In this document: positions 1 to 64,000 of the stretch, piece by piece | Position numbering within the stretch: the stretch's first letter is position 1 | Layout of the letters: every line of letters starts with the position of its first letter | IMG/VR virus record: IMGVR_UViG_3300047157_000138 | Coordinates: 1,083 to 65,082 of that record | DNA length: 64,000 nt | DNA from: a virus | Lineage: Duplodnaviria; Caudoviricetes | Direction: 5' to 3' (one strand) | Notes under the pieces: generated by a model | Seen by the model: only the letters and a program-made list of their open reading frames with translations | What the model was told of the DNA's origin: nothing | The model's database searches: none | Position numbers and translations under genes: made by a program

Positions 1-1422
1 CTACATTTAACACAGATTTAGTATTTTCTACTTCAAATACAGCGTTGCCAGAATATGCATTAAATAATTTTCAAATTTACACTAGTGCTAATAACGCTCC
101 AGGAAGTTATACTGAGTACTCTGGAACTTATAACGTTGTAAATAACCAAATAACCTTTACATCAGCACCTGCCGCTAATACGTATATAGTAGTACAGTTG
201 AAATCTTTAGACGGCGGTAACTTTGGCAACAAGCAAGCTATAGGAACAGCTGTTCAAGAAAATTATGGTAGTTATGGTTATACTTCTTTAAACAATATTA
301 TAAACGGATTTATAGCTACTTATGTAGGAGAACATAAATTAATACCAGACGTAAAAAGAACAGATGTAATATTCCACGCTAAAAGAGGTTTGCAGGAATT
401 TAGTTATGATACTTTAAGAAGTATTAAGTCCCAAGAATTGACTATACCTCCTAGCTTGAGTGTTATAATACCTCAAGACTATGTGAATTACGTTAATATA
501 TCTTATATAGATGCTTTAGGTGTTAAACACCCTATATATCCTGCAAATAATTTGACTATATCTCCTTATGAAGTGCCAATTCAAGATGGAGACGGAGACC
601 CCACTCAAGATTACTTTGGGGACAATTTAGAGGGCACATCCATAACGATGGAAAGATGGGCAGAGGCTAATGATAATTTGCTTAACGGAAATATTAGCGC
701 TAGAGATTATTGGGCTTATTCAGGCTGGCTAACAGGTAACCCAATCTTAGGGGAACGATACGGAAACAACCCTCAGTACACTCAAAGAAACGGTTGGTTT
801 AATATGAACGAAAGAGACGGGACAATAGCTTTTTCTTCTAACCTAAAGGACCGCTTAATCGTGCTGGAATATATTTCAGATGGGTTAGCTTACGAATTGG
901 ATTCAAGAATCCCTAAGATGGCTGAAGAAGCATTATATGCTCATATATTATATTCTATATTAGCGTCTAGAATTAATCAGCCTGAGTACGTTGTACAAAG
1001 ATTAAAAAGAGACAGATCGGCTAAGCTAAGAAATGCAAAAATAAGATTATCAAATGTTAAGCTTGAAGAGATTGTTCAAGTAATGAGAGGTAAATCTAAA
1101 TGGATTAAATCATAATTAAATGGCTCAACAAATAAAAAACACATTTCTAAAGTCTAAGATGAATAAAGATCTTGACGATAGAATATTGCCTAACGGCGAG
1201 TATAGAGATGCTCGGAATATATCTGTTGGTAGATCCGAAGACGACGACGTGGGCGCCATTAGAAAACGTATAATAGGCAATAATCTTAGTTGCTAGGAAC
1301 AGATGTTGGCAATGGGCTTACTGTAATAGGTATAAAAAGTAGCAACTCTACGGATCAAATATTTGTTTTTCTAACAGATTACACCGATCCTAACCCTTCT
1401 AGCGCCTACGGACGCTCCATCT
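1..1422. repeat. Terminal redundancy / circular overlap, copy 1
   Basis: 1-1422 re-occurs at 62571-64000 (starts ctacatttaacacagattta, ends cgctccatct); near-identical except a divergent patch at about 866-1080. Confidence 0.97.
45..1115 (+). CDS. Virion neck/tail structural protein (3' part; real start is seen in the second copy at 62474)
   Basis: Intact ORF; follows capsid genes across the circular join; motifs DVIFHAKRGLQEFSYD, PQDYVNYV, LEYISDGL recalled from Bacteroidota podovirus tail proteins. Confidence 0.65.
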   Translation: MPEYALNNFQIYTSANNAPGSYTEYSGTYNVVNNQITFTSAPAANTYIVVQLKSLDGGNFGNKQAIGTAVQENYGSYGYTSLNNIINGFIATYVGEHKLIPDVKRTDVIFHAKRGLQEFSYDTLRSIKSQELTIPPSLSVIIPQDYVNYVNISYIDALGVKHPIYPANNLTISPYEVPIQDGDGDPTQDYFGDNLEGTSITMERWAEANDNLLNGNISARDYWAYSGWLTGNPILGERYGNNPQYTQRNGWFNMNERDGTIAFSSNLKDRLIVLEYISDGLAYELDSRIPKMAEEALYAHILYSILASRINQPEYVVQRLKRDRSAKLRNAKIRLSNVKLEEIVQVMRGKSKWIKS

Positions 1423-4400
1423 ACCTCTAAACACTACATTTACGTCTATACGACAATACTTCGGGAGATTATACCCTTTTAGTCCAAGGCGAATTCTTAA
1501 ACTTTTCCACGACTAATCGTATAATAGGTATAAACTTAATTGAAAATCTATTATTTTGGACGGACAATAGAAACCAGCCACGTAAAATAAACATTGCACT
1601 ATTTACGAGCAATACTAATGGCGCAAGGTCTTCCAGCACTTCTACGCAAGAATACTACACGCAAGAGCATCAAATTTCTGTAGCAAAGTACAGTCCTTAC
1701 CAGGCCATACAGCTGTACAATAGAATAGATTTAGTGGTTAACACATCTACAACAGCGTACTTTCAGGTAGCTGGAAATCAAGTTTCAGCATTAACTCCAT
1801 TTATAGGGGCAGCCGTTGTTTCTGCTGAACAAGGTACAGCTATAACAGGGCTAGACCATCATATAAAGGTAACCGGCGTACAGCTTGTACAGGTGCAGTA
1901 ATACCCGAAGTATCCGTCTCTCCTAGCTTTGGAACGGCTTTGACTGCTAATACTTACGTTTCTTTGATTATTTCCACTATGACCAATAAGACTGGCGATT
2001 CGGATTGGCCAGGGTGATCCAGACTACTTAGAAGATAGATTCGTTAGGTTTAGTTATAGATTTAAGTATGACGATAACGAGTATTCTTTAATGGCGCCTT
2101 TTACTCAGATTGCTTATATCCCAAAGCAAAATGGATATTTTTTAAACGGTGATGAAGATGCAGCATATCAATCTACTATAGTTAATTTTATGGAAAACCA
2201 AGTTCAGAATATAGGACTAGTTATTCCATTGCCAACTAATGCTAATAGAATAGTACGCGATTATAAAATAAGTGAGGTAGAAATATTATTTAGAGAGAGC
2301 GATAGCTGTTGCGGTTAAGGTTTTGGAAAGCGTAACTGCTGGCGAAATTTCAGGGGCTAGTGGCAGTTGATAATTATTATACTTACGACTACCAGTCAAG
2401 AAAGCCTTACAAGACCCTGCCAGAAGCTCAAACGGTTCGTGTTTATGACAAAGTGCCCGTAAGAGCGTTCTCTCAAGAAAGTTCCGGTAATAGAATTATA
2501 TACGGTAACTATAGAGACCAGCACACTCCGCCTTCGAGCATAAACTACAACTGTAGAATATCTACAAAAAAGTAGCACAGGCAAGTACAATAACTGGATT
2601 GAATACCCTAATCATTCGGTTAAAAGAAACAGAAATTATCAAGTAGGGTTTGTGCTGGCTGACAAGTTCGGTAGACAATCTCCTGTTTTATTGTCTTCCG
2701 TGGATAATGGAATTACTAGCGGCGGCCAATTTTATTCGGGATCGACAATATATAGCCCTTACGATATTGCCGCTACGGATACAAGATGTTCAAGAATTGG
2801 TTTGGAGACGCTATAATGGTATTGGTGAATTCAGAAGTATCTTCAACTAGAAATCTGTCAGAAGGAACCCCTGGACTTATACGCTGTGAAGCAAAATGCG
2901 GCTACATCTACTGCAGAGGGTTACGCCACCACTAGTCAGCCGTTATAGTAGATGATGACACTTATACTTTTAAATTAGACGAAACTAATTTCGCAAACAA
3001 TAACAATATACCGAGAATAGGAGACTATTTAAGAGGAGCTTACGAAGATTTTGTTAAGGTAACAAATATTGTAGAAACAAACCCTGCGCAAAATTTGTAT
3101 GAAGTTACTACTACAGGTAGAGTCAACGACGTTTACCTTCGGGCTGACAATTTGCCTTCTAATACCGCCGATTTAAAATTTGCTTATACCATAAATGATT
3201 TGGGTTGGTATAGTTATAAAATAGTTGTAAAACAAACCGAGCAAGATTACTACAATGTGTATCTGCCCGGAATACTTAATGGATACCCTGGGCAGTCCGG
3301 GGCTGTTAACCCATCTGGCTCTGATACACCTGGTGGAATTGACAATGGTTTATTCCCTACAGATGAAACCAATCTCACTGCGTTTGCAGTATTATTTAAC
3401 GATAACATTAATAAAATACCCAGAGATTTAGCGGAGGTAGGGCCTGATCAAAAACAATATAGGAGCTCTGTTACATTGTATTTGGTAGGGTAACTAATTT
3501 AATGACTACATCGAGTACCTGCTCCGCCGTTTGGAAATCCTTCAACGCCTTACAACAGTCAATATTATGCTAGAATTAATTCGGAAGGCAAAACGGCAAT
3601 ATCGCATACATCGACAGCTATAGCTAGGGCCAAAGAAGTAAATATGGGGTATGCAGATTTATCAAATGATTTTCAAGCAAGTCGCCCTCGAATCCAAAAA
3701 CAATTACTGGGGGAGGAAAAGGAGATGAAGTTTTTTATCAAATAGATACTAACCCATTAATTACTAGAATTTCTACAGTGGATAAGCCTATAGGGGCTAC
3801 TGCGTTAAATGAAACATCAACTTCGAGCAACGATAATGTTCCTACAGGGACTGCTAACATGCTCCCTTACTTGGCAATATACGAAACCGACCCCGTGGAA
3901 TCATTGCTTGATATCTACTGGGAAACAGCTAGCGAGGGGTTAATAGTAGACTTAAACGCGGATGTTCTTTCCGGTTCAGGGGGAGCTACTTCTTTTAAAG
4001 ATGTGACTTGGGTTATTTGACTGAGGCAACGACTCCTGCTGGAAGTTTTGTGACTACATCGTTTTTTGAACCTGTTAATGTGGAAGGGGAGGTTTATTCC
4101 AATCCCTACGACCGCTGAGTTGATTTCTCAATTTAATACGGCAACGGTGATTCTGTGGAGCTATTTGAATTGTTTTCAGGAACAGGGTCCAATGCAGGCG
4201 AATATAAAATAAAGTACATAGGCGACAACCCAATGGTATTCGGCGCTGATAGTCGTACATTAGACGTTTATTCGTTTATCATAAGAGTCACTACAAGTGA
4301 CGGTGATGTTAGCGATCTGACTCTAGCTGGTCAAATAGAAGGTTTTGGCGCTTTAAAAAATATAGCTCCTGACATACACACGTAATATCTGCCTTTCCCA

Positions 4401-5878
4401 CTACAAAAGATACTAGGAGTAATTCTTCCTGCTTTAGGTGCTAGCTGGGATATGGGCAACAGCAAACCCTAGAAATGGTAGCGGCTACACGGCACAAAAT
4501 AGATCTCAACTTGAGTATACTATTACCGGAGGCACATACCCAGATAATTGGGAAATGGATAAAGATAATGGTGAAATTACACAAGCGATTGCGGGAGATA
4601 TTATTGGATGCGTAATATTTGAAGGTAATCCTAATGGTACATATACTGTAGACATCACCGTAACCGACGCGAACGGCGTTACGTTCCCGTCAACGGGGTC
4701 TAATGATTATAAACAACGCAGTGTTACTACGGACTACATCTATAACTATAGGTTATGCCTCTGTTAATGCATCAGCAAAAAGCGGAACTTGTACTGTTAA
4801 CCCTAATCCATCCGCACCTACTTCCGATGTTATTGTAGCCAATACCACACCTGTTACGGGATTGTGGTATATAACGGCGGGCAATACTTCTACATATCTT
4901 GATTTTAATAACTTTTATACAACTTACGGTATAACTGCTAACGATAAAATTAGAATTGGTACTGGGGCGCATGAAAGTGGAACTTTAACAATTACCGCTA
5001 ATTTTAAACAAGAAAATTTACAAACACAAGCAATAGCTAGTAAATTTAAGCTTACTAATGTCCATTATTATTATAGAACTGTAGATACAAGTGGTAACCC
5101 TATCGGCACTTGGCAATTTATACCAAGAAGTGGTGAATTTAATAGATCAGGAATTAGTGAAAAAATAACAGCGCCTAGTTATAATGACCCTAAATACTTT
5201 GTTGGACCATTTGAGGTTAGCGGAGGAGCTATTAGTCAAGGCGATAGTAAATGGCTGCAGCTTGTGAGGGCTTTTAATTTCTTACAAATAACAGAAGGCC
5301 AAAACGTAGCAAGTGTTGAGTATGCTTTTGTAATAGAAGGTTTACAGCGAACAGCTGGAAACAACGATCAACCTATTGCTGGATGGATCAATGCCGATGA
5401 TTTACACTACCCTGCTTGTATTCCGTGGCAAGGCGCTAATATAGCTTCGTCCTCTTATAATGGGACCAATAAAGAATACCGATATTTTAGATCAGCTCCA
5501 GGAGGCACTAGTCCTAATATAGCGCAGCCTAGTTCAGGTAACGTGTTATATGCTGAAACTCCTTTCGGAGAATATGTCGATCAATTTTATACAGACTCAG
5601 CTATGCAAAATGCTTATTTACCAGGAATTAACCCAGCATTTGTAAGTTTTAAACTTGATCTAAACTACGGCACAAGTGGAATAGGAGTTCTTAAAGATTA
5701 TTTAGGATTTGCAATAGGAGATATGACTTGGTCAACTCAATTAAATAGTTCTGATGGCGTTAGAGCGCAGAATAGTGGGCCTACTGTGGGTGTAAATACA
5801 ACACCTACATTTTTAAATTATTCCGCAGAGGGGCCAAATAACGCAGCAGGTTTAAGTAGAATAAATACCACACAATAA
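1120..5878 (+). CDS. Large tail (nozzle/muzzle-like) structural protein, broken by multiple apparent sequencing frameshifts
   Basis: Starts MAQQIKNTFLKSKMNKDLDDRILPNGEYRDARN; fragments LLFWTDNRNQPRKINI, RFSYRFKYDDNEYS, GNRIIYGNY, YKIVVKQTEQDYYNVYLP continue in alternating frames; whether 4703-5878 belongs to the same gene is inferred. Confidence 0.6.
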
Positions 5879-5880
5879 AC

Positions 5881-7464
5881 ATGGCAGCAAACATAGAACT
5901 TAAATACTTTAATACATTCTGGTTAAAAAAAATCAAGACAATAACTGATGTTGTTCCAGGTAAAACAGGTATAACATTTCAAAGTCGATCTGGTCCTGTT
6001 TTTACGGTGTCCCCGGGCGTTACGGAAACTCAGGCTAATGTAGGGCAAGAAATAACCATGAGCTGGACTTTTTCGGGAACAGACTACACATTTTCTACTA
6101 CAATCGTTAGCCGAGGTTCTGGAACTGTTACTGCTTTTACTGTTGCTGCAGTACCCTCTACGCCAATTACAGCTGGAACTCCTATAGTTTTTGGTAAAAT
6201 AATAAATTTTGACAACATACCACAAGCTTATGCTTCTACTCCGGCTAGTGATTGGCTTATAGAAGAATCAAGAATACGAGGAGGATACAACAATACGTCG
6301 GTAGACTTTGGAGTTAAAGCTTATTTAGTAGAAGACGAACCTAAGCAATCTCATAAGTTTAGTGGCTTAATACATTCAGGTGTATTTAACTCTAGAACTG
6401 GTTTTAACGCAACTAATCAGTTTAGTGTAGGTGAAGATATAACAAGGACTATAGATCCAGCTAATGGTTCTATACAGCGTTTATATGCAGAAGATACTAA
6501 CCTTATTATATTCCAAGAAAATAAAGTAAGTAAGTCTTTAATAGATAAAGACGCTATATATTCAGCGGAAGGGAATGCCAGCATTACGAGCCGTAATTTA
6601 GTTATAGGCCAGAATGTAGCTTATGCAGGAGAATACGGAATTAGTAAAGATCCTGAATCTTTTGCTGTTAATGGTTACAGAAAATATTTTACGGATAAAG
6701 ATCAAAACGTAGTATGTAGACTATCAATGGATGGCATTACCGTAATATCAAACTACGGTATGACGGATTTCTTTAGAGATAAATTGTCTAAAGCAACATC
6801 TGGCAAAATTATAGGAGGATGGGATGCTCATAATAAACAATATGTTTTATGTATGTCGGGACCAAACTTAGATGAAAGCTCAGAACCTATTCAATCTTTT
6901 GTAACGTTATCTTTCGACGATAAAGTAAAAGGTTGGACTAGTCTTTTTGATTACAATCCTAATCAAATAATAAGTTTAAATAACGATTATTTTACAACTA
7001 ATTCAGGTAAGCTATACCAACATTATACGTTAGCGCCTAACGCATCGGACAGAGCAGTATTTTACGGAACTAGATATAACTCCAATGTAACTTTTATATT
7101 CAACGGAGCACCTTCTACGGTTAAAAACTTTCAAACTATAAACTACGAAGGCGATAGCGGGTGGAGAATGAATAGCTTTACGACTAATACGGATACAGCT
7201 TTACCAATAACTGAATCAGTTTTTGCAACTACACTGGAACAAATGCAAAATGCATTGCTAATAAATAGGTTCAAAGTAAAAGAAGACAAGTACTATGCTG
7301 ATCTAGTTAACAGTACTCCGTCTCAAAGCGGGGAAGTTGTTTGGGGCGCTTCATCTTCCGGCTTAAAGGGATTCTTTGGTGAAGTAAAAATGGAAATAAA
7401 TAATGCAGGAGCAGGTAAAAAAGAATTATTTGCAGTAAGCACAGGGTTTGTGCAATCATCTTAA
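5881..7464 (+). CDS. Tail structural protein (muzzle / stabilisation-protein C-terminal-like)
   Basis: 527 aa; motifs LIIFQENKV, YAGEYGISKDPESFA, KYFTD, TLSFDDKVKGWTSLFDY, KNFQTINYEG. Confidence 0.6.
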   Translation: MAANIELKYFNTFWLKKIKTITDVVPGKTGITFQSRSGPVFTVSPGVTETQANVGQEITMSWTFSGTDYTFSTTIVSRGSGTVTAFTVAAVPSTPITAGTPIVFGKIINFDNIPQAYASTPASDWLIEESRIRGGYNNTSVDFGVKAYLVEDEPKQSHKFSGLIHSGVFNSRTGFNATNQFSVGEDITRTIDPANGSIQRLYAEDTNLIIFQENKVSKSLIDKDAIYSAEGNASITSRNLVIGQNVAYAGEYGISKDPESFAVNGYRKYFTDKDQNVVCRLSMDGITVISNYGMTDFFRDKLSKATSGKIIGGWDAHNKQYVLCMSGPNLDESSEPIQSFVTLSFDDKVKGWTSLFDYNPNQIISLNNDYFTTNSGKLYQHYTLAPNASDRAVFYGTRYNSNVTFIFNGAPSTVKNFQTINYEGDSGWRMNSFTTNTDTALPITESVFATTLEQMQNALLINRFKVKEDKYYADLVNSTPSQSGEVVWGASSSGLKGFFGEVKMEINNAGAGKKELFAVSTGFVQSS

Positions 7465-7474
7465 ATTGAATTAA

Positions 7475-7939
7475 ATGAATAATGAATTATCAATCAATTT
7501 TATAAAACAATTAGAAGCATTACAGAATGTGCTTATAGAAAGCAATGACGAAGAGGTTTATGGAGACGGTAAAAGTTTAGTCAACAACGAAGAGTTTCCA
7601 ATAACAAATAATTTTACCGACGGGTTATATATGCGCCAAATGAAAATGAAAGCTGATACCATGGTTATAAGTGCTATACACCATACAAATCATTTTTGGT
7701 TTTTATTGTCCGGCAAAGTTATAGTACAAGCAGACAACGAAACTGTTGAGCACATAGCTCCCTGCTGGTCGTACTCCTTAAAAGGAACCAAAAGATTAAT
7801 AAAATGTGTAGAAGATTGTATTTGGATAAACGTAATAGCTAATCCTTCTAACAATACAGATATGAAAAAAGTTGAAAATGAATTTTTTTCCATTACAATG
7901 GAAGAATATAATAAAAAAGAAAAATTATGTCAGGAATAG
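7475..7939 (+). CDS. Cupin-fold protein
   Basis: FTDGLYMRQMKMKADTMVISAIHHTNHFWFLLSGKVIV resembles cupin motif 1 (H-x3-H...L.G). Confidence 0.6.
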   Translation: MNNELSINFIKQLEALQNVLIESNDEEVYGDGKSLVNNEEFPITNNFTDGLYMRQMKMKADTMVISAIHHTNHFWFLLSGKVIVQADNETVEHIAPCWSYSLKGTKRLIKCVEDCIWINVIANPSNNTDMKKVENEFFSITMEEYNKKEKLCQE

Positions 7940-8655
7940 CAATGGGAATTGGAGCTGCCGTATCTATAGTAGGTGGTATAATAGGTAACTCTAAAGCTAA
8001 AAAAGCAGCAAAGCGAGCTGCTCAGGAAAGAGACAGGATTAACAAAAAAATAAATGCTTTTGAAAGAAATAGACAAGCGGTTATAAATCCTTACAGTGAT
8101 GTTAAATCGTTAGCTGGTTTAGCTACTGATCTTAGTAGCGAAATGTCAAATCCTTATGCTACTTTAGGGGTAGCTACTAGCGCGGCTGAAATACAAATGG
8201 AACAAACTGATTTAGCTTTAGCTGCAACATTAGATACATTACAAGCTACAGGAGCAAGTGCCGGCGGCGCAACAGCTTTAGCTAATGCAGCAGCTCGTAG
8301 TAAAAAAGAGGTGTCTGCTAATATAGAACAGCAAGAAGCTCAGAATGAAAAGCTTGCTGCTCAAGGAGAAGCGGATCTGCAAACTAAACAAATTGCTGAA
8401 AAAGCAAGAATACAAGGAATACAAATATCTGAAGGAGGTAGAGAACAAGTGGCTCAGGCCCAAGGAGAAGCGTTTAAGTTTGAAGCTCAAGAAGGACGAG
8501 ACCAAGCAACTCTTGATAGAATGGCTGCAGGGCTTACTCAACAGGAAGCTAACATAGCTAATGCAAACCAAGCAGCTGCCGCTAGTACATCAGCTGCAAT
8601 ATCTAGTATTGGAAATATTGCATCAGCAGGAATTGGACAATTGGGCCCGCAGTAA
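7927..8655 (+). CDS. Putative internal virion / ejection protein
   Basis: Gly/Ala-rich hydrophobic N-terminus, basic patch, Ala/Gln-rich coiled coil; position before large internal proteins is typical of podoviruses. Confidence 0.6.
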   Translation: MSGIAMGIGAAVSIVGGIIGNSKAKKAAKRAAQERDRINKKINAFERNRQAVINPYSDVKSLAGLATDLSSEMSNPYATLGVATSAAEIQMEQTDLALAATLDTLQATGASAGGATALANAAARSKKEVSANIEQQEAQNEKLAAQGEADLQTKQIAEKARIQGIQISEGGREQVAQAQGEAFKFEAQEGRDQATLDRMAAGLTQQEANIANANQAAAASTSAAISSIGNIASAGIGQLGPQ

Positions 8656-8684
8656 AAAATTAAAACACCGTAAAGAAAATAGGC

Positions 8685-10190
8685 ATGAGTTATAGAAATC
8701 CACAAATAATACAAGACAGGTCTGGCGAAATACTAGCTGAAGGCATAAAGAGCTTCGGAGCTTCCATAGCTCAGGGTATTACCGTAAGAGGAGAAAGATT
8801 ACGAGAAGAAAGAGAAAAAAGAGAGTTAGAAAATAAGCAGTTTAATAAAGATCTAATATCACTATCTAATGCTAAGGCTGAAGACGCAGCATTATTTAAT
8901 GAGGGTATAAAAGGTGTAGGAGAGTCTATGCGCCAAGAACTATTAAAAGCCAATGAAGCCTCTTTGCAAAGAATTTACGAAATAAAAAAATTACAACTGT
9001 CTGGTAATGTAGATCCGGCTTTATCCGACGAGCTGGCAAGGGAAAAAATGAAAATACAAGGATATAATGAAATGGCTGAAACGGGTATTGCACAAACAGC
9101 AGTGTTAACAGATCTTGTAGAAAACTGGGACGAAGGAGGTTCAACAATATTTTTAAACAACGGTCCTGACGGAACTGATGCGGAATCCAAAGCTTTTGCT
9201 TTTGGTTTTGGCGGACATAAAGATTATGAATCAGGATTTAGATGGGAAGATGGCGAGATGGTTGCTTTTGCTAAGAAAAAAGGAGAAGGTAATCAAGAAT
9301 ATGTAATACCTAGATCTAGCTTTACACAGAGAATGAATTCGTTAACTAGGGAAATGGACAATATGCAAGTCAATGTTTCTGACGAAGTAGGCAGCAAGGT
9401 CTTTGATGAGGGAGGTGCAGGAAGTAATTTTAATGACTCTATAAAAACACGTAGCGAATATTCGTACCAAACACAAGAAGGTACGGGCAAAACTATGAAG
9501 GTTCAAACAATGTTCATTGATAACACTGCAAAAATGGATGAAATACGTAACCAAACAATTAACGATGTAAAAGCTAGCTTAGATGGGGTTGATGGAAACA
9601 AGCAAGAACTTAATCACTATTTAGATAGTGTAGCAGCTACACGAACTGTAGATGGCAAAGAAGAGGTGGTTGATGCGGATGATTGGTTGAGCATGACAGA
9701 AGAAGAAAAATCCGCTCTTGCAAAAAAAGTGGGGGATACTTTATTTTTTAATAGAACAAAATTAGAAGAAAAAGACGGCCAATATTTTAAAGTATTAGAG
9801 TCTAAACCTGTAGATGACCAAAAAGAAAGTTATGATTACATACTTAATAAATTTGAATCTAAAGAATTTAATGACAATAAAGAATGGGCTTCCGAGGTTA
9901 GTACTTTAATGGGCTATGGAGACGATGAGAAGTTTGAACTTCAAGCAGATGGTAGCTTTAAGGTGGAAACCAAAGAACGGGAAGAACCTGATTACAGCGG
10001 AATAACAGGAAATCCAGAAGAGAGGGAAAGGAAAAAAGCTGAAAGAAAAGCAAATGCCCCTTTTAAAACTAAGATTATAAACATTGACAGAAGAACATTG
10101 ACTAATAGATTAATGAAAGGTGCAGGCTTGTCTTACGCGGATGCTGATAAACTGGCAGCGAAAATAATGAAAAAGAAAAAAACAAATTAA
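8685..10190 (+). CDS. Putative internal virion protein
   Basis: 501-aa charged helical ORF between the ejection-like gene and the giant gene. Confidence 0.5.
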   Translation: MSYRNPQIIQDRSGEILAEGIKSFGASIAQGITVRGERLREEREKRELENKQFNKDLISLSNAKAEDAALFNEGIKGVGESMRQELLKANEASLQRIYEIKKLQLSGNVDPALSDELAREKMKIQGYNEMAETGIAQTAVLTDLVENWDEGGSTIFLNNGPDGTDAESKAFAFGFGGHKDYESGFRWEDGEMVAFAKKKGEGNQEYVIPRSSFTQRMNSLTREMDNMQVNVSDEVGSKVFDEGGAGSNFNDSIKTRSEYSYQTQEGTGKTMKVQTMFIDNTAKMDEIRNQTINDVKASLDGVDGNKQELNHYLDSVAATRTVDGKEEVVDADDWLSMTEEEKSALAKKVGDTLFFNRTKLEEKDGQYFKVLESKPVDDQKESYDYILNKFESKEFNDNKEWASEVSTLMGYGDDEKFELQADGSFKVETKEREEPDYSGITGNPEERERKKAERKANAPFKTKIINIDRRTLTNRLMKGAGLSYADADKLAAKIMKKKKTN

Positions 10191-10200
10191 ATAATTAAAT

Positions 10201-13200
10201 ATGTATAAATACCGAATAGGCAAAAAAGAAGTTGTATTTAATTCCCCAGAAGAAAGAGAAAAAGGATTAGCAGAAGCTGAGGCAGCAGGGTTAACCATAG
10301 AGCTTATATACGATCACAGTGAAGAAACTGGTGATGGTTCTTTTAATATAAAAGATGATTGGGAAACTGATGATTTTACAACCGGTAAAGATTTAGATAA
10401 GGTTTTTCAAACAGATGCTGCAGAGGGTGCGGATGTGGTGTCAGAAACTACAGCACAAGATACGGAATTATCCTTGGAGGATGGTTCTTCGGTATCAATA
10501 GAGCCTCTTGAAGGTGATGATTTAGCAGTTATAGAGGGATCAGACCCTATTACTGAAACTATAAAGTTTGCTAGTCTTCCTGAAGAGGTTAAAAAAGAAA
10601 CAAGATTCCAAGCGGGGATAGCTAACACCATTGCAAAAACTTTCGTGGAAAGAGATGTTTTTCAATTAGAAGATAAATTACCTGGTCAAAATGTAAGCGA
10701 GATGGATAAAGAGGGTAAGCTAACTATGCTAACTTCCGAAGCTATCAACAATTATTTTGCAAGTCAGCCAGGCGAAACTTTATTAGACAACGAACAAATA
10801 GATGCAATAGCTTTTAATATTGTAAACGATTTAAAGCAAGCTGAAATAGCCGAAATAAATAATAAAAGCAGTATAGCTGCTAAAAGACTAAAAGATCCAG
10901 ACGCTTTTGTAGCTACTTCTATTAATAATAGCTTTGATAAAATGACTAAGCCTCAGCAAGAGCTTATAGTTGCTAGACAAAATCTTGCAAATGCTAATAA
11001 AATATTTGAAGGCGAAGATTATAAACAAAGAATGGCTAATGCTCAAAATATAATAGATCTTGAGGAAAAAGTAAGTGTTGCTAGAGACAATTATAAAAAG
11101 GGAGCCACCGGTCTTTCGGATATTAACACTGGAAAACAATTAACGCGGCCAGAGCTTATTCAATATGAGTTAGAGGGCAAAGAAACAGCAGATTATTCTG
11201 ATGAAATAAAAGATTTAATAAAATCTTTACCTACTACTAGCGAAAAGCTAAAATCTTCATGGATAGGAAATACTATTGAAATTCAAGAACTTAATGAAGA
11301 ACTACAAAATAAAGTAACATTAGTTTCAAAGCCCGGCAGAGGCGATGGTATACAGCGAGAGTATACTTTTGAACAACTAATGAAGCTCAGAAACGCAGGT
11401 ACAGACTTAGAAATATTCGATGTAGCCGTAGGAGAAGATGAGCAGTTAGCTCAAAGCATTAGCAACGATATGTTTGACAATTACAATAATCGTCGTAGAG
11501 CTCTTAATATAAAACAACAAGCTTTAGACGAACTGTATTTGTACGACATTGACCCTGGATCTGTTGAAAAAAAAGGTACTGGTTTACTTTCACAGTTTGA
11601 AAAAACAGCTTTAAAAGCTACCTTTGGAGATGTTATTGAAGATATTTACCCTCAAACGCAGAGGGATTTATTAGATGTTACAGAAAATGTATTTTCGGAT
11701 TTAGGCATAGAGACAACTGAAGCTCAAAAAAAGAATTTTGAAAGAACTTTTGGAATGCAAGTTGCAGAAGGGGTTGGTTATTTTGTACCTGAATTGGCTA
11801 AGTTTGCTGTAGCTAACGCAATAACCGGAGGTGTTTTAGGAACTGCTAAAACAATGGTACAAACTGCTAATGGTTGGAAAGCTATTACTTGGGCTAATAG
11901 AATAAATCAATTAAAAAGAAGTGGAAGTACTTTAAATAAAGCAAAAGGCTTAGTGTTCGATGCTATCGTTGAAGAGATTAAATTTAAAGGAGTAACCGGT
12001 GGTGAATCTGCCACTGGAGCTGGGGCTGGTTTTGCATTAGGCGGAGCCGGGTTTAGAGCGTTGCCTTTTAAATTAAGCCCTAAAGTATTAAGCTATAGAA
12101 ACCAAGCTGTAATAAACCCTATATTTAATAAAGTTGTAGGCGGCGGAATTGGTGGTGCTACATCTTCAGAGGTTGCTTTAGTTGTTGAGGATATGTACAA
12201 AGCAGCTACTACCGATAAAGATTTACTTAACCTACTTAAGAAAAGTTTTGTAGAAGATGCTGATGGCAACGATGTAGACGTTTTAGAAAGATACTTTGTT
12301 AATGCTGCTGTATTTTCTGCTATAGGGGTTACTCACATGAGACCTAAAGATATTAGAAAAATATCTACTGTTAGAAACCTTAATAATCAATATAACGGCA
12401 AACTAGACCTAGAAAACGCTATTAGAAAAAAAAATAAGGCTAAAGGCAAAATTATAGAAAAAGAAATGTCTGAGGTTGAGTATAATAATCTTATAGATAA
12501 AATTTTTCAAACGGAAAGTATTTTAGCAGTAGCTGATAAAGGTTATAATGAATTAGATTTATCTAAAATTAGAGAGCAAAGAGATGACGCTCAAAATTGG
12601 TTAAGTACAGATCCTAGCAAAAGAAGCGATGCTTTTACAGATTCCGCTCAAGCTAGAGCCGTTATAAATAAGTACGATCAGTCCATTACTAGAGTAAGAT
12701 CTGTTATCAATAAAACATTAGAAAACGTTGAAGAGTCTAATATTCTTGGTAATGATTTTAAATACAAGGTTGTAGACACCCTTCCTGAAGGAGACAAAGG
12801 ATTATTTCTTCCAAAGTCAAATGAAATTATAATAAATTTAAGCGAGTTTAAAGCGGGTGTTACTGAACATGAAATTAACCATGCTATCATTAATAAGCTC
12901 ATAACATCTAATTCTGAGTTAGCTATAGGACTAAGAAAAATAATAGAAGCCGATGTATCCGCTAAGCTAAAGGGAATAGAATTTAAGCTAGGAGAAGAAG
13001 ACTTAGAATTAAGCGAATGGATAGATAAAACTCATGCGGATAAAGACGAAAGAGGTAAAGCAGACGAGTATATATCATACCTAACTGAAATGTTTAATAA
13101 CCCCAAATACCGAGAAAAACTTATTGATACTGGTGTTATAAGCGATTTAAAAAATTCTATTAGCACTGTAATGGAAAACTTTGGAATGAAACGGGGGAGC

Positions 13201-16200
13201 GTAGCAGATCGTATAAATTTAAATGAAAATAATCTAAATAGAGCTAGCGATATTCTTGCATTTTTTGACCAACTAAGTAATGGAGGCAAAAAAGCCAGTA
13301 ACTGGAGAAGTAAATTTGATACTTACAATTTATTAGCCACTGATATTAAAAATTTAGAATTAGTAGATATTCCTACGGGTAAAAAAGTAGAGAGCATAGA
13401 AAAAGGGGTTGAAGAAGTTATGAAATCTAGTAGCATGAAAGAAGCTACCGAAGATTTTAAAAACAAAAACTTAGCTAAAATAAATGCTGAATTTGAAAAA
13501 ATGAAAGCAGAAGGCCAAGATGCTACGTCTATAGGGTTTAATATTGGACTTAAGTTTCAAGATATAGCTAATAAAACAATGGAATCTTATTTGAGGGCTA
13601 AAGATCTTAATATTAATGCTGATACCAAATATGATATTGTTGCGGATTTAATGTATGAAGCAATACCAAAAGCTGTTAATGCTTATGTAGAAGGGCAAAG
13701 ATTTATAGACTACGTTAAAGAAAACAATCTTTCTAAAGAAGAAGCAGCTGTTGAATTTAAAAATAGAAACCTTCGAGAAACTTCCGGAACTGAAAGATTT
13801 GAGCGTCTATATGGAATGGCTAAAGGTGAAGTTAAGCAAGCAACTATTACTTCATACCTTTTAGGAAATTTAACTAATCAATTAATAGGTGTTTTTAAAA
13901 TGCCTAAATACGAAGGTATATTTAAAAATGTTTCTTTTGATGCTCAGAAAGTTGATAAACTACAAGCTGAAGGTGAGCTGGATATTCCGGTGTCAGAGCA
14001 AGGGTTTGTAGACACATCTTCCCCTGTTAAAAATGTGCAAAGAACTAGGAAATCTGCTGAAAGCATGCTTGGCTTATCTGAAAAAACTATAAACACCGTA
14101 AATAAAGTAGTTGAAAACATAACTAAAAAGCCAATTACGGACATTGACGCTAAAAGCAAAGGAGATATTGACATGGGTCCTGGCGGTAAAGTTAATATAG
14201 TTATGCTAGATAATAATAGAGCTCGTGTAACATATCCAGATGGCAAGAAAGAAATAATGCTGGGTGCTCGTTCTCCATTAAATATTATTAAAAAAATAAT
14301 AAAAAAGTTTAGATCTGAAGCTTTCCAAAAGCTTCGGGCACCGAAAGCAACAGAAGCAGAAAAAATTAAAGCTCAAGAAGAGTTTAATGTGTATAGCAAG
14401 CTTACCGATTCGCCTCCTAAGTTTGTTAAAGAAAAGATATTAAAAACAGAATTAGGCTTAGCTGTTGAAAAAGGAATATATGAAGAAATATCTAAAGACG
14501 CGGGGGAGTTAGGCACTACAGAATATCAAGGTTTTATTGATAGATCATTTCCATTATTTAAAACTTATTTAAGTCAAAGAGCTATTAATAAAAGATTTCC
14601 AGATTTTAAAGAACCTTTGTTAGGGCCTGATGGAAAACAAGTAAGAGCTAAAACAGCAGCTGGAGCTCCATTGTTTCTTAAGAAAAATATAAAACTAGCG
14701 GAATGGAGAAAATATTTCACAGGTAAAGATAGTCCGGATTTACAGCTTAGAAGAACATCGTTACTAGAAGCGCTTTCTAGAGAGTTAGGTTTTGATAGGG
14801 TTATGGAAATAACTATAGATGAAGGACTTAGAAAACAATTAGAAAATGATCAAATAGCAGTTAATAACGAATTAGATAATTCTTACGTAGCTTTATTCCA
14901 AAAAGCAGTTGACAGAGGTGAAGCAAATGGAGGTGCTATGGCTTCTAAAGCTCTTATAGAAAGCTCTAAAGGGTCTGGTAAAGACTTAAAGGAACTTAAA
15001 AAACAATGGTTAACCATATTCGTTCCTGGAGAAATAGTTGACAAAGAAAAGTTGAAAAAAGAAAGACCCAACGACTATGAGCTTTTAGCAGATATAATTT
15101 CCAGAGTTAATGGGTTTGGTCTAGTTGAAATTCAAAAAGAGGGAGCGAAGTTAAGGGATCAAGGTGTAGGAGATTCAATAAATATTGAAGGAATTGAAAC
15201 AAATCCCAATAAAACAATGTCCACCCGAACTAAAAGCGAAAGAGAATCCTTAGGTGAATCTATGGTTATGTTTGATAAATTAGCATCTTCATTTGTTACT
15301 GAAGCATCTACTAGTCAAACCAGCGAGGTAAAAAGATTGTTATCTAATATGTTTGGATTTACCAGTCGTATAAGTCCGGAAGGCGAACCTGTTAATGCTA
15401 ATGAGTACGAAAGTATAATAAAAAACAATAAAGGTATAGCTGAAACAATGGAAGCCAGTCCGCAACTAAAAGAAGCTTGGACTAAGGCAGAGATATTATT
15501 AAAAGAAACTTCTTTATTAGGAGAGAACGCCAAAGGAAAAAAAGATATAAATGAAGATTTTTTAACAACTACTTTTAACAGAAATATTGATGCATTTATA
15601 AACAAATTTAACGAAATACAAGCATTACCTAAATTAAAAGGAGAGGGAGAAGTTCAAGCTATAAACAGAAGAATTAAACTTTTAGATAAATATGCTAAAA
15701 CCCCTGAAGGAAAAGTTGCGATTAAAGATATACAATTTAAAGATGCTTTATTAGAGGCTTCATTGTTAACCTTTGGAGAAATGTTTAATTTTGGTAGCAA
15801 GTCACAAAAAGCTAAAGTTGCCGATTTACTTGCTTCTACTCTGTTAAACAACGATGGCGTAGGCTTTAGAGCATTTTCGTCACAAAAATACTTTGCTTTT
15901 ACAGCCGAAGCTTCTTTAAAAAGAGCTAAAAACGAACATTTAGATCCTAAGCAAAAGTTTGGTGTTAGGGTTATGGACGCTTTTATAAAAGGTGATTTGT
16001 CAAATCCTGAAGCTGTTAAAGCATTAACCTCTGGATATAACAGTTTATACGGATCTGAAAGATATCAAAAAATAGCAGACAGTCGAATTGGAGCTGTAAG
16101 ATCTTTACCTAGCTATAAAAAAATGATAGCAGCTACGGCTAAGCCTACTAAAAAAGATGCTAGAAGGGTAAAGAAAATGATAGATGGAAAACTAACATCT

Positions 16201-18996
16201 AAGGACCTAGATGCACTATCTAGAATATATGATATAACTACAGGAAAAAGTGCGTTAGAAGAGCTTATGTCAGACACAGCGGCTAATTTAAACGCTTCAA
16301 TCATAAAGGCTGAGTCTAGTGCTTTCAAAACCAATGCAAAACTTTTTAAATCCGGTAAAATGGAGGAGTCTAATAACCTTTCTACCAAACAACAACTGGA
16401 TCAATTAGAAAGTAAAATAGATAGAAAAAGACTTCAGATAACTGATGAAAAAACAGGTGAAGTAAGATTTGAAGGAGACAAAGAATATAAAACTAGAATG
16501 GAAGAACTGGAAGCTACTTCTCCTGAATTATTCTTACCTAAGGAGCTTGCCGGAATGATAGAAAGGAAAGGCGGCGTGAAGGCAGATGAAGAAATATCGG
16601 ATTCTAAAGCTTTTATGGAAGGTAAGAAAAGACGAGATGATTTATTTTTACCATCTAATTCTGAAGATCTTCAAGGTTTACTATATAAAGTTTATGGTAA
16701 AGGCAAGCAAGGAGAAGAGGATATGGCTTTTATGAAAGAACATATACTTAGACCATTGACTAGAGCTGAGAACGATTTAAGTGTTTATAGAATGAATCTA
16801 GTAGTAGACTATAAAACACTTGAAGCTAAAATGAAGGAGCTTGGAAATAATAAAGCTGAAAGAGAGGCGGTTAAAAGAGTAGAAAAACTTGGGTATAACA
16901 TTGACCAAGCAGTAAGAGTTTATATATGGAATAGGTTGAACGAAAAAATTCCTGGTATTTCAGAGGTTGAGGTTGCACAATTAGCAGGGGCAGTTCATAA
17001 CTCAGAAAGACTTCAGGCTTATGCTAAAGGTATAATGAACATAACAAAAACATCTGATAAATATCCTAAACCTACAGCGAACTGGTTTAGAAGTAATGTT
17101 CAGTATGATTTATTTACTTATGCTACCGATGGTGTACGTGCCGATTTCTTAGCTCCTTGGCAAGCTAATGTGGATGCCATGTTTGACAAACAAAACCTGA
17201 ATAAGTTAGAGGCTAGGTTTGGAGGCAAGTATGTGTATAATCTTAAACAGATGCTTAAAAGAATTGAGCGTGGTAAATCAAGGCCCGAAAGTACTAATGA
17301 ATCTTTTAACAAAGCTTTAAACTATGTTAACGGATCTGTAGCTACTATTATGTTTTTAAACATGCGATCCGCAGCTTTACAAACTATATCTGCGGCTAAC
17401 TATGTCAACTGGACAGATAACAATCCTGTTGCTATAGGTAAAGTCATCGCGGAAAACCCTGCTGAATTTATAAGAGTTGCTAAAAAAATATGGAGCTCCG
17501 ATGCACTTAAAGATAGAAGATCCGGACTTAGAATAAATGTAGAAGAAGCTGAAATGGCTAAAGCTATAAACCAAGGGGGCAGAACAAATCTTCAGGGTTT
17601 ATGGGATACTATGGTTAAAGTAGGGTTTAAACCTACTCAAATGGCAGATAGTTTTGCTATTGTAACAGGAGGTACTCCTTTTTACATGAACAGAATGAAA
17701 ACTTATGAAAAGCAGGGGTTAAGTAAAAGTGAAGCAGAAAACAAAGCTTTTGAAGACTTTTTAGATGTCACTCAAGAAGGACAACAATCATCACAAATGG
17801 ACCGTGTTTCTAATATACAAACAGGTTTAATGGGTAGGTTAGTATTTTCATTTAACAATACACCTTTTCAAATGTCAAGAATACAAAAGAAAGCTGCTCT
17901 TGATTTAGTGAATAGAAGAGGTAGTGATCGTGCTAATGCGTCAAGACTAGCTTATTATGCTTTCATGCAAAGTACTTTGTTTTACGGATTGCAGCAAGGA
18001 TTTTATGCAACACTTATGTCTGACGACGATGACAAATTAACCGAAAAACAACAAGAAGAAAAGTATAAAGACTTTGAAAAAAGAGTGGATAAACTAGGTA
18101 AAAGTGTATTTCAAGGAATACTAACTGGCTCTGGACTACCTGGAAAAGTTGTAACAACTTTGTATAATACTGTAGACAAAGCAATCGAAGAATATGATAA
18201 AGGTTATCAGGGTAAAGACTTTTTTCCTATATTAAATCAAGCCTTGTCTATATCTCCAACTCTTGGTAGTAAAGCTAGTAGGTTAGGTAGAAACTGGGAA
18301 AGTTTAATATACACTGATTTCACTAAAAAAGGTAGAGAAATTAGAAATACTTATAGTGATTTTGATCCTAGAAATCCTAATGCTAAAGCTTACTTATCTA
18401 TGTTTGGAACTCTAACTAATATACCTTTAGATAGAATTGTTACTAAAATGGAAAATATTCAAGGAGTTCTTGATGACCAATCCTCTGGTTGGGAAAAAGT
18501 TGCAATGACACTTGGTACACCTAAATATCAATTACAAACTAAAGAACAAAACGAAGCTGATAGGCAAGCTAGAATAGATAAATTTTATAAAGAAAATACA
18601 CCAAAAGGCGATCGCGATTTTAATGCCATATCTGATTTAAATAAAAAAGAACAATTAAAGTTTATGACAGATCTTGATATAGAAAGTAATAAATATTTCA
18701 AAATTAAAAACGACGAAGAAAAAAGAATTAATTTTATAATTAGAAAAGGATTAGAAAAAGGAATAGACTTAGAAGTTGAAGCAGAAAAATATATAATAAA
18801 AAAGCCAGAAAGATCTGCTGAATATAAGGAGCTAGCTAAACTTACTAAAAAACAGCAGTTAGAATTAATGACAATTTTAGACATTGGTGATGAATATTTT
18901 AAATTAAAAGATGGAAAAGAAGAGGATCGCGTTAATTGGATCCTTAAAAAACAAAAAGAAAAATCAAACAATAATAAACAAAACTCTTTAAAATAA
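10201..18996 (+). CDS. Giant (2931 aa) putative internal virion / polyvalent protein with zincin HExxH motif and possible sigma-region-2-like segment
   Basis: Uninterrupted ORF; HEINH at 12868-12882 with downstream ADEYISYLTE; last large gene of the structural arm. Confidence 0.7.
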   Translation: MYKYRIGKKEVVFNSPEEREKGLAEAEAAGLTIELIYDHSEETGDGSFNIKDDWETDDFTTGKDLDKVFQTDAAEGADVVSETTAQDTELSLEDGSSVSIEPLEGDDLAVIEGSDPITETIKFASLPEEVKKETRFQAGIANTIAKTFVERDVFQLEDKLPGQNVSEMDKEGKLTMLTSEAINNYFASQPGETLLDNEQIDAIAFNIVNDLKQAEIAEINNKSSIAAKRLKDPDAFVATSINNSFDKMTKPQQELIVARQNLANANKIFEGEDYKQRMANAQNIIDLEEKVSVARDNYKKGATGLSDINTGKQLTRPELIQYELEGKETADYSDEIKDLIKSLPTTSEKLKSSWIGNTIEIQELNEELQNKVTLVSKPGRGDGIQREYTFEQLMKLRNAGTDLEIFDVAVGEDEQLAQSISNDMFDNYNNRRRALNIKQQALDELYLYDIDPGSVEKKGTGLLSQFEKTALKATFGDVIEDIYPQTQRDLLDVTENVFSDLGIETTEAQKKNFERTFGMQVAEGVGYFVPELAKFAVANAITGGVLGTAKTMVQTANGWKAITWANRINQLKRSGSTLNKAKGLVFDAIVEEIKFKGVTGGESATGAGAGFALGGAGFRALPFKLSPKVLSYRNQAVINPIFNKVVGGGIGGATSSEVALVVEDMYKAATTDKDLLNLLKKSFVEDADGNDVDVLERYFVNAAVFSAIGVTHMRPKDIRKISTVRNLNNQYNGKLDLENAIRKKNKAKGKIIEKEMSEVEYNNLIDKIFQTESILAVADKGYNELDLSKIREQRDDAQNWLSTDPSKRSDAFTDSAQARAVINKYDQSITRVRSVINKTLENVEESNILGNDFKYKVVDTLPEGDKGLFLPKSNEIIINLSEFKAGVTEHEINHAIINKLITSNSELAIGLRKIIEADVSAKLKGIEFKLGEEDLELSEWIDKTHADKDERGKADEYISYLTEMFNNPKYREKLIDTGVISDLKNSISTVMENFGMKRGSVADRINLNENNLNRASDILAFFDQLSNGGKKASNWRSKFDTYNLLATDIKNLELVDIPTGKKVESIEKGVEEVMKSSSMKEATEDFKNKNLAKINAEFEKMKAEGQDATSIGFNIGLKFQDIANKTMESYLRAKDLNINADTKYDIVADLMYEAIPKAVNAYVEGQRFIDYVKENNLSKEEAAVEFKNRNLRETSGTERFERLYGMAKGEVKQATITSYLLGNLTNQLIGVFKMPKYEGIFKNVSFDAQKVDKLQAEGELDIPVSEQGFVDTSSPVKNVQRTRKSAESMLGLSEKTINTVNKVVENITKKPITDIDAKSKGDIDMGPGGKVNIVMLDNNRARVTYPDGKKEIMLGARSPLNIIKKIIKKFRSEAFQKLRAPKATEAEKIKAQEEFNVYSKLTDSPPKFVKEKILKTELGLAVEKGIYEEISKDAGELGTTEYQGFIDRSFPLFKTYLSQRAINKRFPDFKEPLLGPDGKQVRAKTAAGAPLFLKKNIKLAEWRKYFTGKDSPDLQLRRTSLLEALSRELGFDRVMEITIDEGLRKQLENDQIAVNNELDNSYVALFQKAVDRGEANGGAMASKALIESSKGSGKDLKELKKQWLTIFVPGEIVDKEKLKKERPNDYELLADIISRVNGFGLVEIQKEGAKLRDQGVGDSINIEGIETNPNKTMSTRTKSERESLGESMVMFDKLASSFVTEASTSQTSEVKRLLSNMFGFTSRISPEGEPVNANEYESIIKNNKGIAETMEASPQLKEAWTKAEILLKETSLLGENAKGKKDINEDFLTTTFNRNIDAFINKFNEIQALPKLKGEGEVQAINRRIKLLDKYAKTPEGKVAIKDIQFKDALLEASLLTFGEMFNFGSKSQKAKVADLLASTLLNNDGVGFRAFSSQKYFAFTAEASLKRAKNEHLDPKQKFGVRVMDAFIKGDLSNPEAVKALTSGYNSLYGSERYQKIADSRIGAVRSLPSYKKMIAATAKPTKKDARRVKKMIDGKLTSKDLDALSRIYDITTGKSALEELMSDTAANLNASIIKAESSAFKTNAKLFKSGKMEESNNLSTKQQLDQLESKIDRKRLQITDEKTGEVRFEGDKEYKTRMEELEATSPELFLPKELAGMIERKGGVKADEEISDSKAFMEGKKRRDDLFLPSNSEDLQGLLYKVYGKGKQGEEDMAFMKEHILRPLTRAENDLSVYRMNLVVDYKTLEAKMKELGNNKAEREAVKRVEKLGYNIDQAVRVYIWNRLNEKIPGISEVEVAQLAGAVHNSERLQAYAKGIMNITKTSDKYPKPTANWFRSNVQYDLFTYATDGVRADFLAPWQANVDAMFDKQNLNKLEARFGGKYVYNLKQMLKRIERGKSRPESTNESFNKALNYVNGSVATIMFLNMRSAALQTISAANYVNWTDNNPVAIGKVIAENPAEFIRVAKKIWSSDALKDRRSGLRINVEEAEMAKAINQGGRTNLQGLWDTMVKVGFKPTQMADSFAIVTGGTPFYMNRMKTYEKQGLSKSEAENKAFEDFLDVTQEGQQSSQMDRVSNIQTGLMGRLVFSFNNTPFQMSRIQKKAALDLVNRRGSDRANASRLAYYAFMQSTLFYGLQQGFYATLMSDDDDKLTEKQQEEKYKDFEKRVDKLGKSVFQGILTGSGLPGKVVTTLYNTVDKAIEEYDKGYQGKDFFPILNQALSISPTLGSKASRLGRNWESLIYTDFTKKGREIRNTYSDFDPRNPNAKAYLSMFGTLTNIPLDRIVTKMENIQGVLDDQSSGWEKVAMTLGTPKYQLQTKEQNEADRQARIDKFYKENTPKGDRDFNAISDLNKKEQLKFMTDLDIESNKYFKIKNDEEKRINFIIRKGLEKGIDLEVEAEKYIIKKPERSAEYKELAKLTKKQQLELMTILDIGDEYFKLKDGKEEDRVNWILKKQKEKSNNNKQNSLK

Positions 18997-19001
18997 AAGC
19001 T

Positions 19002-19169
19002 ATGGATATAAACGATTTGAAAATGGGATTATTAAATGCTAGCGCGTTAGCTGTGTCAATGTCTCAAATCGACAGCGTATTGAAAATAACTTTACTAATC
19101 GTTTCAATTGGTTATACCATAAGTAAATGGCACGGGGTTGTAAAAAACAAAAAAAACAAAAAAAAATAA
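19002..19169 (+). CDS. Small membrane protein, possible holin (55 aa)
   Basis: Manual translation MDINDLKMGLLNASALAVSMSQIDSVLKITLLIVSIGYTISKWHGVVKNKKNKKK; hydrophobic helix plus basic tail. Confidence 0.5.
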   Translation: MDINDLKMGLLNASALAVSMSQIDSVLKITLLIVSIGYTISKWHGVVKNKKNKKK

Positions 19170-19324
19170 CTATGACTGATCTAAAAGAAAAATCAAAATT
19201 TAAAAAGCTACTTATTTGGCTAATGAGCAAATGGAATTCATTTATGTACTTACTAATGTTTAAAAATTACGATTAAAAATAGAATTAAACAAAACAGGCT
19301 ACCACACCTTAAAAATTCTATAAT

Positions 19325-19359
19325 AAAAAAGCCGCTACAATTAAGTAACGGCTTTTTTT
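19325..19359. terminator. Bidirectional intrinsic terminator at the convergence of the two arms
   Basis: aaaaaaGCCGctac-aattaa-gtaaCGGCttttttt between convergent genes. Confidence 0.85.
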
Positions 19360-19362
19360 AAT

Positions 19363-21225
19363 TTAAGTAATTTCACATGCTCCTCCCGCACAAGCAAGTT
19401 CTCCGGACAAATCTGTTTCATCATCTTCTTCCTCAATTCTTGCAATGTCAACGAGTTTTAATGTTTCCATCATTTCATTGTACTTAGTCTCATCTATATC
19501 TTCAAAAGGCGCTTGAACATAAGTACCTCCATTGTAAGGTAACACGGATAAACCATTATAAAATTCTTTATTATCCCACATCCATTCACCAATCATATCC
19601 CATTCATCTTCTTTGATAGATACGGTAGCGGATATATTATGTGTATTCCTACCACCTCTGTGACCCGGTTTAACCCACATCTCAGATACAAATTTTACAC
19701 GTTCTAATAATTCTACAGGATGTTCTGTTCTAAGCATAGATCCCTCTGGTGCTTTCTGTGGTATAGATATTACTGCTGTGTCGTGAGGCCTAAAGTATTC
19801 ATCTTCAATTAACTCAGGATGGTTTTCAGCAAGGAACTTATACATTGACTCGTTCTTACCTACACGTATTCTTCTTACATAATAATCATTATGCCAAGCA
19901 TGAATACCAGATGACGTTCCTAACGTCAATGATGTAGTTCCCGCTGGTTTAACCGTTGTTGATCTAGCTGATGGGTTTATACCTATTAATTTTGCAACAC
20001 GTTTATTTTCTGCTTTAACAAGTAAAGCTGCTTTATCCATGTCTAATTTAAGTACTCTACCTGACCCAATCCCTGTAATTGAAACGCCAATTAAAGCATC
20101 TTTTTCTGTTGTAGTTCTCCATATATCTCTAAGATAATGAAAGCTCGTATATGAAGCCTGTAGCGTACCTATAAGAGCCGCGTGAGTCACACGTCTATCA
20201 AACTCTTCTTGGTTATCTAAGTCCGAACCATTAACTTCGCATAAGTTGCAAAATTGATATGGTCTAAGTGCAATTTCACAGCATGGATTAGTTCCCCAAT
20301 CTTTATCATTAGTTAAATAAAACCCTGGTTCACCTGAGCCTGATAACTCAATACGTTTCCACAGATCCATAAAGTAACCTTTGGTTAACTTATCTCTCAT
20401 TAGCACAGCTGAATTGTTAGCTCTACCCCGTTGTGGATTTTGTTCCCACCAATCACCAGACTTGCATGCAATCATTGCAATATCATCTGATGAAAATAAA
20501 GATATTAAAGCTGCTCTTCTAATGCCTCCTGCTAAAACTGAATCAGCAATGTGACATATAATATCATGAGCTTGTACTGTGCTTAAATAATCTCCATCTT
20601 TTAATGAATCCAATATACCAGTTATTTTTACTATAGCTTCTTTAAGAGGTTGGGGACCAGGTGCTTTACCTCCTGACGTTACTAACCTTGCTCCTTTAGC
20701 TCGTATATCCGAATAATCAAATTCAATTCTTGACGATCTTTTATTACCTAAATATGATTTCATCAATACTTTAATAGCATCAGCCCACCCTTCAATTGAA
20801 TCCATTACTAAGAATCTTCTTGTGCGTTTTTCAAACGGCACGGTTACAGATGGCAATTTAGCTACATGATGTTGTTGTACAGAGTAACCTACACCAGTTC
20901 CGCCTAATAATAAAAACATCGTTTCACTAAATGCAGCTACGGATTCTACCGGTAAGTAAGCGCAATTGTATATCCTGTTAGGAGATATTTCGATAGGTTT
21001 ACCGCCAAATTGTAAACTACGCATACTTGGTAATATATTTTTGCTATACACATCTTCATAAGCTAATCTTATTTCTTTTTCTAAGTTTGGAAATTTCTTT
21101 ATATGCATTGATTCATTTCTAAACACAAGCTGATCCCATGTTTCACGACGCTTTGTTTCCGGTATGTACTTTGCGTATTTCATAAATACCGTTATGTCAC
21201 TTAATATTCTGTTTGATTTGTTCAT
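19363..21225 (-). CDS. nrdJ: Class II (adenosylcobalamin-dependent) ribonucleotide reductase
   Basis: YNCAY, RRAALISL, GTNPCCEI, FCNLCEVN, TVKPAGT, C-terminal CAGGAC; no beta-subunit gene in the genome. Confidence 0.88.
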   Translation of the reverse strand: MNKSNRILSDITVFMKYAKYIPETKRRETWDQLVFRNESMHIKKFPNLEKEIRLAYEDVYSKNILPSMRSLQFGGKPIEISPNRIYNCAYLPVESVAAFSETMFLLLGGTGVGYSVQQHHVAKLPSVTVPFEKRTRRFLVMDSIEGWADAIKVLMKSYLGNKRSSRIEFDYSDIRAKGARLVTSGGKAPGPQPLKEAIVKITGILDSLKDGDYLSTVQAHDIICHIADSVLAGGIRRAALISLFSSDDIAMIACKSGDWWEQNPQRGRANNSAVLMRDKLTKGYFMDLWKRIELSGSGEPGFYLTNDKDWGTNPCCEIALRPYQFCNLCEVNGSDLDNQEEFDRRVTHAALIGTLQASYTSFHYLRDIWRTTTEKDALIGVSITGIGSGRVLKLDMDKAALLVKAENKRVAKLIGINPSARSTTVKPAGTTSLTLGTSSGIHAWHNDYYVRRIRVGKNESMYKFLAENHPELIEDEYFRPHDTAVISIPQKAPEGSMLRTEHPVELLERVKFVSEMWVKPGHRGGRNTHNISATVSIKEDEWDMIGEWMWDNKEFYNGLSVLPYNGGTYVQAPFEDIDETKYNEMMETLKLVDIARIEEEDDETDLSGELACAGGACEIT

Positions 21226-21358
21226 TTATAATACTCTTATTTTATATTCATCTTGTTTTTTAACTAATTCTTTCCAGGAGATCTTGCCTTTATTATTCCA
21301 GGACCATTTAACCCACTTAGCTATTTGCCGTTCGCCATAAGCTTTACGAGCTAATCGT

Positions 21359-21811
21359 TTATTGTTTCCTACCATCTAATATAAGTTTAATCATTAATGC
21401 TACGTCTTTTTGGTTTTGAGGTTTGTATAAAGTTCTAGTTTCATTATTTAGCGTACACCAAAGCTTAAATAACTTCCAGCGTAGTGGAAACTGTTCATTA
21501 GCTCTTCCTTTGCATTCAATTATATAATCCTTACCTGTAAAGTCAGGAGTATATTTAATACCCAGTATTTTCTTTTGGCCTCTGTCTTTCATATCACCTT
21601 TACCATTTGATTGTTTCTCAAATGATATGTTAGGGAAACGAAAACCTTCTAAAGTTTGAAACACTTCCTCTTCATACTTTTCAAATAACTTAGCGTCTTT
21701 TAAAGCTAAGTATGTATGCTTTTCTAAACCTGATCGAAATTCTATCCCATCCGCTGTAGCTTTTTTTGCACGGACGGGACCTTTCTTCTTTGATCTTTTA
21801 AAGCGTTTCAT
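21359..21811 (-). CDS. T7 endonuclease I-like Holliday junction resolvase
   Basis: FRSGLE, YTPDF, IIECKG motifs. Confidence 0.8.
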   Translation of the reverse strand: MKRFKRSKKKGPVRAKKATADGIEFRSGLEKHTYLALKDAKLFEKYEEEVFQTLEGFRFPNISFEKQSNGKGDMKDRGQKKILGIKYTPDFTGKDYIIECKGRANEQFPLRWKLFKLWCTLNNETRTLYKPQNQKDVALMIKLILDGRKQ

Positions 21812-22664
21812 TCTTTACAAATGATCCGTTAATCATAGAGCCTTTACGTTTGCTTATAACATCATAGGCACTTTGTATACAGTCTTCAATTTCTAAGCCA
21901 GCTAAATGAGCTAAGTTAGTTAATACAACAACCATATCGCCAATACCATCTTTTAATTCAGGTATATCGTTTTTAATAATTGCTCTTGCAACTTCTCCAG
22001 CCTCTTCTTGCAGCTTAACATATTGTGTTTTAACGTCACCTTTTTCATACAAACCGCGCTCGTGTGCCCAAGATCTTATAGCTGGAAATATACATTTACC
22101 ACAACTTGTAGAAACATATTCATAATTAACTTGCATCTCCATAGCTTCAGCTATATTAGCAGGCATATCTTCCTTAACAGCTTTAGCTAATGCCTTATTA
22201 TACACATAACATCGGTCATTAGTATACATTGACGTTCTAGCATTATCTTTGCACCAGTTAATTAATGTATCATTAACTACAAACTTTTGTCCGTCATTTA
22301 ATTCAATTATACGACCGCGATTGTCCATAAGATAAGATACTATTTCCCTAGCATAACACGGGAAGGTTGTAGTCATATCAGTAACATTAATTTTAAATTT
22401 ATCTTTTTTCATAGCTTTCTTTTTTGGCTTTTGTTTTTTCATTAAACTTTTGTAGCTTTGTCTATCTATAGGATAACCATAAAACTTTTGGTATTCTATT
22501 TCTTTTTTAGAAGCTGCTGCCATATCTCTTGATACAAATAACAACTCAACTTCTTCAGGTTCATAGCCTTGTTGTTCAAAGACTCTGTCTCCTAAATCTT
22601 TAGTCATACCTATTTTAATTTTAGGTATGTGATAAACGTAATACATTGATTTTGTTTTACTCAT
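21798..22664 (-). CDS. MazG-like NTP pyrophosphohydrolase with N-terminal GIY-YIG-like region
   Basis: C-term KLQEEAGE...DGIGDMVVVL...AYDVISKRKG; N-term YYVYH...KIGMTKDL..R. Confidence 0.75.
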   Translation of the reverse strand: MSKTKSMYYVYHIPKIKIGMTKDLGDRVFEQQGYEPEEVELLFVSRDMAAASKKEIEYQKFYGYPIDRQSYKSLMKKQKPKKKAMKKDKFKINVTDMTTTFPCYAREIVSYLMDNRGRIIELNDGQKFVVNDTLINWCKDNARTSMYTNDRCYVYNKALAKAVKEDMPANIAEAMEMQVNYEYVSTSCGKCIFPAIRSWAHERGLYEKGDVKTQYVKLQEEAGEVARAIIKNDIPELKDGIGDMVVVLTNLAHLAGLEIEDCIQSAYDVISKRKGSMINGSFVKNETL

Positions 22665-22675
22665 AGGGTTTTGTT

Positions 22676-23503
22676 TTATTTGCCTACACTCAATGGAGCT
22701 TTTATACTAGGCAAAGGGTTATAATTATTTATTCTTATTTCATTTAATTCAGGTATGTGTAGGATACCAGCAGTATCATTAAACAAACCATAATCTAATT
22801 CTAATTCAGCACACTGAGGATTGTTATATCTTTCTATAAACTCATTAGCTTGATCAATGTGGTTATTATACAAGTGACAATCTCCCAAACTACCAATCAA
22901 TCTACCTGGTTTTAATCCAGCTCCTTTAGCTAACAACTCTAATAATATTCCATACATTGCAATATCGTATGGTAAACCTAAGAATACATCAGCAGATCGT
23001 TGTTGCCACATTAAATCTAACTTACCATCATTAACATATACTTGGAAGCCATAATGACAAGGAGGCAAAGCCATTTGTGGTATATCAGCTGGATTCCATG
23101 CATTAACCATTAATCGTCTGGAGTAAGGTGTGTAATGTAAATCATGCACTAATTGATATAGCTGATCTACTCCATCAAAGTTACGCCATTGTTTACCATA
23201 CACAGGACCTAATGTTTCATCTGTTCTACTTGATCTTTCGTAGTCTGGCCTCCAATACTTAACACCATTATCTTCAAGATACTTTAAGTCTGTCCTACCG
23301 TTAAGAATCCATAGTAGTTCAGTTCTTGCTGCGTTAAAGCTAATACGTTTTGCATTAAGGAGTGGGAATCCAAGAGACATGTCATGTTCAATAATCCTTC
23401 CGAAGACTGATCTAGTTCCAGTTCCTGTACGATCTTTTTTAGCTCTACCTCCATGAAGTATAGCTGATAACAGCGCTTTGTATTCATCTTGTATGTTAAT
23501 CAT
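22676..23503 (-). CDS. thyA: Thymidylate synthase
   Basis: DRTGTGT, LGPVYGKQWR, MALPPCH, QRSADVFLGLPYD, GDCHLYNNH. Confidence 0.97.
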   Translation of the reverse strand: MINIQDEYKALLSAILHGGRAKKDRTGTGTRSVFGRIIEHDMSLGFPLLNAKRISFNAARTELLWILNGRTDLKYLEDNGVKYWRPDYERSSRTDETLGPVYGKQWRNFDGVDQLYQLVHDLHYTPYSRRLMVNAWNPADIPQMALPPCHYGFQVYVNDGKLDLMWQQRSADVFLGLPYDIAMYGILLELLAKGAGLKPGRLIGSLGDCHLYNNHIDQANEFIERYNNPQCAELELDYGLFNDTAGILHIPELNEIRINNYNPLPSIKAPLSVGK

Positions 23504-23708
23504 TTGCTAATACTGATTTAATTTTTTCAACGTAATTAGCTGCATCTAACAGCTCTTCTTGCAAATGTTGTAACCAAGTTAATAAACTTGAATTGTCGCC
23601 ATCTAATGTGACCTTATACTTATTGAAGCCAACATCTGATCTACTAACTAATTGGTCAACGACCTTCTCAATTATTGGATCTCTAAATTCTATTTCTTTT
23701 TTTGTCAT
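23496..23708 (-). CDS. Small all-alpha NTP-pyrophosphatase-like phage protein
   Basis: RSDVGFNKY.VTL...WLQHLQEELLDAANY. Confidence 0.5.
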   Translation of the reverse strand: MTKKEIEFRDPIIEKVVDQLVSRSDVGFNKYKVTLDGDNSSLLTWLQHLQEELLDAANYVEKIKSVLAND

Positions 23709-23959
23709 TTGTTATATTTTTTAAAATAATAGTTATAAAATTCATACATCTTCTGCCACACCTTATTCCTAGGATATTCTTCTGGCGATTGGTTTATGTT
23801 CTTGTTAATCTCGATTATTAGCCACCACTTTGTAGGCGTTCCTCTAATAGTAGGCTTAGGATAAATCCTTATACCATTCTTATTACACCACATACGAGCA
23901 GCCTCATCGTCTTCATCTGAGTTATAATAACCCATCATTGATGCTTTTTTTCTAGGCAT
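23705..23959 (-). CDS. Hypothetical protein
   Basis: ORF tightly coupled with neighbours. Confidence 0.6.
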   Translation of the reverse strand: MPRKKASMMGYYNSDEDDEAARMWCNKNGIRIYPKPTIRGTPTKWWLIIEINKNINQSPEEYPRNKVWQKMYEFYNYYFKKYNK

Positions 23960-25669
23960 CTATTCCCAAGGCATATTCTGATCTTCAGCTGGTGTATGAG
24001 GAATATAACACCCACTATTTCTATCCCAGGTAAAATGACATTCAGCGCCGTTAGTTCCTAAGTTTTGAAACTTACATTTAAGTATCTTTACTTTAACAGT
24101 GTTGAGATCATAATTTCTATGCACTAATAATCCATGATAACTTGCATCATACCATTCACCTCCACCTTTAATAGAATACATGGTTGGCTCATCAATTTCG
24201 CCAGTCTTTTGATTCTTATACATTTTAGTTGGGTGAGCAACAACAAATACTAACACATCGTACTTCTTAGCAAAGACTTCGATCTTCGTTAAATAATCCA
24301 TAGTGTATCTATTAACATCATCAGACTCAGCGTTAATATCTCTCACCTTGTTGAACGGATCAATAACTAGGCATTTAATACCTTTTCTTTTCACCAGCTC
24401 GGCTCCTTTCTTCAAGACAGCTTCAAGTGAATAGCGCTCCATATCGATGTGATAGTAGTTGTCATTACAGTGATCAGCAATTTGATTCCATTTGTCTGTA
24501 TCAATATCTTCTTTAGCTGGCATGCCTTGCCAGTGTTTTCTCATTAGCTTATGAGCGTGGAGAAACGTCGGTACATTTTCAGGCGAAGCGTAAGCCGTTT
24601 TCCAACCATACTTCTGGTTATAGCCGACAACCATTTGATCGACAAAATCACTTTTACCGGAAGAAGGTATACCAGTGACAGTAATGAACTGACCAGTATA
24701 AGTCGAAAAAATATCATCAAAGTTATCCAGCCCGATTTGATAACCCGGAGTGAAGCCATTACGTACAAAGTCCGTAACCTCATCTTCGATATCCCTAAAC
24801 GTTGTAACGTTCTCCATTGGTACAGGTTTTGCTCCTGTAATACGCTTTGATAATTCTTCTTTTCCATGTTTTATTAAGTATTCATTAGCATCTTTACAGT
24901 CATCAAAAGTTGTTATATAACAAACTTCCGATCCCAGACGTCTAATCATTTCATTTTGCAATGCTAATCCGGCATCGTCGGTATCTACTGCTAAGATTAT
25001 TTTATCTTTATCATCAAAGTAATCAATACAGTTATCTAAATAGTCTAGGTTGTTTTGACCTAGCGTTGCACCATTAGGTACTGATATAACATTAGTTATA
25101 CCTGCTTCGTGTAGTGCTAAAGCATCCATTTCACCTTCAACGATTACACAATAGTTATGTCCAACTATCGAATCGATATTATAAAATACTTTTTCAGCAC
25201 CCTTAACTAGCTTAAAGTTTTTGCGACCGTCTCGGTATTTGACGTTCGTAAGTTGACCACCCATGAAGTAATTGAAATGTATAGCATTTTCTTCCTTCTG
25301 AGTTTGTGGCATCCATTCTTTACCTTCTGTAACTTTTAAATCCACTAATGTAGACTTTGATATTCCTCTACCTTTAAACCATTCAACAACAGCGTCTGAT
25401 ACTGTGTATTGTGAATCTTCTACAAATGGCTTAGGCTTTTCGTATACCTTTTCAGCTTTACCTTTTCTTTTATATGTATGTAATTGAAAAGCTGTATTAC
25501 AGTTATGGCAAGTACCGATACCCCTGTCCCAATCATAAGAAGCACACTTTGCTTTCTGATTCTTAGGTTTTCTATCATGAGAACACAAAGGGCATATACC
25601 TTGAGTCTTCTCGTCTAGCTTATGTTGATTGTATACATCAATCTGAAAGCCGTTTATTTCGGTAACCAT
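23960..25669 (-). CDS. Primase-helicase (T7 gp4/Twinkle-like: Zn finger, TOPRIM, SF4 helicase)
   Basis: CPLC...CHNC; IVEGEMDAL, SVPNGA, DTDDAG; Walker A TGIPSSGKS; LVIDP; VVAHP. Confidence 0.93.
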   Translation of the reverse strand: MVTEINGFQIDVYNQHKLDEKTQGICPLCSHDRKPKNQKAKCASYDWDRGIGTCHNCNTAFQLHTYKRKGKAEKVYEKPKPFVEDSQYTVSDAVVEWFKGRGISKSTLVDLKVTEGKEWMPQTQKEENAIHFNYFMGGQLTNVKYRDGRKNFKLVKGAEKVFYNIDSIVGHNYCVIVEGEMDALALHEAGITNVISVPNGATLGQNNLDYLDNCIDYFDDKDKIILAVDTDDAGLALQNEMIRRLGSEVCYITTFDDCKDANEYLIKHGKEELSKRITGAKPVPMENVTTFRDIEDEVTDFVRNGFTPGYQIGLDNFDDIFSTYTGQFITVTGIPSSGKSDFVDQMVVGYNQKYGWKTAYASPENVPTFLHAHKLMRKHWQGMPAKEDIDTDKWNQIADHCNDNYYHIDMERYSLEAVLKKGAELVKRKGIKCLVIDPFNKVRDINAESDDVNRYTMDYLTKIEVFAKKYDVLVFVVAHPTKMYKNQKTGEIDEPTMYSIKGGGEWYDASYHGLLVHRNYDLNTVKVKILKCKFQNLGTNGAECHFTWDRNSGCYIPHTPAEDQNMPWE

Positions 25670-25691
25670 ATATTATTTAATTATTTGAGTT

Positions 25692-25726
25692 AAAAAAAGG
25701 AGAGTACACATTTCTATATACTCTCC
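25692..25726 (-). terminator. Intrinsic terminator after the SSB gene
   Basis: GGAGAGTA/TACTCTCC 8-bp stem followed by T7 on the minus strand. Confidence 0.75.
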
Positions 25727-25755
25727 GATAAATTTAATTAGATTAGTTATAATCT

Positions 25756-26070
25756 TTAGAATGGCAGATCATCATCTGCCGCTGCTGGCGCAGCTTGTGG
25801 TGGTGGCGCTGCCGCTCCTTCTCGAGGTGCTGTTGCAACGTTCGTACCATTTGTCCACACTACTTTTACATTTCCTAAGTAAGTTTTATCCGCTTTTGCT
25901 TCTCGCTCTTCCTTAGATTGCTCTACAATGATTGGTCCATTGTCTCCATAGTTACCAAGCTCGTCATTAATAGTAATTGTGATTGGTAGATACGATCCTT
26001 TTTTACCCTTATAGATCTTATCTTTAGGGATTGCTGCTAAATTTAAATTAGCTTTTAAAATTGATGCCAT
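25756..26070 (-). CDS. Putative single-stranded DNA-binding protein
   Basis: Small beta-rich protein with Pro/Ala linker and acidic DDDLPF tail; lies in the recombination/replication operon. Confidence 0.7.
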   Translation of the reverse strand: MASILKANLNLAAIPKDKIYKGKKGSYLPITITINDELGNYGDNGPIIVEQSKEEREAKADKTYLGNVKVVWTNGTNVATAPREGAAAPPPQAAPAAADDDLPF

Positions 26071-26072
26071 AA

Positions 26073-26255
26073 TTAATAAGTTTGTAATTGGTTAAACATT
26101 CTTGTTAGTTGTTCTTTTGTCGCGCCTGTGGTTCGTCGAATGTTATCGACCGCTTTGACGTGGTTCTGGTTTGTGTAAAAGTTACTAGCTTTTGTTTTTA
26201 CCCCGGTAACTGTACAGGTTCTTTTGTTTGTCATAAAAAAATTAATTAGATTCAT
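26073..26255 (-). CDS. Hypothetical protein
   Basis: ORF directly downstream of an early-type promoter. Confidence 0.55.
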   Translation of the reverse strand: MNLINFFMTNKRTCTVTGVKTKASNFYTNQNHVKAVDNIRRTTGATKEQLTRMFNQLQTY

Positions 26256-26290
26256 ATATATTATATTCTGGTAGTCGTTTTTGTTATAAT
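26256..26290 (-). promoter_or_regulatory. Early-class promoter motif (AAWACG-N11-ATAATA)
   Basis: Minus strand TATAACAAAAACGACTACCAGAATATAATATA. Confidence 0.7.
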
Positions 26291-27034
26291 GTGCCAGACT
26301 TCACATAATCCTTTAAATCAAATAGTGGATCTTCTATTAAGGTTTCATACGCTTCCATTGCTTGCGCAACTTTAGCTTTGCCTCGTTCATAAAATTCTTC
26401 AGAGCAATCATACACGCCTATTTGGTGTGTCTTTCTTACATATAACTAAGAAAACTAAATCGTAGCCAAATATCTCTTTATAAATGTACGCTTGGGAATC
26501 ATAGTTATATATATTTGCACTCTTTTTGAATTTGTTAATATCACCAGTTGTTTTAATATCTACAAGTAATCCTTGATCTTTATTAATACAATCGGCTTTA
26601 CCTTTCCACCAAGTACCATCAATTTCTTTGATACCAGGTTCTTCATTAATGGTATCACCTTTTAAAAGAGATACACAGACTTCGTTGTTTAAGATCTTAG
26701 CAATCATTTCTTCGCATCTGTCTACTTCTTTTTTAAGTAATAACATTTCTTTACCTGACTTTGCAATAGCTTCCTTATAGATCTTTGTTGTTCTTGTTGT
26801 TGCGTCTACATAAGGATAGTTAGCTTTAAGCTTTTCAGGCTCGAGTATTGCAGTGTGGAGATACCCACCGATAAGAAAGTTAATATTCGTACCGGTCGGT
26901 TTTCCAAATTGCTCAGGATCATTTAGTAACTTATATATGTCACTGTTAGATCTATATTGTCTTCCCACACCATTGTAATACTCTTCATCATTTCGTAGTA
27001 ATTCAACTACTTTTTTTTGTTCTGCTTTAGTCAT
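26284..27034 (-). CDS. PD-(D/E)XK exonuclease (RecE/ExoVIII-like); 3' end frameshifted
   Basis: SNSDI, G..LHTAILEP, KGKADC, LVDIKTT, YDSQAYIY; continues past 26408 in another frame. Confidence 0.8.
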
Positions 27035-27606
27035 TAAAGTGTTTCAGTTTTTACTGGCTTTGCTGCTTCTAAGGCTTTCTTAATTGCAGCCGTCATATCG
27101 TACTTACCAGCTATTGCACTTACATCGCCTCCTGCTTCTACAAATTTCAACGCCTTCTTATATAAAGCTGAGGTCTTACTTGTTATTTGCTCTTTTGCTT
27201 TTTTGCCTGAGTGATCGTTAGAAGCGTCCGCATCTGCAGTGTCATCGATTAGGAATAAATTACCTAAAGCGTATTTCTTTGCATAACTGGAGGCTGCTCC
27301 GTATTTTTGCGGCATACTCATACCTTTACTTAATAGGTCGACACCAACGATCGCTACAGCATGTATAGCATTGTCACTTTCTCCGTCAATAATTTTTGCA
27401 GTTGACTGCATGACCGGAGGATCAATACTAACCATCTCTTCAGATACAGTTACCGTTACATTATGTTTAATGCAAAACGGTTTTACAGCTTCCAGTATAT
27501 CTTCTGCTGCTCGGTAATAATATTTACCAAAGCCATTGTACCTGGATTTTTTAGCTTTCATTTCTGCCTGAATAGTAGCTAGTTTTTGGGTTAAATTTAA
27601 TTTCAT
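27034..27606 (-). CDS. ERF-family ssDNA annealing protein
   Basis: N.FGKYYYR.AEDILEAVKP and QKYGAASSYAKKYALGNLFLIDDTADAD. Confidence 0.88.
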   Translation of the reverse strand: MKLNLTQKLATIQAEMKAKKSRYNGFGKYYYRAAEDILEAVKPFCIKHNVTVTVSEEMVSIDPPVMQSTAKIIDGESDNAIHAVAIVGVDLLSKGMSMPQKYGAASSYAKKYALGNLFLIDDTADADASNDHSGKKAKEQITSKTSALYKKALKFVEAGGDVSAIAGKYDMTAAIKKALEAAKPVKTETL

Positions 27607-27694
27607 TTATATAGTGTTTATTGGTTTATAATTTGTGAACTTTGGTACATTATAATTATTACACATTTTTCAAGAAATTAATTAAGTGTGTAAC

Positions 27695-28457
27695 TTACAG
27701 GTAATCAACCACTTGTGACGGTGAAACATTGGCTATTAATTTGCTAATTGCTTCCTTTTTTATTTGCGAAATTCTTACGCCCTTAGCGGTATTGAACTTG
27801 AATACCTAAAAATTTAGCAATTTCAACTGGCATTGCATTTTATCACAATCAAGGCCAAAAGATAATCTTATTACCTGAAACTGAGTGTCTTTCTAAATGG
27901 GATTTCATTAAGCTCAACAAGTAAGCGTTTAATAAGATTTAAATTATATTTAGGGTGAAGTATCTTCTATCTGATGATATATATTTTCGCCGTTAGAATC
28001 TACTCCTGTTTCTAGCTTTATTAAATATGTGAATTAAAAAACATAGATACAATAGCTTCGTCACTTGTTTTTACGTATTTCATTTATCTTATGTTCAGGT
28101 ATTCTCATATCTCCCCTGTTAGCATATCTATATATCTACGTATAGCTCCTTTTATTCTTTTGCTAAAGAAACTTTTTAAAGTTTTTTCAATGTCTTCAGA
28201 ATCATTAAGTAGAGCCCAGTCTAATTTATCTATAGCTTTATTAACCTAGCATTACCTTCTTGTATAAGATCATTTATAGTCAGTACACCTGATGCTTGTT
28301 GTGACGTAGAAAATTTTCTAGCTAAGTTTTCTACAAGATACATAAACTTGATTATTAGCTCATTTCTAGTATATTCATCCCAAAATTTACCTTCGGGCAT
28401 AGATAATTTTAAATCTTCTTTGTATCTAACGTAATTTTGTACGTTGTATTTTTTCAT
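27695..28457 (-). CDS. Phage sigma70-family factor (frameshifted in this assembly)
   Basis: LVENLARKF, DLIQEGN..LIKA.DK, FFSKRIKGAIRR (region 2); VRISQIKKEAISKL (region 4) read across indels. Confidence 0.85.
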
Positions 28458-28717
28458 GTTATTGTATTGCTACGGATAGTAAAACCATCCCAGTTAATGT
28501 GACCCACATAAGTAGTTGCCACGCGTATATTGCTTTTTGTTCTCGTGGATTGTTTATTCCACCATGCTTTTATTTTCTTCATTGTCTTTAGTTTTACATA
28601 AGCAATATCCTTTGTCCAGCGTGCAATCGCATAGCCTCCATTGCATATTCTTATTTATTATATCTTCTTGCTTCAATTCAGTTAAACGTTAAAGTTTCGA
28701 TGTTTTTTGCAAAAAGT

Positions 28718-28750
28718 TGTAGTTTTCTCACAAAAACATGTGATTATATA
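28718..28750 (+). promoter_or_regulatory. Late-class promoter-like motif, antisense to the early arm
   Basis: TGTAGTTTT-N12-TGTGATTATA, same bipartite motif as 35370, 37598, 46382. Confidence 0.55.
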
Positions 28751-28855
28751 TGTATAAACAAATTTTTATTGTAGTTTAATTTTATTTTTTATCAAAAAAT
28801 ATATATTACTAGTTTTAAATACATTTTGCATATTCATTATATGTCACGGGTTGAT

Positions 28856-29107
28856 CTATTCATTTTCTCTTTGTATCTTTCTAAGATCACTAAGTTGTTT
28901 GAATGCCGATGCAGCCTTAGTAAAGTCTTCATTAACCTCATAATACTGGATCAATAATTCTAGCTCTTTAATTTGTTGCTCGTCAGTTACCATAATGTCA
29001 AGCCATTCTGAGGGATCTTCTTGCATAACTCTTGCGTCATCTTCCAACTTTTCAAATATTCTTTTTACTATTTCCGAGGACAAATCCTCTATTTCTTGTT
29101 CAGTCAT
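28856..29107 (-). CDS. Hypothetical acidic helical protein
   Basis: ORF; C-term EDFTKAA is weakly UvrB/C-like. Confidence 0.55.
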   Translation of the reverse strand: MTEQEIEDLSSEIVKRIFEKLEDDARVMQEDPSEWLDIMVTDEQQIKELELLIQYYEVNEDFTKAASAFKQLSDLRKIQRENE

Positions 29108-29448
29108 TTCTATTTTTATTTAGTGATATTTTAACGTTTTTCCATTTGCCTAAGACTATATGATTGTCTACTAAGAAGTCTATTTTAAATACGAATCTTT
29201 TATTCATTCTGTCTTCAACGGTCCATATACCATTCATCTTACCAGCGTTTTCAACACAAACCTCAGCGCCAAAAGTAAAGCCAAAAGCTTCAAGATCGCG
29301 TGATACAGCCAGCCACCGGTGTTTACCTGGGTTATCTGCATCGATCTTTTTGTTTGACGCCGTGATGAGGGGTGTCGAGTCTGTTTGATGAGGGTACAGC
29401 GTTGTATACGGTGGCGGTTACGAGTATGTATAGCAACAGCGTTTTCAT
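29100..29448 (-). CDS. 3D-domain (lytic-transglycosylase-like) protein, one apparent frameshift
   Basis: Manual translation MKTLLLYILVTATVYNAV/PHQTDSTPLITAS...WLAVSRDL...VEDRMNKR...IDFLV. Confidence 0.75.
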
Positions 29449-29678
29449 CGATCTAATTGGTATATTAAAGTATCAATTACATCTCTAGAAACCCAGCCAG
29501 CAACTTTATCATTGCCACAATTAATAAATTTGTCAGTAATAAAATCACCTTTAGTATTTATTAATGCAACTTCGAATGAAGTATATGAATCAGGTTCTAA
29601 GCCATTCTCGCGAGGGTTCGAGTATATACTATCACCAGCTTGAATGCTTATAGTTACTCTGCTTTTAGTTTTGAGCAC
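29445..29678 (-). CDS. Hypothetical phage protein (start probably further upstream)
   Basis: ORF with SIQAG..IYS.PR and FEVA motifs. Confidence 0.55.
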   Translation of the reverse strand: MLKTKSRVTISIQAGDSIYSNPRENGLEPDSYTSFEVALINTKGDFITDKFINCGNDKVAGWVSRDVIDTLIYQLDR

Positions 29679-29793
29679 AGCTCCAATACCGCCGTGAGAT
29701 TGTTTGTAAATTTTAAGTCGTCTATAGTTATCATTAGTTAAATATTATCATAGTTAGTATTTTTAGTGGAACACGAGTCCAACTTTGTGGTTG

Positions 29794-30375
29794 TTAGGGT
29801 TGTACCATTTGGTTGCGTCGTAAGTCATACTCACTGCTATCGTTATAGCCAGCACTGTCAATGAGATCACTAGTAGAGCTAAAAATTCGGGTGTGGCGAT
29901 CGGTCTTCTCATTTATTAAGTGTTTTTGTTTTCCTGAGTCACTGTATATAATATCATAGTTATCAGGTAGTTGTACTTCTTTAGTTAATTGTATCATATT
30001 AGTGTAAGAATAAAACTTGACATCAGGGTTATCTTTAGCAATTTGAATCCACTTATTTAAGTAAGATCTACTATAATAATCACCAGAGTCATGCACTCTT
30101 ACAAAGTCGGGTTTCTTACGTCTGATCTCTTCATTCATTGTTGGTATGAATTCATCAGTTTTACTCAACTCATATCGCTTTTCAAAAGCGGGTTGGACGT
30201 TAGACCAGATGTAAGCACCTTTCTTAGCATAACAGAACTTAACACACTCATCAGCCATAGGACAAGTAAGTTTACCTGATGCAGATTTGTATGCGGGTAT
30301 ACCGAAGTTCATTAGCTTAACACCAAAGTGTTTACTAGTCTTTTTAATTTTAGAATTTTGTGTAAGTAAGTTCAT
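29794..30375 (-). CDS. Gp88-like (radical-SAM-related) protein
   Basis: LLTQNSK, TCPMADECVKFCYA, VRVHDSGDYYS, FYSYT. Confidence 0.8.
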   Translation of the reverse strand: MNLLTQNSKIKKTSKHFGVKLMNFGIPAYKSASGKLTCPMADECVKFCYAKKGAYIWSNVQPAFEKRYELSKTDEFIPTMNEEIRRKKPDFVRVHDSGDYYSRSYLNKWIQIAKDNPDVKFYSYTNMIQLTKEVQLPDNYDIIYSDSGKQKHLINEKTDRHTRIFSSTSDLIDSAGYNDSSEYDLRRNQMVQP

Positions 30376-30391
30376 ATTGTTATTATTTAAT

Positions 30392-30427
30392 TATATTATC
30401 TTTATAGTTGCGTATTGTATCTGCAAC
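30392..30427 (-). promoter_or_regulatory. Early-class promoter motif
   Basis: TTGCAGATACAATACGCAACTATAAAGATAATATA. Confidence 0.75.
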
Positions 30428-30973
30428 TAGACGTCATCCATCCAAAGCCATATTGCTAAGGAGATCATTGCTAATACTATACCAATTAGCATTAGTCTAG
30501 TAGCACCATGTAAGCTTCAGGGTTTGTTTTGCGAAACCAGTTACAGAGCTTTGTTAAATTGAGTAATAAGTTTATGTTCTCTATTGGTGTACATTACTAT
30601 TCGCACCCTTTTATAAAGTCATACATAGATAACTCTATATTATTTAATTTTATTGATTCACCTGAAAATGGATTTTCTACATCAGCACCGTGGGGTATAA
30701 TTTACCCCCACTTTTAATAAACCATTTAGGTAGTTCTTGATCTTTCATATTATACTATTTTATTAAAGTGTTGTTTTTATTATTTGTATTAATAAACGCA
30801 CCAGCTGATGGCGATGCACGTAAGCCTTCCCACATACGTATGGTTCAACGTCTGATATTCGTAAGCAATGCGTTAGAACATTACAAATAATTTTTAGATC
30901 GGTTATAGTACGTTGCGTACTGAATTGCACTGGACTCGACGATCAAGTCTTCTTTAATTATTTTACTCATAGT

Positions 30974-31458
30974 TTATTCGAATTGCGAAGCGCAGGTGTA
31001 TAGCACTTCTTTGTTAGTATTAGCACAGTGTGCTTTCTCATTAATATAATAGTTACGGTATGCAGCAACAGAATCGCCTTCAACTTTGTATTCATCGGGC
31101 ATACATTGTGGCATTTCAGTTAGGACCAATATTAAATATAGGACCTGGTGTTTGTGACAATACGTCGCGACATTTAGTAATAGTTAGGTGTTCTTTATTA
31201 TAACGCTTTTTATATTCTTTACCAAGAGCCATCATGTGAAAGTATAGCCAAGCGTAGTTTGATCGAGAGGTCACGTACCCATATAGCTGATGGATGGTTT
31301 TTATGTGTTAACTTATAAGGTACATCGATTTCACTGTCAAGCATTATATGTGCAGAACAGAGTAGTTGAGCGGACTCAAGGATCATTTTAACAACGTGCT
31401 TATTGTATTGTAATTGTGCAGCACGTTCAGGGTCGGAGTTTAAATAAAATATATTCAT
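30974..31458 (-). CDS. Pyrimidine-dimer DNA glycosylase-like (DenV/Pyr_excise family), frameshifted
   Basis: MNIFYL...KHVVKMILESAQLL...YKLTHKNHPSAIWVR; downstream frame gives PQCMPDEYK..DSVAAYRNYY..EK. Confidence 0.75.
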
Positions 31459-31461
31459 ACA

Positions 31462-31500
31462 GTTATTATCTTTAAGTTAGTGACGTATTTAAGTCTGCGA
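31462..31500 (-). promoter_or_regulatory. Early-class promoter motif (spacer 3 nt longer than the others)
   Basis: CGCAGACTTAAATACGTCACTAACTTAAAGATAATA. Confidence 0.55.
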
Positions 31501-32063
31501 ACTTTATTTAGTTGTTCTATAGTTATTATTCGATCTAATATTTTTTGATGTTTACCAGTAGTATCTTCATTAGTATGTTTAATTTCTTTAAGTAATGAGG
31601 TATTTTGGTTGGCCAAACATAACCCTGATTCGATCAAATGCAATTCAACGTCAGCTTACATCGTCATATAGAATGAGTCGATCATTTGCTCTACTGCTTG
31701 GTCGATTAGATCTTCATCGTCACAGTATATAGACAAACCGTTGCGTATAGCATCTTGTAGTTGTTCAATGATTCGCTATTATTTTCACTGTAGATATACT
31801 TCATTCAGCAATACATATACTGTTAGGGTTGTGTGTACATACCCATACAGAGTAGCCGTCACGTGTAGATTCTTCGTATACATATAGATCTTGTTCTATC
31901 CCAGCGGTTATCGCTACACGAGCTTCGTAGTGGTTTAATACTTTCATAGTACAAACCAGATGAATCAGCCTCAATTTGTTTTTGACTACAGCCTAATTTT
32001 CTAACTCAGCTTCAATAATTTCATTCAGTTAATAGTTTCATATTTATTATATTTAAGGGTTTA

Positions 32064-32100
32064 TTATATTATCTTTAGGTTAACGTATTTAATCTGCAAA
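32064..32100 (-). promoter_or_regulatory. Early-class promoter motif
   Basis: TTGCAGATTAAATACGTTAACCTAAAGATAATATA. Confidence 0.75.
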
Positions 32101-32328
32101 ATTATCAAGTGCATCAAGTATGTACTCGTAGATTTCTTTTTCTTTTTGTTCACCATCAAGTATTAATCGCTGTTCTTCTAGAGTAATACCACCATAGATT
32201 TTAGTTTTTAACGCTTTTTTAGCATCTTCAATAGAAAACATAAGGTTTACTAGTTTAGATTGGATCTTGTCGGTCGCCAAAGTATGGAGGGCAGGATCTT
32301 CTCTAAAGATTTCATAATCTTCATTCAT
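32089..32328 (-). CDS. Hypothetical early protein
   Basis: 79-aa ORF on the early strand. Confidence 0.6.
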   Translation of the reverse strand: MNEDYEIFREDPALHTLATDKIQSKLVNLMFSIEDAKKALKTKIYGGITLEEQRLILDGEQKEKEIYEYILDALDNFAD

Positions 32329-32346
32329 AAGTTTAGTTTAAAGTTA

Positions 32347-32415
32347 GTGGATAGTGAGGAATCGAACCTCATACTCGTCAGCAGCACACCCGGTCGGGGC
32401 ATCCATACCTATCCT
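32347..32415 (-). ncRNA. tRNA-like element (canonical T-arm, 6-bp acceptor-like stem, no normal D/anticodon arms)
   Basis: GGATAG...TGAGG-TTCGATT-CCTCA-CTATCC. Confidence 0.6.
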
Positions 32416-32790
32416 CCTCGTAGACATTTGCTAGCAGCTTAAAGAAAGCGCTCGGTTATTTATTCGCTACGATAATGTGTGGCTGGTTTCTTCTTAAGAC
32501 ATTTAATGTTCATCCCAGTGTAACACCACTTAATAACACGTAGTTATCTTTACAAGTTCTCTTTGAGTATTTTTAGTACATGTGTACTTGCATTGTTACT
32601 CATCACACTCGTAGTCCCACCGTGCATGTAATTAGTCTGCAATCCGTAATACTACGTTAATATTTTATGTACTACACAGCAATGTACATTGATCCCATTT
32701 TCGCTGAACCACAAAGGGCTGGGAACTAACTAATAAATAATAAACTATAGGGTCATTTGCGTATAGCATACGCTGCCGCCCGAGCACATT
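32416..32790 (-). ncRNA. Candidate large structured non-coding RNA
   Basis: No ORF of 60 aa or more on the sense strand; 8-bp long-range stem GUGCUCGG/CCGAGCGC enclosing at least seven local stems. Confidence 0.5.
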
Positions 32791-33028
32791 CAGTTAAAAC
32801 TCAAATATTTTATTTCTTCATATTCAATTTTATTATTAATTCGGTTAATCGCTCATGCGTCGTTTTTAAGTATTTAAGATCAAGCTCGCTTATAACATTA
32901 TCATTTAGCCAATAATATCTTTGTTATGTATTTATTAGGTGCTTAGTCGCATACATCATAGACATTAGTAATGTAGGTATTCATCGGTTTAATTTGTATC
33001 ATAGTATATATTATTTTATTGGTTACAT

Positions 33029-33065
33029 ATATATTATCTTAGGTAGTGCGTATTCAAATTGCAAC
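33029..33065 (-). promoter_or_regulatory. Early-class promoter motif
   Basis: TTGCAATTTGAATACGCACTACCTAAGATAATATA. Confidence 0.75.
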
Positions 33066-33066
33066 G

Positions 33067-33258
33067 TTATAAATCTTTCTTGCGTATCCAGGTTAAACCT
33101 TTGTAGTTGAACCACTTAGTTACGCCGTCTCTATCATTGATCTCGTCATATATATAGGCAAACTTGTTTGGTAGGTTGGATAGATCGAAACCGACGTGAA
33201 CATCACCGTTTAATTTTAACTCTTTTTTAGTTCTTGAAAATTTTATAGTATTTGTCAT
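33067..33258 (-). CDS. Hypothetical early protein
   Basis: 63-aa ORF, WFNYKGLTW. Confidence 0.65.
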   Translation of the reverse strand: MTNTIKFSRTKKELKLNGDVHVGFDLSNLPNKFAYIYDEINDRDGVTKWFNYKGLTWIRKKDL

Positions 33259-33260
33259 AA

Positions 33261-33395
33261 TTATAGATTTGTTTTTTGGTAATAGTTAATTCTTTCTTCG
33301 ACATCAGAGCGGGATATTTCACCCGCCATTTGCCGTAATACATCAGTAGTCATATCGATCTCTTTGCCGTTAGGGCATGTAGTTATAAACTTCAT
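33261..33395 (-). CDS. Hypothetical 44-aa early protein
   Basis: Manual translation MKFITTCPNGKEIDMTTDVLRQMAGEISRSDVEERINYYQKTNL; fills the gap between neighbours exactly. Confidence 0.6.
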   Translation of the reverse strand: MKFITTCPNGKEIDMTTDVLRQMAGEISRSDVEERINYYQKTNL

Positions 33396-33730
33396 TATAT
33401 TTGATCTTTAAGTACATCCGGAAATGAAGTAGCTACTCTACCTTCAACTAATTTTTCTGCTTCACGAGAAACATTGTGTATCAGGTTGTTAAGTTCTTGT
33501 GGACCATATAGTTTGGTATATAGTTCGCGGAATCCATCGGATTTAACACTTTTATTGTTTAGGAACCACGTTATTTCAGTGTCCATAGTATCAAGTTTGA
33601 ATCCGGTTTTTTGATCACCGTATACGTATGCATATACTAGTACTTCAGCACGGATCAGGGGATCGACGTGTATAGCAACGTTGGTGTTCATGTTAAAAGA
33701 AATTTGGTCATTTAAGTGTACTGCTCTCAT
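33395..33730 (-). CDS. Hypothetical early protein
   Basis: 111-aa ORF with AAACT-ATG start context. Confidence 0.65.
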   Translation of the reverse strand: MRAVHLNDQISFNMNTNVAIHVDPLIRAEVLVYAYVYGDQKTGFKLDTMDTEITWFLNNKSVKSDGFRELYTKLYGPQELNNLIHNVSREAEKLVEGRVATSFPDVLKDQI

Positions 33731-33733
33731 AGT

Positions 33734-33934
33734 TTATTTATTTAAAGTGTTAATTATATTTTTTATAGTTTTATTAGTAATATTTTCTAGGGCTTCCCAG
33801 TATTCGTCACCATCAAGGTCGATGTTTACATACTCTAGTTGATGGTTAATAGTGTCATACATTTGATCGATAGTTACTTCAGCGATCTGTGTTGCGAGGT
33901 GATCAGCGTTAGTTCCAATCACGGTATTCTTCAA
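33734..33934 (-). CDS. Hypothetical early protein (true start probably near 34025, frameshifted)
   Basis: Acidic ORF; AACT-ATG at about 34025. Confidence 0.5.
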   Translation of the reverse strand: MKNTVIGTNADHLATQIAEVTIDQMYDTINHQLEYVNIDLDGDEYWEALENITNKTIKNIINTLNK

Positions 33935-34044
33935 TTACGTTAGACATTTGTTCTCTAGTTAACGACCAATAGTCGACGCCAGGGTATAGACGGTTTGCGA
34001 TGTTAAACATTTGTGTGTTACTCATAGTTATTAGTTTTATAGGT

Positions 34045-34236
34045 TTATAGTTCTTCGGTTAAGTGGTCAAGGGCTAATTGGTAGCCATAGTTTTTTGCCA
34101 TTTGCATTAGTAAAAAGTCATTTACACCGTTATTACTTTGTGCAAACATATCTAGTACTTCTTCGGTAGGTGTGGCAACAATACCACGATCTAACATTTG
34201 TTGTTTGGTTGATATAAAGTCTTGTATAGTTTTCAT
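34045..34236 (-). CDS. Hypothetical early protein
   Basis: 63-aa ORF, AACT-ATG start. Confidence 0.65.
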   Translation of the reverse strand: MKTIQDFISTKQQMLDRGIVATPTEEVLDMFAQSNNGVNDFLLMQMAKNYGYQLALDHLTEEL

Positions 34237-34505
34237 AGTTATTTTAATTTAGAGTTAAACATTGGCATTTTAGGTCTGATTTCAGTGAGTATGGTATCAC
34301 ATGGATCAGGTAGTATTTCATAACACTGATTGAAAGAGTCATTAATGTATTTAACTTGATCATCGCTAAAAGGGGGGTTGATTTTAGTTAAATCATCTTC
34401 AGGGTGAACAAAGGGAATAGAGTTGTTGCATAGTAGTTAAAAACTGAATGGCTTGGTTTTTTGTAGTAATCATAGTTTATAGTATTTATTATTATTAATT
34501 TCAAA

Positions 34506-34540
34506 TATATTATCTTACATAGTGCGTATTATATCTGCAA
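34506..34540 (-). promoter_or_regulatory. Early-class promoter motif
   Basis: TTGCAGATATAATACGCACTATGTAAGATAATATA. Confidence 0.75.
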
Positions 34541-34840
34541 CTATTTCGCTCTAATTTGGTCGGCACTACAATATGCCCACATTACTTTATTTATAAAGGT
34601 TATACGGTCAACCGAAACTTCCTCGATCGGAAAGGTGTATAGCATGGTTTCATAGAATTCCATTAACCCTCGGTCATTCTCTGCATACTCTGCTTTGAAT
34701 ACTTCGTATTCATCACCTTGCATGAAACTCATTCCGCATAGTTTATTTAGTACATTGTACTCTAGGTACATCCACCGATCATTCTCTTCTGACCATATAT
34801 GTTTTATAGTAGTCACTCTTAATTCTTCTTTATTCTTCAT
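34541..34840 (-). CDS. Hypothetical early protein
   Basis: 99-aa ORF. Confidence 0.6.
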   Translation of the reverse strand: MKNKEELRVTTIKHIWSEENDRWMYLEYNVLNKLCGMSFMQGDEYEVFKAEYAENDRGLMEFYETMLYTFPIEEVSVDRITFINKVMWAYCSADQIRAK

Positions 34841-34980
34841 TTTGTTGGTTTATTTTAATTAATACTTCTCTTACGTCTTCTCTGTGGTCGTACTGATCTA
34901 AGTAGTCGTATAATACTTCTTTTACCACATTCCATTGCCATTTTTCTATGTTCATAGTTTATTTATTTTTAGGTTGACAG

Positions 34981-35226
34981 TTATTTAAGGTCGAAAGCGT
35001 ATAACATACGTAGTCGATCGAGTTCATTATATATTAATTCTCTAGTGTAATAGTAGTTACTACGTTTTGCGTTATAATTAGTGCGTTTAGTGTTAATTTG
35101 GTATAATCTTTTATTATTATGTTTTAGAGATACTCTAACATAACCGGATTTATAGGTGTAACCTAATCTTCCATCACTCATTTCACATTTAATTGTACCG
35201 TTTTTACTGATGTTTAATACTTGCAT
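34981..35226 (-). CDS. Hypothetical early protein
   Basis: 81-aa ORF downstream of a promoter, YKSGYVR..LYQIN. Confidence 0.65.
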   Translation of the reverse strand: MQVLNISKNGTIKCEMSDGRLGYTYKSGYVRVSLKHNNKRLYQINTKRTNYNAKRSNYYYTRELIYNELDRLRMLYAFDLK

Positions 35227-35260
35227 AGTTTATTATATTTAGTTATTATTATTATTTGAT

Positions 35261-35290
35261 TTTATTATATATAGGTGGTCGTTTTTATTA
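35261..35290 (-). promoter_or_regulatory. Early-class promoter motif
   Basis: AAAAACGACCACCTATATATAATA. Confidence 0.65.
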
Positions 35291-35313
35291 GTTAACCCAA
35301 CGACAAGGTATTT

Positions 35314-35345
35314 TTAAGTGTTTACAAGTGACTACAAACACTTAA
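35314..35345. repeat. Perfect 10-bp inverted repeat between divergent promoter motifs
   Basis: TTAAGTGTTT-N12-AAACACTTAA. Confidence 0.8.
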
Positions 35346-35369
35346 TATTAAAAGTTTTTTCTAAAATAC

Positions 35370-35400
35370 CGTAGTTTTCACCAAAAACGTGTAATTATAA
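35370..35400 (+). promoter_or_regulatory. Late-class promoter-like motif, antisense to the early arm
   Basis: CGTAGTTTT-N11-TGTAATTATA. Confidence 0.55.
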
Positions 35401-35550
35401 TAGTATTTATAAAAAACTCTAATTATAGTGTAACTTAGTTATATAGAGTTAAATTAATCACTGGTCTTATAGTGAGTCTTTGACTCTACTTTGTTAGTTT
35501 TACTTAACTACATAGTAGTTTACACTATAAATACCCTAGTGAGAACCGTT

Positions 35551-35817
35551 TTAACAACAATTACATCGATTCCATTCTTTACCGTTTCTACATGTTTCAC
35601 CTAACACATCGAATTCTTCAATATAGAAGTGGATCAAAGATTCTGCGGTGAAAAATACTCTCCACTGTGTGGTTTGTTCTATATATCCGTCTTCCCATTC
35701 TTCGACGTTTCCGTCATTCACCCAATTTACAAATACATCGACCATATAGTTACGGTTTTCTTCACTGAGATCACCATGTAGGTTGATCAGGTAATTTTGG
35801 TACTCTTCTCTAAGCAT
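35551..35817 (-). CDS. Hypothetical acidic early protein
   Basis: 88-aa ORF downstream of a promoter; ends CRNG..WNRCNCC. Confidence 0.6.
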   Translation of the reverse strand: MLREEYQNYLINLHGDLSEENRNYMVDVFVNWVNDGNVEEWEDGYIEQTTQWRVFFTAESLIHFYIEEFDVLGETCRNGKEWNRCNCC

Positions 35818-35855
35818 AGTTATTATATTTAATTATTAGTATTTTTTAACTTCCT

Positions 35856-35891
35856 ATATATTATATTAAACTAGTCGTTTTTGCTATACAC
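35856..35891 (-). promoter_or_regulatory. Early-class promoter motif with embedded GTGTATAGCA box
   Basis: GTGTATAGCAAAAACGACTAGTTTAATATAATA. Confidence 0.75.
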
Positions 35892-36186
35892 ACCACTCTG
35901 TTATGTGGTAAAAAATCGATCTTTTTGGGGAAAATACGGTGAATTTGACTAAAGAACATAGGTATGCTATACACACAGTGTAGATTACTGTATGTTGTGG
36001 TTAGTTGGTTATATTATAGTTTATTTATTAGATCATCTAGTGTTATTTGTAACGATGTTTTAGTTACGTTTCCGTTTAGATACTGGTTTAGCTCGTCGAT
36101 CGTAGCTAGGATTTCGGTTTTAATTTCTAATTTCATAATTATAGTATTTATAGTTTAATATTTATTTATTGGCCGAAGCCTAAAGC

Positions 36187-36504
36187 CTACTTTTCAGTAG
36201 ACTTTGCTTCAGTAATTTCAGCTAGATGTCTAACTGTGCTTGGTAGGTTAGTACTTTGTGACCAGTACTTTCTTTTAATCCAACAAGCTTGTAGTTGTAG
36301 CTTAGGTAACATAGCTTCTAGTATAATATCATGATTATAAGTAACTTTTTGATTTTTATTATTTATAAAAGTTATTATTTGATTTCTACCCAGCCAGCTT
36401 TCTCTGACTACAAAGTTCTTTCTAGTGATCGGAGGCCAGATCTTAGCTTTATCTTCGTTTGACATTGTTTTTAAAGCTTTTTGCATAATTTCATTTGTGT
36501 TCAT
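36187..36504 (-). CDS. Hypothetical early protein
   Basis: 105-aa ORF, RKNFVVRESWLGRNQIITF; followed by a GGC-UUCG-GCC mini-hairpin at 36171-36180. Confidence 0.7.
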   Translation of the reverse strand: MNTNEIMQKALKTMSNEDKAKIWPPITRKNFVVRESWLGRNQIITFINNKNQKVTYNHDIILEAMLPKLQLQACWIKRKYWSQSTNLPSTVRHLAEITEAKSTEK

Positions 36505-36548
36505 AATTTTAAATTTTAAGTTATTATTTATTATTTTTATTATTTGAT

Positions 36549-36577
36549 TATATTATATTAATATAGTCGTTTTAGTT
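36549..36577 (-). promoter_or_regulatory. Early-class promoter motif
   Basis: AAAACGACTATATTAATATAATA. Confidence 0.7.
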
Positions 36578-36651
36578 ATTTTAATTAATTTAATTAAATT
36601 TAATATTTATTTTTATATTTATTTTAATTATTATTATTATTAACTACCCTT

Positions 36652-36685
36652 TTATTATATTAAAGTAGTCGTTTTTGCTATACAC
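36652..36685 (-). promoter_or_regulatory. Early-class promoter motif with embedded GTGTATAGCA box
   Basis: GTGTATAGCAAAAACGACTACTTTAATATAATA. Confidence 0.75.
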
Positions 36686-36751
36686 GTTGCTATACGCATT
36701 TAAAAAAATGCTATACACGCTTAGCCCTTGCGGGCTGTCGCGCGTTTTACG

Positions 36752-36931
36752 TTAGCTTCTCAGATACTCGTACTCACTTCTCAACTTCGCGTTGAACTCT
36801 TGTGCATTTCTCCAGAGATCCATCTGAGCGTCCAGCAGATCCATCTCCTGCTCAAAGCTTAGTATTTGCCAGTCTGGATTTTTCTGGTTGATCAGGTTGT
36901 GTGCTTCTTGTAATCTATTTGACTTCTTCAT
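36752..36931 (-). CDS. Hypothetical 59-aa early protein
   Basis: Manual translation MKKSNRLQEAHNLINQKNPDWQILSFEQEMDLLDAQMDLWRNAQEFNAKLRSEYEYLRS; followed by an AGCCC-GCAA-GGGCT hairpin at 36723-36736. Confidence 0.6.
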   Translation of the reverse strand: MKKSNRLQEAHNLINQKNPDWQILSFEQEMDLLDAQMDLWRNAQEFNAKLRSEYEYLRS

Positions 36932-36932
36932 T

Positions 36933-37010
36933 TTAGTTTCGTATTGCGGAACCAGCTGCTGATCCCAGGTTAGACATTACTTCATTGATCTTTTTTAGAA
37001 TTGCTTTCAT
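36933..37010 (-). CDS. 25-aa amphipathic peptide
   Basis: MKAILKKINEVMSNLGSAAGSAIRN; abuts the next ORF. Confidence 0.5.
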   Translation of the reverse strand: MKAILKKINEVMSNLGSAAGSAIRN

Positions 37011-37054
37011 ATTATAGTTTTTATTAGTTACATTATTATTATTTTTATTTATTA

Positions 37055-37243
37055 TTATTTTATATTTAATATTTTATAATTATAATATAATAATTTTAAT
37101 TCTTTTTCAAAAGCTATTAAATCTTTTTTATTTATTAATATTATTTTTTTATTTTTATTTAATATTATTAATTTATTTTTTAATATATTTTTATTTAATA
37201 TAATTTTAATAATATCTAAAGAATATAATTTTATTTTAAGCAT
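37055..37243 (-). CDS. Possible first early protein, extremely AT-rich
   Basis: 62-aa K/I/L/N-rich ORF directly downstream of the first early promoter. Confidence 0.4.
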   Translation of the reverse strand: MLKIKLYSLDIIKIILNKNILKNKLIILNKNKKIILINKKDLIAFEKELKLLYYNYKILNIK

Positions 37244-37350
37244 AATATTTAATTTTAAATTTAATTTATTAATTTATTTTTTTAATTTTATTTAATATAA
37301 TTTAATATTTATTTTTATATTTATTTATATTACTCTATCTTAGTTATTAT

Positions 37351-37383
37351 TATTATATATTAGTAGTCGTATTTGCTATACAC
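37351..37383 (-). promoter_or_regulatory. Early-class promoter motif with embedded GTGTATAGCA box (first of the early arm)
   Basis: GTGTATAGCAAATACGACTACTAATATATAATA. Confidence 0.75.
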
Positions 37384-37597
37384 GTTCGCGATGCTCACGC
37401 CCGATAGTTCCCGCCGAAAGCTCTAAGTAAAACTCGCAATGCTTTCTGCAAAACTCAAAGCAAAAGTCAAAAGTTATTTACCTAAACTCAGAATCAAAGG
37501 GGGACTGGGTGAAATGAATTGCGTTTCCTGTAGCAAAAAGTTTTTTAAATTAAGCATGTAGCCCTATACCTCTTATTATATAATAACAATTTTTACC

Positions 37598-37630
37598 TGT
37601 AGCTTTTGGAAAAAACGTGTAATTATATAT
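37598..37630 (+). promoter_or_regulatory. Late-class promoter-like motif at the head of the structural arm
   Basis: TGTAGCTTT-N11-TGTAATTATA, about 25 nt before the first plus-strand ATG. Confidence 0.7.
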
Positions 37631-37652
37631 AACCATATAATAGAATGTAAAG

Positions 37653-37946
37653 ATGGCTTGTAAACAGAAATTATCTCCTAAAGCGAAGAAGGCTAAGGCT
37701 GCTAGAGATTTGGCTTATGCTAAGACGGCGGATAGGCGTAAGAAGAAGGCGCATGCACAGCGGGAGCGTCGACGGGCTAAGAGAGGTGGAAAGAATGTAG
37801 ATGGTAAGGATTGGGATCATAAGGATGGTAGATGGGAAACTGTGGCTAGGAATAGAGCTAATGATGGTGAAGGGACGAAGAAGGAGGGCAAAAAGAAATA
37901 TAAGGTACCGAAGCGCAAGCGAAGGGTAAAAAAGAAAAAGAAATGA
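37653..37946 (+). CDS. Highly basic protein with degenerate HNH-like motif
   Basis: GKDWDHKDG...ARNRA; K/R-rich. Confidence 0.55.
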   Translation: MACKQKLSPKAKKAKAARDLAYAKTADRRKKKAHAQRERRRAKRGGKNVDGKDWDHKDGRWETVARNRANDGEGTKKEGKKKYKVPKRKRRVKKKKK

Positions 37947-38845
37947 GTAGAATAACTACATACCGTAATATAACTTCTTTATCGATACACGATTTGTTGT
38001 TAATTTCAGACATGGGTACTATTGGTAATCCTACTAAGACGGTTACTGTTGGTGATCTTATTGATTTTGGGGTTGGTTCTGGTACGCCTTTGTATCTACC
38101 TATGTGGACTAGCGATGGTAATTTGACGGATAGTAACTTCTTTCAGACTAGTACGGGGAGTATTAGGACGGATGACAATACCTTATTGGGTTTTGGTAAG
38201 GATGGTGGTAGAAGTAATACAAGATTACATATAACCACTTTGAAGGATGGCACTACGTCAAACCCTCCTGGGGTAGCCTTCGTGGTGGAGGAGTTAACGC
38301 CTGGTGTGTCAAAGGGAGATTCCAATGTTCTTATGGCTATGACTATGGACGGAGGAAACGGTTATTTCTATGTAAGGAACGGTAGTGCAAAAGGTAAGTT
38401 TACTTTTTACGGATGGGATGGTAGTTCTTTTGACAAGTACCTTACCATAGAGAATACGGGTAAGTTAAATATGGAGTCGCATCAGATAACTGGTGTTGCA
38501 AATCCCACGAGTGCCCAAGATGCGGCTACTAAGGCTTATGTTGATGCGCAGTTTACCGGTAATGTAGATGGGTCTGGTACGGCTGGGTTTATACCTAAAT
38601 GGAGTGATACAGATACTATAACAAATAGTATAATGCGGGAGAGTGGGACGGTTGTTTCTATAGCAGGTAGTGTACAGATTGCGGATGACACTGCGGCCGC
38701 TTCGGCTTCCAAGGCGGGCACATTTAGGTACAGAACAATAACTTCTGGTTCTACATTAGCATCGCTATGCGAAATGTGTATGCAGACAGGAGGAAATACT
38801 TACGCTTGGGTAACGATAGTTTCGCATACTTGGCCAAACGAGTAA
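37943..38845 (+). CDS. Tail fibre-like protein
   Basis: QITGVANPTSAQDAATKAYVD fibre motif; two GSGT...P.W....T.S repeats. Confidence 0.65.
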   Translation: MSRITTYRNITSLSIHDLLLISDMGTIGNPTKTVTVGDLIDFGVGSGTPLYLPMWTSDGNLTDSNFFQTSTGSIRTDDNTLLGFGKDGGRSNTRLHITTLKDGTTSNPPGVAFVVEELTPGVSKGDSNVLMAMTMDGGNGYFYVRNGSAKGKFTFYGWDGSSFDKYLTIENTGKLNMESHQITGVANPTSAQDAATKAYVDAQFTGNVDGSGTAGFIPKWSDTDTITNSIMRESGTVVSIAGSVQIADDTAAASASKAGTFRYRTITSGSTLASLCEMCMQTGGNTYAWVTIVSHTWPNE

Positions 38846-38866
38846 ATATAATATTAAAGCAAAACA

Positions 38867-41800
38867 ATGGGATACGGAAAAACATATAAAACTAAATGGC
38901 TTGAGGATTTAAGTGGTAACCAAGGTACTGCTAATCAGGTCCTGATTTCAACATCGTCAGGTATTGCTTGGGCAACGGCTTCCACTATTATAGGTGGCCC
39001 TTACCTACCACTTTCTGGTGGTACAATGACTGGTAATACCACTCATGGAGATAATGTGAGATCTCTTTACGGAGCAAGCAGCGACATGCAAATATACCAT
39101 GACGGGTCTAATAGTTATGTTAGGGATGTAGGAACTGGTAGATTGTGGATAGATTCAAATGGCCAAGGAGTGAGTATTATATCTGATGGTAGCGGTTCAA
39201 CACCAATGGCTCATTTCTATAAAGATGGAGCGGTAGAACTTTATCACAATAATGTAAGAAGATTTAGAACAAACGATTTAGGTGGAGTAAGTATCGATCA
39301 TACTAGCGGCAGTCTTGGAAACAGTTTTTTCGGAGGAGTTAGTGGAGCTAGTAACGGATTCCAAATTGCTAATTCGAGTAGTAATGAAATTACTTATACA
39401 TTTCAGAACGGGAGTAATTCTCAAGTTTTAAAGATACTAAATAACGGCAACGTTGGGATTGGTACTACTAGTCCTGATGAAAAATTAAGAGTTGATGGTA
39501 ATATCAAATCTGCTGGAGATTTTATAGGTGCTGCTTTAAAGTTAGGTTTTGCTGGTTCTGCAAATATAACTACAAATGATACTAATGAAGATTTATTAAT
39601 AAACCCTAACGGAAGTGGAGATATACTAATGCATACAACTTCCACAGGCAACGTAGGTATAGGGACTAGTAGTCCTATTGCTAAGTTAGAGGTTGATGGC
39701 GATATACACCCTGCGTCAAATGTTTCTTATAGTTTAGGCTCATCAGCAAAATCATTTCTATTTACAAATACCTATGCAGTTAGTAGCGCAGGGAACTTGC
39801 AGCTCCTTGCAGGAGGCTCAGAAGCTATGCGCATAATCTCCTCAGGTAACGTAGGAATAGGGACTACATCTCCTTTAGCAAAAACTCACATATCAGCTTC
39901 CGGAAACTTGGCTATTCCGGGATTAGATGCAACATTAGGAACTGCAACATCTTTAGCTATTGGTAATAACGGAGGAACTGTTGTTTTAGCTGCCGGTGTA
40001 AGTAATACAAACGTATCTTGGTTACAAGGTAGACAAGGAACCGGAACGGGTAATGCTTTTAATATTTCGTTAAACCCATTAGGAGGTAACGTAGGTATTG
40101 GAACTGCAAGTCCAAGTGCTAATTTAGATATAGAAGATTCTAGTGGAGTTACTGTTGATATAAACAGTACAAGTGGAGATGGATTGTTTAGATTCCAAAG
40201 TGCTGGAACAACAAAATGGTCTATGGGGAGAGATAATACACAACAAAATTTTGTTATTGCTAATTCTTCTGGTTTAGGTGTGTCTAATGTATTAACGTTG
40301 GCTCATTCTACAGGTAACGTAGGAATAGGGACGACTAGTCCTGGCACAGCCTTGCAAGTTGGTGGATTAGATGATGGTAGTAATTATGATATAACATTAG
40401 GTTGGAACGCTGTTAGTTCTCAAGCCGTAGGTACTAAAAGATCTGCTTTAACTTTCAAGACTAGTCAAACAGCAGTTAACAACGAAGACATATACAAGTG
40501 GGATATAGCTATGGTTACGGCACCTGCTACTGCCTCAAACGAGCCTTTTGGTTCTAATTTAGCTTTCTTAAGAAGCACAAGAAGTTCAACATCTGTTGAT
40601 GAAACAACCATGATACTTACACAGTCGGGCAACGTCGGGATTGGGGTAACAAATCCTCAAGATTTCAACACTGAGGCTAATAATTTAGTTATTGGTACAG
40701 GGTCAGGAGCGGAAGGAATGACAATCTACGGAGGGTCTTCTGGAGGGTCTTATATCTATTTTGCAGACGGAACAAGTGGGTCTGCTCTATACGAAGGCTT
40801 CCTTCAGTACCGACATTCAGAGAGAGCTATGCGTTTTGGTGTTGGTACAGGAGTGAAGATGACATTAGATGTAAATGGCCGCCTTGGTATCGGGACGACG
40901 AATCCTAAAGGAAAACTAGAAATTCAAAGGTCACAAGTTACGACTCAATTTGATAGAGATTGTTTTTTAAGACTGCACCCTACAGCAACAACTAACAGTG
41001 GTGGGTTTACCAATATGATGTTTGGAACATCAGCTACTAATAATTATGGAGTTGCCATAGGTGGTAAAAAAGCAGGAACTGGTGATACAAGTTCCAACAA
41101 TAATCCTGAATTTTCTGTAAGAATATTAAATGATTCAATTACAGGAACAGAAGTATTAAATATAAATACTGCTGGTAACGCAACTTTTTCAGGGGATGTA
41201 AGCTTAGCGGATAATAAAAAAATAACTTTTGGAGCTGCTCCTGACTTTGAGATATATCACAATTCTACAACAAACGTAAACCATATATCTTCACTACTCG
41301 GTAGACAATTATCTATAAGTTCAGATGCAACAATTTTTTCTGGTAATGTAGGAATAGGGACTACTGCTCCGAGTGAGAAGTTGGAAGTAAATGGTATTAT
41401 AAAAGCAGTACACACAGATAACACTTATGCAAAACTTAAAGGTACGGGCTTATATTTCAACAGAAGTAATGTTTATATAGCACCCGAAGGAGATAACGTT
41501 TCAGCACTTAATGTAGGTTTAAATGGTCAAAGATGGTCACAATTAAAACTTAATGCTGATACCTTTACAATTTCAAGAGCAGCAGTTGAATTTATGAGGG
41601 TTACAAGTAGTGGTAACGTTGGGATAGGAACTACAAGTCCTAGTGAGAAGTTGGGAGTTGTTGGGAATGCAAATGTTCTCGGTAAATTTGCAGTAGGTAT
41701 TTCTGCTGCACACCCAAGTCTTGATTTTTATAACAATGGAACTGCTTATTTTAATGGATCTACAACAGTAGATGATAATTTCTTTGTTACTAATGGTAAC

Positions 41801-42010
41801 GTAGGGGTAGGGACTGCATCTCCAAATGCTTCATCTTTACTTGATGTTTCAAGTACAACAAAAGGTGTTCTATTACCAAGAATGACCACAACACAAGTAA
41901 ATGCCATATCATCTCCAGCAAATGGACTTACAGTATATAACACAACCTTAAACACTTTATGCTTTTACAACGGAACAAGTTGGCAAAAAGTTACAAGTGC
42001 AAATATGTAA
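38867..42010 (+). CDS. Long tail fibre with about 10 GNVGIGT.SP repeats
   Basis: YLPLSGGTMTG; repeated GNVGIGT(T/A/S)SP; C-term LDVSSTTKGVLLPRMTT...GLTVYNT...YNGTSW. Confidence 0.8.
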   Translation: MGYGKTYKTKWLEDLSGNQGTANQVLISTSSGIAWATASTIIGGPYLPLSGGTMTGNTTHGDNVRSLYGASSDMQIYHDGSNSYVRDVGTGRLWIDSNGQGVSIISDGSGSTPMAHFYKDGAVELYHNNVRRFRTNDLGGVSIDHTSGSLGNSFFGGVSGASNGFQIANSSSNEITYTFQNGSNSQVLKILNNGNVGIGTTSPDEKLRVDGNIKSAGDFIGAALKLGFAGSANITTNDTNEDLLINPNGSGDILMHTTSTGNVGIGTSSPIAKLEVDGDIHPASNVSYSLGSSAKSFLFTNTYAVSSAGNLQLLAGGSEAMRIISSGNVGIGTTSPLAKTHISASGNLAIPGLDATLGTATSLAIGNNGGTVVLAAGVSNTNVSWLQGRQGTGTGNAFNISLNPLGGNVGIGTASPSANLDIEDSSGVTVDINSTSGDGLFRFQSAGTTKWSMGRDNTQQNFVIANSSGLGVSNVLTLAHSTGNVGIGTTSPGTALQVGGLDDGSNYDITLGWNAVSSQAVGTKRSALTFKTSQTAVNNEDIYKWDIAMVTAPATASNEPFGSNLAFLRSTRSSTSVDETTMILTQSGNVGIGVTNPQDFNTEANNLVIGTGSGAEGMTIYGGSSGGSYIYFADGTSGSALYEGFLQYRHSERAMRFGVGTGVKMTLDVNGRLGIGTTNPKGKLEIQRSQVTTQFDRDCFLRLHPTATTNSGGFTNMMFGTSATNNYGVAIGGKKAGTGDTSSNNNPEFSVRILNDSITGTEVLNINTAGNATFSGDVSLADNKKITFGAAPDFEIYHNSTTNVNHISSLLGRQLSISSDATIFSGNVGIGTTAPSEKLEVNGIIKAVHTDNTYAKLKGTGLYFNRSNVYIAPEGDNVSALNVGLNGQRWSQLKLNADTFTISRAAVEFMRVTSSGNVGIGTTSPSEKLGVVGNANVLGKFAVGISAAHPSLDFYNNGTAYFNGSTTVDDNFFVTNGNVGVGTASPNASSLLDVSSTTKGVLLPRMTTTQVNAISSPANGLTVYNTTLNTLCFYNGTSWQKVTSANM

Positions 42011-42041
42011 TAAATAAATTAATAAATAAAAAACAAAAATT

Positions 42042-42404
42042 ATGATTACTTACGAATGGAATTGCAAAACAGTAGACTGCTATGTTGAAACGCAAGGCGA
42101 ATCTGATGTAGTGTACAATGTGCACTGGATCGTAAACGGAGCTTCAGAGGCTTTAGATCCAGAAGGAAATCCTTACGTATCTACTAGTATTGGAACACAG
42201 GCTTTAAATATAGATGATATTACTGACTTTATACCTTTTGACCAGGTTACAAACGAAAAAGTTGTAGAGTGGACTAAAAGCGCAATGGGAGAAGAACAAG
42301 TAGCATCTATTGAAGCGGGTATTGCATCGGCTATTGAGTTACTTATAAACCCAGTTACTGTTACACTGCAGTTAGTGGATACTATGGACATACCTCAAGA
42401 TTAA
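42042..42404 (+). CDS. Tail-fibre-associated acidic protein (possible assembly chaperone)
   Basis: Follows the fibre gene; VVYNVHW, FIPFDQVT...V.EW. Confidence 0.55.
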   Translation: MITYEWNCKTVDCYVETQGESDVVYNVHWIVNGASEALDPEGNPYVSTSIGTQALNIDDITDFIPFDQVTNEKVVEWTKSAMGEEQVASIEAGIASAIELLINPVTVTLQLVDTMDIPQD

Positions 42405-42423
42405 TTAAAAAAAAACAATAAAA

Positions 42424-42714
42424 ATGGGACAATACGCAAATCAGCCAGATTTTGGCACAGAAGCAGCTGCGGTAACTGCTAGTAATACTATAAGTAATGC
42501 AAAAGATTTAAAAGGTGCTTGCTTATACGTAGGAACTGGTGGTCACGTTAAAGTAATATTAGCGGGAGTAACCGGGGCTAGTGGGTCTGGTTTACCTACA
42601 GCTTCAGAAGCAGTAATTTTTAAGAATATACCAGATGGGTCATTTTTACCTGTAATAGTAAGTTACGTATTAGCTACAGGTACAACGGCTACGGATTTAA
42701 TATCTATTAAGTAA
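42424..42714 (+). CDS. Small structural (spike-base-like) protein
   Basis: LYVGTGGHVKV...F.NIPDGSFLPV.V..V.ATGTTA. Confidence 0.55.
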   Translation: MGQYANQPDFGTEAAAVTASNTISNAKDLKGACLYVGTGGHVKVILAGVTGASGSGLPTASEAVIFKNIPDGSFLPVIVSYVLATGTTATDLISIK

Positions 42715-42866
42715 TGGGAGGTCAATCCATAGGCAATGGTATATGGTGGCCAATAACTAAAACGATTATACCAGGGTTAATAGCGAGGTTGTGCGCAAGG
42801 GCTACGTATTGTGAAAATAAATCTTGTACCACTGCGACATTAAAAAAATTAGAAAATATAACATAA
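42714..42866 (+). CDS. Hypothetical 50-aa protein
   Basis: Manual translation MGGQSIGNGIWWPITKTIIPGLIARLCARATYCENKSCTTATLKKLENIT; fills the gap. Confidence 0.5.
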   Translation: MGGQSIGNGIWWPITKTIIPGLIARLCARATYCENKSCTTATLKKLENIT

Positions 42867-42872
42867 TATAAC

Positions 42873-45800
42873 ATGTCAAATCTACTGAAAAAAGCATCAA
42901 TAATTACTACACCCACCGCCTATGATGACGGTAGAATTTTAAGTGTTAAGCCTAGCGAAAATTTATATGGCCCTGAACTTGTAACCAACGGAGATTTTAG
43001 TAATGGAACTACAGGGTGGAGTAGTCCAGATTATAATTCTACGTTGTCAATAGTAAATGGACAAATGAAAATTGTAAGCACCCTGTCCTTAGGTAGGGTA
43101 TCACAAGCAATAACAACTGAAGTAGGTAAAAAGTATTTAATAAGTGCAACTACTACCAATATAGATAGTAGTACTGGTACTCAAATTAAGGTTTCTAATG
43201 CAGCTAATTTAGATGGTGCTACTTATAGTTCAGAATTTAATGCAACTACAAACCCTTTAACTATTACGCATAGATTTATAGCAACTGCAACAACAACTTA
43301 TATAGGAAGTTCGCAAGGCTCAAGCGTTGGACAATCTGCTTTATTAGACAATGTTTCAGTAGTAGAAGATTTAAGTGGAGATTTTGACTTTTCAAGAGGT
43401 AGTGCTGCGACAAGAGTTAATGCACAAGGTTTAGTAGAAAACGTACAGATACTATCAAGTGAATTAGCACAGAACGGAAACTTTAGTGAAATAGGTTCAG
43501 AAGAAGTATCTAACGGAAATTTTAGTCAAGAGGGTAGTGAGTTAGTTACAAATGGAGATTTTAATAACGGTAGTACTGGTTGGGCAGGTGATGATGCAAC
43601 TTTAGATGTAAGCAATAATACTGGGAAAGTAGTAGTAATATCTAATAGTGTAGCTGGTATAAAAACAAACGGGGTAAATAGCTTTATTCAAGGTAAACAA
43701 TATAAATTAACTTTTGATATTGTTAGTGCAACTGGCGGGTTAGTCAGTGGTACTATAAAAGAATATTCTAATTCAAATATTGTAGGTTCTTGGAATGGGA
43801 TAGGCAGCTATACTATTTATTTTACATACCAAAGTTCATCATCGCAATTAAGATGGTTAAGTTCATCAAGCGTTGGGGATATATTAGAAATAGACAACGT
43901 ATCAGTAAAAGAAGTCGGTCAAAATTGGACGTTTGGAACTGGGTGGAATATGGGAGATAGCAAAGCAACTGTTACAAATTCATCTACTTCAAGTATTTAT
44001 CAAGATGTTTTGAATACTTCAAAATCATATAAAGTTACGTTTGAAATAACAGAAATAACAAGTGGTGGGTTAAGAATTGGAATAGGTCAAAATTTTAGTG
44101 ATTATTTTACACAAGTTGGAACTTATACTTATTATGGACAATCATCCCTTGATACTCTTCTTAGAATAAATCCATCAAGTGGAACAAACGCTTCAATAGA
44201 CAACGTATCAGTAAAAGAAGTAGGGCAAGATTGGGGCTTTACAAGTATTAAACTTATAGGAGCCAATACCTTTAAAAATACTGGTACTAATGGTAAACTT
44301 CAACAATCATATGCAAGTATTGTTGGTGCTAAATATAGACTTTCCTTTACTATAAATAGCGGAAATTGGAATGTGGTTGCTTCAACAGTTAATAATACTG
44401 CTGGAATTATTGAACAAACTGGAACAACATCAAATTCTGGAACGATTGAGTTTATAGCTGCTACAACAACAACATACATACTTTTATATAATATAGGTGC
44501 ATCTGGTACAGAAGCAAGTATAACAAATATATCATTATTGCAAGTAACAGATGATACAGACTTACCAAGAATAAACTACGAGGGTTTCAGTTATCAAGAT
44601 GTATTGGGGAGTGAACTTATTACTAATGGAGATTTTGCAGTAGACGGCAGTTGGGTTAAAGGCACAGGTTGGACTATAAGCGGTGGAAGTGCAAACGGCA
44701 GTAGCACAACTAGCGATTTATATCAAGAAAATGTAGTTGTAGCTGGTAAAAAATATAAAGTTACATACACTATTTCTAATTACGTTAGTGGCTCTGTAAG
44801 GGTTGAATTGCCAAATAATTCTTCCGCCGGAACAGAAAGGTCTGCAAATGGTACTTATACAGAAACAATTTTATCTGGAGGTACACTCGTTTTATTTGAT
44901 GCAAGAACATCTTTTACTGGCTCAATAGACAACGTGTCAGTTAAAGAAATAACTGGTCAAGAAGTAGTGCCTAATAGTGGATGTGGAAGCTGGTTATTTG
45001 AACCACAGAGTACTAATTTAATAACTTATTCAATCGAATTAACAAATAGTAGTTGGGTAAAGACAGGTGTCTGGAACTGGCATCTGCTCCAAGTGTAACA
45101 TCTAATTATTCTATTTCTCCAGATGGAACACAAAACGCAGACAGAGTTATTTTTAATTTAAACGGAGGTTCTGCGAATGCAGATGTTTCTCAAGTTTCTG
45201 CAACTCTTGGTTCAGTATCAAGTGCAAGTTATACTAATTCAGTTTACATAAAATCAAATACTGCAAATGATTATGATTTAGTTATCACTAAACCAAGTGG
45301 TGGTCACGTATGTACTAAAACCATTACTACTACAATGGCAAAGATTTGATACTACTGATACGAAGCGTAACTAATATAAGTATTAGAATTAGATTGAGAG
45401 GAGATGAATCAACATCTGATTTTGCAGATGTTTCTATTTGGGGGGTGCACAATTAGAAGAAGGCGATTACCCTACATCGTATATTCCTACATCTGGAGGT
45501 ACAGTAACGAGGGCGGAGGATACTTGTAAACGCTGGTAATGACCAAGTATTTAATTCAACAGAGGGAGTATTGTATGCGGAGATAAGTGCCTTTGCGGAT
45601 AATTTTGCAAAATAGATATATAAGTATTTGTGATGGAACTTTTGATAATGCGACATATATTATGGTGATGCAAGCAAATAATTTCCGCCCGTTTTAGAAG
45701 TGGTGGGGGAAGTTGTTAGCAATATGTTTTTCGCAGTTTCAAATATAACGGCATTAAATAAAGTAGCTATAAGTTGGAAATTAAATGATTTAAATTTTTT

Positions 45801-45977
45801 GTTAATGGTGTTGAAGCAGAGGATTAAATACAAGTGGTGTATTATCACCTACGGGTTTAAATACATTAGGTTTTCAGCAGACGAGGAGGAATGCCATTCT
45901 ACGGAAAAACAAGAAATTTAAAAGTTTACAACACCGCATTAACAGACGCAGAATTAATCGCATTAACAACAATTTAA
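42873..45977 (+). CDS. Tail/receptor-binding protein with multiple carbohydrate-binding-like (EL..NG.F...DNVSVKE) domains and a C-terminal LamG/ConA-like domain; 3' third frameshifted
   Basis: Scaffold [15 protein letters not shown] / PRINY / EPQSTNL; C-term fragments [29 protein letters not shown]. Confidence 0.75.
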
Positions 45978-45987
45978 AAAAATAATT

Positions 45988-46351
45988 ATGAATATTTACA
46001 AAACAGTATTTGATACTGAAGAACAAGGAAAAGAAGTTTTAATCGAAAAAGGTGTATGGGAAGAAGTAATCAGACGAAAATGGCGTTACATCTATGCAAT
46101 ATATCAACGGAACAAAATCAGTAGTTGTTATTGGTAAAATAGTAGATGTACCAGCGGCTTATGATAAAAAAGGTAGGGTTATAAAACCAGCTATTTATTA
46201 CCCAGGCCGGGCATACGATATAATGACAACAGATACATTAGATTTTGGAGATAAAGAAGTATATCCGGGAAATACATCTGCACATCAGTTTTATGGTTAT
46301 CCACGCGGAGCGGAAGTACCCAAAGAAGATATAGCGGAAGAAGAAGAATAA
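45988..46351 (+). CDS. Tail-associated hypothetical protein (one frameshift)
   Basis: ATG at 45988 joins the 46094-46351 ORF; ends AHQFYGYP. Confidence 0.5.
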
Positions 46352-46381
46352 GTCTCCGTTGTAATAAATAAGACATATAAT

Positions 46382-46412
46382 TGTAGCTTTTACAAATTAT
46401 ATGTGATTATAA
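46382..46412 (+). promoter_or_regulatory. Late-class promoter-like motif upstream of groEL
   Basis: TGTAGCTTT-N11-TGTGATTATA. Confidence 0.65.
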
Positions 46413-47801
46413 ATAACTAAAGATGGTGTAACTGTAGCGGAATTATCCGTATTATTAGATCCTGTTGAAAACATGGGAGCATCATTAGTTAAGCAAGCTG
46501 CTAGAAGAACGGTTGCTGAGGCTGGAGATGGAACAACAACCTCTACGGTATTAGCACATGCAATATTAAAGGAGTTTGCTAAATCACCTATGAAGTTTAC
46601 TAGTAGGGAAAAAAGAGATGCAATAAACAGCATTGTAGATAAAACTTTAAAGCATTTAGAAAAGCAAGCTAAACCGGTTAATGGGGATATGATAGATGAA
46701 GTTGCTACAATATCAACTAACAACGATGCAGAATTAGGTAAATTAATTGCTGATGCTTATAGAGCTGTAGATCTGACAGGAGTTGTTATGATGGAAACAG
46801 CCCAAGACGGTAATACGAGCATCGAAATAGTTGAAGGTGTGCAATACGAAAAAGGATTTACAAATAATCATTTTGTAACTAACCACGCAAGTAATACAGC
46901 AGAGTTAAGTAACCCTAAAATATTGTTAGTAGATTCAGCTGTAGATACTATTAGACAAATACAAACCATACTAGAGTATGTTATAAAGAATAACCTACCC
47001 TTACTTATAGTCGGTGATGTTGACGCTAAAGTTGCAGCAGCACTTGCAATGAATAAAAATAAAGGCTCTATAAAAGTCAATATAATTCCAGCTCCCACAC
47101 ATGGAGTAAATAGAAAAGAAATATTTGACGATTTAGCTTTGCTTACAGGAGCTACTGTAATAAGTGAAAACTTAGGTGATGATTTAGACCTTATTGATTT
47201 ATCATGTTTAGGTACTTGCGTAAAAGCCGTATCTACATTTAAAGATACTGTTTTTCAAATAGCTGATGAACAATCAGAAGATATTAAACTAATTATTGAA
47301 AGCATAAAAGAACAATTGCTTATAGAGAGCAATCCCAACAAAGTAGTTAAGCTTGAAAAAAGATTAGCTATGCTAGCTGCAAAACTTGCAATAGTAAAAG
47401 TTGGAGGTAATTCTGAGGTTGAATTAAATGAAAAGAAAGATAGAGTAGAAGATGCAATATGCGCAACTAAAGCTGCTATAAAAGAAGGTGTGGTTGCCGG
47501 TGGCGGAGTTGCACTAATTAATGCAATCCGAAGTATAAAACCAAAGTCATCTAGCGAAGAGCTAGTTATTGAAGCTTTGTATTATCCTTGCAAAACAATT
47601 ATGAAAAATGCAGGATTAGAATATGAGCCCATAAATAAAAAAGACTTTGGGGTTAATGTTGAGACTGGAAAAACAGTAAATATGTTTAAAGCAGGTATTA
47701 TAGATCCTGTATTAGTTACCAAGTCGGCATTAAAGAATGCTGCCTCAGTTGCTTCGACTATTTTGTCTACCAACTGTGTTATGTCTAACGTAAGAGGATA
47801 A
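46413..47801 (+). CDS. groEL: Phage chaperonin GroEL-like, N-terminal ~45-50 aa missing
   Basis: In-frame ITKDGVTVA...DPVENMGA from 46413; AGDGTTT, EKKDRVEDA, EGVVAGGG, GIIDP. Confidence 0.93.
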   Translation: MTKDGVTVAELSVLLDPVENMGASLVKQAARRTVAEAGDGTTTSTVLAHAILKEFAKSPMKFTSREKRDAINSIVDKTLKHLEKQAKPVNGDMIDEVATISTNNDAELGKLIADAYRAVDLTGVVMMETAQDGNTSIEIVEGVQYEKGFTNNHFVTNHASNTAELSNPKILLVDSAVDTIRQIQTILEYVIKNNLPLLIVGDVDAKVAAALAMNKNKGSIKVNIIPAPTHGVNRKEIFDDLALLTGATVISENLGDDLDLIDLSCLGTCVKAVSTFKDTVFQIADEQSEDIKLIIESIKEQLLIESNPNKVVKLEKRLAMLAAKLAIVKVGGNSEVELNEKKDRVEDAICATKAAIKEGVVAGGGVALINAIRSIKPKSSSEELVIEALYYPCKTIMKNAGLEYEPINKKDFGVNVETGKTVNMFKAGIIDPVLVTKSALKNAASVASTILSTNCVMSNVRG

Positions 47802-47802
47802 T

Positions 47803-48063
47803 ATGAACGCAATAGGTAGAAACATAATAATAAAAAAATTAAAAGAAGGTGTTACTAAAACTAAAGGGGGTTTACTCCTTGCTGAAACGCACCGTGAGGA
47901 TATAAGATACGTAGAAGCCACTGTGGTGTCTACAGGGTCTGAATGTGCGGGAATAAACAAAGATGATGTTATATACTATGATAGGCACGCTGGCCATAAG
48001 ATAGAACTAGATAAAGAAACCTATCACGTTATTAAAGCACAAGATGTAGTATTTGTTTTATGA
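47803..48063 (+). CDS. groES: Co-chaperonin GroES-like
   Basis: KTKGGLLL, ATVVSTG; adjacent to groEL. Confidence 0.88.
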   Translation: MNAIGRNIIIKKLKEGVTKTKGGLLLAETHREDIRYVEATVVSTGSECAGINKDDVIYYDRHAGHKIELDKETYHVIKAQDVVFVL

Positions 48064-48506
48064 GAAAGTTAACAGGTCAAGAATTAAAAGAAATAGGACT
48101 GTTAAAACATTATAGAGTAATACGAAGATGGGCTTGCAAAAAAACAGGTTTAACCGATGCTGATCTAGAACTTTTAATATATTTCGATTGTTTAGGTAAG
48201 TTTACAAGGAAAGACTTTGAAGATGGTATACTTATTTACTCTTGGGATAATAGGAGGTGGAATAGGCTGCTTAAAGAAGGCTGGATAGTCAAATGGAGGG
48301 GATACAACGGAGCTGATAAAACTTATAGTATATACGAAATCAGTTTTAGAACAAAAAATATAATACAACAGATTTATAGGATAATGCTCGGCAAAGAAGA
48401 TATACCAACTTCTAAAAGACGTAATCCAGCAATGAAACGAATTTCTTACAGTGATAAAACTTTAGCCACTGCTATAGAAAAAATTAACAAAGATAAAACA
48501 AGATAA
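48060..48506 (+). CDS. Conserved phage protein, possible winged-helix DNA binder
   Basis: LTDADLELLIY...RLLKEGWI...YEIS pattern resembles MarR-type wHTH. Confidence 0.45.
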   Translation: MRKLTGQELKEIGLLKHYRVIRRWACKKTGLTDADLELLIYFDCLGKFTRKDFEDGILIYSWDNRRWNRLLKEGWIVKWRGYNGADKTYSIYEISFRTKNIIQQIYRIMLGKEDIPTSKRRNPAMKRISYSDKTLATAIEKINKDKTR

Positions 48507-48508
48507 TT

Positions 48509-48841
48509 ATGTCAGGAATAACGTCAGCGGTTGGAGCAATGGGAAGTTTTTTTGCAGATAACCCAGCAATTAAAGCCATACAACAGGCTCAAAAAAGAAC
48601 GGAAGCTCAACCAGCAAGTCAAACAGCCGGAGTAGCTGGAGTCGCTCCTGTGTCGCCAGCGCCAGCAACAGATGCAAGCGCGTTAGAAGCTAGAATAGCC
48701 GCTTTGGAATCGGGGAACAGCTCGTCCGCACCATCTTCTATGGCTCCTCAAGCTATGGCTGTTGGCGAAAATATTTACGGTTCTCAAGAAGCAAGAAATA
48801 GATCTATTGATCCTAACATTTTTAACAGAAGATTTAATTAA
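48509..48841 (+). CDS. Hypothetical Ala/Pro-rich protein
   Basis: ORF in operon; LEARIAALE coil. Confidence 0.55.
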   Translation: MSGITSAVGAMGSFFADNPAIKAIQQAQKRTEAQPASQTAGVAGVAPVSPAPATDASALEARIAALESGNSSSAPSSMAPQAMAVGENIYGSQEARNRSIDPNIFNRRFN

Positions 48842-48849
48842 TAAACGAT

Positions 48850-49074
48850 ATGGAATATACAAAAAACACAAATCCTAGCCCCCCGGGTAATAGCCCTAAG
48901 GGAGTAGGTGAAAGCGCTTTATGGGACGGACCCTTAAGTCAAATGGGAAGACCTCACGGAAAAGGATCTTCATCAGGAATAAAAGGAATGCAAGTACTAA
49001 AGTATCCTAGTAGCTACGAGTCTAAGCCAATCACAGAGTGTGCTAAGAAAGGGCGATACAATGAATCTTACTAA
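48850..49074 (+). CDS. Hypothetical protein
   Basis: GVGESALWDGP...G.SSG..GM. Confidence 0.55.
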   Translation: MEYTKNTNPSPPGNSPKGVGESALWDGPLSQMGRPHGKGSSSGIKGMQVLKYPSSYESKPITECAKKGRYNESY

Positions 49075-49447
49075 AAATTTTAACAAGTCGGAGTTTGAAT
49101 GCAAGTGTGGGTGTGAAATGCCGGAAGAGGTATTATCTGAAATAACTAAACTTGCTGGCAATCTACAAGTCATTAGAGACTTTATAAGAAAGCCTATGAC
49201 TTTAACAAATGCTTACAGGTGTCCAAAGCACAACAAAGAAGTAGGAGGCGTACCTAACTCTCAGCATATATTAGGTAAAGCTTGTGATATTCAAGTAAAT
49301 GATATGTCCCCTAAAGAAGTGTTTGATACTATAGCAACCTTAATCGAACACGGTCATATATCCGAAGGCGGATTAGGATTGTATAATACTTTCGTGCATT
49401 ACGACATAAGAAAAACTAAAGCCCGTTGGGATAAAACATCAGAATAA
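49061..49447 (+). CDS. Peptidase M15-family endolysin candidate
   Basis: NF..SEF.CKC, AYRCPKHN..VGG..NSQH..GKACD, GLGLY.TFVHYDIR. Confidence 0.88.
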   Translation: MNLTKNFNKSEFECKCGCEMPEEVLSEITKLAGNLQVIRDFIRKPMTLTNAYRCPKHNKEVGGVPNSQHILGKACDIQVNDMSPKEVFDTIATLIEHGHISEGGLGLYNTFVHYDIRKTKARWDKTSE

Positions 49448-49758
49448 TGGCAACAAAAAAAGCAGCACCAAAAAAACGAGGTAAAGCTCCTTCCCGTAAA
49501 AAATCAGAGGGCAACTACGCAAAAGTAAAAAAGGGAAAAGGTACAGGTAAGAAAGCTGGTGGCGGAATGACCGCTAAAGGAGTTGCCAAGTACCGTAAAG
49601 ATAATCCTGGCAGCAAATTAAAAACTGCCGTGACTACACCTCCTTCAAAACTTAAGAAAGGTAGCAAGGCTGCTAAAAGACGTAAATCATTTTGCGCGAG
49701 ATCCAAAGGTTGGACGAGTGAAAGAGGATTAGCTGCACGAAGAAAATGGAACTGCTAA
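49447..49758 (+). CDS. Small basic protein (RRKSFCAR family)
   Basis: GGMTAKGVAKYR..NPGSKL, RRKSFCAR, RRKWNC. Confidence 0.7.
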   Translation: MATKKAAPKKRGKAPSRKKSEGNYAKVKKGKGTGKKAGGGMTAKGVAKYRKDNPGSKLKTAVTTPPSKLKKGSKAAKRRKSFCARSKGWTSERGLAARRKWNC

Positions 49759-49890
49759 TATGAAAAATAAAAAAAATTGCGGTTGTCTTAGCAAATATAT
49801 GAAGCCTTCTATTAAAGGTGTAAAAGGCTCAAAAGGAAGAAAAGGCTGGGACGCAAAACCAGTATTTAGAATAACCAATCCCGGTAGAAG

Positions 49891-50013
49891 ATGAAAAACA
49901 AAACAAATAAAGACGCTTGTTATTACAAGATAAAGGGAAGCTATAAGGTATTTCCATCTGCGTACGCTAGCGGTGCAATTGCAAAGTGTCGTAAGAATAA
50001 AGGGAAAAAGTAA
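49891..50013 (+). CDS. Small basic 40-aa protein
   Basis: Manual translation MKNKTNKDACYYKIKGSYKVFPSAYASGAIAKCRKNKGKK. Confidence 0.55.
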   Translation: MKNKTNKDACYYKIKGSYKVFPSAYASGAIAKCRKNKGKK

Positions 50014-50270
50014 TGGCTGTTCGTAAAACAAAAAAAGGAGCGGCACTAAAAAGGTGGTTTAAAGAAAAGTGGACCGACGAAAAAGGTAATGTTTGTGGAT
50101 CTACAAAAAACAAAAAAACCAAAAAGTGCAGACCCTCTAAAAGGGTAAGTTCTAAAACCCCAAAGACCTGGAAAGAAATGTCTCCAGCTGAAAAGAAAAA
50201 AGCTGTAGCGGAAAAGAAAAGAACAGGTATGGGTAAAAGAACTTCCTCCCTAAAAAGAAAAAAGAAATGA
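50013..50270 (+). CDS. Small basic protein (LKRWFKEKW family)
   Basis: LKRWFKEKW.D, CRPSKRVSSKTPKT. Confidence 0.7.
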   Translation: MAVRKTKKGAALKRWFKEKWTDEKGNVCGSTKNKKTKKCRPSKRVSSKTPKTWKEMSPAEKKKAVAEKKRTGMGKRTSSLKRKKK

Positions 50271-50749
50271 GTGACAATCCTAATTTAAGAAAAAACGGTG
50301 GGGACGGAACGTTTGTGGGCAATGCTCTAAGAACTATAGCCGGCGTTACGCCAGATATACTTAACATAGTCGGTACTCTTACCGGGGCGGAAGGTTTTAA
50401 TAAACTAAGTGACGCAATAAGAGGTAGTTCAAGTATATCTCCAGAAGATAAAGATGTATTACTAAAAGAGCTGGAAAAAGACATTGTAGTAGAACAAGAA
50501 ATATCTAAACGTGAAGTTGAAATAAGTAAGCGCTGGGAGTATGATATGAAATATGGAAGTTGGCTAGCGAGAAATATAAGACCTTTAGTAGTTGCTAACT
50601 TTACATTCCTAATAGATATAGTAATTATAACTTCGCAATGGGGCAGACCTTTGGCTGAAGCATACTTACCTCTTTTAATGACAATGGGAGTTACCGTAAT
50701 AGGTGGTTACTTTACACTAAGAGAGTACGGAAAAACAAAACAAAAATAA
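50267..50749 (+). CDS. Holin-like membrane protein
   Basis: ISKRW..DM...SWLARNIRPL plus two C-terminal hydrophobic helices ending VIGGYF..R; near the M15 peptidase. Confidence 0.65.
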   Translation: MSDNPNLRKNGGDGTFVGNALRTIAGVTPDILNIVGTLTGAEGFNKLSDAIRGSSSISPEDKDVLLKELEKDIVVEQEISKREVEISKRWEYDMKYGSWLARNIRPLVVANFTFLIDIVIITSQWGRPLAEAYLPLLMTMGVTVIGGYFTLREYGKTKQK

Positions 50750-50908
50750 AATTATGCCTTACAAAAAAAAGCCTACAGCTAAAACAATAAAACAATCCCG
50801 AGCTAGAAGAAACCAGACCCTTGTCCCAAGCATGAGCAGAAGAGCTTACGACAAGCAGTTTTCTACTACAAAAGGGCATACTAATAATGCAAAAAAAAGA
50901 AAAAAATC

Positions 50909-51130
50909 ATGAACAAGTACGACAAAAAAATGATGCATGAAAGAGAACTAATCTACGATGCAAAAGGACAACTTCACCGAGCTGACAAAAAATATAAAGC
51001 TGGTGATAAAAAAGCAAAACAAACAATGATTCACGACCGTGAATTAATATACGATGCTAAAGGAGCTATTCACCGAACTGATATGGCTAAAAAGGGAGGA
51101 CACCCTATCCATAAGCACATGAGAAAATAA
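50909..51130 (+). CDS. Basic His-rich protein with tandem 18-aa repeat
   Basis: MHERELIYDAKGQLHRAD / IHDRELIYDAKGAIHRTD. Confidence 0.6.
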   Translation: MNKYDKKMMHERELIYDAKGQLHRADKKYKAGDKKAKQTMIHDRELIYDAKGAIHRTDMAKKGGHPIHKHMRK

Positions 51131-51192
51131 CAGATAGGACTGTACAAACCTAAATAAACATAAACATAACCATAAACAAAAACAAAAACAAA

Positions 51193-51576
51193 ATGGCAAA
51201 ATTCATTAAATTTAACGTAAAAAATTCAGCAGCTGTACAGCCACTAGGACCAACAGAAGGAATCTTAGTAAATGTTGAAGACATCACAAAAGTAACTGCA
51301 ACTGGAGCAACAGGAGCGAATGCTAAAACCTTAGTAATAGGTTTAACTGGAAGAAATTCTGAGGCTGGTTACAAAACTTTAACTTTAGCTGTATCTACTA
51401 GTATTTCTGCTGCAGTTAATCCAACATTAACATCAGGTAATGCTAACCCGTTAGTATCTGCGGTAAGATCCGCAATGACTGCTAACCCAGGAGGAGTAGT
51501 TGCTACGGTTAATGTAGGAGTTGACAATGCTGCTGCACCTAAGCAAATGTATTTTAGAACTGCAACATTTGCATAA
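51193..51576 (+). CDS. Putative abundant structural (decoration-like) protein
   Basis: Ala/Thr/Val-rich, A-rich leader, followed by a strong hairpin. Confidence 0.5.
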   Translation: MAKFIKFNVKNSAAVQPLGPTEGILVNVEDITKVTATGATGANAKTLVIGLTGRNSEAGYKTLTLAVSTSISAAVNPTLTSGNANPLVSAVRSAMTANPGGVVATVNVGVDNAAAPKQMYFRTATFA

Positions 51577-51586
51577 TAAATTAAAT

Positions 51587-51620
51587 ATAGTCTTGCGGGA
51601 TTAATATCTCGCGAGGCTAT
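51587..51620 (+). terminator. Strong hairpin (terminator or mRNA stabiliser)
   Basis: ATAGTCTTGCGGGA-TTAATA-TCTCGCGAGGCTAT, 14-bp stem with G-U pairs. Confidence 0.7.
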
Positions 51621-51670
51621 TATTAATAATATAAATATTGCTTATAAAATTAACAATTAAATCTAATCAA

Positions 51671-52012
51671 ATGAAAAATTTATTTATCACATTATTATTG
51701 CTGGCATCAAGTCAATTATTTGCGCAACAAGAATTAAGTGGGCTATGGGAATGCGAAGATTCTTCTTATTTAACTACAATAGTGGCTTCAGAATACGCAG
51801 TTTTGGATGTGTTTAATACAAGCTTTGAAGAGCACAGAGTAATACCAGAAAAAATAATAAATTATAAAAACAACAAATTAATAACTAACCTAAAAAATAC
51901 TCACAACGGATATTCGGTAAGTATTGAATACTCATTACAAAATGATGATACCATTTTATGTACTTACACTGGAGACCTTACGGGAGATTTTATATTAACT
52001 AGATTAAAATAA
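51671..52012 (+). CDS. Secreted beta-barrel/lipocalin-like protein
   Basis: Signal peptide MKNLFITLLLLASSQLFA-Q; LSGLW motif. Confidence 0.6.
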   Translation: MKNLFITLLLLASSQLFAQQELSGLWECEDSSYLTTIVASEYAVLDVFNTSFEEHRVIPEKIINYKNNKLITNLKNTHNGYSVSIEYSLQNDDTILCTYTGDLTGDFILTRLK

Positions 52013-52018
52013 AAAGCT

Positions 52019-52465
52019 ATGGCATATATGCAAAAACCCGGTAGAGCTCCGTTAGAAAACAAAAACTTTGAAGCTTTAACCAATGGTACATCTTTAAAAA
52101 ATGATAATGACAAGAAAGATCCAAAAACGGGTAAAAAGAAAACAGTAAAATCTTATAACGTAAAAACCGGTAAAGAATCTCTTAAAAAAGTTACAGCTAA
52201 GTCTGGAGACGCTGAATTATCTAAAGAACTAGGAGGCACTTTAACTTTTGAAAGTGCAGATCAAAGCAAAAAATCTTTAACAAAAAAGAAGTCGGACCCA
52301 AAAACAGGGGGAGGAGTAAATAAAAGTACTACAGCTACGAGGGCTACTTATGGCGCTCTTCCTAAAGGATTTAAAGGTAGAGCAAAAGATAAAAATAACA
52401 AAATAGTAGACTTCTCAACTAGTAATAACGATTCAAGAAGAAAAGAAAAGTTTAGATTATATTAA
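52019..52465 (+). CDS. Lys-rich hypothetical protein
   Basis: MAYMQKPGR start; low complexity. Confidence 0.55.
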   Translation: MAYMQKPGRAPLENKNFEALTNGTSLKNDNDKKDPKTGKKKTVKSYNVKTGKESLKKVTAKSGDAELSKELGGTLTFESADQSKKSLTKKKSDPKTGGGVNKSTTATRATYGALPKGFKGRAKDKNNKIVDFSTSNNDSRRKEKFRLY

Positions 52466-52493
52466 GAATTATTAACAATTAAATTAAATTAAA

Positions 52494-52763
52494 ATGAGTA
52501 AAGTAAAAGAAATGAAATCAGAAAATCTATCAATCAGTAAGGAACAACTAGAAAAAGTACAAGTGTTGCAAAGTGATTTGCAAAGGTATTGTGCTCATAT
52601 TGGAGGACTAGAGGTTGAAAAAGCAAAAGCAATTTATCAGATAAACATGCTTGAAAAAGACATGGAGGATTTTAAAAAATCCATAGAAGATGAATATGGT
52701 CCTATTAATATTAATTTAACTGATGGTACTTACGACAAAGTAGAGCCCACAGACAAAGAATAG
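52494..52763 (+). CDS. Coiled-coil hypothetical protein
   Basis: ends EYGPININLTDGTY. Confidence 0.65.
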   Translation: MSKVKEMKSENLSISKEQLEKVQVLQSDLQRYCAHIGGLEVEKAKAIYQINMLEKDMEDFKKSIEDEYGPININLTDGTYDKVEPTDKE

Positions 52764-52767
52764 GGTT

Positions 52768-52995
52768 ATGAGCAATATTATAAGAAAGATAAGCATAGGT
52801 GCCGACTACAAGAACGAAGCAATGCATTACTCTGTTAAGCAGACAGTTTACGGTGGGCATGAAATTTCTCATATAATATTTGAAGAGTCAGATAATTCTT
52901 ATAATATATTTATAAAAAAAGACAACGAGGTAATGCCATGGAAGAAGTTTAATTCTAACATGGCTATATCCGTTGAGTATGACTTAGAGTACTAA
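52768..52995 (+). CDS. Conserved phage hypothetical protein
   Basis: IRKISIG.DYK..AMHY; WKKFN.NMAISVEYD. Confidence 0.65.
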   Translation: MSNIIRKISIGADYKNEAMHYSVKQTVYGGHEISHIIFEESDNSYNIFIKKDNEVMPWKKFNSNMAISVEYDLEY

Positions 52996-53531
52996 TGAGA
53001 AGTATATACGATTTTATCATAAAGCCTGTAGGGCAAAGGTATGATAATCAGGTTAAGGTTGGAGGAGTGGACCTTATAACCAACACTTCTATAGAAAGTT
53101 TTAAACACGTTAATAATATAGCCGAGGTTGTAGAAACCCCCGCAGCATTTGCGACACCAATAAAAAAAGGTGATCTAATAGTCGTTCATCATAATGTGTT
53201 TAGAGTTTTTTATGATATGAAAGGGCTTAAAAAAAATAGTAGATCGTTTCTTAAGGACGGGCTTTTTATGTGTGCAATAGATCAAATATATTTGTACAAG
53301 AATAAAAAGAATTGGAAATCATTCGGCGATAGATGCTTTGTTGCTCCGGTCAAAAATAAAGACCCTTTTAGCAGCGATAAAACAGCTAGCCTTATTGGTA
53401 TATTAAAATACGGTAATAGTTCCTTAGAAGCTCTTAAAATCACTCCAGGAGATATAATTGGTTTTACACACCAGATGGTGAATGGGAATTTTTATAGACG
53501 GAGAGCGATTATATTGTATGAAATCAAATGA
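52995..53531 (+). CDS. Second, double-length GroES-like protein (3' end frameshifted)
   Basis: FIIKP...GG..LI...AEVVETP...IKKGDLIVVHHN; second CFVAP...GDIIGF unit. Confidence 0.55.
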   Translation: MRSIYDFIIKPVGQRYDNQVKVGGVDLITNTSIESFKHVNNIAEVVETPAAFATPIKKGDLIVVHHNVFRVFYDMKGLKKNSRSFLKDGLFMCAIDQIYLYKNKKNWKSFGDRCFVAPVKNKDPFSSDKTASLIGILKYGNSSLEALKITPGDIIGFTHQMVNGNFYRRRAIILYEIK

Positions 53532-53545
53532 TATTGTAATTAAGT

Positions 53546-53822
53546 ATGAGCAACAAGGAAACGAAATTGAGTATAATCCGAGCTGGGCGAAAAGCAGTTG
53601 AAGAATTAATAAAGGTAGCGCAAGAAAAGATTGTTGACTCAGGAGATGATATATCAGCTGACAGACTTAAAAACGCTGCCGCTACAAAAAAGTTAGCAAT
53701 ATTTGATGCTTTTGAAATTCTAACAAGAATACAAGAAGAAGAAGATATGTTAAACTGAATCAAGCCTAAAGAAAGCAAAAGAAAAAACTTTTAAAGGCTT
53801 TGCTGAAGGAAGATCTAAGTAA
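53546..53822 (+). CDS. terS: Probable terminase small subunit (frameshift near 3' end)
   Basis: Small helical ORF ADRLKNAAATKKLAIFDAFEIL directly upstream of terL. Confidence 0.6.
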
Positions 53823-56038
53823 TGTATCAGCAAACTTTATATAAAATACTAGATAACTATATAAACCTAAGCTGTTTTAAAAAGAACTAATAGGTATGCT
53901 AAGTGGGAGTATGGTTACAATGAAGAACATGACGTAGTTATAATAAGTAAAACAGGTAAGATCGGTGAAATATACGAGATACAAGGTTTGAAAATAGCTT
54001 TACCAAAAGAAGAAAAACCTCATGTTTTTGACGGTAATACCTGGAAATACTCAGAATATCCTAAAGAGTTAAGCAAAATAAAATCTGTATTTGACTGGGA
54101 AGAATATCCCTAGTTTTAAAGAAAAATGGTACGGTTATATAGATGATGAATTTAAAAGACGCGAAGAAGGCTTTTGGTTTATTAACAAAGGTAAGCCTAC
54201 TTACATTACTGGTACTCACTATATGTACTTGCAGTGGAGTAAAATTGACGTTGGCCACCGGACTTTCGAGAATCGAACAGATTATTCTACATATTCTGGG
54301 AAGCTTGTAAAGCCGATAGAAGAAGCTATGGTATGTGCTACCTTAAAAATAGACGGAGTGGATTCTCATTTATGTCGTCAGGTGAAACAGTCAACGCTGC
54401 TACAATATCGACAGACTCTAGATTTGGTATATTATCTAAATCAGGTGCAGATGCCAAAAAATGTTCACTGATAAAGTTGTACCAATATCAGTTAACTACC
54501 CGTTCTTTTTTAAACCAATACAAGATGGTATGGACCGGCCAAAAACGGAACTGGCTTATAGAGTACCAGCTTCTAAATTTACAAGAAAAAAGCTGGAAAT
54601 AACGAAAAGCTTAAAGAAATGATCCGGACTTGATACAACTATTGACTGGAAAAACACAGGTGATAACTCTTATGATGGTGAAAAGCTAAAGCTACTTGTT
54701 CACGATGAATCAGGTAAATGGGAAAAGCCTACTAACATACTTAACAACTGGAGAGTAACAAAAACATGTTTACGATTAGGTAGTAGGATAATAGGAAAGT
54801 GTATGATGGGTTCAACATCAAACTCTTTAGACAAAGGAGGTGAAAACTTTAAAAAACTATACTACGGCTCAGATGTAGCAAAAAGAAACGCTAATGGTCA
54901 AACAAGCTCAGGCTTGTATTCTTTGTTTATACCTATGGAATGGAACTATGAAGGTTTTATTGATAAATGGTCTATCCTGTATTTGACACTCCAACGAAAG
55001 AAACATTAGATCCTCATTTGGTAATATTAACATCAAGGTGTTATAGAACACTGGGAAAATGAAGTAGAAGGTTTAAAAGCAAGATCAAGACGGGCTTTAA
55101 ACGAATATTATAGGCAGTTTCCAAGAACAGAGGAACACGCTTTTAGAGATGAAGCTAAAGAATCTTTATTTAATCTAACTAAAATATATCAGCAAATAGA
55201 TTACAATGAAGACTTAAACAACAAGTCTGCTATGTAACAAGGGAAGCTTTCAGTGGGAAAACGGAGTTAAAGATACTAGAGTAATGTTTTATCCTAATAA
55301 AGATGGTAGGTTTTTTATATACTTGGGTTCCTGCCTGTAGAACAACAAAATAAGTAATAATAAAAAATGGTATTAAATATCCTGGTAATGAACACATGGG
55401 AGCTTTTGGTTGTGACAGCTATGATATATCAGCGAACTGTTGGTGGTAGCGGATCTAACGGAGCGCTTCATGGATTAACAAAGTTTTCAATGGAAGATGC
55501 ACCGCCTAATCATTTTTTTTAGAATATATAGCTAGACCACAAACAGCAGAAATATTTTTTGAAGACGTGCTAATGGCTTGTGTTTTTTATGGTATGCCTA
55601 TATTAGCAGAAAATAACAAACCAAGATTTTATATTATTTTAAAAGCGAAGAGGTTACAGAGGTTACTCAATGAACAGACCAGATAAACATATGGAATAAA
55701 TTATCTATACTGAAAGAGAAATAGGTGGAATACCTAATTCAAGCGAAGATATAAAACAAGCACACGCAGCTGCTATAGAAACATATATAAAGAACATGTT
55801 GGTATAGGAGAAAAGAAAGATGGATATGGAGATATGTATTTTCAAAGAACCTTAAATGATTGGGCTAAGTTTAATATTAATAATAGAACAAAGCATGATG
55901 CATCTATAAGTTCTGGGTTAGCATTAATGGCTTGTAATAAAAATAGATATAATCCTAAAGGTATAAAAAAATTAAAGTCTTATAGATTTAGGTTTTAAAA
56001 AATATAATAACGAGGGAACTATTTCAAAAATAATATAA
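53822..56038 (+). CDS. terL: Terminase large subunit, many apparent sequencing frameshifts
   Basis: YITGTHYMYLQW, YLKNRRSGFS (Walker A-like), LLVHDESGKW (Walker B), GAFGCDSYD (nuclease), FFLEY.ARP, ENNKP. Confidence 0.85.
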
Positions 56039-56041
56039 TAA

Positions 56042-58452
56042 ATGAATATAAGTACTAATACTAATAGCTCTTTTCCTAGATCAGGTTGTAAGTGATGCAG
56101 AAAAAGCAACGTGGGAATATGGGCTTCAAGTTAGGTAGAGCTATTGAGAAGGAATGGTTCAATTAAGGTGGAAGGGTTCAAAGATACGCTACAAGCTTGG
56201 AATAATTTTCATAATTTAAGATTATATGCAAGAGGAGAACAATCGTACAAAAGTATAAAGATGAGTTAGTCTATTAATGGCGATTTGTCTTATTTAAACT
56301 TAGACTGGAAACCAGTTCCTATATTTCTAAATTTGTAGATATAGTAGTAAATGGTATGTCACAAAAGCAGTATGACTTAACTTCTTATGCACAAGATCCA
56401 GAATCTTTAAAGAAAAAAGAACTGATTTCGCAGAAGCTTTGTTGTTTGATATGCTTCAAAAAATTAACAAGCTGAAGCTTCTCAACTAGGTATAGATTTA
56501 AGTAACACTACAATATCCACCAGACAATTTACCAGAGTCTAAAGAAGAATTAGATCTTCACATGCAAATGAACTTTACAAACAAGCTATTGAAATTGCAG
56601 AAGAAGAAGCTATTAATAATGTTTTAGCAAAAAACAAATTTGATTTAAACGAAATCAAGCGTAAATAAGATTTAACAGTATTAGGAATAGGAGCTTGTAA
56701 AACAATTTTAATAAAGCTGAAGGAATAACAGTAGATTATGTTGATCCTGCTTATATGGTTTATTCTTATACTGAAGATCCTAATTTTGAAGACATATATT
56801 ACGTAGGCGAAGTAAAATCTATAACTATACCTGAGCTTAAAAAAACAATTTCCTAATATATCAGAAGAAGAATTAGAAAGAATACAAAAAATGCCTGGTA
56901 ATCCAATATATAACAGGTTTGTAATTATGATTAAAATACTGTTCAAGTATTGTATTTTGAATACAAAACATATCATAATCAAGTTTTTAAAATAAAGAAA
57001 ACAGATCAAGGTCTTAGAAAAAGCAATTGAAAAAGCCTGACAGTTTAATCCGCCACCTAATGATAACTTTGAAAGAGTTGTCAAGATCTATTGAAGTATT
57101 ATACACTGGAGCTAAATAATTAGGTAATAATACATGTTAGAATGGAAATGTCAGAAAATATGACTAGGCCTTATGCTGATACTACTAAAGTTAAAATGAG
57201 TTATTGTATATGTGCACCTAGAATGTATAAAGGTCGCATTGAATCATTAGTAAGTAAATAACTGGATTTGCTGATATGATACAGCTAACTCATTTAAAGC
57301 TACAACAAGTATTATCTAGAATGGTTCCTGATGGTGTTTTCTTAGATATGGATGGTTTAGCTGAAGTTGATTTAGGTAATGGAACAAACTACAATCCAGC
57401 TGAAGCTTTAAACATGTATTTCCAAACAGGTTCTATAGTTGGTAGATCCCTTACTCAAGAAGGTGGTATGAATAGAGGTAAAGTTCCTATTCAGAATTAA
57501 CTTCTTCATGGTCAAGCTAAAATTCAAATCTCTTAATAGGAACGTATCAATATTATTTACAAATGATACGCGACGTTACTGGATTAAACGAAGCTAGAGA
57601 CGGTAGTATGCCAAATAAAGATTCATTAGTTGGTTTGCAAAAAATGGCAGCTAATGCTTCTAATGTTGCCACTAAGCACTATAATAGATTCAGTTGTTGT
57701 ATATAGGTTTAAGAACTTGTGAAAATATAAGTTTAAAAACTAGCTGATATTATTAAATTTTCCTCTTAAATAGAAACGCTTTAATGAATAGTATATCTAC
57801 TTTCAACGTAGAAACTTTAAAGGAAATAGAAAATTTAAATCTTCATGACTTTGGAATATATTTAGAAATGGAACCAGATGACGAAGAAAAAGCTGAATTA
57901 GCGGCTAATATAAATGCTTCATTGCAACAAGGCAGTATTGATATAGAAGATGCTATTGATATACGTGAAATTAAAAACCTTAAGCTGGCTAATCAAATGT
58001 TAAAGCTTAAGCGTAAGAAAAAGTTAGAAAGAGAACAAGCCGTAACTCAACAAAATATACAAGCCCAAGCGGCAGCGAACGCTGAAGCTTCTGAAAAAGC
58101 CGCAATGGCGGAAGTACAAAAACAACAAGCTCTTACATCTGAAAAAGTTGCTATTGAACAAGCTAAATCGCAATTTGAAATACAAAGAATGGAAAGAGAA
58201 GCTCAAATTAAAAAGCAGTTAATGGCAACTGAATTTGAGTATAATATGCAATTAGCTCAAGCTCAAATAGGAGCCACTAAACAAAAAGAAGCGGAAATAG
58301 AAGATCGTAAAGATAAACGAGTAAAAATACAAGGCACTCAGCAAAGCGAACTTATACAACAAAGACAAACAGAAGGTATGCCTAAAAACTTTGAATCACA
58401 AGGCAATGATGTGATGGGGGGATTTGATTTATCTTCGTTTGACCCTTCTTAA
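56042..58452 (+). CDS. Portal protein, frameshifted
   Basis: Follows terL; LRLYARGEQ, DLSYLNLDWKPVP, IRDVTGLNEARDG, C-terminal Gln-rich coiled coil. Confidence 0.8.
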
Positions 58453-58484
58453 ATAAGTATTTAATAATTATATAATATTATATC

Positions 58485-59631
58485 ATGAATGAACAAGTAA
58501 AAACGGAAGGATCTTTTAAGATTCAATCCAAGCCAAAGCTAACCGATGAACAGATAGCGGCTAAAAACAGGGAACCTTTAATAGATGTTCCCAGTAATGT
58601 AACCCGAGTAGTAATTCCTAAAGAAGAAAAAGATGCCGTTCAAGAGCCAAGCTCAGATGGTGTGGATGAGAATAAACAAGCCGAAGATGTACAAGAAGTG
58701 GAGGAAGGAACATCCGAACCAGTCATTAAAGAAATTACCGAAGAAGAAGAAGAACAAGAAATAAAAGCTGAAGAAACAGCTATAGAGCCAGTTCCTGTTC
58801 AAAATGATTTACCAGAAAATATAAATAAACTGGTAGATTTTATGAGAGAGACAGGAGGCACTATGCAGGACTACATAAGACTAAGTACTAATTATGAGGA
58901 TGTTGATAGAGATGTTCTTGTAAAAGAATATTATAAAAGCACTAAACCTCATTTGTCACAAGAAGAAATCGATTTTATGATCGAAGATACTTTTGCATTT
59001 GATGAAGATATTGATGAAGAGCGAGACATCAAAAGAAAAAAACTCGCATATAAAGAAGAGGTTTCAAAAGCACGTAAGTTTTTAGAAGATACTAAGGAAA
59101 AATATTATGACGACATCAAGTTGAAGTCGCCTAGTCTTTCGGAGGATCAACAAAAAGCGTCGGACTTTTTTAATCGATATAAGGAGGATCAGGAAAGAAA
59201 CTCCCAGAATCATGAGAAGTTTAAAGCTCAAACTGAACAATTATTCAATAAAGATTTCGAAGGTTTCGATTTTAGTTTAGGAGAAAAAAAGTTTAGGTAT
59301 GGAGTACAAAATGCATCTCAGGTGGGAGAAAAACAATCGGACATCGGCAATTTCGTAGGGAAGTTCCTTGGGGAAGATGGTACGGTTAAAGATACTAAAG
59401 GGTATCACAAGGCTTTATACGCAGGAATGAATGCTGATAAAATAGCAAATCACTTCTACGAACAAGGCAAAGCAGATGCTATTAGAGATGTTGTAAACAA
59501 ATCTAATAATACATCTACTGAAGCTAGAAAAGCGGGCACCAGTTGAAAGTGCTCGTTTTGGTGCGTATAAAGTCAAATCAGTTTCTGGAGCGGACTCCGC
59601 AAAATTGAAAATTAAAAAGTTTAAAAACTAA
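58485..59631 (+). CDS. Putative scaffolding / head assembly protein
   Basis: Acidic N-terminus, helical, lies between portal and capsid; frameshift near 59535. Confidence 0.55.
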
Positions 59632-59636
59632 TAACA

Positions 59637-61126
59637 ATGAGTTTATTACCACAATTTGGGAGTATAGTCCCATCACAAACACAGCAATTACTTGCTACAA
59701 ACTATTTACAATGGAATAACAACGGCGGAGGCGGTGGAGTTCCTACTAACTTTGCTGATTTTGCTCAGCAGTATTTACCAGAAATTTACGAACAAGAAGT
59801 AGAGCGTTATGGAAACAGAACGTTATCTGGATTTTTAAGAATGGTTGGTGCTGAAATGCCAATGACATCTGATCAAGTTATTTGGTCTGAACAAAACAGA
59901 TTACACATTCTTATGATGGATGTAGTGCATCTCAAGCTGGAGCTGGTAGCTAATCGTTAATTACTCTTAACCCTGGCGCTGTTGCTGGAGTTAGAAAATG
60001 TTATTTCAGTAAATGATACTGTTGTTGTTTTAGATCCAGCTACTGGAGCTAGAAGCTAAAGGTATTGTAGTGCATCTGTACTCCAGGTGCTGCTGGAACT
60101 ATTACTATTAACCTTTTACTGGAACAACATTTAACTGCTCAAGGATTTACAGGCTGGTTGCTGCTGGTCAGAAGTTAAAGTATTTGTTTACGGATCTGAT
60201 TATTCTAAAGGAACTACATTATCTGCTAATGGTGCTGGAAATTCAGCCGCTAGAGTTTCAGTGTAGAGCCTGTATTTACACAGTTTTCTAACTCACCAAT
60301 CATTATTAGAGATCAGTACGTTGTATCTGGATCTGATATGGCACAAATCGGATGGGTTGAAGTTGCTACTGAAGACGGAACATCTGGATACTTATGGTAT
60401 TTAAAAGCTGAATCTGAAACTCGTTTACGTTTTGAAGATTACTTAGAAATGGCAATGGTAGAAGGTGAATTAAATGCATGCTGGACTCTTAAGCAATTAA
60501 CTCAGCCAGGAACACAAGGTTTATTTGCTGCTATTCAAGATAGAGGTAATGTAGAAACTGGATTTACTGCTGCTGCTGGATTAGATGAATTTGATGCTAT
60601 CCTTAAAAACCTTAGATACTCAAGGAGCTATTGAAGAAAACATGTTATTCTTAAAAGACAAACAGCTTTAGATTTTGATGATATGTTAGCTGCTATTTCT
60701 GGTGGAGCTGCTGGAGGTACTGCTTTTGGATTATTTGAAAATTCAGAAGAAATGGCACTTAAACTTAGGATTTAGCGGATTCCGTAGAGGATCTTACGAC
60801 TTTCTACAAAACTGATTGGAAATACTTAAATGATGCTTCTACACGTGGAGCAATTGTAGGAGTTAATTCAATTGAAGGTGTATTAGTACCTGCTGGAACT
60901 TCAACTGTTTATGATCAAATCTTAGGAACTAACATTCGTCGACCTTTCTTACACGTACGATACAGAGCTTCTCAAGCTGATGATCAGAAGAATGAAGTCT
61001 TGGTTAACTGGTTCTGCTGGTGGTGCATTTACATTCAACTCTTGATGCAATGGAAGTAAACTTCCTATCTGAAAGATGTTTAGTAACTCAAGCTGCTAAC
61101 AACTTTGTATTATTCAAAGGATCTAA
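59637..61126 (+). CDS. Major capsid protein, frameshifted
   Basis: FAQQYLPEIYEQEVERYGNRT, WSEQNRLH, GYLWYLKAE, GFRRGSYDF; followed by a terminator. Confidence 0.8.
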
Positions 61127-61144
61127 TAATTAACATTCAAATTA

Positions 61145-61182
61145 ATTATTACCCTCGTTGAACGGGGGTAATTATTACTTTT
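61145..61182 (+). terminator. Hairpin terminator after the capsid gene
   Basis: TTACCCTCG-TTGAA-CGGGGGTAA followed by a T-rich tract. Confidence 0.7.
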
Positions 61183-61207
61183 ATTAACTATTTAATTATA
61201 TTATATT

Positions 61208-62035
61208 ATGGCTAAAAAAGCTAAAAAAGCAGAAGAAACTATTGAGGTTGCACCTCAAAAGAAGCAGTTAAAGAAACAATTAAAAAAAGAAGTAAAACCA
61301 CTAAACCAAGTGGGAAATTAAAGATAGAGTTTATTATTTAACAGGAATAAAAATCTCCTTTAACATTAACAATACCTAGGTAAACATACTAGAAAACATC
61401 GCTTACTATATTTTGATGAAAAAACAGGTAAACAAAAAGAAATAAGATATGCTACTAATCAAGATTCACCATTTGTAGATGAACAAAAAGGTGAAGCAAC
61501 ATTAGGGTCATATTATGTTTAAAGACGGGATTTAAAAGTTCCAAAAGAAAAACAAAATTTACAAAAACTACTTTCATTATATCACCCTTTAAAAGGTAAA
61601 TATATGAAGAATTTATGCAGTAGAAGAAGCTAAAGATGAATTAGATGATTTAGATCTTGCAAATAGATGCATTAAACTTGCTGCTAGAGAATATGGATAT
61701 AGATCATGCAGAAGCTATATTAAGAGTTGAAATAGGTTCTAAAGTAATCACAATGAGTTCTAAAGAACTTAGAAGAGATTTATTATTGTTTGCTAAAAAA
61801 AACCCAGCTTTATTTATAGAATTTAGCTAATGATGAAAATGTTCAGCTTAGAAATGTTGCTATTAAAGCACAGAGGCTGGTATAATTAAATTATCTCAGA
61901 TCAAAGAACATTTACTTGGGCATCAAATGATAGAAAATTAATGAACTGTTCCTTTTGATGAAAACCCTTACTCAGCATTTGGCTGCTTTTTTAAAAACAG
62001 ATGAAGGTGTTGAAATTTATAAATCTATAGAAGAG
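61208..62035 (+). CDS. Conserved phage protein downstream of capsid, frameshifted
   Basis: WEIKDRVY, EIRYATNQ.SPFVDEQ, LLSLYHP, SSKELRRDLLLFA, VPFDENPYSA. Confidence 0.6.
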
Positions 62036-62470
62036 GACTTTTATAGGCTCGGTACAGTAATATATAAAGACGAGCACAGAAGCTCAACTAGTGCAGCGAA
62101 ACGAGCTTTTATACATAAACACTACACCTTTAGTTGCACCTACAGAAACTGCATACCCAATATATTTGTATGAGGATAATCACAAATTGTATGTGTATCC
62201 TCAAGACTATTAGCATCGGATGTAACCATGTAAGTTATTTAAGAAAACCTTTGGATGTAATTTGGAATTTTACTAATTCCTTCAGGGCCAAAACTATTAT
62301 CAGTATAACCCTACTAATTCCACGTTGACTTTGAATTATCAAAAACAGAACAGACTAATATTATACTAAAAATATTACTTTACTCTGGTAGTTGTAATAA
62401 GAGACCCTTCAAATAATTAATGTAGCCTGCTCAACAAGTTCAACAAGAAGTTCAACGCTCAACATTATAA
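62036..62470 (+). CDS. C-terminal half of a neck/ring structural protein (N-terminal part missing)
   Basis: FYRLGTVIY, YLRKPLDV.W, DFELS..EQT..I.KILLYSG read across indels; no start codon of its own. Confidence 0.5.
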
Positions 62471-62473
62471 GAT

Positions 62474-63693
62474 ATGCCTATACCTAATGGAGGTTTAATA
62501 ACCGAAACTAATGAACAATATTACGCTGGTGCCCAGCGATTCTTATCTGATGGGAGCGGAAAAGTAACTACTACATTTAACACAGATTTAGTATTTTCTA
62601 CTTCAAATACAGCGTTGCCAGAATATGCATTAAATAATTTTCAAATTTACACTAGTGCTAATAACGCTCCAGGAAGTTATACTGAGTACTCTGGAACTTA
62701 TAACGTTGTAAATAACCAAATAACCTTTACATCAGCACCTGCCGCTAATACGTATATAGTAGTACAGTTGAAATCTTTAGACGGCGGTAACTTTGGCAAC
62801 AAGCAAGCTATAGGAACAGCTGTTCAAGAAAATTATGGTAGTTATGGTTATACTTCTTTAAACAATATTATAAACGGATTTATAGCTACTTATGTAGGAG
62901 AACATAAATTAATACCAGACGTAAAAAGAACAGATGTAATATTCCACGCTAAAAGAGGTTTGCAGGAATTTAGTTATGATACTTTAAGAAGTATTAAGTC
63001 CCAAGAATTGACTATACCTCCTAGCTTGAGTGTTATAATACCTCAAGACTATGTGAATTACGTTAATATATCTTATATAGATGCTTTAGGTGTTAAACAC
63101 CCTATATATCCTGCAAATAATTTGACTATATCTCCTTATGAAGTGCCAATTCAAGATGGAGACGGAGACCCTACTCAAGATTACTTTGGAGACAATTTAG
63201 AGGGCACATCCATAACGATGGAAAGATGGGCAGAGGCTAATGATAATTTGCTTAACGGAAATATTAGCGCTAGAGATTATTGGGCTTATTCAGGCTGGCT
63301 AACAGGTAACCCAATCTTAGGGGAACGATACGGAAACAACCCTCAGTACACTCAAAGAAACGGTTGGTTTAATATGAACGAAAGAGACGGGACAATAGCT
63401 TTTTCTTCTAACCTAAAGGACCGCTTAATCGTGCTAGAATATATTTCAGATGGATTAGCTTATGAATCTAGATAGTCAAGAGTTCCTAAAATGGCAGAAG
63501 AAGCTATTGTATGCTTCATATACTATATTCTTTAATATCTACTAGAATAAATCAACCAGAATATGTAGTACAAAGATTAAGAAAGAGATAAAATCGGCTA
63601 AATTAAGAAATACTAAAATAAGGTTGTCAAATATAAAACTTGATGAAATATGTTCAAGTAATGAGAGGTAAATCTAAATGGATTAAATCATAA
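62474..63693 (+). CDS. Virion neck/tail protein (full-length copy of the gene ending at 1115; indels after 63470)
   Basis: Starts MPIPNGGLITETNEQYY; same protein as 45..1115 up to GLAYE. Confidence 0.7.
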
Positions 63694-64000
63694 TTAAATG
63701 GCTCAACAAATAAAAAACACATTTCTAAAGTCTAAGATGAATAAAGATCTTGACGATAGAATATTGCCTAACGGCGAGTATAGAGATGCTCGGAATATAT
63801 CTGTTGGTAGATCCGAAGACGACGACGTGGGCGCCATTAGAAAACGTATAATAGGCAATAATCTTAGTTGCTAGGAACAGATGTTGGCAATGGGCTTACT
63901 GTAATAGGTATAAAAAGTAGCAACTCTACGGATCAAATATTTGTTTTTCTAACAGATTACACCGATCCTAACCCTTCTAGCGCCTACGGACGCTCCATCT
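62571..64000. repeat. Terminal redundancy / circular overlap, copy 2
   Basis: Matches 1-1422. Confidence 0.97.

Follow-up and report, generated by a model that had tools for sequence, protein, structure and literature searches.

Whether a tailed phage can carry a sigma-like domain into its host inside a virion protein is the question raised by one stretch of marine viral DNA. The window considered here (64,000 nucleotides of the IMG/VR record IMGVR_UViG_3300047157_000138) contains a giant open reading frame, and a preliminary description, made from the letters alone, read a segment of the encoded protein as sigma70 region 2 and proposed that it is injected and redirects the host RNA polymerase to phage early promoters. 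To our knowledge, described sigma factors are free proteins synthesized within the cell, and the first genes of phages are served either by the host sigma or by a whole RNA polymerase carried in the particle. No account of a sigma domain within a virion, ejection, or polyvalent protein emerged from a literature search.

The giant ORF (10201..18996, + strand) encodes 2931 aa, includes no cysteine, and has 100 homologues in the protein collection. It closes the structural block of the + strand, follows a gene for a crAss muzzle C-terminal domain, and contains Gly-rich hydrophobic stretches at aa ~520-720. Its C-terminal core (aa 2100-2800; 16498..18600, + strand) is common to 99 of the 100 homologues and to all 50 related viral records; patterns drawn from this distant C-terminal core gave 599 matches in IMG/VR, which are unconfirmed. 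A tblastn search with the family gave zero matches among 50,697 deposited phage records, so the family is without a known cultured member. Compared with Pfam, the whole protein matched no family at E<=1, the LPD, MPTase, and sigma models included, and Pfam and PHROGs returned nothing for the whole protein or its pieces. Searches of PDB sequences by phmmer and with the family profile in HMMER yielded no sigma, the matches being only designed helical proteins at E>1. Homology to gp101 of Cellulophaga phage phi38:1, a positional analogue annotated as a structural protein, was set aside as undetectable (best E 0.01). Fold prediction covered aa 1075-1620 of the giant protein.

The segment singled out in the preliminary description does exist, in the +1 frame of this ORF, and belongs to a conserved domain at aa 1099-1235 (13495..13905, + strand) supported by an AlphaFold2 model, VIA-align, iterated HMM searches, and hhalign. 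Its quoted letters run from FQDIANK... at aa 1119 (nt 13555) to ...IGVFK, whose last residue is aa 1233 (nt 13899). Sigma regions 1.2/2.1 have their counterpart in two N-terminal helices (aa 1108-1117 and 1120-1133; 13522..13599, + strand). They are followed by a region-2.2-like helix (aa 1140-1164; 13618..13692, + strand), placed by alignment and by a co-fold with beta-prime, in which D1145 aligns to the sole invariant column (Asp) of six E. coli sigmas. An insert of about 45 aa had also been proposed and is borne out: a helical insert of 45 aa (aa 1165-1209; 13693..13827, + strand) occupies the loop that joins the 2.2-like helix to the 2.3-like one and is absent in the homologues P0040, P0042, and P0043, where both flanks align, as well as in relatives of the FNPxKNxSL type. 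A lysozyme identity for this insert was rejected, the Pfam Lysozyme_like matches (E 0.02-0.04, 3 of 21 members) being too weak. The last helix, region-2.3/2.4-like (aa 1210-1233; 13828..13899, + strand), is more strongly conserved across the superfamily than any other stretch of the domain, and its Tyr1219 is near-invariant, being Tyr, Trp, or His across the domain family. In sigma-70, aromatics of regions 2.3/2.4 serve -10 recognition and melting, and two Trp are used for melting; the window protein has Gly and Asn at the positions of those two Trp. An insert-less version of the domain is found in most related giants (107 of 129). When a profile of the window's subfamily was run against 1.84 billion representatives, none of its 22 matches was a free-standing sigma-like protein; 17 exceed 2,000 aa, and the five shorter ones (184-1583 aa) are probably fragments.

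Structure prediction, a check that the preliminary description had proposed, favors a sigma-2 fold. The AlphaFold2 model of aa 1075-1290 has a mean pLDDT of 77, with a core at 85-95, and a VIA-align comparison of the domain model with 48,161 chains gave sigma-factor domain 2 as the best match. At the top stands SigR (1h3l_B) with Z 6.8, an rmsd of 3.4, and 78 of 78 residues aligned, tied at Z 6.8 by 7d7d_F (95 residues aligned), which we take to be the T4 late sigma gp55, and followed by pro-sigmaK at Z 6.7; these values are modest, as the tool describes Z 5-7 as a range often reached by helical bundles, and proteins that are helical but unrelated, such as Sld7 (6.4) and PG0816 (6.1), score similarly. 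Among the best 50 rows, 17 are sigma factors by name and six more are initiation or sigma/anti-sigma complexes, while the model of aa 1234-1620 of the same protein drew no sigma row in its own best 50. A Foldseek search of the domain model against PDB and BFVD gave no match below E 0.5, and an ESM Atlas search with the segment gave no usable match.

Comparison of profiles points the same way. An HMM built from seven insert-less segments of related giants matched aa 1099-1235 of the window's protein (P0001) with E 2.6e-21, joining the window's copy to the wider domain family. In hhalign the pooled family aligned with 35 cellular sigma-2 sequences over 79 columns in register (Prob 88.5%, P 2.7e-6), as against P 0.54 for the reversed query, and 60 column shuffles reached a maximum score of 8.7 against the observed 34.3. 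Against the phage lineage's own sigma family the pooled domain gave Prob 85.1% and P 6.1e-6 over sigma columns 29-112, with P 0.47 for the reversed control. With a full-length family query and an insert-less master, the best local sigma-2 match in ~2,800 residues was the sigma-2-like segment itself. Narrower alignments were weak: the window's own subfamily alone reached P 0.009-0.026 when the master lacked the insert and 0.2-0.8 when the insert was retained, a narrow RpoE-only profile gave P 0.097, and a six-sequence E. coli sigma-2 alignment gave P 0.05-0.3. Pfam sigma models at E<=10 matched none of 21 members and none of seven insert-less relatives, and a six-frame scan of the genome with PF04542 matched only a broken stand-alone sigma gene. 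The proposed likeness to sigma70 region 2 is thus beyond chance, but at the level of fold (VIA-align) and of profile against profile (hhalign) only, and aa 1099-1235 are very probably a true, if very diverged, homologue of sigma-2.

Docking on the host enzyme is predicted as well. The co-fold with a Flavobacteriia beta-prime suggested in the preliminary description places the domain on the clamp region through its region-2.2-like helix: with residues 220-380 of RPOC_FLAJ1, a beta-prime fragment of Flavobacterium, the predicted complex scored 0.66, and the best of three controls scored 0.00. The mark used for such scores is reached by 116 of 157 solved complexes and by 2 of 215 mismatched pairs, rough counts in a procedure that used the analysis's own alignment. 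Co-fold passes of this kind may reflect memory of solved sigma/beta-prime complexes. The runs share at least 97% of their contacts, with a partner pLDDT of at least 85, and the modelled interface sets beta-prime residues 291-323, presumably the clamp coiled coil, and 337-339 against aa 1109-1117 and 1139-1153. The predicted contact face consists of Y1144, D1145, A1148, D1149, Y1152, and E1153 of the region-2.2-like helix. As far as such models can indicate, the domain probably docks on RNA polymerase.

The domain compares most closely with sigma-70 domain 2 (regions 1.2 and 2.1-2.4; PF04542), especially that of the ECF/group 4 factors such as SigR (1h3l), with which it shares helix order and fold. 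It retains the region 2.2 Asp and the contact face, is predicted to dock on beta-prime, and has an aromatic at the start of the 2.3/2.4 helix; the profile match spans about 80 columns. Unlike PF04542 members, it falls below every Pfam and HMMER threshold, and unlike sigma-70 it is embedded in a chain of 2931 aa, bears the insert in its 2.2-2.3 loop, lacks the two Trp, and has no sigma-4 detected behind it. A complete injected sigma factor was not supported. The alpha/beta region that follows the domain (aa 1234-1620; 13900..15060, + strand) is conserved and its fold is unrecognised; its model brought no sigma among the best 50 rows of the fold search, and hhalign of aa 1236-1620 against full-length sigma families gave P 0.29-0.41. 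PF04545 had no match in the genome at E<=10, its control matching in 14 genomes. A sigma-4 picked out by eye at aa 1281-1305 ('LGLSEKT...') was discarded, as distant homologues do not conserve the turn and both the fold search and hhalign failed to support it. Since no sigma-3 or sigma-4 was found after it, the domain would be a sigma-2-only module rather than a whole sigma factor. Precedent for sigma-2-only action comes from the late factor of phage T4. T4 gp55 has a sigma-2-like domain only and, having no -35 reader, recognizes one A/T-rich -10-type element; it is synthesized during infection as a small free protein that depends on a co-activator and the sliding clamp, whereas the window's domain sits within a giant protein that is probably packaged.

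The preliminary description had the early arm driven by motifs unlike the TAnnTTTG of host promoters, and both the motif and its unlikeness to TAnnTTTG were upheld. AAWACG-N11-ATAATA occurs in ten exact copies at 26259..37373 (- strand), all on one strand, with starts at 26259, 30394, 32067, 33032, 34508, 35263, 35859, 36551, 36653, and 37351; sites with at most one mismatch number 14 against a chance expectation of 2.8. TAnnTTTG stands at chance level, without enrichment (94 found, 93 expected). The motif is conserved and strand-biased in 37 of 50 relatives. That a stand-alone sigma gene sits behind these motifs proved right for the phage lineage but not for the window's own record, where the sigma-70-family gene (27650..28457, - strand) is broken by at least 11 small indels. 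The gene is intact (250-254 aa) in all 26 relatives examined, and in L117, L121, and L135 a gap of 6-7 nt separates the end of the motif from the start codon of the gene, which means that some reader must precede the stand-alone sigma. No other reader of the early motif was found in a search of the genome. The motif looks to us reminiscent of T7-type polymerase promoters; a cryptic T7-like polymerase was considered for this reason but drew no Pfam RNA_pol match in the genome, with folding covering aa 1075-1620. The giant ORF contains no DxDxD motif, and PF00940 had no match in the genome, its control being likewise silent. Across lineages the stand-alone sigma is 70-93% conserved, and the motif is near-constant even where the giant-protein domains escape mutual HMM detection. 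A domain segment of the A3 type was detected in 4 of 50 records, against 37 of 50 for the motif; giants of those records carry a different-looking version of the same domain. The domain is present in all 12 giants fetched from motif-bearing records and in 7 of the 13 whose records lack an exact motif, both samples consisting of related, non-random records.

Upstream of the domain lies a zincin-like region (aa ~840-1000; 12718..13200, + strand) in which HEINH occupies aa 890-894 (nt 12868-12882) and, some 65 aa further on, a Glu of the EEY type is conserved. The spacing given earlier is accurate: HEINH is the sole HExxH of the protein and lies 229 aa upstream of the domain segment, and in eight giants with both elements the zincin motif is 165-260 aa upstream of the domain. 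The release of the domain by this peptidase, offered in the preliminary description, fails as a general rule: HExxH is complete in 36 of 46 homologues, and in the other 10, which include all three insert-less homologues, the first zinc-ligand His is replaced by Q or E, so that proteolytic release cannot be general. The C-terminal core gives a weak lead, its nearest named ESM-Atlas clusters carrying LPD39 (28% of members) and LPD38. From its sequence and setting, the giant protein is most likely packed into the head and ejected with the DNA.

Two known groups of giant phage proteins invite comparison. Polyvalent proteins of phages and conjugative elements are multidomain giants with a zincin-like HExxH, proposed to be delivered together with DNA and to be autoprocessed by such peptidases (Iyer et al. 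2017, PMC5512222). The window's giant resembles them in its HEINH region and its LPD39/LPD38 Atlas clusters but differs in having no match to a Pfam LPD or MPTase model at E<=1; the main text of that article does not contain the word 'sigma'. The virion RNA polymerases of N4-like and crAss-like phages are likewise giant proteins of the structural block, ejected with the DNA and dedicated to phage-specific early promoters; that of N4 is described as fused to a zincin-like peptidase (PMC5512222). The window shares with crAss-like phages the muzzle-like neighbor gene, while its giant, in contrast to the virion polymerases, has no DxDxD and no Pfam RNA_pol or PDB sequence match, aa 1075-1620 being the part folded. 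The transcription-related part of the window's protein is a sigma-2 domain, which, unlike a virion polymerase, would use the host enzyme.

Taken as a whole, the original interpretation survives in its diverged sigma-2 domain, its predicted contact with beta-prime, and its early motif; the complete sigma, zincin release as a general step, and an intact stand-alone sigma gene in this record are unsupported or weakened. The explanation that we favor, with a probability of roughly 0.4 for the whole chain, is that the giant protein is packed in the phage head and ejected with the DNA, and that its sigma-2 domain docks on the host RNA polymerase and aids early transcription. The region-2.2-like helix would grip the beta-prime clamp helices of the host core enzyme in the manner of sigma-2, so that the phage would acquire a positive hold on the host's transcription as it enters, and the domain might then recruit the core enzyme and help to open an A/T-rich, -10-like element, for example the ATAATA half of the early motif. 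We infer the packaging, ejection, real binding, promoter reading, and zincin release that figure in this reading and its relatives, and a positive role of the domain in early transcription, taken by itself, is possible at somewhat under even odds.

Other readings share much of this evidence. It is unlikely, though worth weighing, that the ejected domain is a sigma mimic that blocks or displaces the host sigma, for shut-off or as a tether for the ejection complex, with the motif read by something else. The co-fold is predicted to occupy sigma's own surface on beta-prime, sigma-2 is present without sigma-4, the domain has diverged strongly while the motif has stayed constant, and gp53 of mycobacteriophage D29, a small protein made during infection, is described as displacing sigma by mimicry of sigma engagement (10.64898/2026.10.05.756390). 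Against a mimic, the genome has no other detected reader for a motif that is not host-like, and conservation within the domain peaks at the region-2.3/2.4-like helix, whose Tyr/Trp is near-invariant and whose counterpart in sigma factors faces DNA, not the core enzyme. We regard as similarly improbable the fuller proposal of a complete sigma, released by the zincin, that alone redirects the host polymerase to AAWACG-N11-ATAATA, with the stand-alone sigma acting later. All that supports the favored explanation applies here too, as do the placement of the stand-alone sigma gene behind motifs that need an earlier reader, the position of the zincin motif in the eight giants, and the autoprocessing proposed for polyvalent proteins (PMC5512222); yet the searches detected no domain that would read a -35 element, 10 of 46 homologues have lost the first zinc ligand, and the upstream AAWACG half-site has no observed connection to the domain.

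That the domain descends from sigma-2 but has been stripped of any role on RNA polymerase, and is now a helical part of the ejection machinery with a structural or protein-binding function, would suit a sequence that has diverged beyond Pfam and HMMER detection, has lost sigma's two Trp, carries 45 extra residues in the loop adjoining its DNA-facing helix, and lies deep inside a 2931-aa chain. We think this rather unlikely, given that the region 2.2 contact face and the invariant Asp are retained, that the predicted complex selects the canonical partner surface with controls at 0.00, and that 107 of 129 giants keep the domain despite extreme divergence. A giant protein that works in the producing cell, for instance as a late transcription factor, and never delivers its domain to a new host is compatible with a family unmatched in 50,697 phage records; the end of the structural block, the lack of cysteine, the Gly-rich hydrophobic stretches, the zincin, and the LPD38/LPD39 clusters fit ejected proteins instead and leave it a slim prospect. 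Least credible of all is chance resemblance, a common four-helix arrangement without sigma descent. The Z values of merely 5-7 and the negative Foldseek, Pfam, and HMMER searches are what it would predict, but two independent sigma profiles gave P ~1e-6 to 1e-5 in the expected register while reversed and shuffled controls failed, sigma entries make up a third or more of the best 50 among 48,161 chains, and the best local profile match in the whole protein coincides with the structural match.

If the favored explanation is true, a sigma-2 domain in a probably ejected giant would let the phage take control of host transcription at once and at lower cost, and it would explain the non-host-like early promoters in phages of Bacteroidota hosts, whose own promoters are unusual. 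The family is large (100 homologues, and a C-terminal core shared by all 50 related viral records), and the window's source phage is uncultured and marine. In a more ambitious form, which we hold to be speculative and rather unlikely to be right in full, there would be a third route to early genes, besides host-like early promoters and virion RNA polymerases, in which a particle-delivered sigma-2-only module, perhaps cut out of its parent protein, captures the host core enzyme as the DNA enters and opens AAWACG-N11-ATAATA, and a conventional phage sigma encoded behind these promoters then follows; the module would be widespread in abundant uncultured phages of marine Flavobacteriia. More simply, this phage may enter its host already equipped with a means of gripping the transcription machinery there.

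The giant ORF (10201-18996, + strand; 2931 aa) is the last gene of a plus-strand block whose other members include tail-fibre-like genes and one encoding a crAss muzzle C-terminal domain. Fold and pooled profile matches together lead us to take aa 1099-1235 of its product as a true, very diverged sigma-2 domain, with a probability of about 0.85. The preliminary description had its coordinates and spacing right: the letters that it quoted fall at aa 1119-1233, and the sole HExxH motif (HEINH) lies at aa 890. The protein contains no cysteine. At aa ~520-720 it has hydrophobic stretches rich in Gly, and its C-terminus carries two copies of a lysine-rich repeat of ~60 aa. Pfam, PHROGs, phmmer and a search of the family profile against PDB sequences recognised nothing in it, and tblastn against 50,697 phage records gave no match. 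Its 100 homologues (1932-4075 aa) come mostly from marine metagenomes, and 99 of them share the C-terminal core (aa ~2100-2800); the nearest named ESM-Atlas clusters to this core carry LPD39 (28% of members) and LPD38, which is a lead only. Forty-five homologues (P0002-P0046) align over the sigma-2-like segment as well, where it forms a conserved block, and the suspected insert of ~45 aa is real, since aa 1165-1209 (45 residues) are absent from P0040, P0042 and P0043 while both flanks still align.

Comparison by hhalign of the window protein's own subfamily with six E. coli sigma factors was weak (P 0.05-0.3). Against a 35-sequence sigma-2 profile, P was 0.21 with the insert kept, and 0.0089 and 0.026 with insert-less masters (reversed, 0.3). 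When an insert-less protein was master of the full-length family, this segment was the sole best local sigma-2 match in ~2,800 residues (P0040 1067-1150; P0042 1124-1208), at a length-corrected P of only 0.2; when the window protein was master, the best match fell elsewhere (P 0.79). The C-terminal core is present in 50 of 50 related viral records, and a segment detectable with the subfamily profile in only four; of eight giants from the other records, seven show, by eye, an insert-less FNPxKNxSLxGWI segment 165-260 aa past their own zincin motif. An HMM seeded on these seven segments and run for five iterations over 129 giants matches 87, including the window protein (P0001) at aa 1099-1235 (E 2.6e-21), and together with the subfamily profile it places the domain in 107 of the 129. 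The pooled alignment (84 rows, Neff 6.4) matched the cellular sigma-2 profile at 88.5% probability (P 2.7e-6) over 79 columns, in the register of regions 2.1-2.4; the reversed alignment gave P 0.54, and the top score from 60 column shuffles was 8.7, against 34.3 observed. An independent profile of the lineage's stand-alone sigma family (26 sequences) was matched at 85.1% probability (P 6.1e-6; sigma columns 29-112; reversed, P 0.47). The phage sigma family, as positive control, matched the sigma-2 profile at P 3e-9, and a narrow RpoE-only profile gave P 0.097 with the pooled domain.

The domain model (aa 1075-1290, from a 46-sequence alignment) has a mean pLDDT of 77, with core blocks at 85-95. 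Foldseek found nothing for it in PDB or BFVD. A VIA-align search of 48,161 representative chains was topped by sigma-factor domain 2, namely the SigR N-terminal fragment 1h3l_B (Z 6.8, rmsd 3.4, 78 of 78 residues aligned), then 7d7d_F (Z 6.8), which we take to be the T4 late sigma, and pro-sigmaK (Z 6.7), these Z values being in a range that VIA-align warns is common for helical bundles, where unrelated helical proteins score alike. Further sigma matches were sigma32, ShbA, SigB, SigH, SigW, sigma70, RpoS, sigma28, SigI6, SigC, AlgU, sigmaE, CnrH, SigE and SigA domain 2. A sigma factor is named in 17 of the best 50 matches, and six others belong to initiation or sigma/anti-sigma complexes, counted by complex and not by matched chain; a control model from the same protein (aa 1234-1620, pLDDT 72) gave no sigma factor among 50.

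Docking on a Flavobacteriia beta-prime is predicted by co-folding: paired with Flavobacterium johnsoniae beta-prime (residues 220-380), the domain scored 0.66, against 0.00 for the best of three controls, the runs sharing at least 97% of contacts and the partner having a pLDDT of at least 85. Of 157 solved complexes, 116 pass the mark used for such co-folds, as do 2 of 215 mismatched pairs; these counts are only approximate here because our own alignment was used. Contacts are predicted between beta-prime 291-323 and 337-339 and aa 1109-1117 and 1139-1153 of the giant protein, on a single helical face (Y1144, D1145, A1148, D1149, Y1152, E1153), and D1145 aligns with the sole column that does not vary among the six E. 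coli sigmas. The predicted docking would be the canonical sigma-2 mode, with beta-prime 291-323 as the putative clamp coiled coil, and the pass may simply restate sigma likeness, because sigma/beta-prime complexes are abundant among solved structures.

The region after the domain yielded nothing like sigma-3 or sigma-4 in a fold search (model aa 1234-1620), no sigma-4 match to Pfam r4, and P 0.29-0.41 in hhalign against full-length sigma families. What had been proposed as a sigma-like domain therefore appears to be a sigma-2-only module and not a complete sigma factor. A helix-turn-helix noted by eye at aa 1281-1305 was dropped, as it is not conserved. The alpha/beta region at aa 1234-1620 (13900-15060, + strand) is well conserved, with ten invariant residues that include K1410, K1464-R1465-F1466, E1528, D1532 and R1572; confidently modelled, it has no recognisable fold (best Z 5.6), and may be an enzyme of an unfamiliar kind.

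The zincin motif is accompanied in the giant protein family by a conserved EEY-type Glu, and fits the zincin-like peptidase that, according to Iyer et al., occurs in polyvalent proteins more often than any other domain and may process them autocatalytically (PMC5512222). It does lie upstream of the domain, at aa 890, as the proposal of proteolytic release had it. In 10 of 46 homologues, the three insert-less ones among them, Gln or Glu replaces the first His, so release by cleavage cannot be a general requirement.

The window covers bases 1083-65082 of a 65,082-bp record; among deposited phages, its proteins find their best matches exclusively in those that infect Flavobacteriia. Its primase-helicase is 44% identical to the counterpart in Cellulophaga phage phi10:1, and its muzzle-like structural protein matches 87 records, all with Flavobacterium, Cellulophaga, Tenacibaculum or Maribacter hosts apart from one named only Caudoviricetes. 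An exact 350-nt repeat occupies 1073-1422 and 63651-64000, reaching the record end; upstream of each copy lies related but diverged sequence, and ORFs 45-1115 and 62474-63475 both match PHROG 13977. The repeat and its diverged flanks suggest an imperfect terminal overlap, although the IMG/VR entry is labelled linear and lacking end repeats. Also encoded are a GroEL-like chaperonin (Cpn60_TCP1, E 1.4e-42; 46473-47801, + strand) and a GroES-like co-chaperonin (PHROG 13932; 52995-53531, + strand). All 26 relatives examined encode an intact copy of the lineage's stand-alone sigma-70-family protein (250-254 aa); here its gene (~27650-28457, - strand) is disrupted, with at least 11 indels of 1-3 nt when compared with the unbroken 250-aa version in the related locus L108. 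Plus-strand stretches at 53800-57800 and 59900-62400 are similarly shattered into many short frames, and the PHROG matches in the shattered regions are to virion structural proteins, terminase (54091-54471, +) and portal (57784-58452, +). Most other genes, and the 8.8-kb giant ORF, are unbroken. The shattered frames may stem from patchy assembly error or mark a decaying copy.

The early-arm motif AAWACG-N11-ATAATA held up: its ten exact copies all lie on the minus strand within 26259-37373, and sites with up to one mismatch number 14, where chance predicts 2.8 and 100 shuffles never gave more than 7. It has two sub-classes with additional conserved upstream bases, GTGTATAGCA preceding AAAACGACTA-type sites and GTTGCAGAT preceding AATACGCAC-type sites (26259-37373, - strand). 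The motif is strand-biased in 37 of 50 related records (0-1 per record for a backwards control pattern), and in 34 of 187 loci all copies share the strand of the stand-alone sigma gene. Placement of that gene behind the motif is likewise upheld, the motif ending 6-7 nt ahead of its start codon in the related loci L117, L121 and L135. Neither TAnnTTTG (94 found, 93 expected) nor the bipartite Bacteroidota-type element (4 found, 4.4 expected) is enriched, Pfam RNA_pol had no match in the genome in a search run without a positive control, and the giant ORF has no DxDxD. Taken together, these observations make it plausible that the early arm uses something other than standard host promoter logic. 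The first half of the motif is reminiscent of promoters of T7-type single-subunit polymerases.

The giant-protein domain would be a putative reader of this motif: its best-conserved part is the DNA-facing 2.3/2.4-like helix, with a near-invariant Tyr/Trp, and the stand-alone sigma gene itself sits behind the motif. Yet the motif is near-constant across lineages whose domains have diverged beyond mutual HMM detection; the stand-alone sigma, by contrast, keeps 70-93% identity. All 12 giants taken from motif-bearing records carry the domain, as do 7 of the 13 taken from records lacking an exact motif; these records are related and not a random sample, and the comparison favours neither view.

In the literature searched, no virion, ejection or polyvalent protein was described as having a sigma domain, and the word sigma does not occur in the main text of PMC5512222. 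Its nearest known counterparts are ECF-type sigma-2 domains, the late sigma of T4, which is sigma-2-only, virion RNA polymerases as a functional analogue, and mycobacteriophage D29 gp53, which is reported to displace sigma (10.64898/2026.10.05.756390). The sigma-2 domain itself is known; what is new is how far this copy has diverged, the insert that it carries and its position within a giant protein that is probably ejected.

What the first reader, a model, noticed from the sequence alone, without database searches (positions are those of the whole stretch)
32347..32790. About 450-nt structured non-coding region: candidate new large phage ncRNA
Seen (minus strand, downstream of the 33029 promoter and a small ORF): no sizeable ORF. 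A long-range 8-bp stem GUGCUCGG(32787-80)/CCGAGCGC(32455-48) encloses stems GCGUAU/AUACGC (32759-73), UCCCA/UGGGA (32693-724), AUGUAC/GUACAU (32667-89), CGUAGU/ACUACG (32610-56), UGAGUA/UACUCA (32564-602) containing AGUAC/GUACU, AUAAC/GUUAU (32533-47) and AGUG/CACU (32517-30). GGCAGC (32777-72) could pair with GCUGCU (32438-33) as a pseudoknot. A tRNA-like module follows. Established: large ornate phage RNAs near tRNAs exist (GOLLD, ROOL), but I cannot match this one to them, to tmRNA or to RNase P RNA.
Basis: partly seen in the sequence, partly recalled or inferred. Interest (0 to 1): 0.78.

Follow-up and report, generated by a model that had tools for sequence, protein, structure and literature searches.

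The report
Modular phage RNA with tRNA-like end
A marine phage carries a roughly 400-base non-coding stretch built from several separately conserved RNA folds and ending in a tRNA-shaped piece; it matches no catalogued RNA family and its job is still unknown.

Summary
On the minus strand it is a chain of separable modules. (1) 32821-32753: the remnant of a conserved 21-24-aa micro-ORF. (2) 32752-32657 (B1): two hairpins joined by a loop-loop helix. (3) 32656-32539: an optional 118-nt insert. (4) 32529-32479 (B2a): a compact domain. (5) 32472-32418: an optional hairpin with two conserved loop strands. (6) 32414-32348: a tRNA-like domain (TLD) without an anticodon.

Thirty-one copies were collected from viral and metagenome contigs. 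Compensatory changes support B1, B2a, the hairpin and the TLD. Folding energy is no better than shuffles.

Rfam and ARAGORN find no tRNA, tmRNA, GOLLD, ROOL or RNase P RNA here. Related phages carry, at the same place, tRNA-Met genes and tag-less tmRNA-like domains that Rfam's tmRNA model hits below threshold.

Best reading (about 0.4): a processed, modular ncRNA cassette. Host tRNA-maturing enzymes would cut at the TLD, releasing the structured RNA and the downstream mRNA. Cleavage and function are untested.

The parts
33026..33046 (-). Promoter-like site of the type that recurs before the small early genes on this strand; the likely start of the transcript that carries the element
   Evidence: The motif recurs on the minus strand: 19 matches against a mean of 7.5 in shuffles, 0 of 100 shuffles reaching 19. 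Coordinates. No transcript start was measured.
32810..33002 (-). Frame-shifted remnant of a 63-aa ORF that is intact in relatives (L004 3465-3656)
   Evidence: Alignment; ORF list of L004. In the window the frame breaks after 19 codons.
32753..32821 (-). Micro-ORF remnant. Relatives encode a 21-24-aa peptide ending CARAAAYAIRK. The window copy has in-frame TAA and TGA caused by a +1 and a -1 indel relative to L185. It holds the invariant hairpin GCGUAUGCUAUACGC at 32773-32759.
   Evidence: 28 of 30 copies are intact, 1 is cut by a contig end, and the window has no start. Synonymous codon variants occur at 7 positions. Alignment.
32657..32752 (-). Module B1. Hairpin P-b pairs 32724-32720 with 32697-32693. 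Hairpin P-c pairs 32689-32684 with 32672-32667. A loop-loop helix pairs CAGCG (32706-32702) with UGCUG (32681-32677).
   Evidence: P-b has C-G in 6 and A-U in 15 rows. The variable pair of the loop-loop helix is A-U in 15, G-C in 4 and U-A in 1 row. All 6 pairs of P-c are compensated in L166. Coordinates.
32539..32656 (-). Module A, an optional 118-nt insert closed by CGUAGU/ACUACG. The inner helix pairs UACGAG (32613-32608) with CUUGUA (32556-32551). GAGUA/UACUC spans 32601-32565.
   Evidence: It is absent from 27 of 28 full copies; L178 has a different insert of about 140 nt at the same site. A homologue lies in L061 at 205-330, where the inner helix reads UCGCG/CGCGA. A related module sits inside tmRNA-like domains of L067 and L162. 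DNA-run contig X1 record 5 bridges both junctions. The MFE closes the module with the distal ACUACG.
32479..32529 (-). Module B2a. The closing helix pairs GUGG (32529-32526) with CCAC (32482-32479). The module also holds hairpin P-d with loop UGGGAUGA, hairpin P-e (32499-32489) and a possible 3-bp pseudoknot UGG/CCA. The window copy lacks 4 nt (GUGU), which form most of the 3' strand of P-d.
   Evidence: Model R2 finds 28 main and 3 second copies and 0 in 100 other loci; 98.7% of cells paired, 7 of 16 pairs changed on both sides, covariation 0.311 against 0.115 in shuffles (0 of 500). DNA contig X1 has the 4 nt ('put in behind 32509').
32418..32472 (-). Optional hairpin module. Helix H1 pairs UCGUAG (32472-32467) with CUACGA (32423-32418). 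It encloses the conserved strands CGAAUAAAUAAC and AAAUGU and a variable inner hairpin.
   Evidence: 23 family rows show 10 complementary versions of H1. Pairing was a search criterion, so the variety of versions is the evidence. The inner hairpin shrinks to 6 nt in L167 and L176. The module is absent in 8 of 28 copies. The 14-mer occurs once in the window.
32348..32414 (-). tRNA-like domain (class II). It has a 6-bp acceptor (32414-32409 with 32354-32349), the linker GUAUGGAU with no D stem, a variable arm (32400-32388), a 4-bp hairpin with a GACG loop (32383-32372), a T arm (32371-32355) and discriminator A at 32348. The trailer CUAA at 32347-32344 is not part of the domain.
   Evidence: 43 distinct domains: 6 of 15 pairs changed on both sides, and the acceptor shows 8 complementary versions. 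The MFE is a four-way cloverleaf, z -1.35. ARAGORN finds no gene. The best Rfam match is tRNA-Sec, 16.2 bits, E 3.7.
32089..32328 (-). Downstream 79-aa ORF; its AUG lies 19 nt after the discriminator of the tRNA-like domain
   Evidence: The same spacing recurs: 27 of 77 T-arm elements, true tRNAs included, have an ORF start 10-29 nt downstream.

Best explanation
This is a modular, structured non-coding RNA cassette inside an early operon of an uncultured marine phage of about 65 kb.

It is probably transcribed from the promoter-like site at 33046-33026, together with two small ORFs. The transcript then carries a conserved core (B1 with a loop-loop helix, and the compact B2a domain), optional plug-in modules, and a 3' tRNA-like domain without an anticodon.

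I propose that the host's tRNA-maturing enzymes treat that domain as a tRNA. RNase P would cut before G32414, and 3' trimming and CCA addition would follow A32348. This would release the structured upstream RNA and a small tRNA-like RNA. It would also leave the next gene's mRNA with a short A/U-rich leader of about 19 nt.

Shown: conservation, covarying helices, modularity, and position and spacing relative to genes and to true tRNA genes in relatives.

Inferred: transcription as one unit, the cuts, and any activity of the released RNAs. The partner of the core, whether protein, RNA or ligand, is unknown.
For: Conservation:
- The non-coding block is nearly invariant while the flanking protein is 62-77% identical.
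- Twenty-eight full and 3 cut copies were found in viral and metagenome contigs.

Covariation:
- Core: 11 of 35 pairs changed on both sides, against 2.1 in shuffles (0 of 500). Slid controls reach at most 4.
- B2a.
- tRNA-like domain.
- H1: 10 complementary versions.

Coding is unlikely. The 40-aa frame in B1 shows 1 synonymous and 5 non-synonymous differences, a frameshift in L005 and no start in L003 (read by eye).

tRNA context:
- At the same position upstream of the endonuclease V-like gene, relatives carry tRNA-Met genes and tRNA-like domains that abut them (L083 2209-2294 next to tRNA-Met 2300-2374; L056).
- True tRNAs and tRNA-like domains share the trailer A-CUAA.
- 27 of 77 are followed by an ORF start 10-29 nt later.

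RNA libraries: contigs from two RNA libraries of different studies span the element in its insert-less form (X16, 363 nt; X17, 373 nt).

Spread: the 3' half of this domain type occurs in 56 viral stretches.
Against: - No read-level data: contigs cannot show a transcript, its ends or a cut, and RNA libraries may contain DNA.
- Folding energy is not better than shuffles for the whole region (z +0.54) or for B1, B2a and H1 alone (z 0.10, 0.72, 0.00).
- The domain has no D stem and only a 6-bp acceptor, and neither ARAGORN nor Rfam accepts it. Recognition by RNase P is therefore assumed.
- Two copies (L166, L180) have the core but no tRNA-like domain, so the core does not depend on it.
- Much of the covariation rests on few lineages. 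All six compensated P-c pairs come from L166, and alignments A6 and A8 were fitted to the structure.
- The tRNA-like domains and H1 helices were collected with pairing as a criterion.
Confidence: 0.4

Rival explanations
1. The tRNA-like domain works like a tag-less ('CDS-less') tmRNA. It would bind SmpB, and perhaps EF-Tu, and interfere with or replace host ribosome rescue, as reported for mycobacteriophage DS6A. The upstream modules would be accessory.
For: - Related phages carry, at the syntenic place, 64-188-nt domains with G3.U70 and a 3' end like the tmRNA consensus.
- Rfam tmRNA hits them below the 47-bit cut-off: L087 37.9 bits (E 1e-11), L103 33.4 bits, L110 26.2 bits, L074 19.1 bits.
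- ARAGORN calls L110 a tmRNA.
- This type's 3' end occurs in 81 viral stretches.
- The DS6A precedent: PMC11915505, passages read.
- The H1 module carries a frame GCG-AAU-AAA-UAA; variants are GCG-AAU-UCC-UAA (L177, L183) and GCG-AAU-AGC-UAG (L075). The same paper reports 2-aa tags.
Against: - The window's own domain has A3-U70, not G3.U70.
- It gets no tmRNA hit at E up to 10.
- In the window the H1 module lies 5' of the closed domain, not inside it, a topology unknown for trans-translation.
- The H1 module is missing in 8 of 28 copies.
- No SmpB gene was found among 62 ORFs.
- L186 shifts the 3-codon frame.
Confidence: 0.12
2. The cassette is a set of interchangeable RNA modules, such as aptamers, decoys or sponges, displayed on or beside tRNA-like scaffolds that stabilise them. 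The modules would bind host or phage factors, for example defence proteins or RNases.
For: The same modules appear in different settings.
- Module A lies between B1 and B2a in the window. It stands before three tRNA-like domains in L061. An A-like module sits inside tmRNA-like domains of L067 and L162.
- The CCGCGGCG-GNRA-type hairpin serves as the inner hairpin of H1 (L141, L147, L154), as the arm of class II domains (L210, L218, L235) and as the body of a class I domain (L099).
- The variable arm of the domains ranges from 15 to about 80 nt.
- B2a has a second copy after another operon in relatives.
Against: - No binding partner or target is known.
- No defence or anti-defence gene was identified nearby.
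- Module shuffling could equally reflect recombination between repeats without selection for display.
Confidence: 0.15
3. B1 and B2a form a cis-acting leader, a riboswitch or attenuator, that controls the gene downstream or responds to translation of the micro-ORF upstream.
For: - A compact pseudoknot-like domain with invariant loop nucleotides resembles an aptamer.
- The element always follows the micro-ORF.
- In L166 and L180 the core leads straight into a 5' leader and an ORF.
Against: - The downstream gene differs among copies: the 79-aa ORF in the window and L004, other ORFs in L003, L166/L187 and L180.
- No terminator or start-codon-sequestering alternative was found on the minus strand.
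- In most copies modules and a tRNA-like domain lie between the core and the gene.
- The second B2a copy lies after a stop codon, at the end of an operon.
Confidence: 0.08
4. The conservation acts on DNA, not RNA: a replication origin, packaging or recombination site, or a recently spread mobile segment.
For: - Near identity amid diverged flanks could reflect recent transfer.
- Insertions and deletions occur at fixed junctions.
Against: - The changes are compensatory in a strand-specific way, with G.U pairs on the minus-strand reading.
- T-loop and acceptor features are those of an RNA.
- No integrase or transposase was found among 62 ORFs.
- The domain's 3' 20-mer is not a host tRNA end in 185,579 species genomes; the single hit is not a tRNA.
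Confidence: 0.05

Closest known systems
Tag-less (CDS-less) tmRNA, as in mycobacteriophage DS6A, jakobid mitochondria and two plastids (PMC11915505, passages read; Mao et al. 2009, cited there, not read)
   Same: It is a phage-borne acceptor/T-arm domain with a D loop but no D stem, no anticodon and no long tag frame. Sister domains in related phages are hit by the Rfam tmRNA model and have G3.U70.
   Different: The window's domain has A3-U70 and gets no tmRNA hit at E up to 10. It carries an extra conserved GACG hairpin and follows about 340 nt of other structured modules.
tRNA-like processing signals: the mitochondrial tRNA punctuation model, MALAT1/mascRNA, and bacterial tRNA-mRNA co-transcripts (all recalled, no paper read here)
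   Same: A tRNA-shaped element sits between a long structured RNA and the next coding region. True tRNAs occupy the same slot in relatives, with the same trailer and the same spacing to the next AUG.
   Different: No cleavage has been shown here. The element is phage-encoded and lies in a family with many scaffold and cargo combinations.
GOLLD and ROOL, large ornate RNAs often found in phages near tRNA genes (Rfam families; their properties are recalled)
   Same: It is a long, multi-domain phage RNA of unknown function in a tRNA neighbourhood, with variable regions.
   Different: There is no sequence or structure match in Rfam 15 at gathering score in 64 kb, nor at E up to 10 in 901 nt. It is smaller, with a core of about 165 nt, and is made of modules that occur separately.
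Candidate structured RNAs predicted in IMG/VR (PMC10690425, passages read; supplements closed)
   Same: That survey reports tRNA-like candidates and motifs upstream of genes in uncultivated viral genomes.
   Different: I could not check whether this element is among its 8,495 IMG/VR candidates, because the lists are in supplements I could not open.

Membership tests
tmRNA (Rfam RF00023 and relatives) | Covariance-model score at or above the gathering cut-off of 47 bits | tested here: not met
   No tmRNA match at E up to 10 in 32200-33100 or in the whole 65-kb record. ARAGORN finds no tmRNA. Sister domains in other phages reach 19-38 bits.
tmRNA (Rfam RF00023 and relatives) | Alanine identity pair G3.U70 in the acceptor stem | tested here: not met
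   The window has G1-C, G2-C, A3-U. None of the 8 acceptor versions of this class has G3.U70. Class I domains in relatives do have it.
tmRNA (Rfam RF00023 and relatives) | T arm with a T loop, and a D loop without a D stem | tested here: met
   The T arm is UGAGG-UUCGAUU-CCUCA, and the linker GUAUGGAU has GG and no stem.
tmRNA (Rfam RF00023 and relatives) | Tag reading frame placed between the two halves of the tRNA-like domain | tested here: not met
   The only candidate frame (GCG AAU AAA UAA, 32467-32456) lies 5' of the closed domain. Only L074 has it inside.
tRNA | Cloverleaf with a D arm and an anticodon arm with a 7-nt loop (U33, purine 37) | tested here: not met
   ARAGORN finds 0 genes in the window and in L002-L005. 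The Rfam tRNA clan reaches at best 16.2 bits against a 47-bit cut-off. The arm at the anticodon position varies from 0 to about 80 nt.
GOLLD / ROOL / HEARO / OLE / RNase P RNA / group I intron | Match to the family covariance model | tested here: not met
   0 matches at gathering score in 64 kb. At E up to 10 in 901 nt there were only two weak matches, tRNA-Sec and a snoRNA. There were 0 matches in L061 150-620.
Riboswitch or cis-regulatory leader | Constant association with one downstream gene family and an expression platform | tested here: not met
   Downstream ORFs differ among copies. No minus-strand terminator-like site was found.
Protein-coding gene (for 32752-32348) | An open frame kept in relatives, with mostly synonymous change | tested here: not met
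   The longest frame is 40 aa. It loses its start in L003 and is frame-shifted in L005, with 1 synonymous and 5 non-synonymous differences (by eye). By contrast the micro-ORF at 32821-32753 passes this test in relatives.

The most novel reading that the evidence does not exclude
A group of uncultured marine phages with genomes of about 60-70 kb uses tRNA- and tmRNA-like domains as natural scaffolds or processing handles for a library of interchangeable structured RNA modules. The window's 400-nt cassette would be one assembly from that library. Its B1/B2a core would be a new pseudoknotted RNA class that binds a host or phage factor, for example as an RNA decoy against a host defence or against RNA-decay machinery.
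Probability: 0.15. Interest if true: 0.85.

Novelty: new variant of a known kind. Interest (0 to 1): 0.66.

Why it matters
If it is transcribed and processed as proposed, this would be a natural counterpart of the engineered 'tRNA scaffold' for RNA expression. It would also be a phage use of tRNA punctuation to cut operon transcripts.

The B1/B2a core is a covariation-supported fold with no catalogued family. The shared modules across dozens of viral contigs give a ready data set for defining several new RNA motifs.

The sister domains extend the little-known tag-less tmRNA forms from one mycobacteriophage to a widespread marine phage group. This makes the question of what such RNAs do during infection testable.

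Tried and rejected
- **Known families.** Rfam at gathering score, at E up to 10, and on relatives, together with ARAGORN, gave nothing for the window.
- **GenBank phages.** blastn 'distant' with the window's 601 nt and with the 521-nt region of L056 found no match. tblastn with the neighbouring endonuclease V-like protein found only relatives below 60% identity, so no cultured relative or host could be named.
- **Thermodynamic excess.** None was found.
- **Coding reading of B1.** Rejected; see the membership test.
- **The 14-mer AGCGAATAAATAAC as a recurrent promoter.** It occurs once in the window, and matches with 3 mismatches are at chance level: 23 against 15, with 4 of 100 shuffles reaching 23. 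Six viral loci have it directly before the ATG of one protein family. I treat these as chance or as a separate use, and I dropped them from the H1 count together with L120, L048 and L051.
- **A host tRNA as the source of the domain's 3' end.** There was one hit in 185,579 species genomes, in a Pirellulaceae MAG, and it is not a tRNA.
- **Model R1 on 100 other loci.** Only chance-level hits, E 0.6-0.9.
- **First MAFFT and R1 alignments.** They mis-register the L004-type B2a by one base, so helices 6-8 under-count pairing. R2 and alignment A8 corrected this.
- **RNA-run contigs.** They leave parts of 31000-35000 uncovered. I draw nothing from the gaps or the depths.
- **tmRNA tag resemblance.** A likeness of the H1 region to a tmRNA tag start and end is only recalled. 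I could fetch no Bacteroidota tmRNA to test it.
- **Earlier notes of this scan.** Nothing was on record for this genome or for this sequence.

Full report
**What is in the window**

On the minus strand, 33066 to 32329 holds no ORF longer than 40 aa. ARAGORN finds no tRNA or tmRNA in the 64 kb. Rfam finds nothing at gathering score. At E up to 10 in 32200-33100 there are only two weak matches:
- tRNA-Sec, 16.2 bits, E 3.7, on 32347-32416.
- A nematode snoRNA, 15.6 bits.

The 461-nt stretch folds no better than dinucleotide shuffles (-110.1 against a mean of -112.6 kcal/mol, z +0.54). Sixty-nine of 100 shuffles do at least as well. The window is almost all of a 65,082-base IMG/VR virus record rated complete. 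Its genes include ribonucleotide reductase, primase-helicase, thymidylate synthase, ERF, GroEL/ES and a crAss-type muzzle domain. None of the 62 ORFs scanned is SmpB, an integrase or a reverse transcriptase.

**Relatives**

- The downstream 79-aa protein led to four viral contigs with 62-77% identity.
- DNA patterns added one more viral contig.
- One metagenome scan with a B1 anchor added 25 contigs.
- In all of them the block from the end of a small ORF to the tRNA-like module is nearly invariant, while the flanks diverge.
- A covariance model of the core (R1) recovers 31 copies, 28 full-length and 3 cut by contig ends.

**The 5' end is coding**

Relatives encode a 21-24-aa peptide ending CARAAAYAIRK. 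It is intact in 28 of 30 copies examined. One copy is cut by a contig end, and the window's copy has no start. Synonymous codon variants occur at seven positions. A more distant phage, L036, keeps this micro-ORF but lacks the rest of the element.

Relative to L185, the window copy has a +1 and a -1 indel, which give in-frame TAA and TGA. The window also has a frame-shifted 63-aa ORF upstream and an endonuclease V-like gene split over three frames. The assembly therefore either has indel errors or this phage carries decayed genes. RNA-run contigs of relatives lack one base at both frameshift sites of the latter gene. The best DNA holder agrees with the window, but it may be the source sample.

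**The non-coding part is a chain of modules**

*B1 (32752-32657).* It has two hairpins. A loop-loop helix joins a loop of the first to the loop of the second. Its one variable pair is A-U in 15, G-C in 4 and U-A in 1 of the distinct rows.

*B2a (32529-32479).* This is a closed domain with two inner hairpins and invariant loop letters. A model of it (R2) finds the 28 main copies and three second copies that lie just after another operon in relatives. It finds none in 100 other loci totalling 910,184 bases.

Pair counts:

| Region | Cells paired | Pairs changed on both sides | Shuffles | Covariation score |
|---|---|---|---|---|
| Core (B1 + B2a) | 94.4% | 11 of 35 | mean 2.1, 0 of 500 reach 11 | 0.108 against 0.042 |
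| B2a alone | 98.7% | 7 of 16 | 3 of 500 reach 7 | 0.311 against 0.115 |

Caveats on these counts:
- Both alignments were fitted to the structure.
- All six compensated pairs of hairpin P-c come from one sequence (L166).
- The B1 anchor columns cannot vary by design.

*Between B1 and B2a.* The window has a 118-nt insert (module A). Of the 28 full copies, 26 have nothing there and L178 has a different insert. A DNA-run contig bridges both junctions of module A and also carries the 4 nt that the window lacks in B2a. Module A recurs in L061 ahead of three tandem tRNA-like domains, with a compensated inner helix. An A-like module sits inside tmRNA-like domains of L067 and L162.

*H1 hairpin (32472-32418).* This module follows B2a. 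Helix H1 encloses two conserved strands and a variable inner hairpin. Across 23 family rows H1 has 10 complementary versions. Pairing was a search criterion, and I dropped 4 rows as spurious. The module is absent in 8 of 28 copies.

*The tRNA-like domain (32414-32348).* It has:
- a 6-bp acceptor and a GG-containing linker without a D stem;
- an arm of variable length, and a 4-bp hairpin with a GACG loop;
- a canonical T arm and a discriminator A.

Among 43 distinct domains of this class, 6 of 15 pairs change on both sides. The covariation score is 0.229 against 0.120, with 0 of 500 shuffles reaching it. The acceptor shows 8 complementary versions. The domains were collected with acceptor and T-stem pairing as criteria, so only the variety of pair types counts as evidence. 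Two copies of the core (L166, L180) have no such domain.

**The wider family**

Using the endonuclease V-like neighbour as an anchor, 80 syntenic viral loci were fetched. Many carry tRNA-Met genes and tRNA-like domains that ARAGORN does not call, some of them directly abutting tRNA-Met.

A second class has G3.U70 and a 3' end close to the tmRNA consensus. Rfam's tmRNA model hits these below its 47-bit cut-off:

| Locus | Bits | E-value |
|---|---|---|
| L087 | 37.9 | 1e-11 |
| L103 | 33.4 | 9e-10 |
| L110 | 26.2 | 1e-6 |
| L074 | 19.1 | 0.001 |

These values are; the alignment is. ARAGORN calls L110 a tmRNA with a doubtful tag.

Such tag-less forms are on record for mycobacteriophage DS6A, where the RNA is said to inhibit the endogenous tmRNA in E. 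coli (PMC11915505, passages read). The primary paper was not read.

Exact 3' halves of the window's class and of the G3.U70 class occur in 56 and 81 viral stretches respectively, mostly on contigs of 50-70 kb. True tRNAs and tRNA-like domains share the trailer A-CUAA. In 27 of 77 cases an ORF starts 10-29 nt downstream; in the window the gap is 19 nt.

**Expression**

Six RNA libraries hold small shares of the 4-kb stretch. Three were laid. In two of them, from different studies, contigs span the element in its insert-less form: X16, oligo-dT, 363 nt; X17, 373 nt. Contigs cannot show transcription, strand or ends.

**Reading**

The evidence establishes a conserved, structured, modular RNA-like locus of a kind not in Rfam. 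How it works is inferred.

- My best explanation (about 0.4) is a processed cassette. The tRNA-like domain is cut by host tRNA-maturing enzymes, releasing the structured RNA and giving the next mRNA a short leader.
- The rivals are a tag-less-tmRNA-like action on ribosome rescue (0.12), scaffold-displayed decoy or aptamer modules (0.15), a cis-regulatory leader (0.08) and a DNA-level element (0.05).
- Earlier notes of this scan on other genomes describe tag-less mini-tmRNAs and anticodon-less mini-tRNAs in phages. I used them only as leads.

Noticed in passing
window 30977-31458 (-): The endonuclease V-like (pyrimidine dimer glycosylase) gene is split over three frames in the window but is one 160-aa ORF in relatives. 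RNA-run contigs of relatives lack one base at 31123 and at 31271. The window therefore has either assembly indels or decayed genes.
   Followed up: partly
L006 10143-10198; L171 4324-4379 (-); L003 1-54: A second, diverged copy of the B2a domain lies right after the stop codon of a 50-aa ORF at the end of another operon, followed by repeated GCUGUAUAGCACUGCAGA-like units. No such copy was found in the window.
   Followed up: partly
L061 365-568: Three tandem tRNA-like domains stand in a row. Two are near-identical 59-nt units and the third is of the window's class. A homologue of the window's 118-nt insert precedes them.
   Followed up: partly
L152 1861-1902 (-) and 2439-2478 (-); L150 399-438 (-); L143 2202-2241 (-); L102 2577-2617; L077 689-734: These are very small acceptor/T-arm 'minihelix' genes of 40-46 nt, with a GG-containing connector and the same A-CUAA trailer. 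Several lie 15-30 nt before an ORF start.
   Followed up: no
L119 9139-9516; L132 5804-6196: ARAGORN calls permuted (two-piece type) tmRNA genes with ordinary tags (ANDAYFGDERLAA, ANDNYAGVEEVALAA) on two other viral contigs. L132 also has a tRNA with a CUA anticodon.
   Followed up: no
L145, L148, L153, L155, L157, L158: The 14-mer AGCGAATAAATAAC stands directly before the ATG of one conserved protein family (M-I-E-E-N-K-D-P-K-M-T-E-N...). This may be chance, or a shared leader element.
   Followed up: no
L110 1608-1795 compared with L103 639-720 and L087 1700-1790: One module (GUGAUGCCGACUAUCGACGGAUAUAAGCGAGCGUACGG...) lies inside the tmRNA-like domain of L110. In L087 it lies between that domain and tRNA-Met. 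This is another case of a module changing place.
   Followed up: no
window 10201-18996 (+): A 2,931-aa ORF has no Pfam hit. Together with the crAss-type muzzle domain in 5881-7464, it hints at a crAss-like virion protein set. It was not scanned against PHROGs.
   Followed up: no
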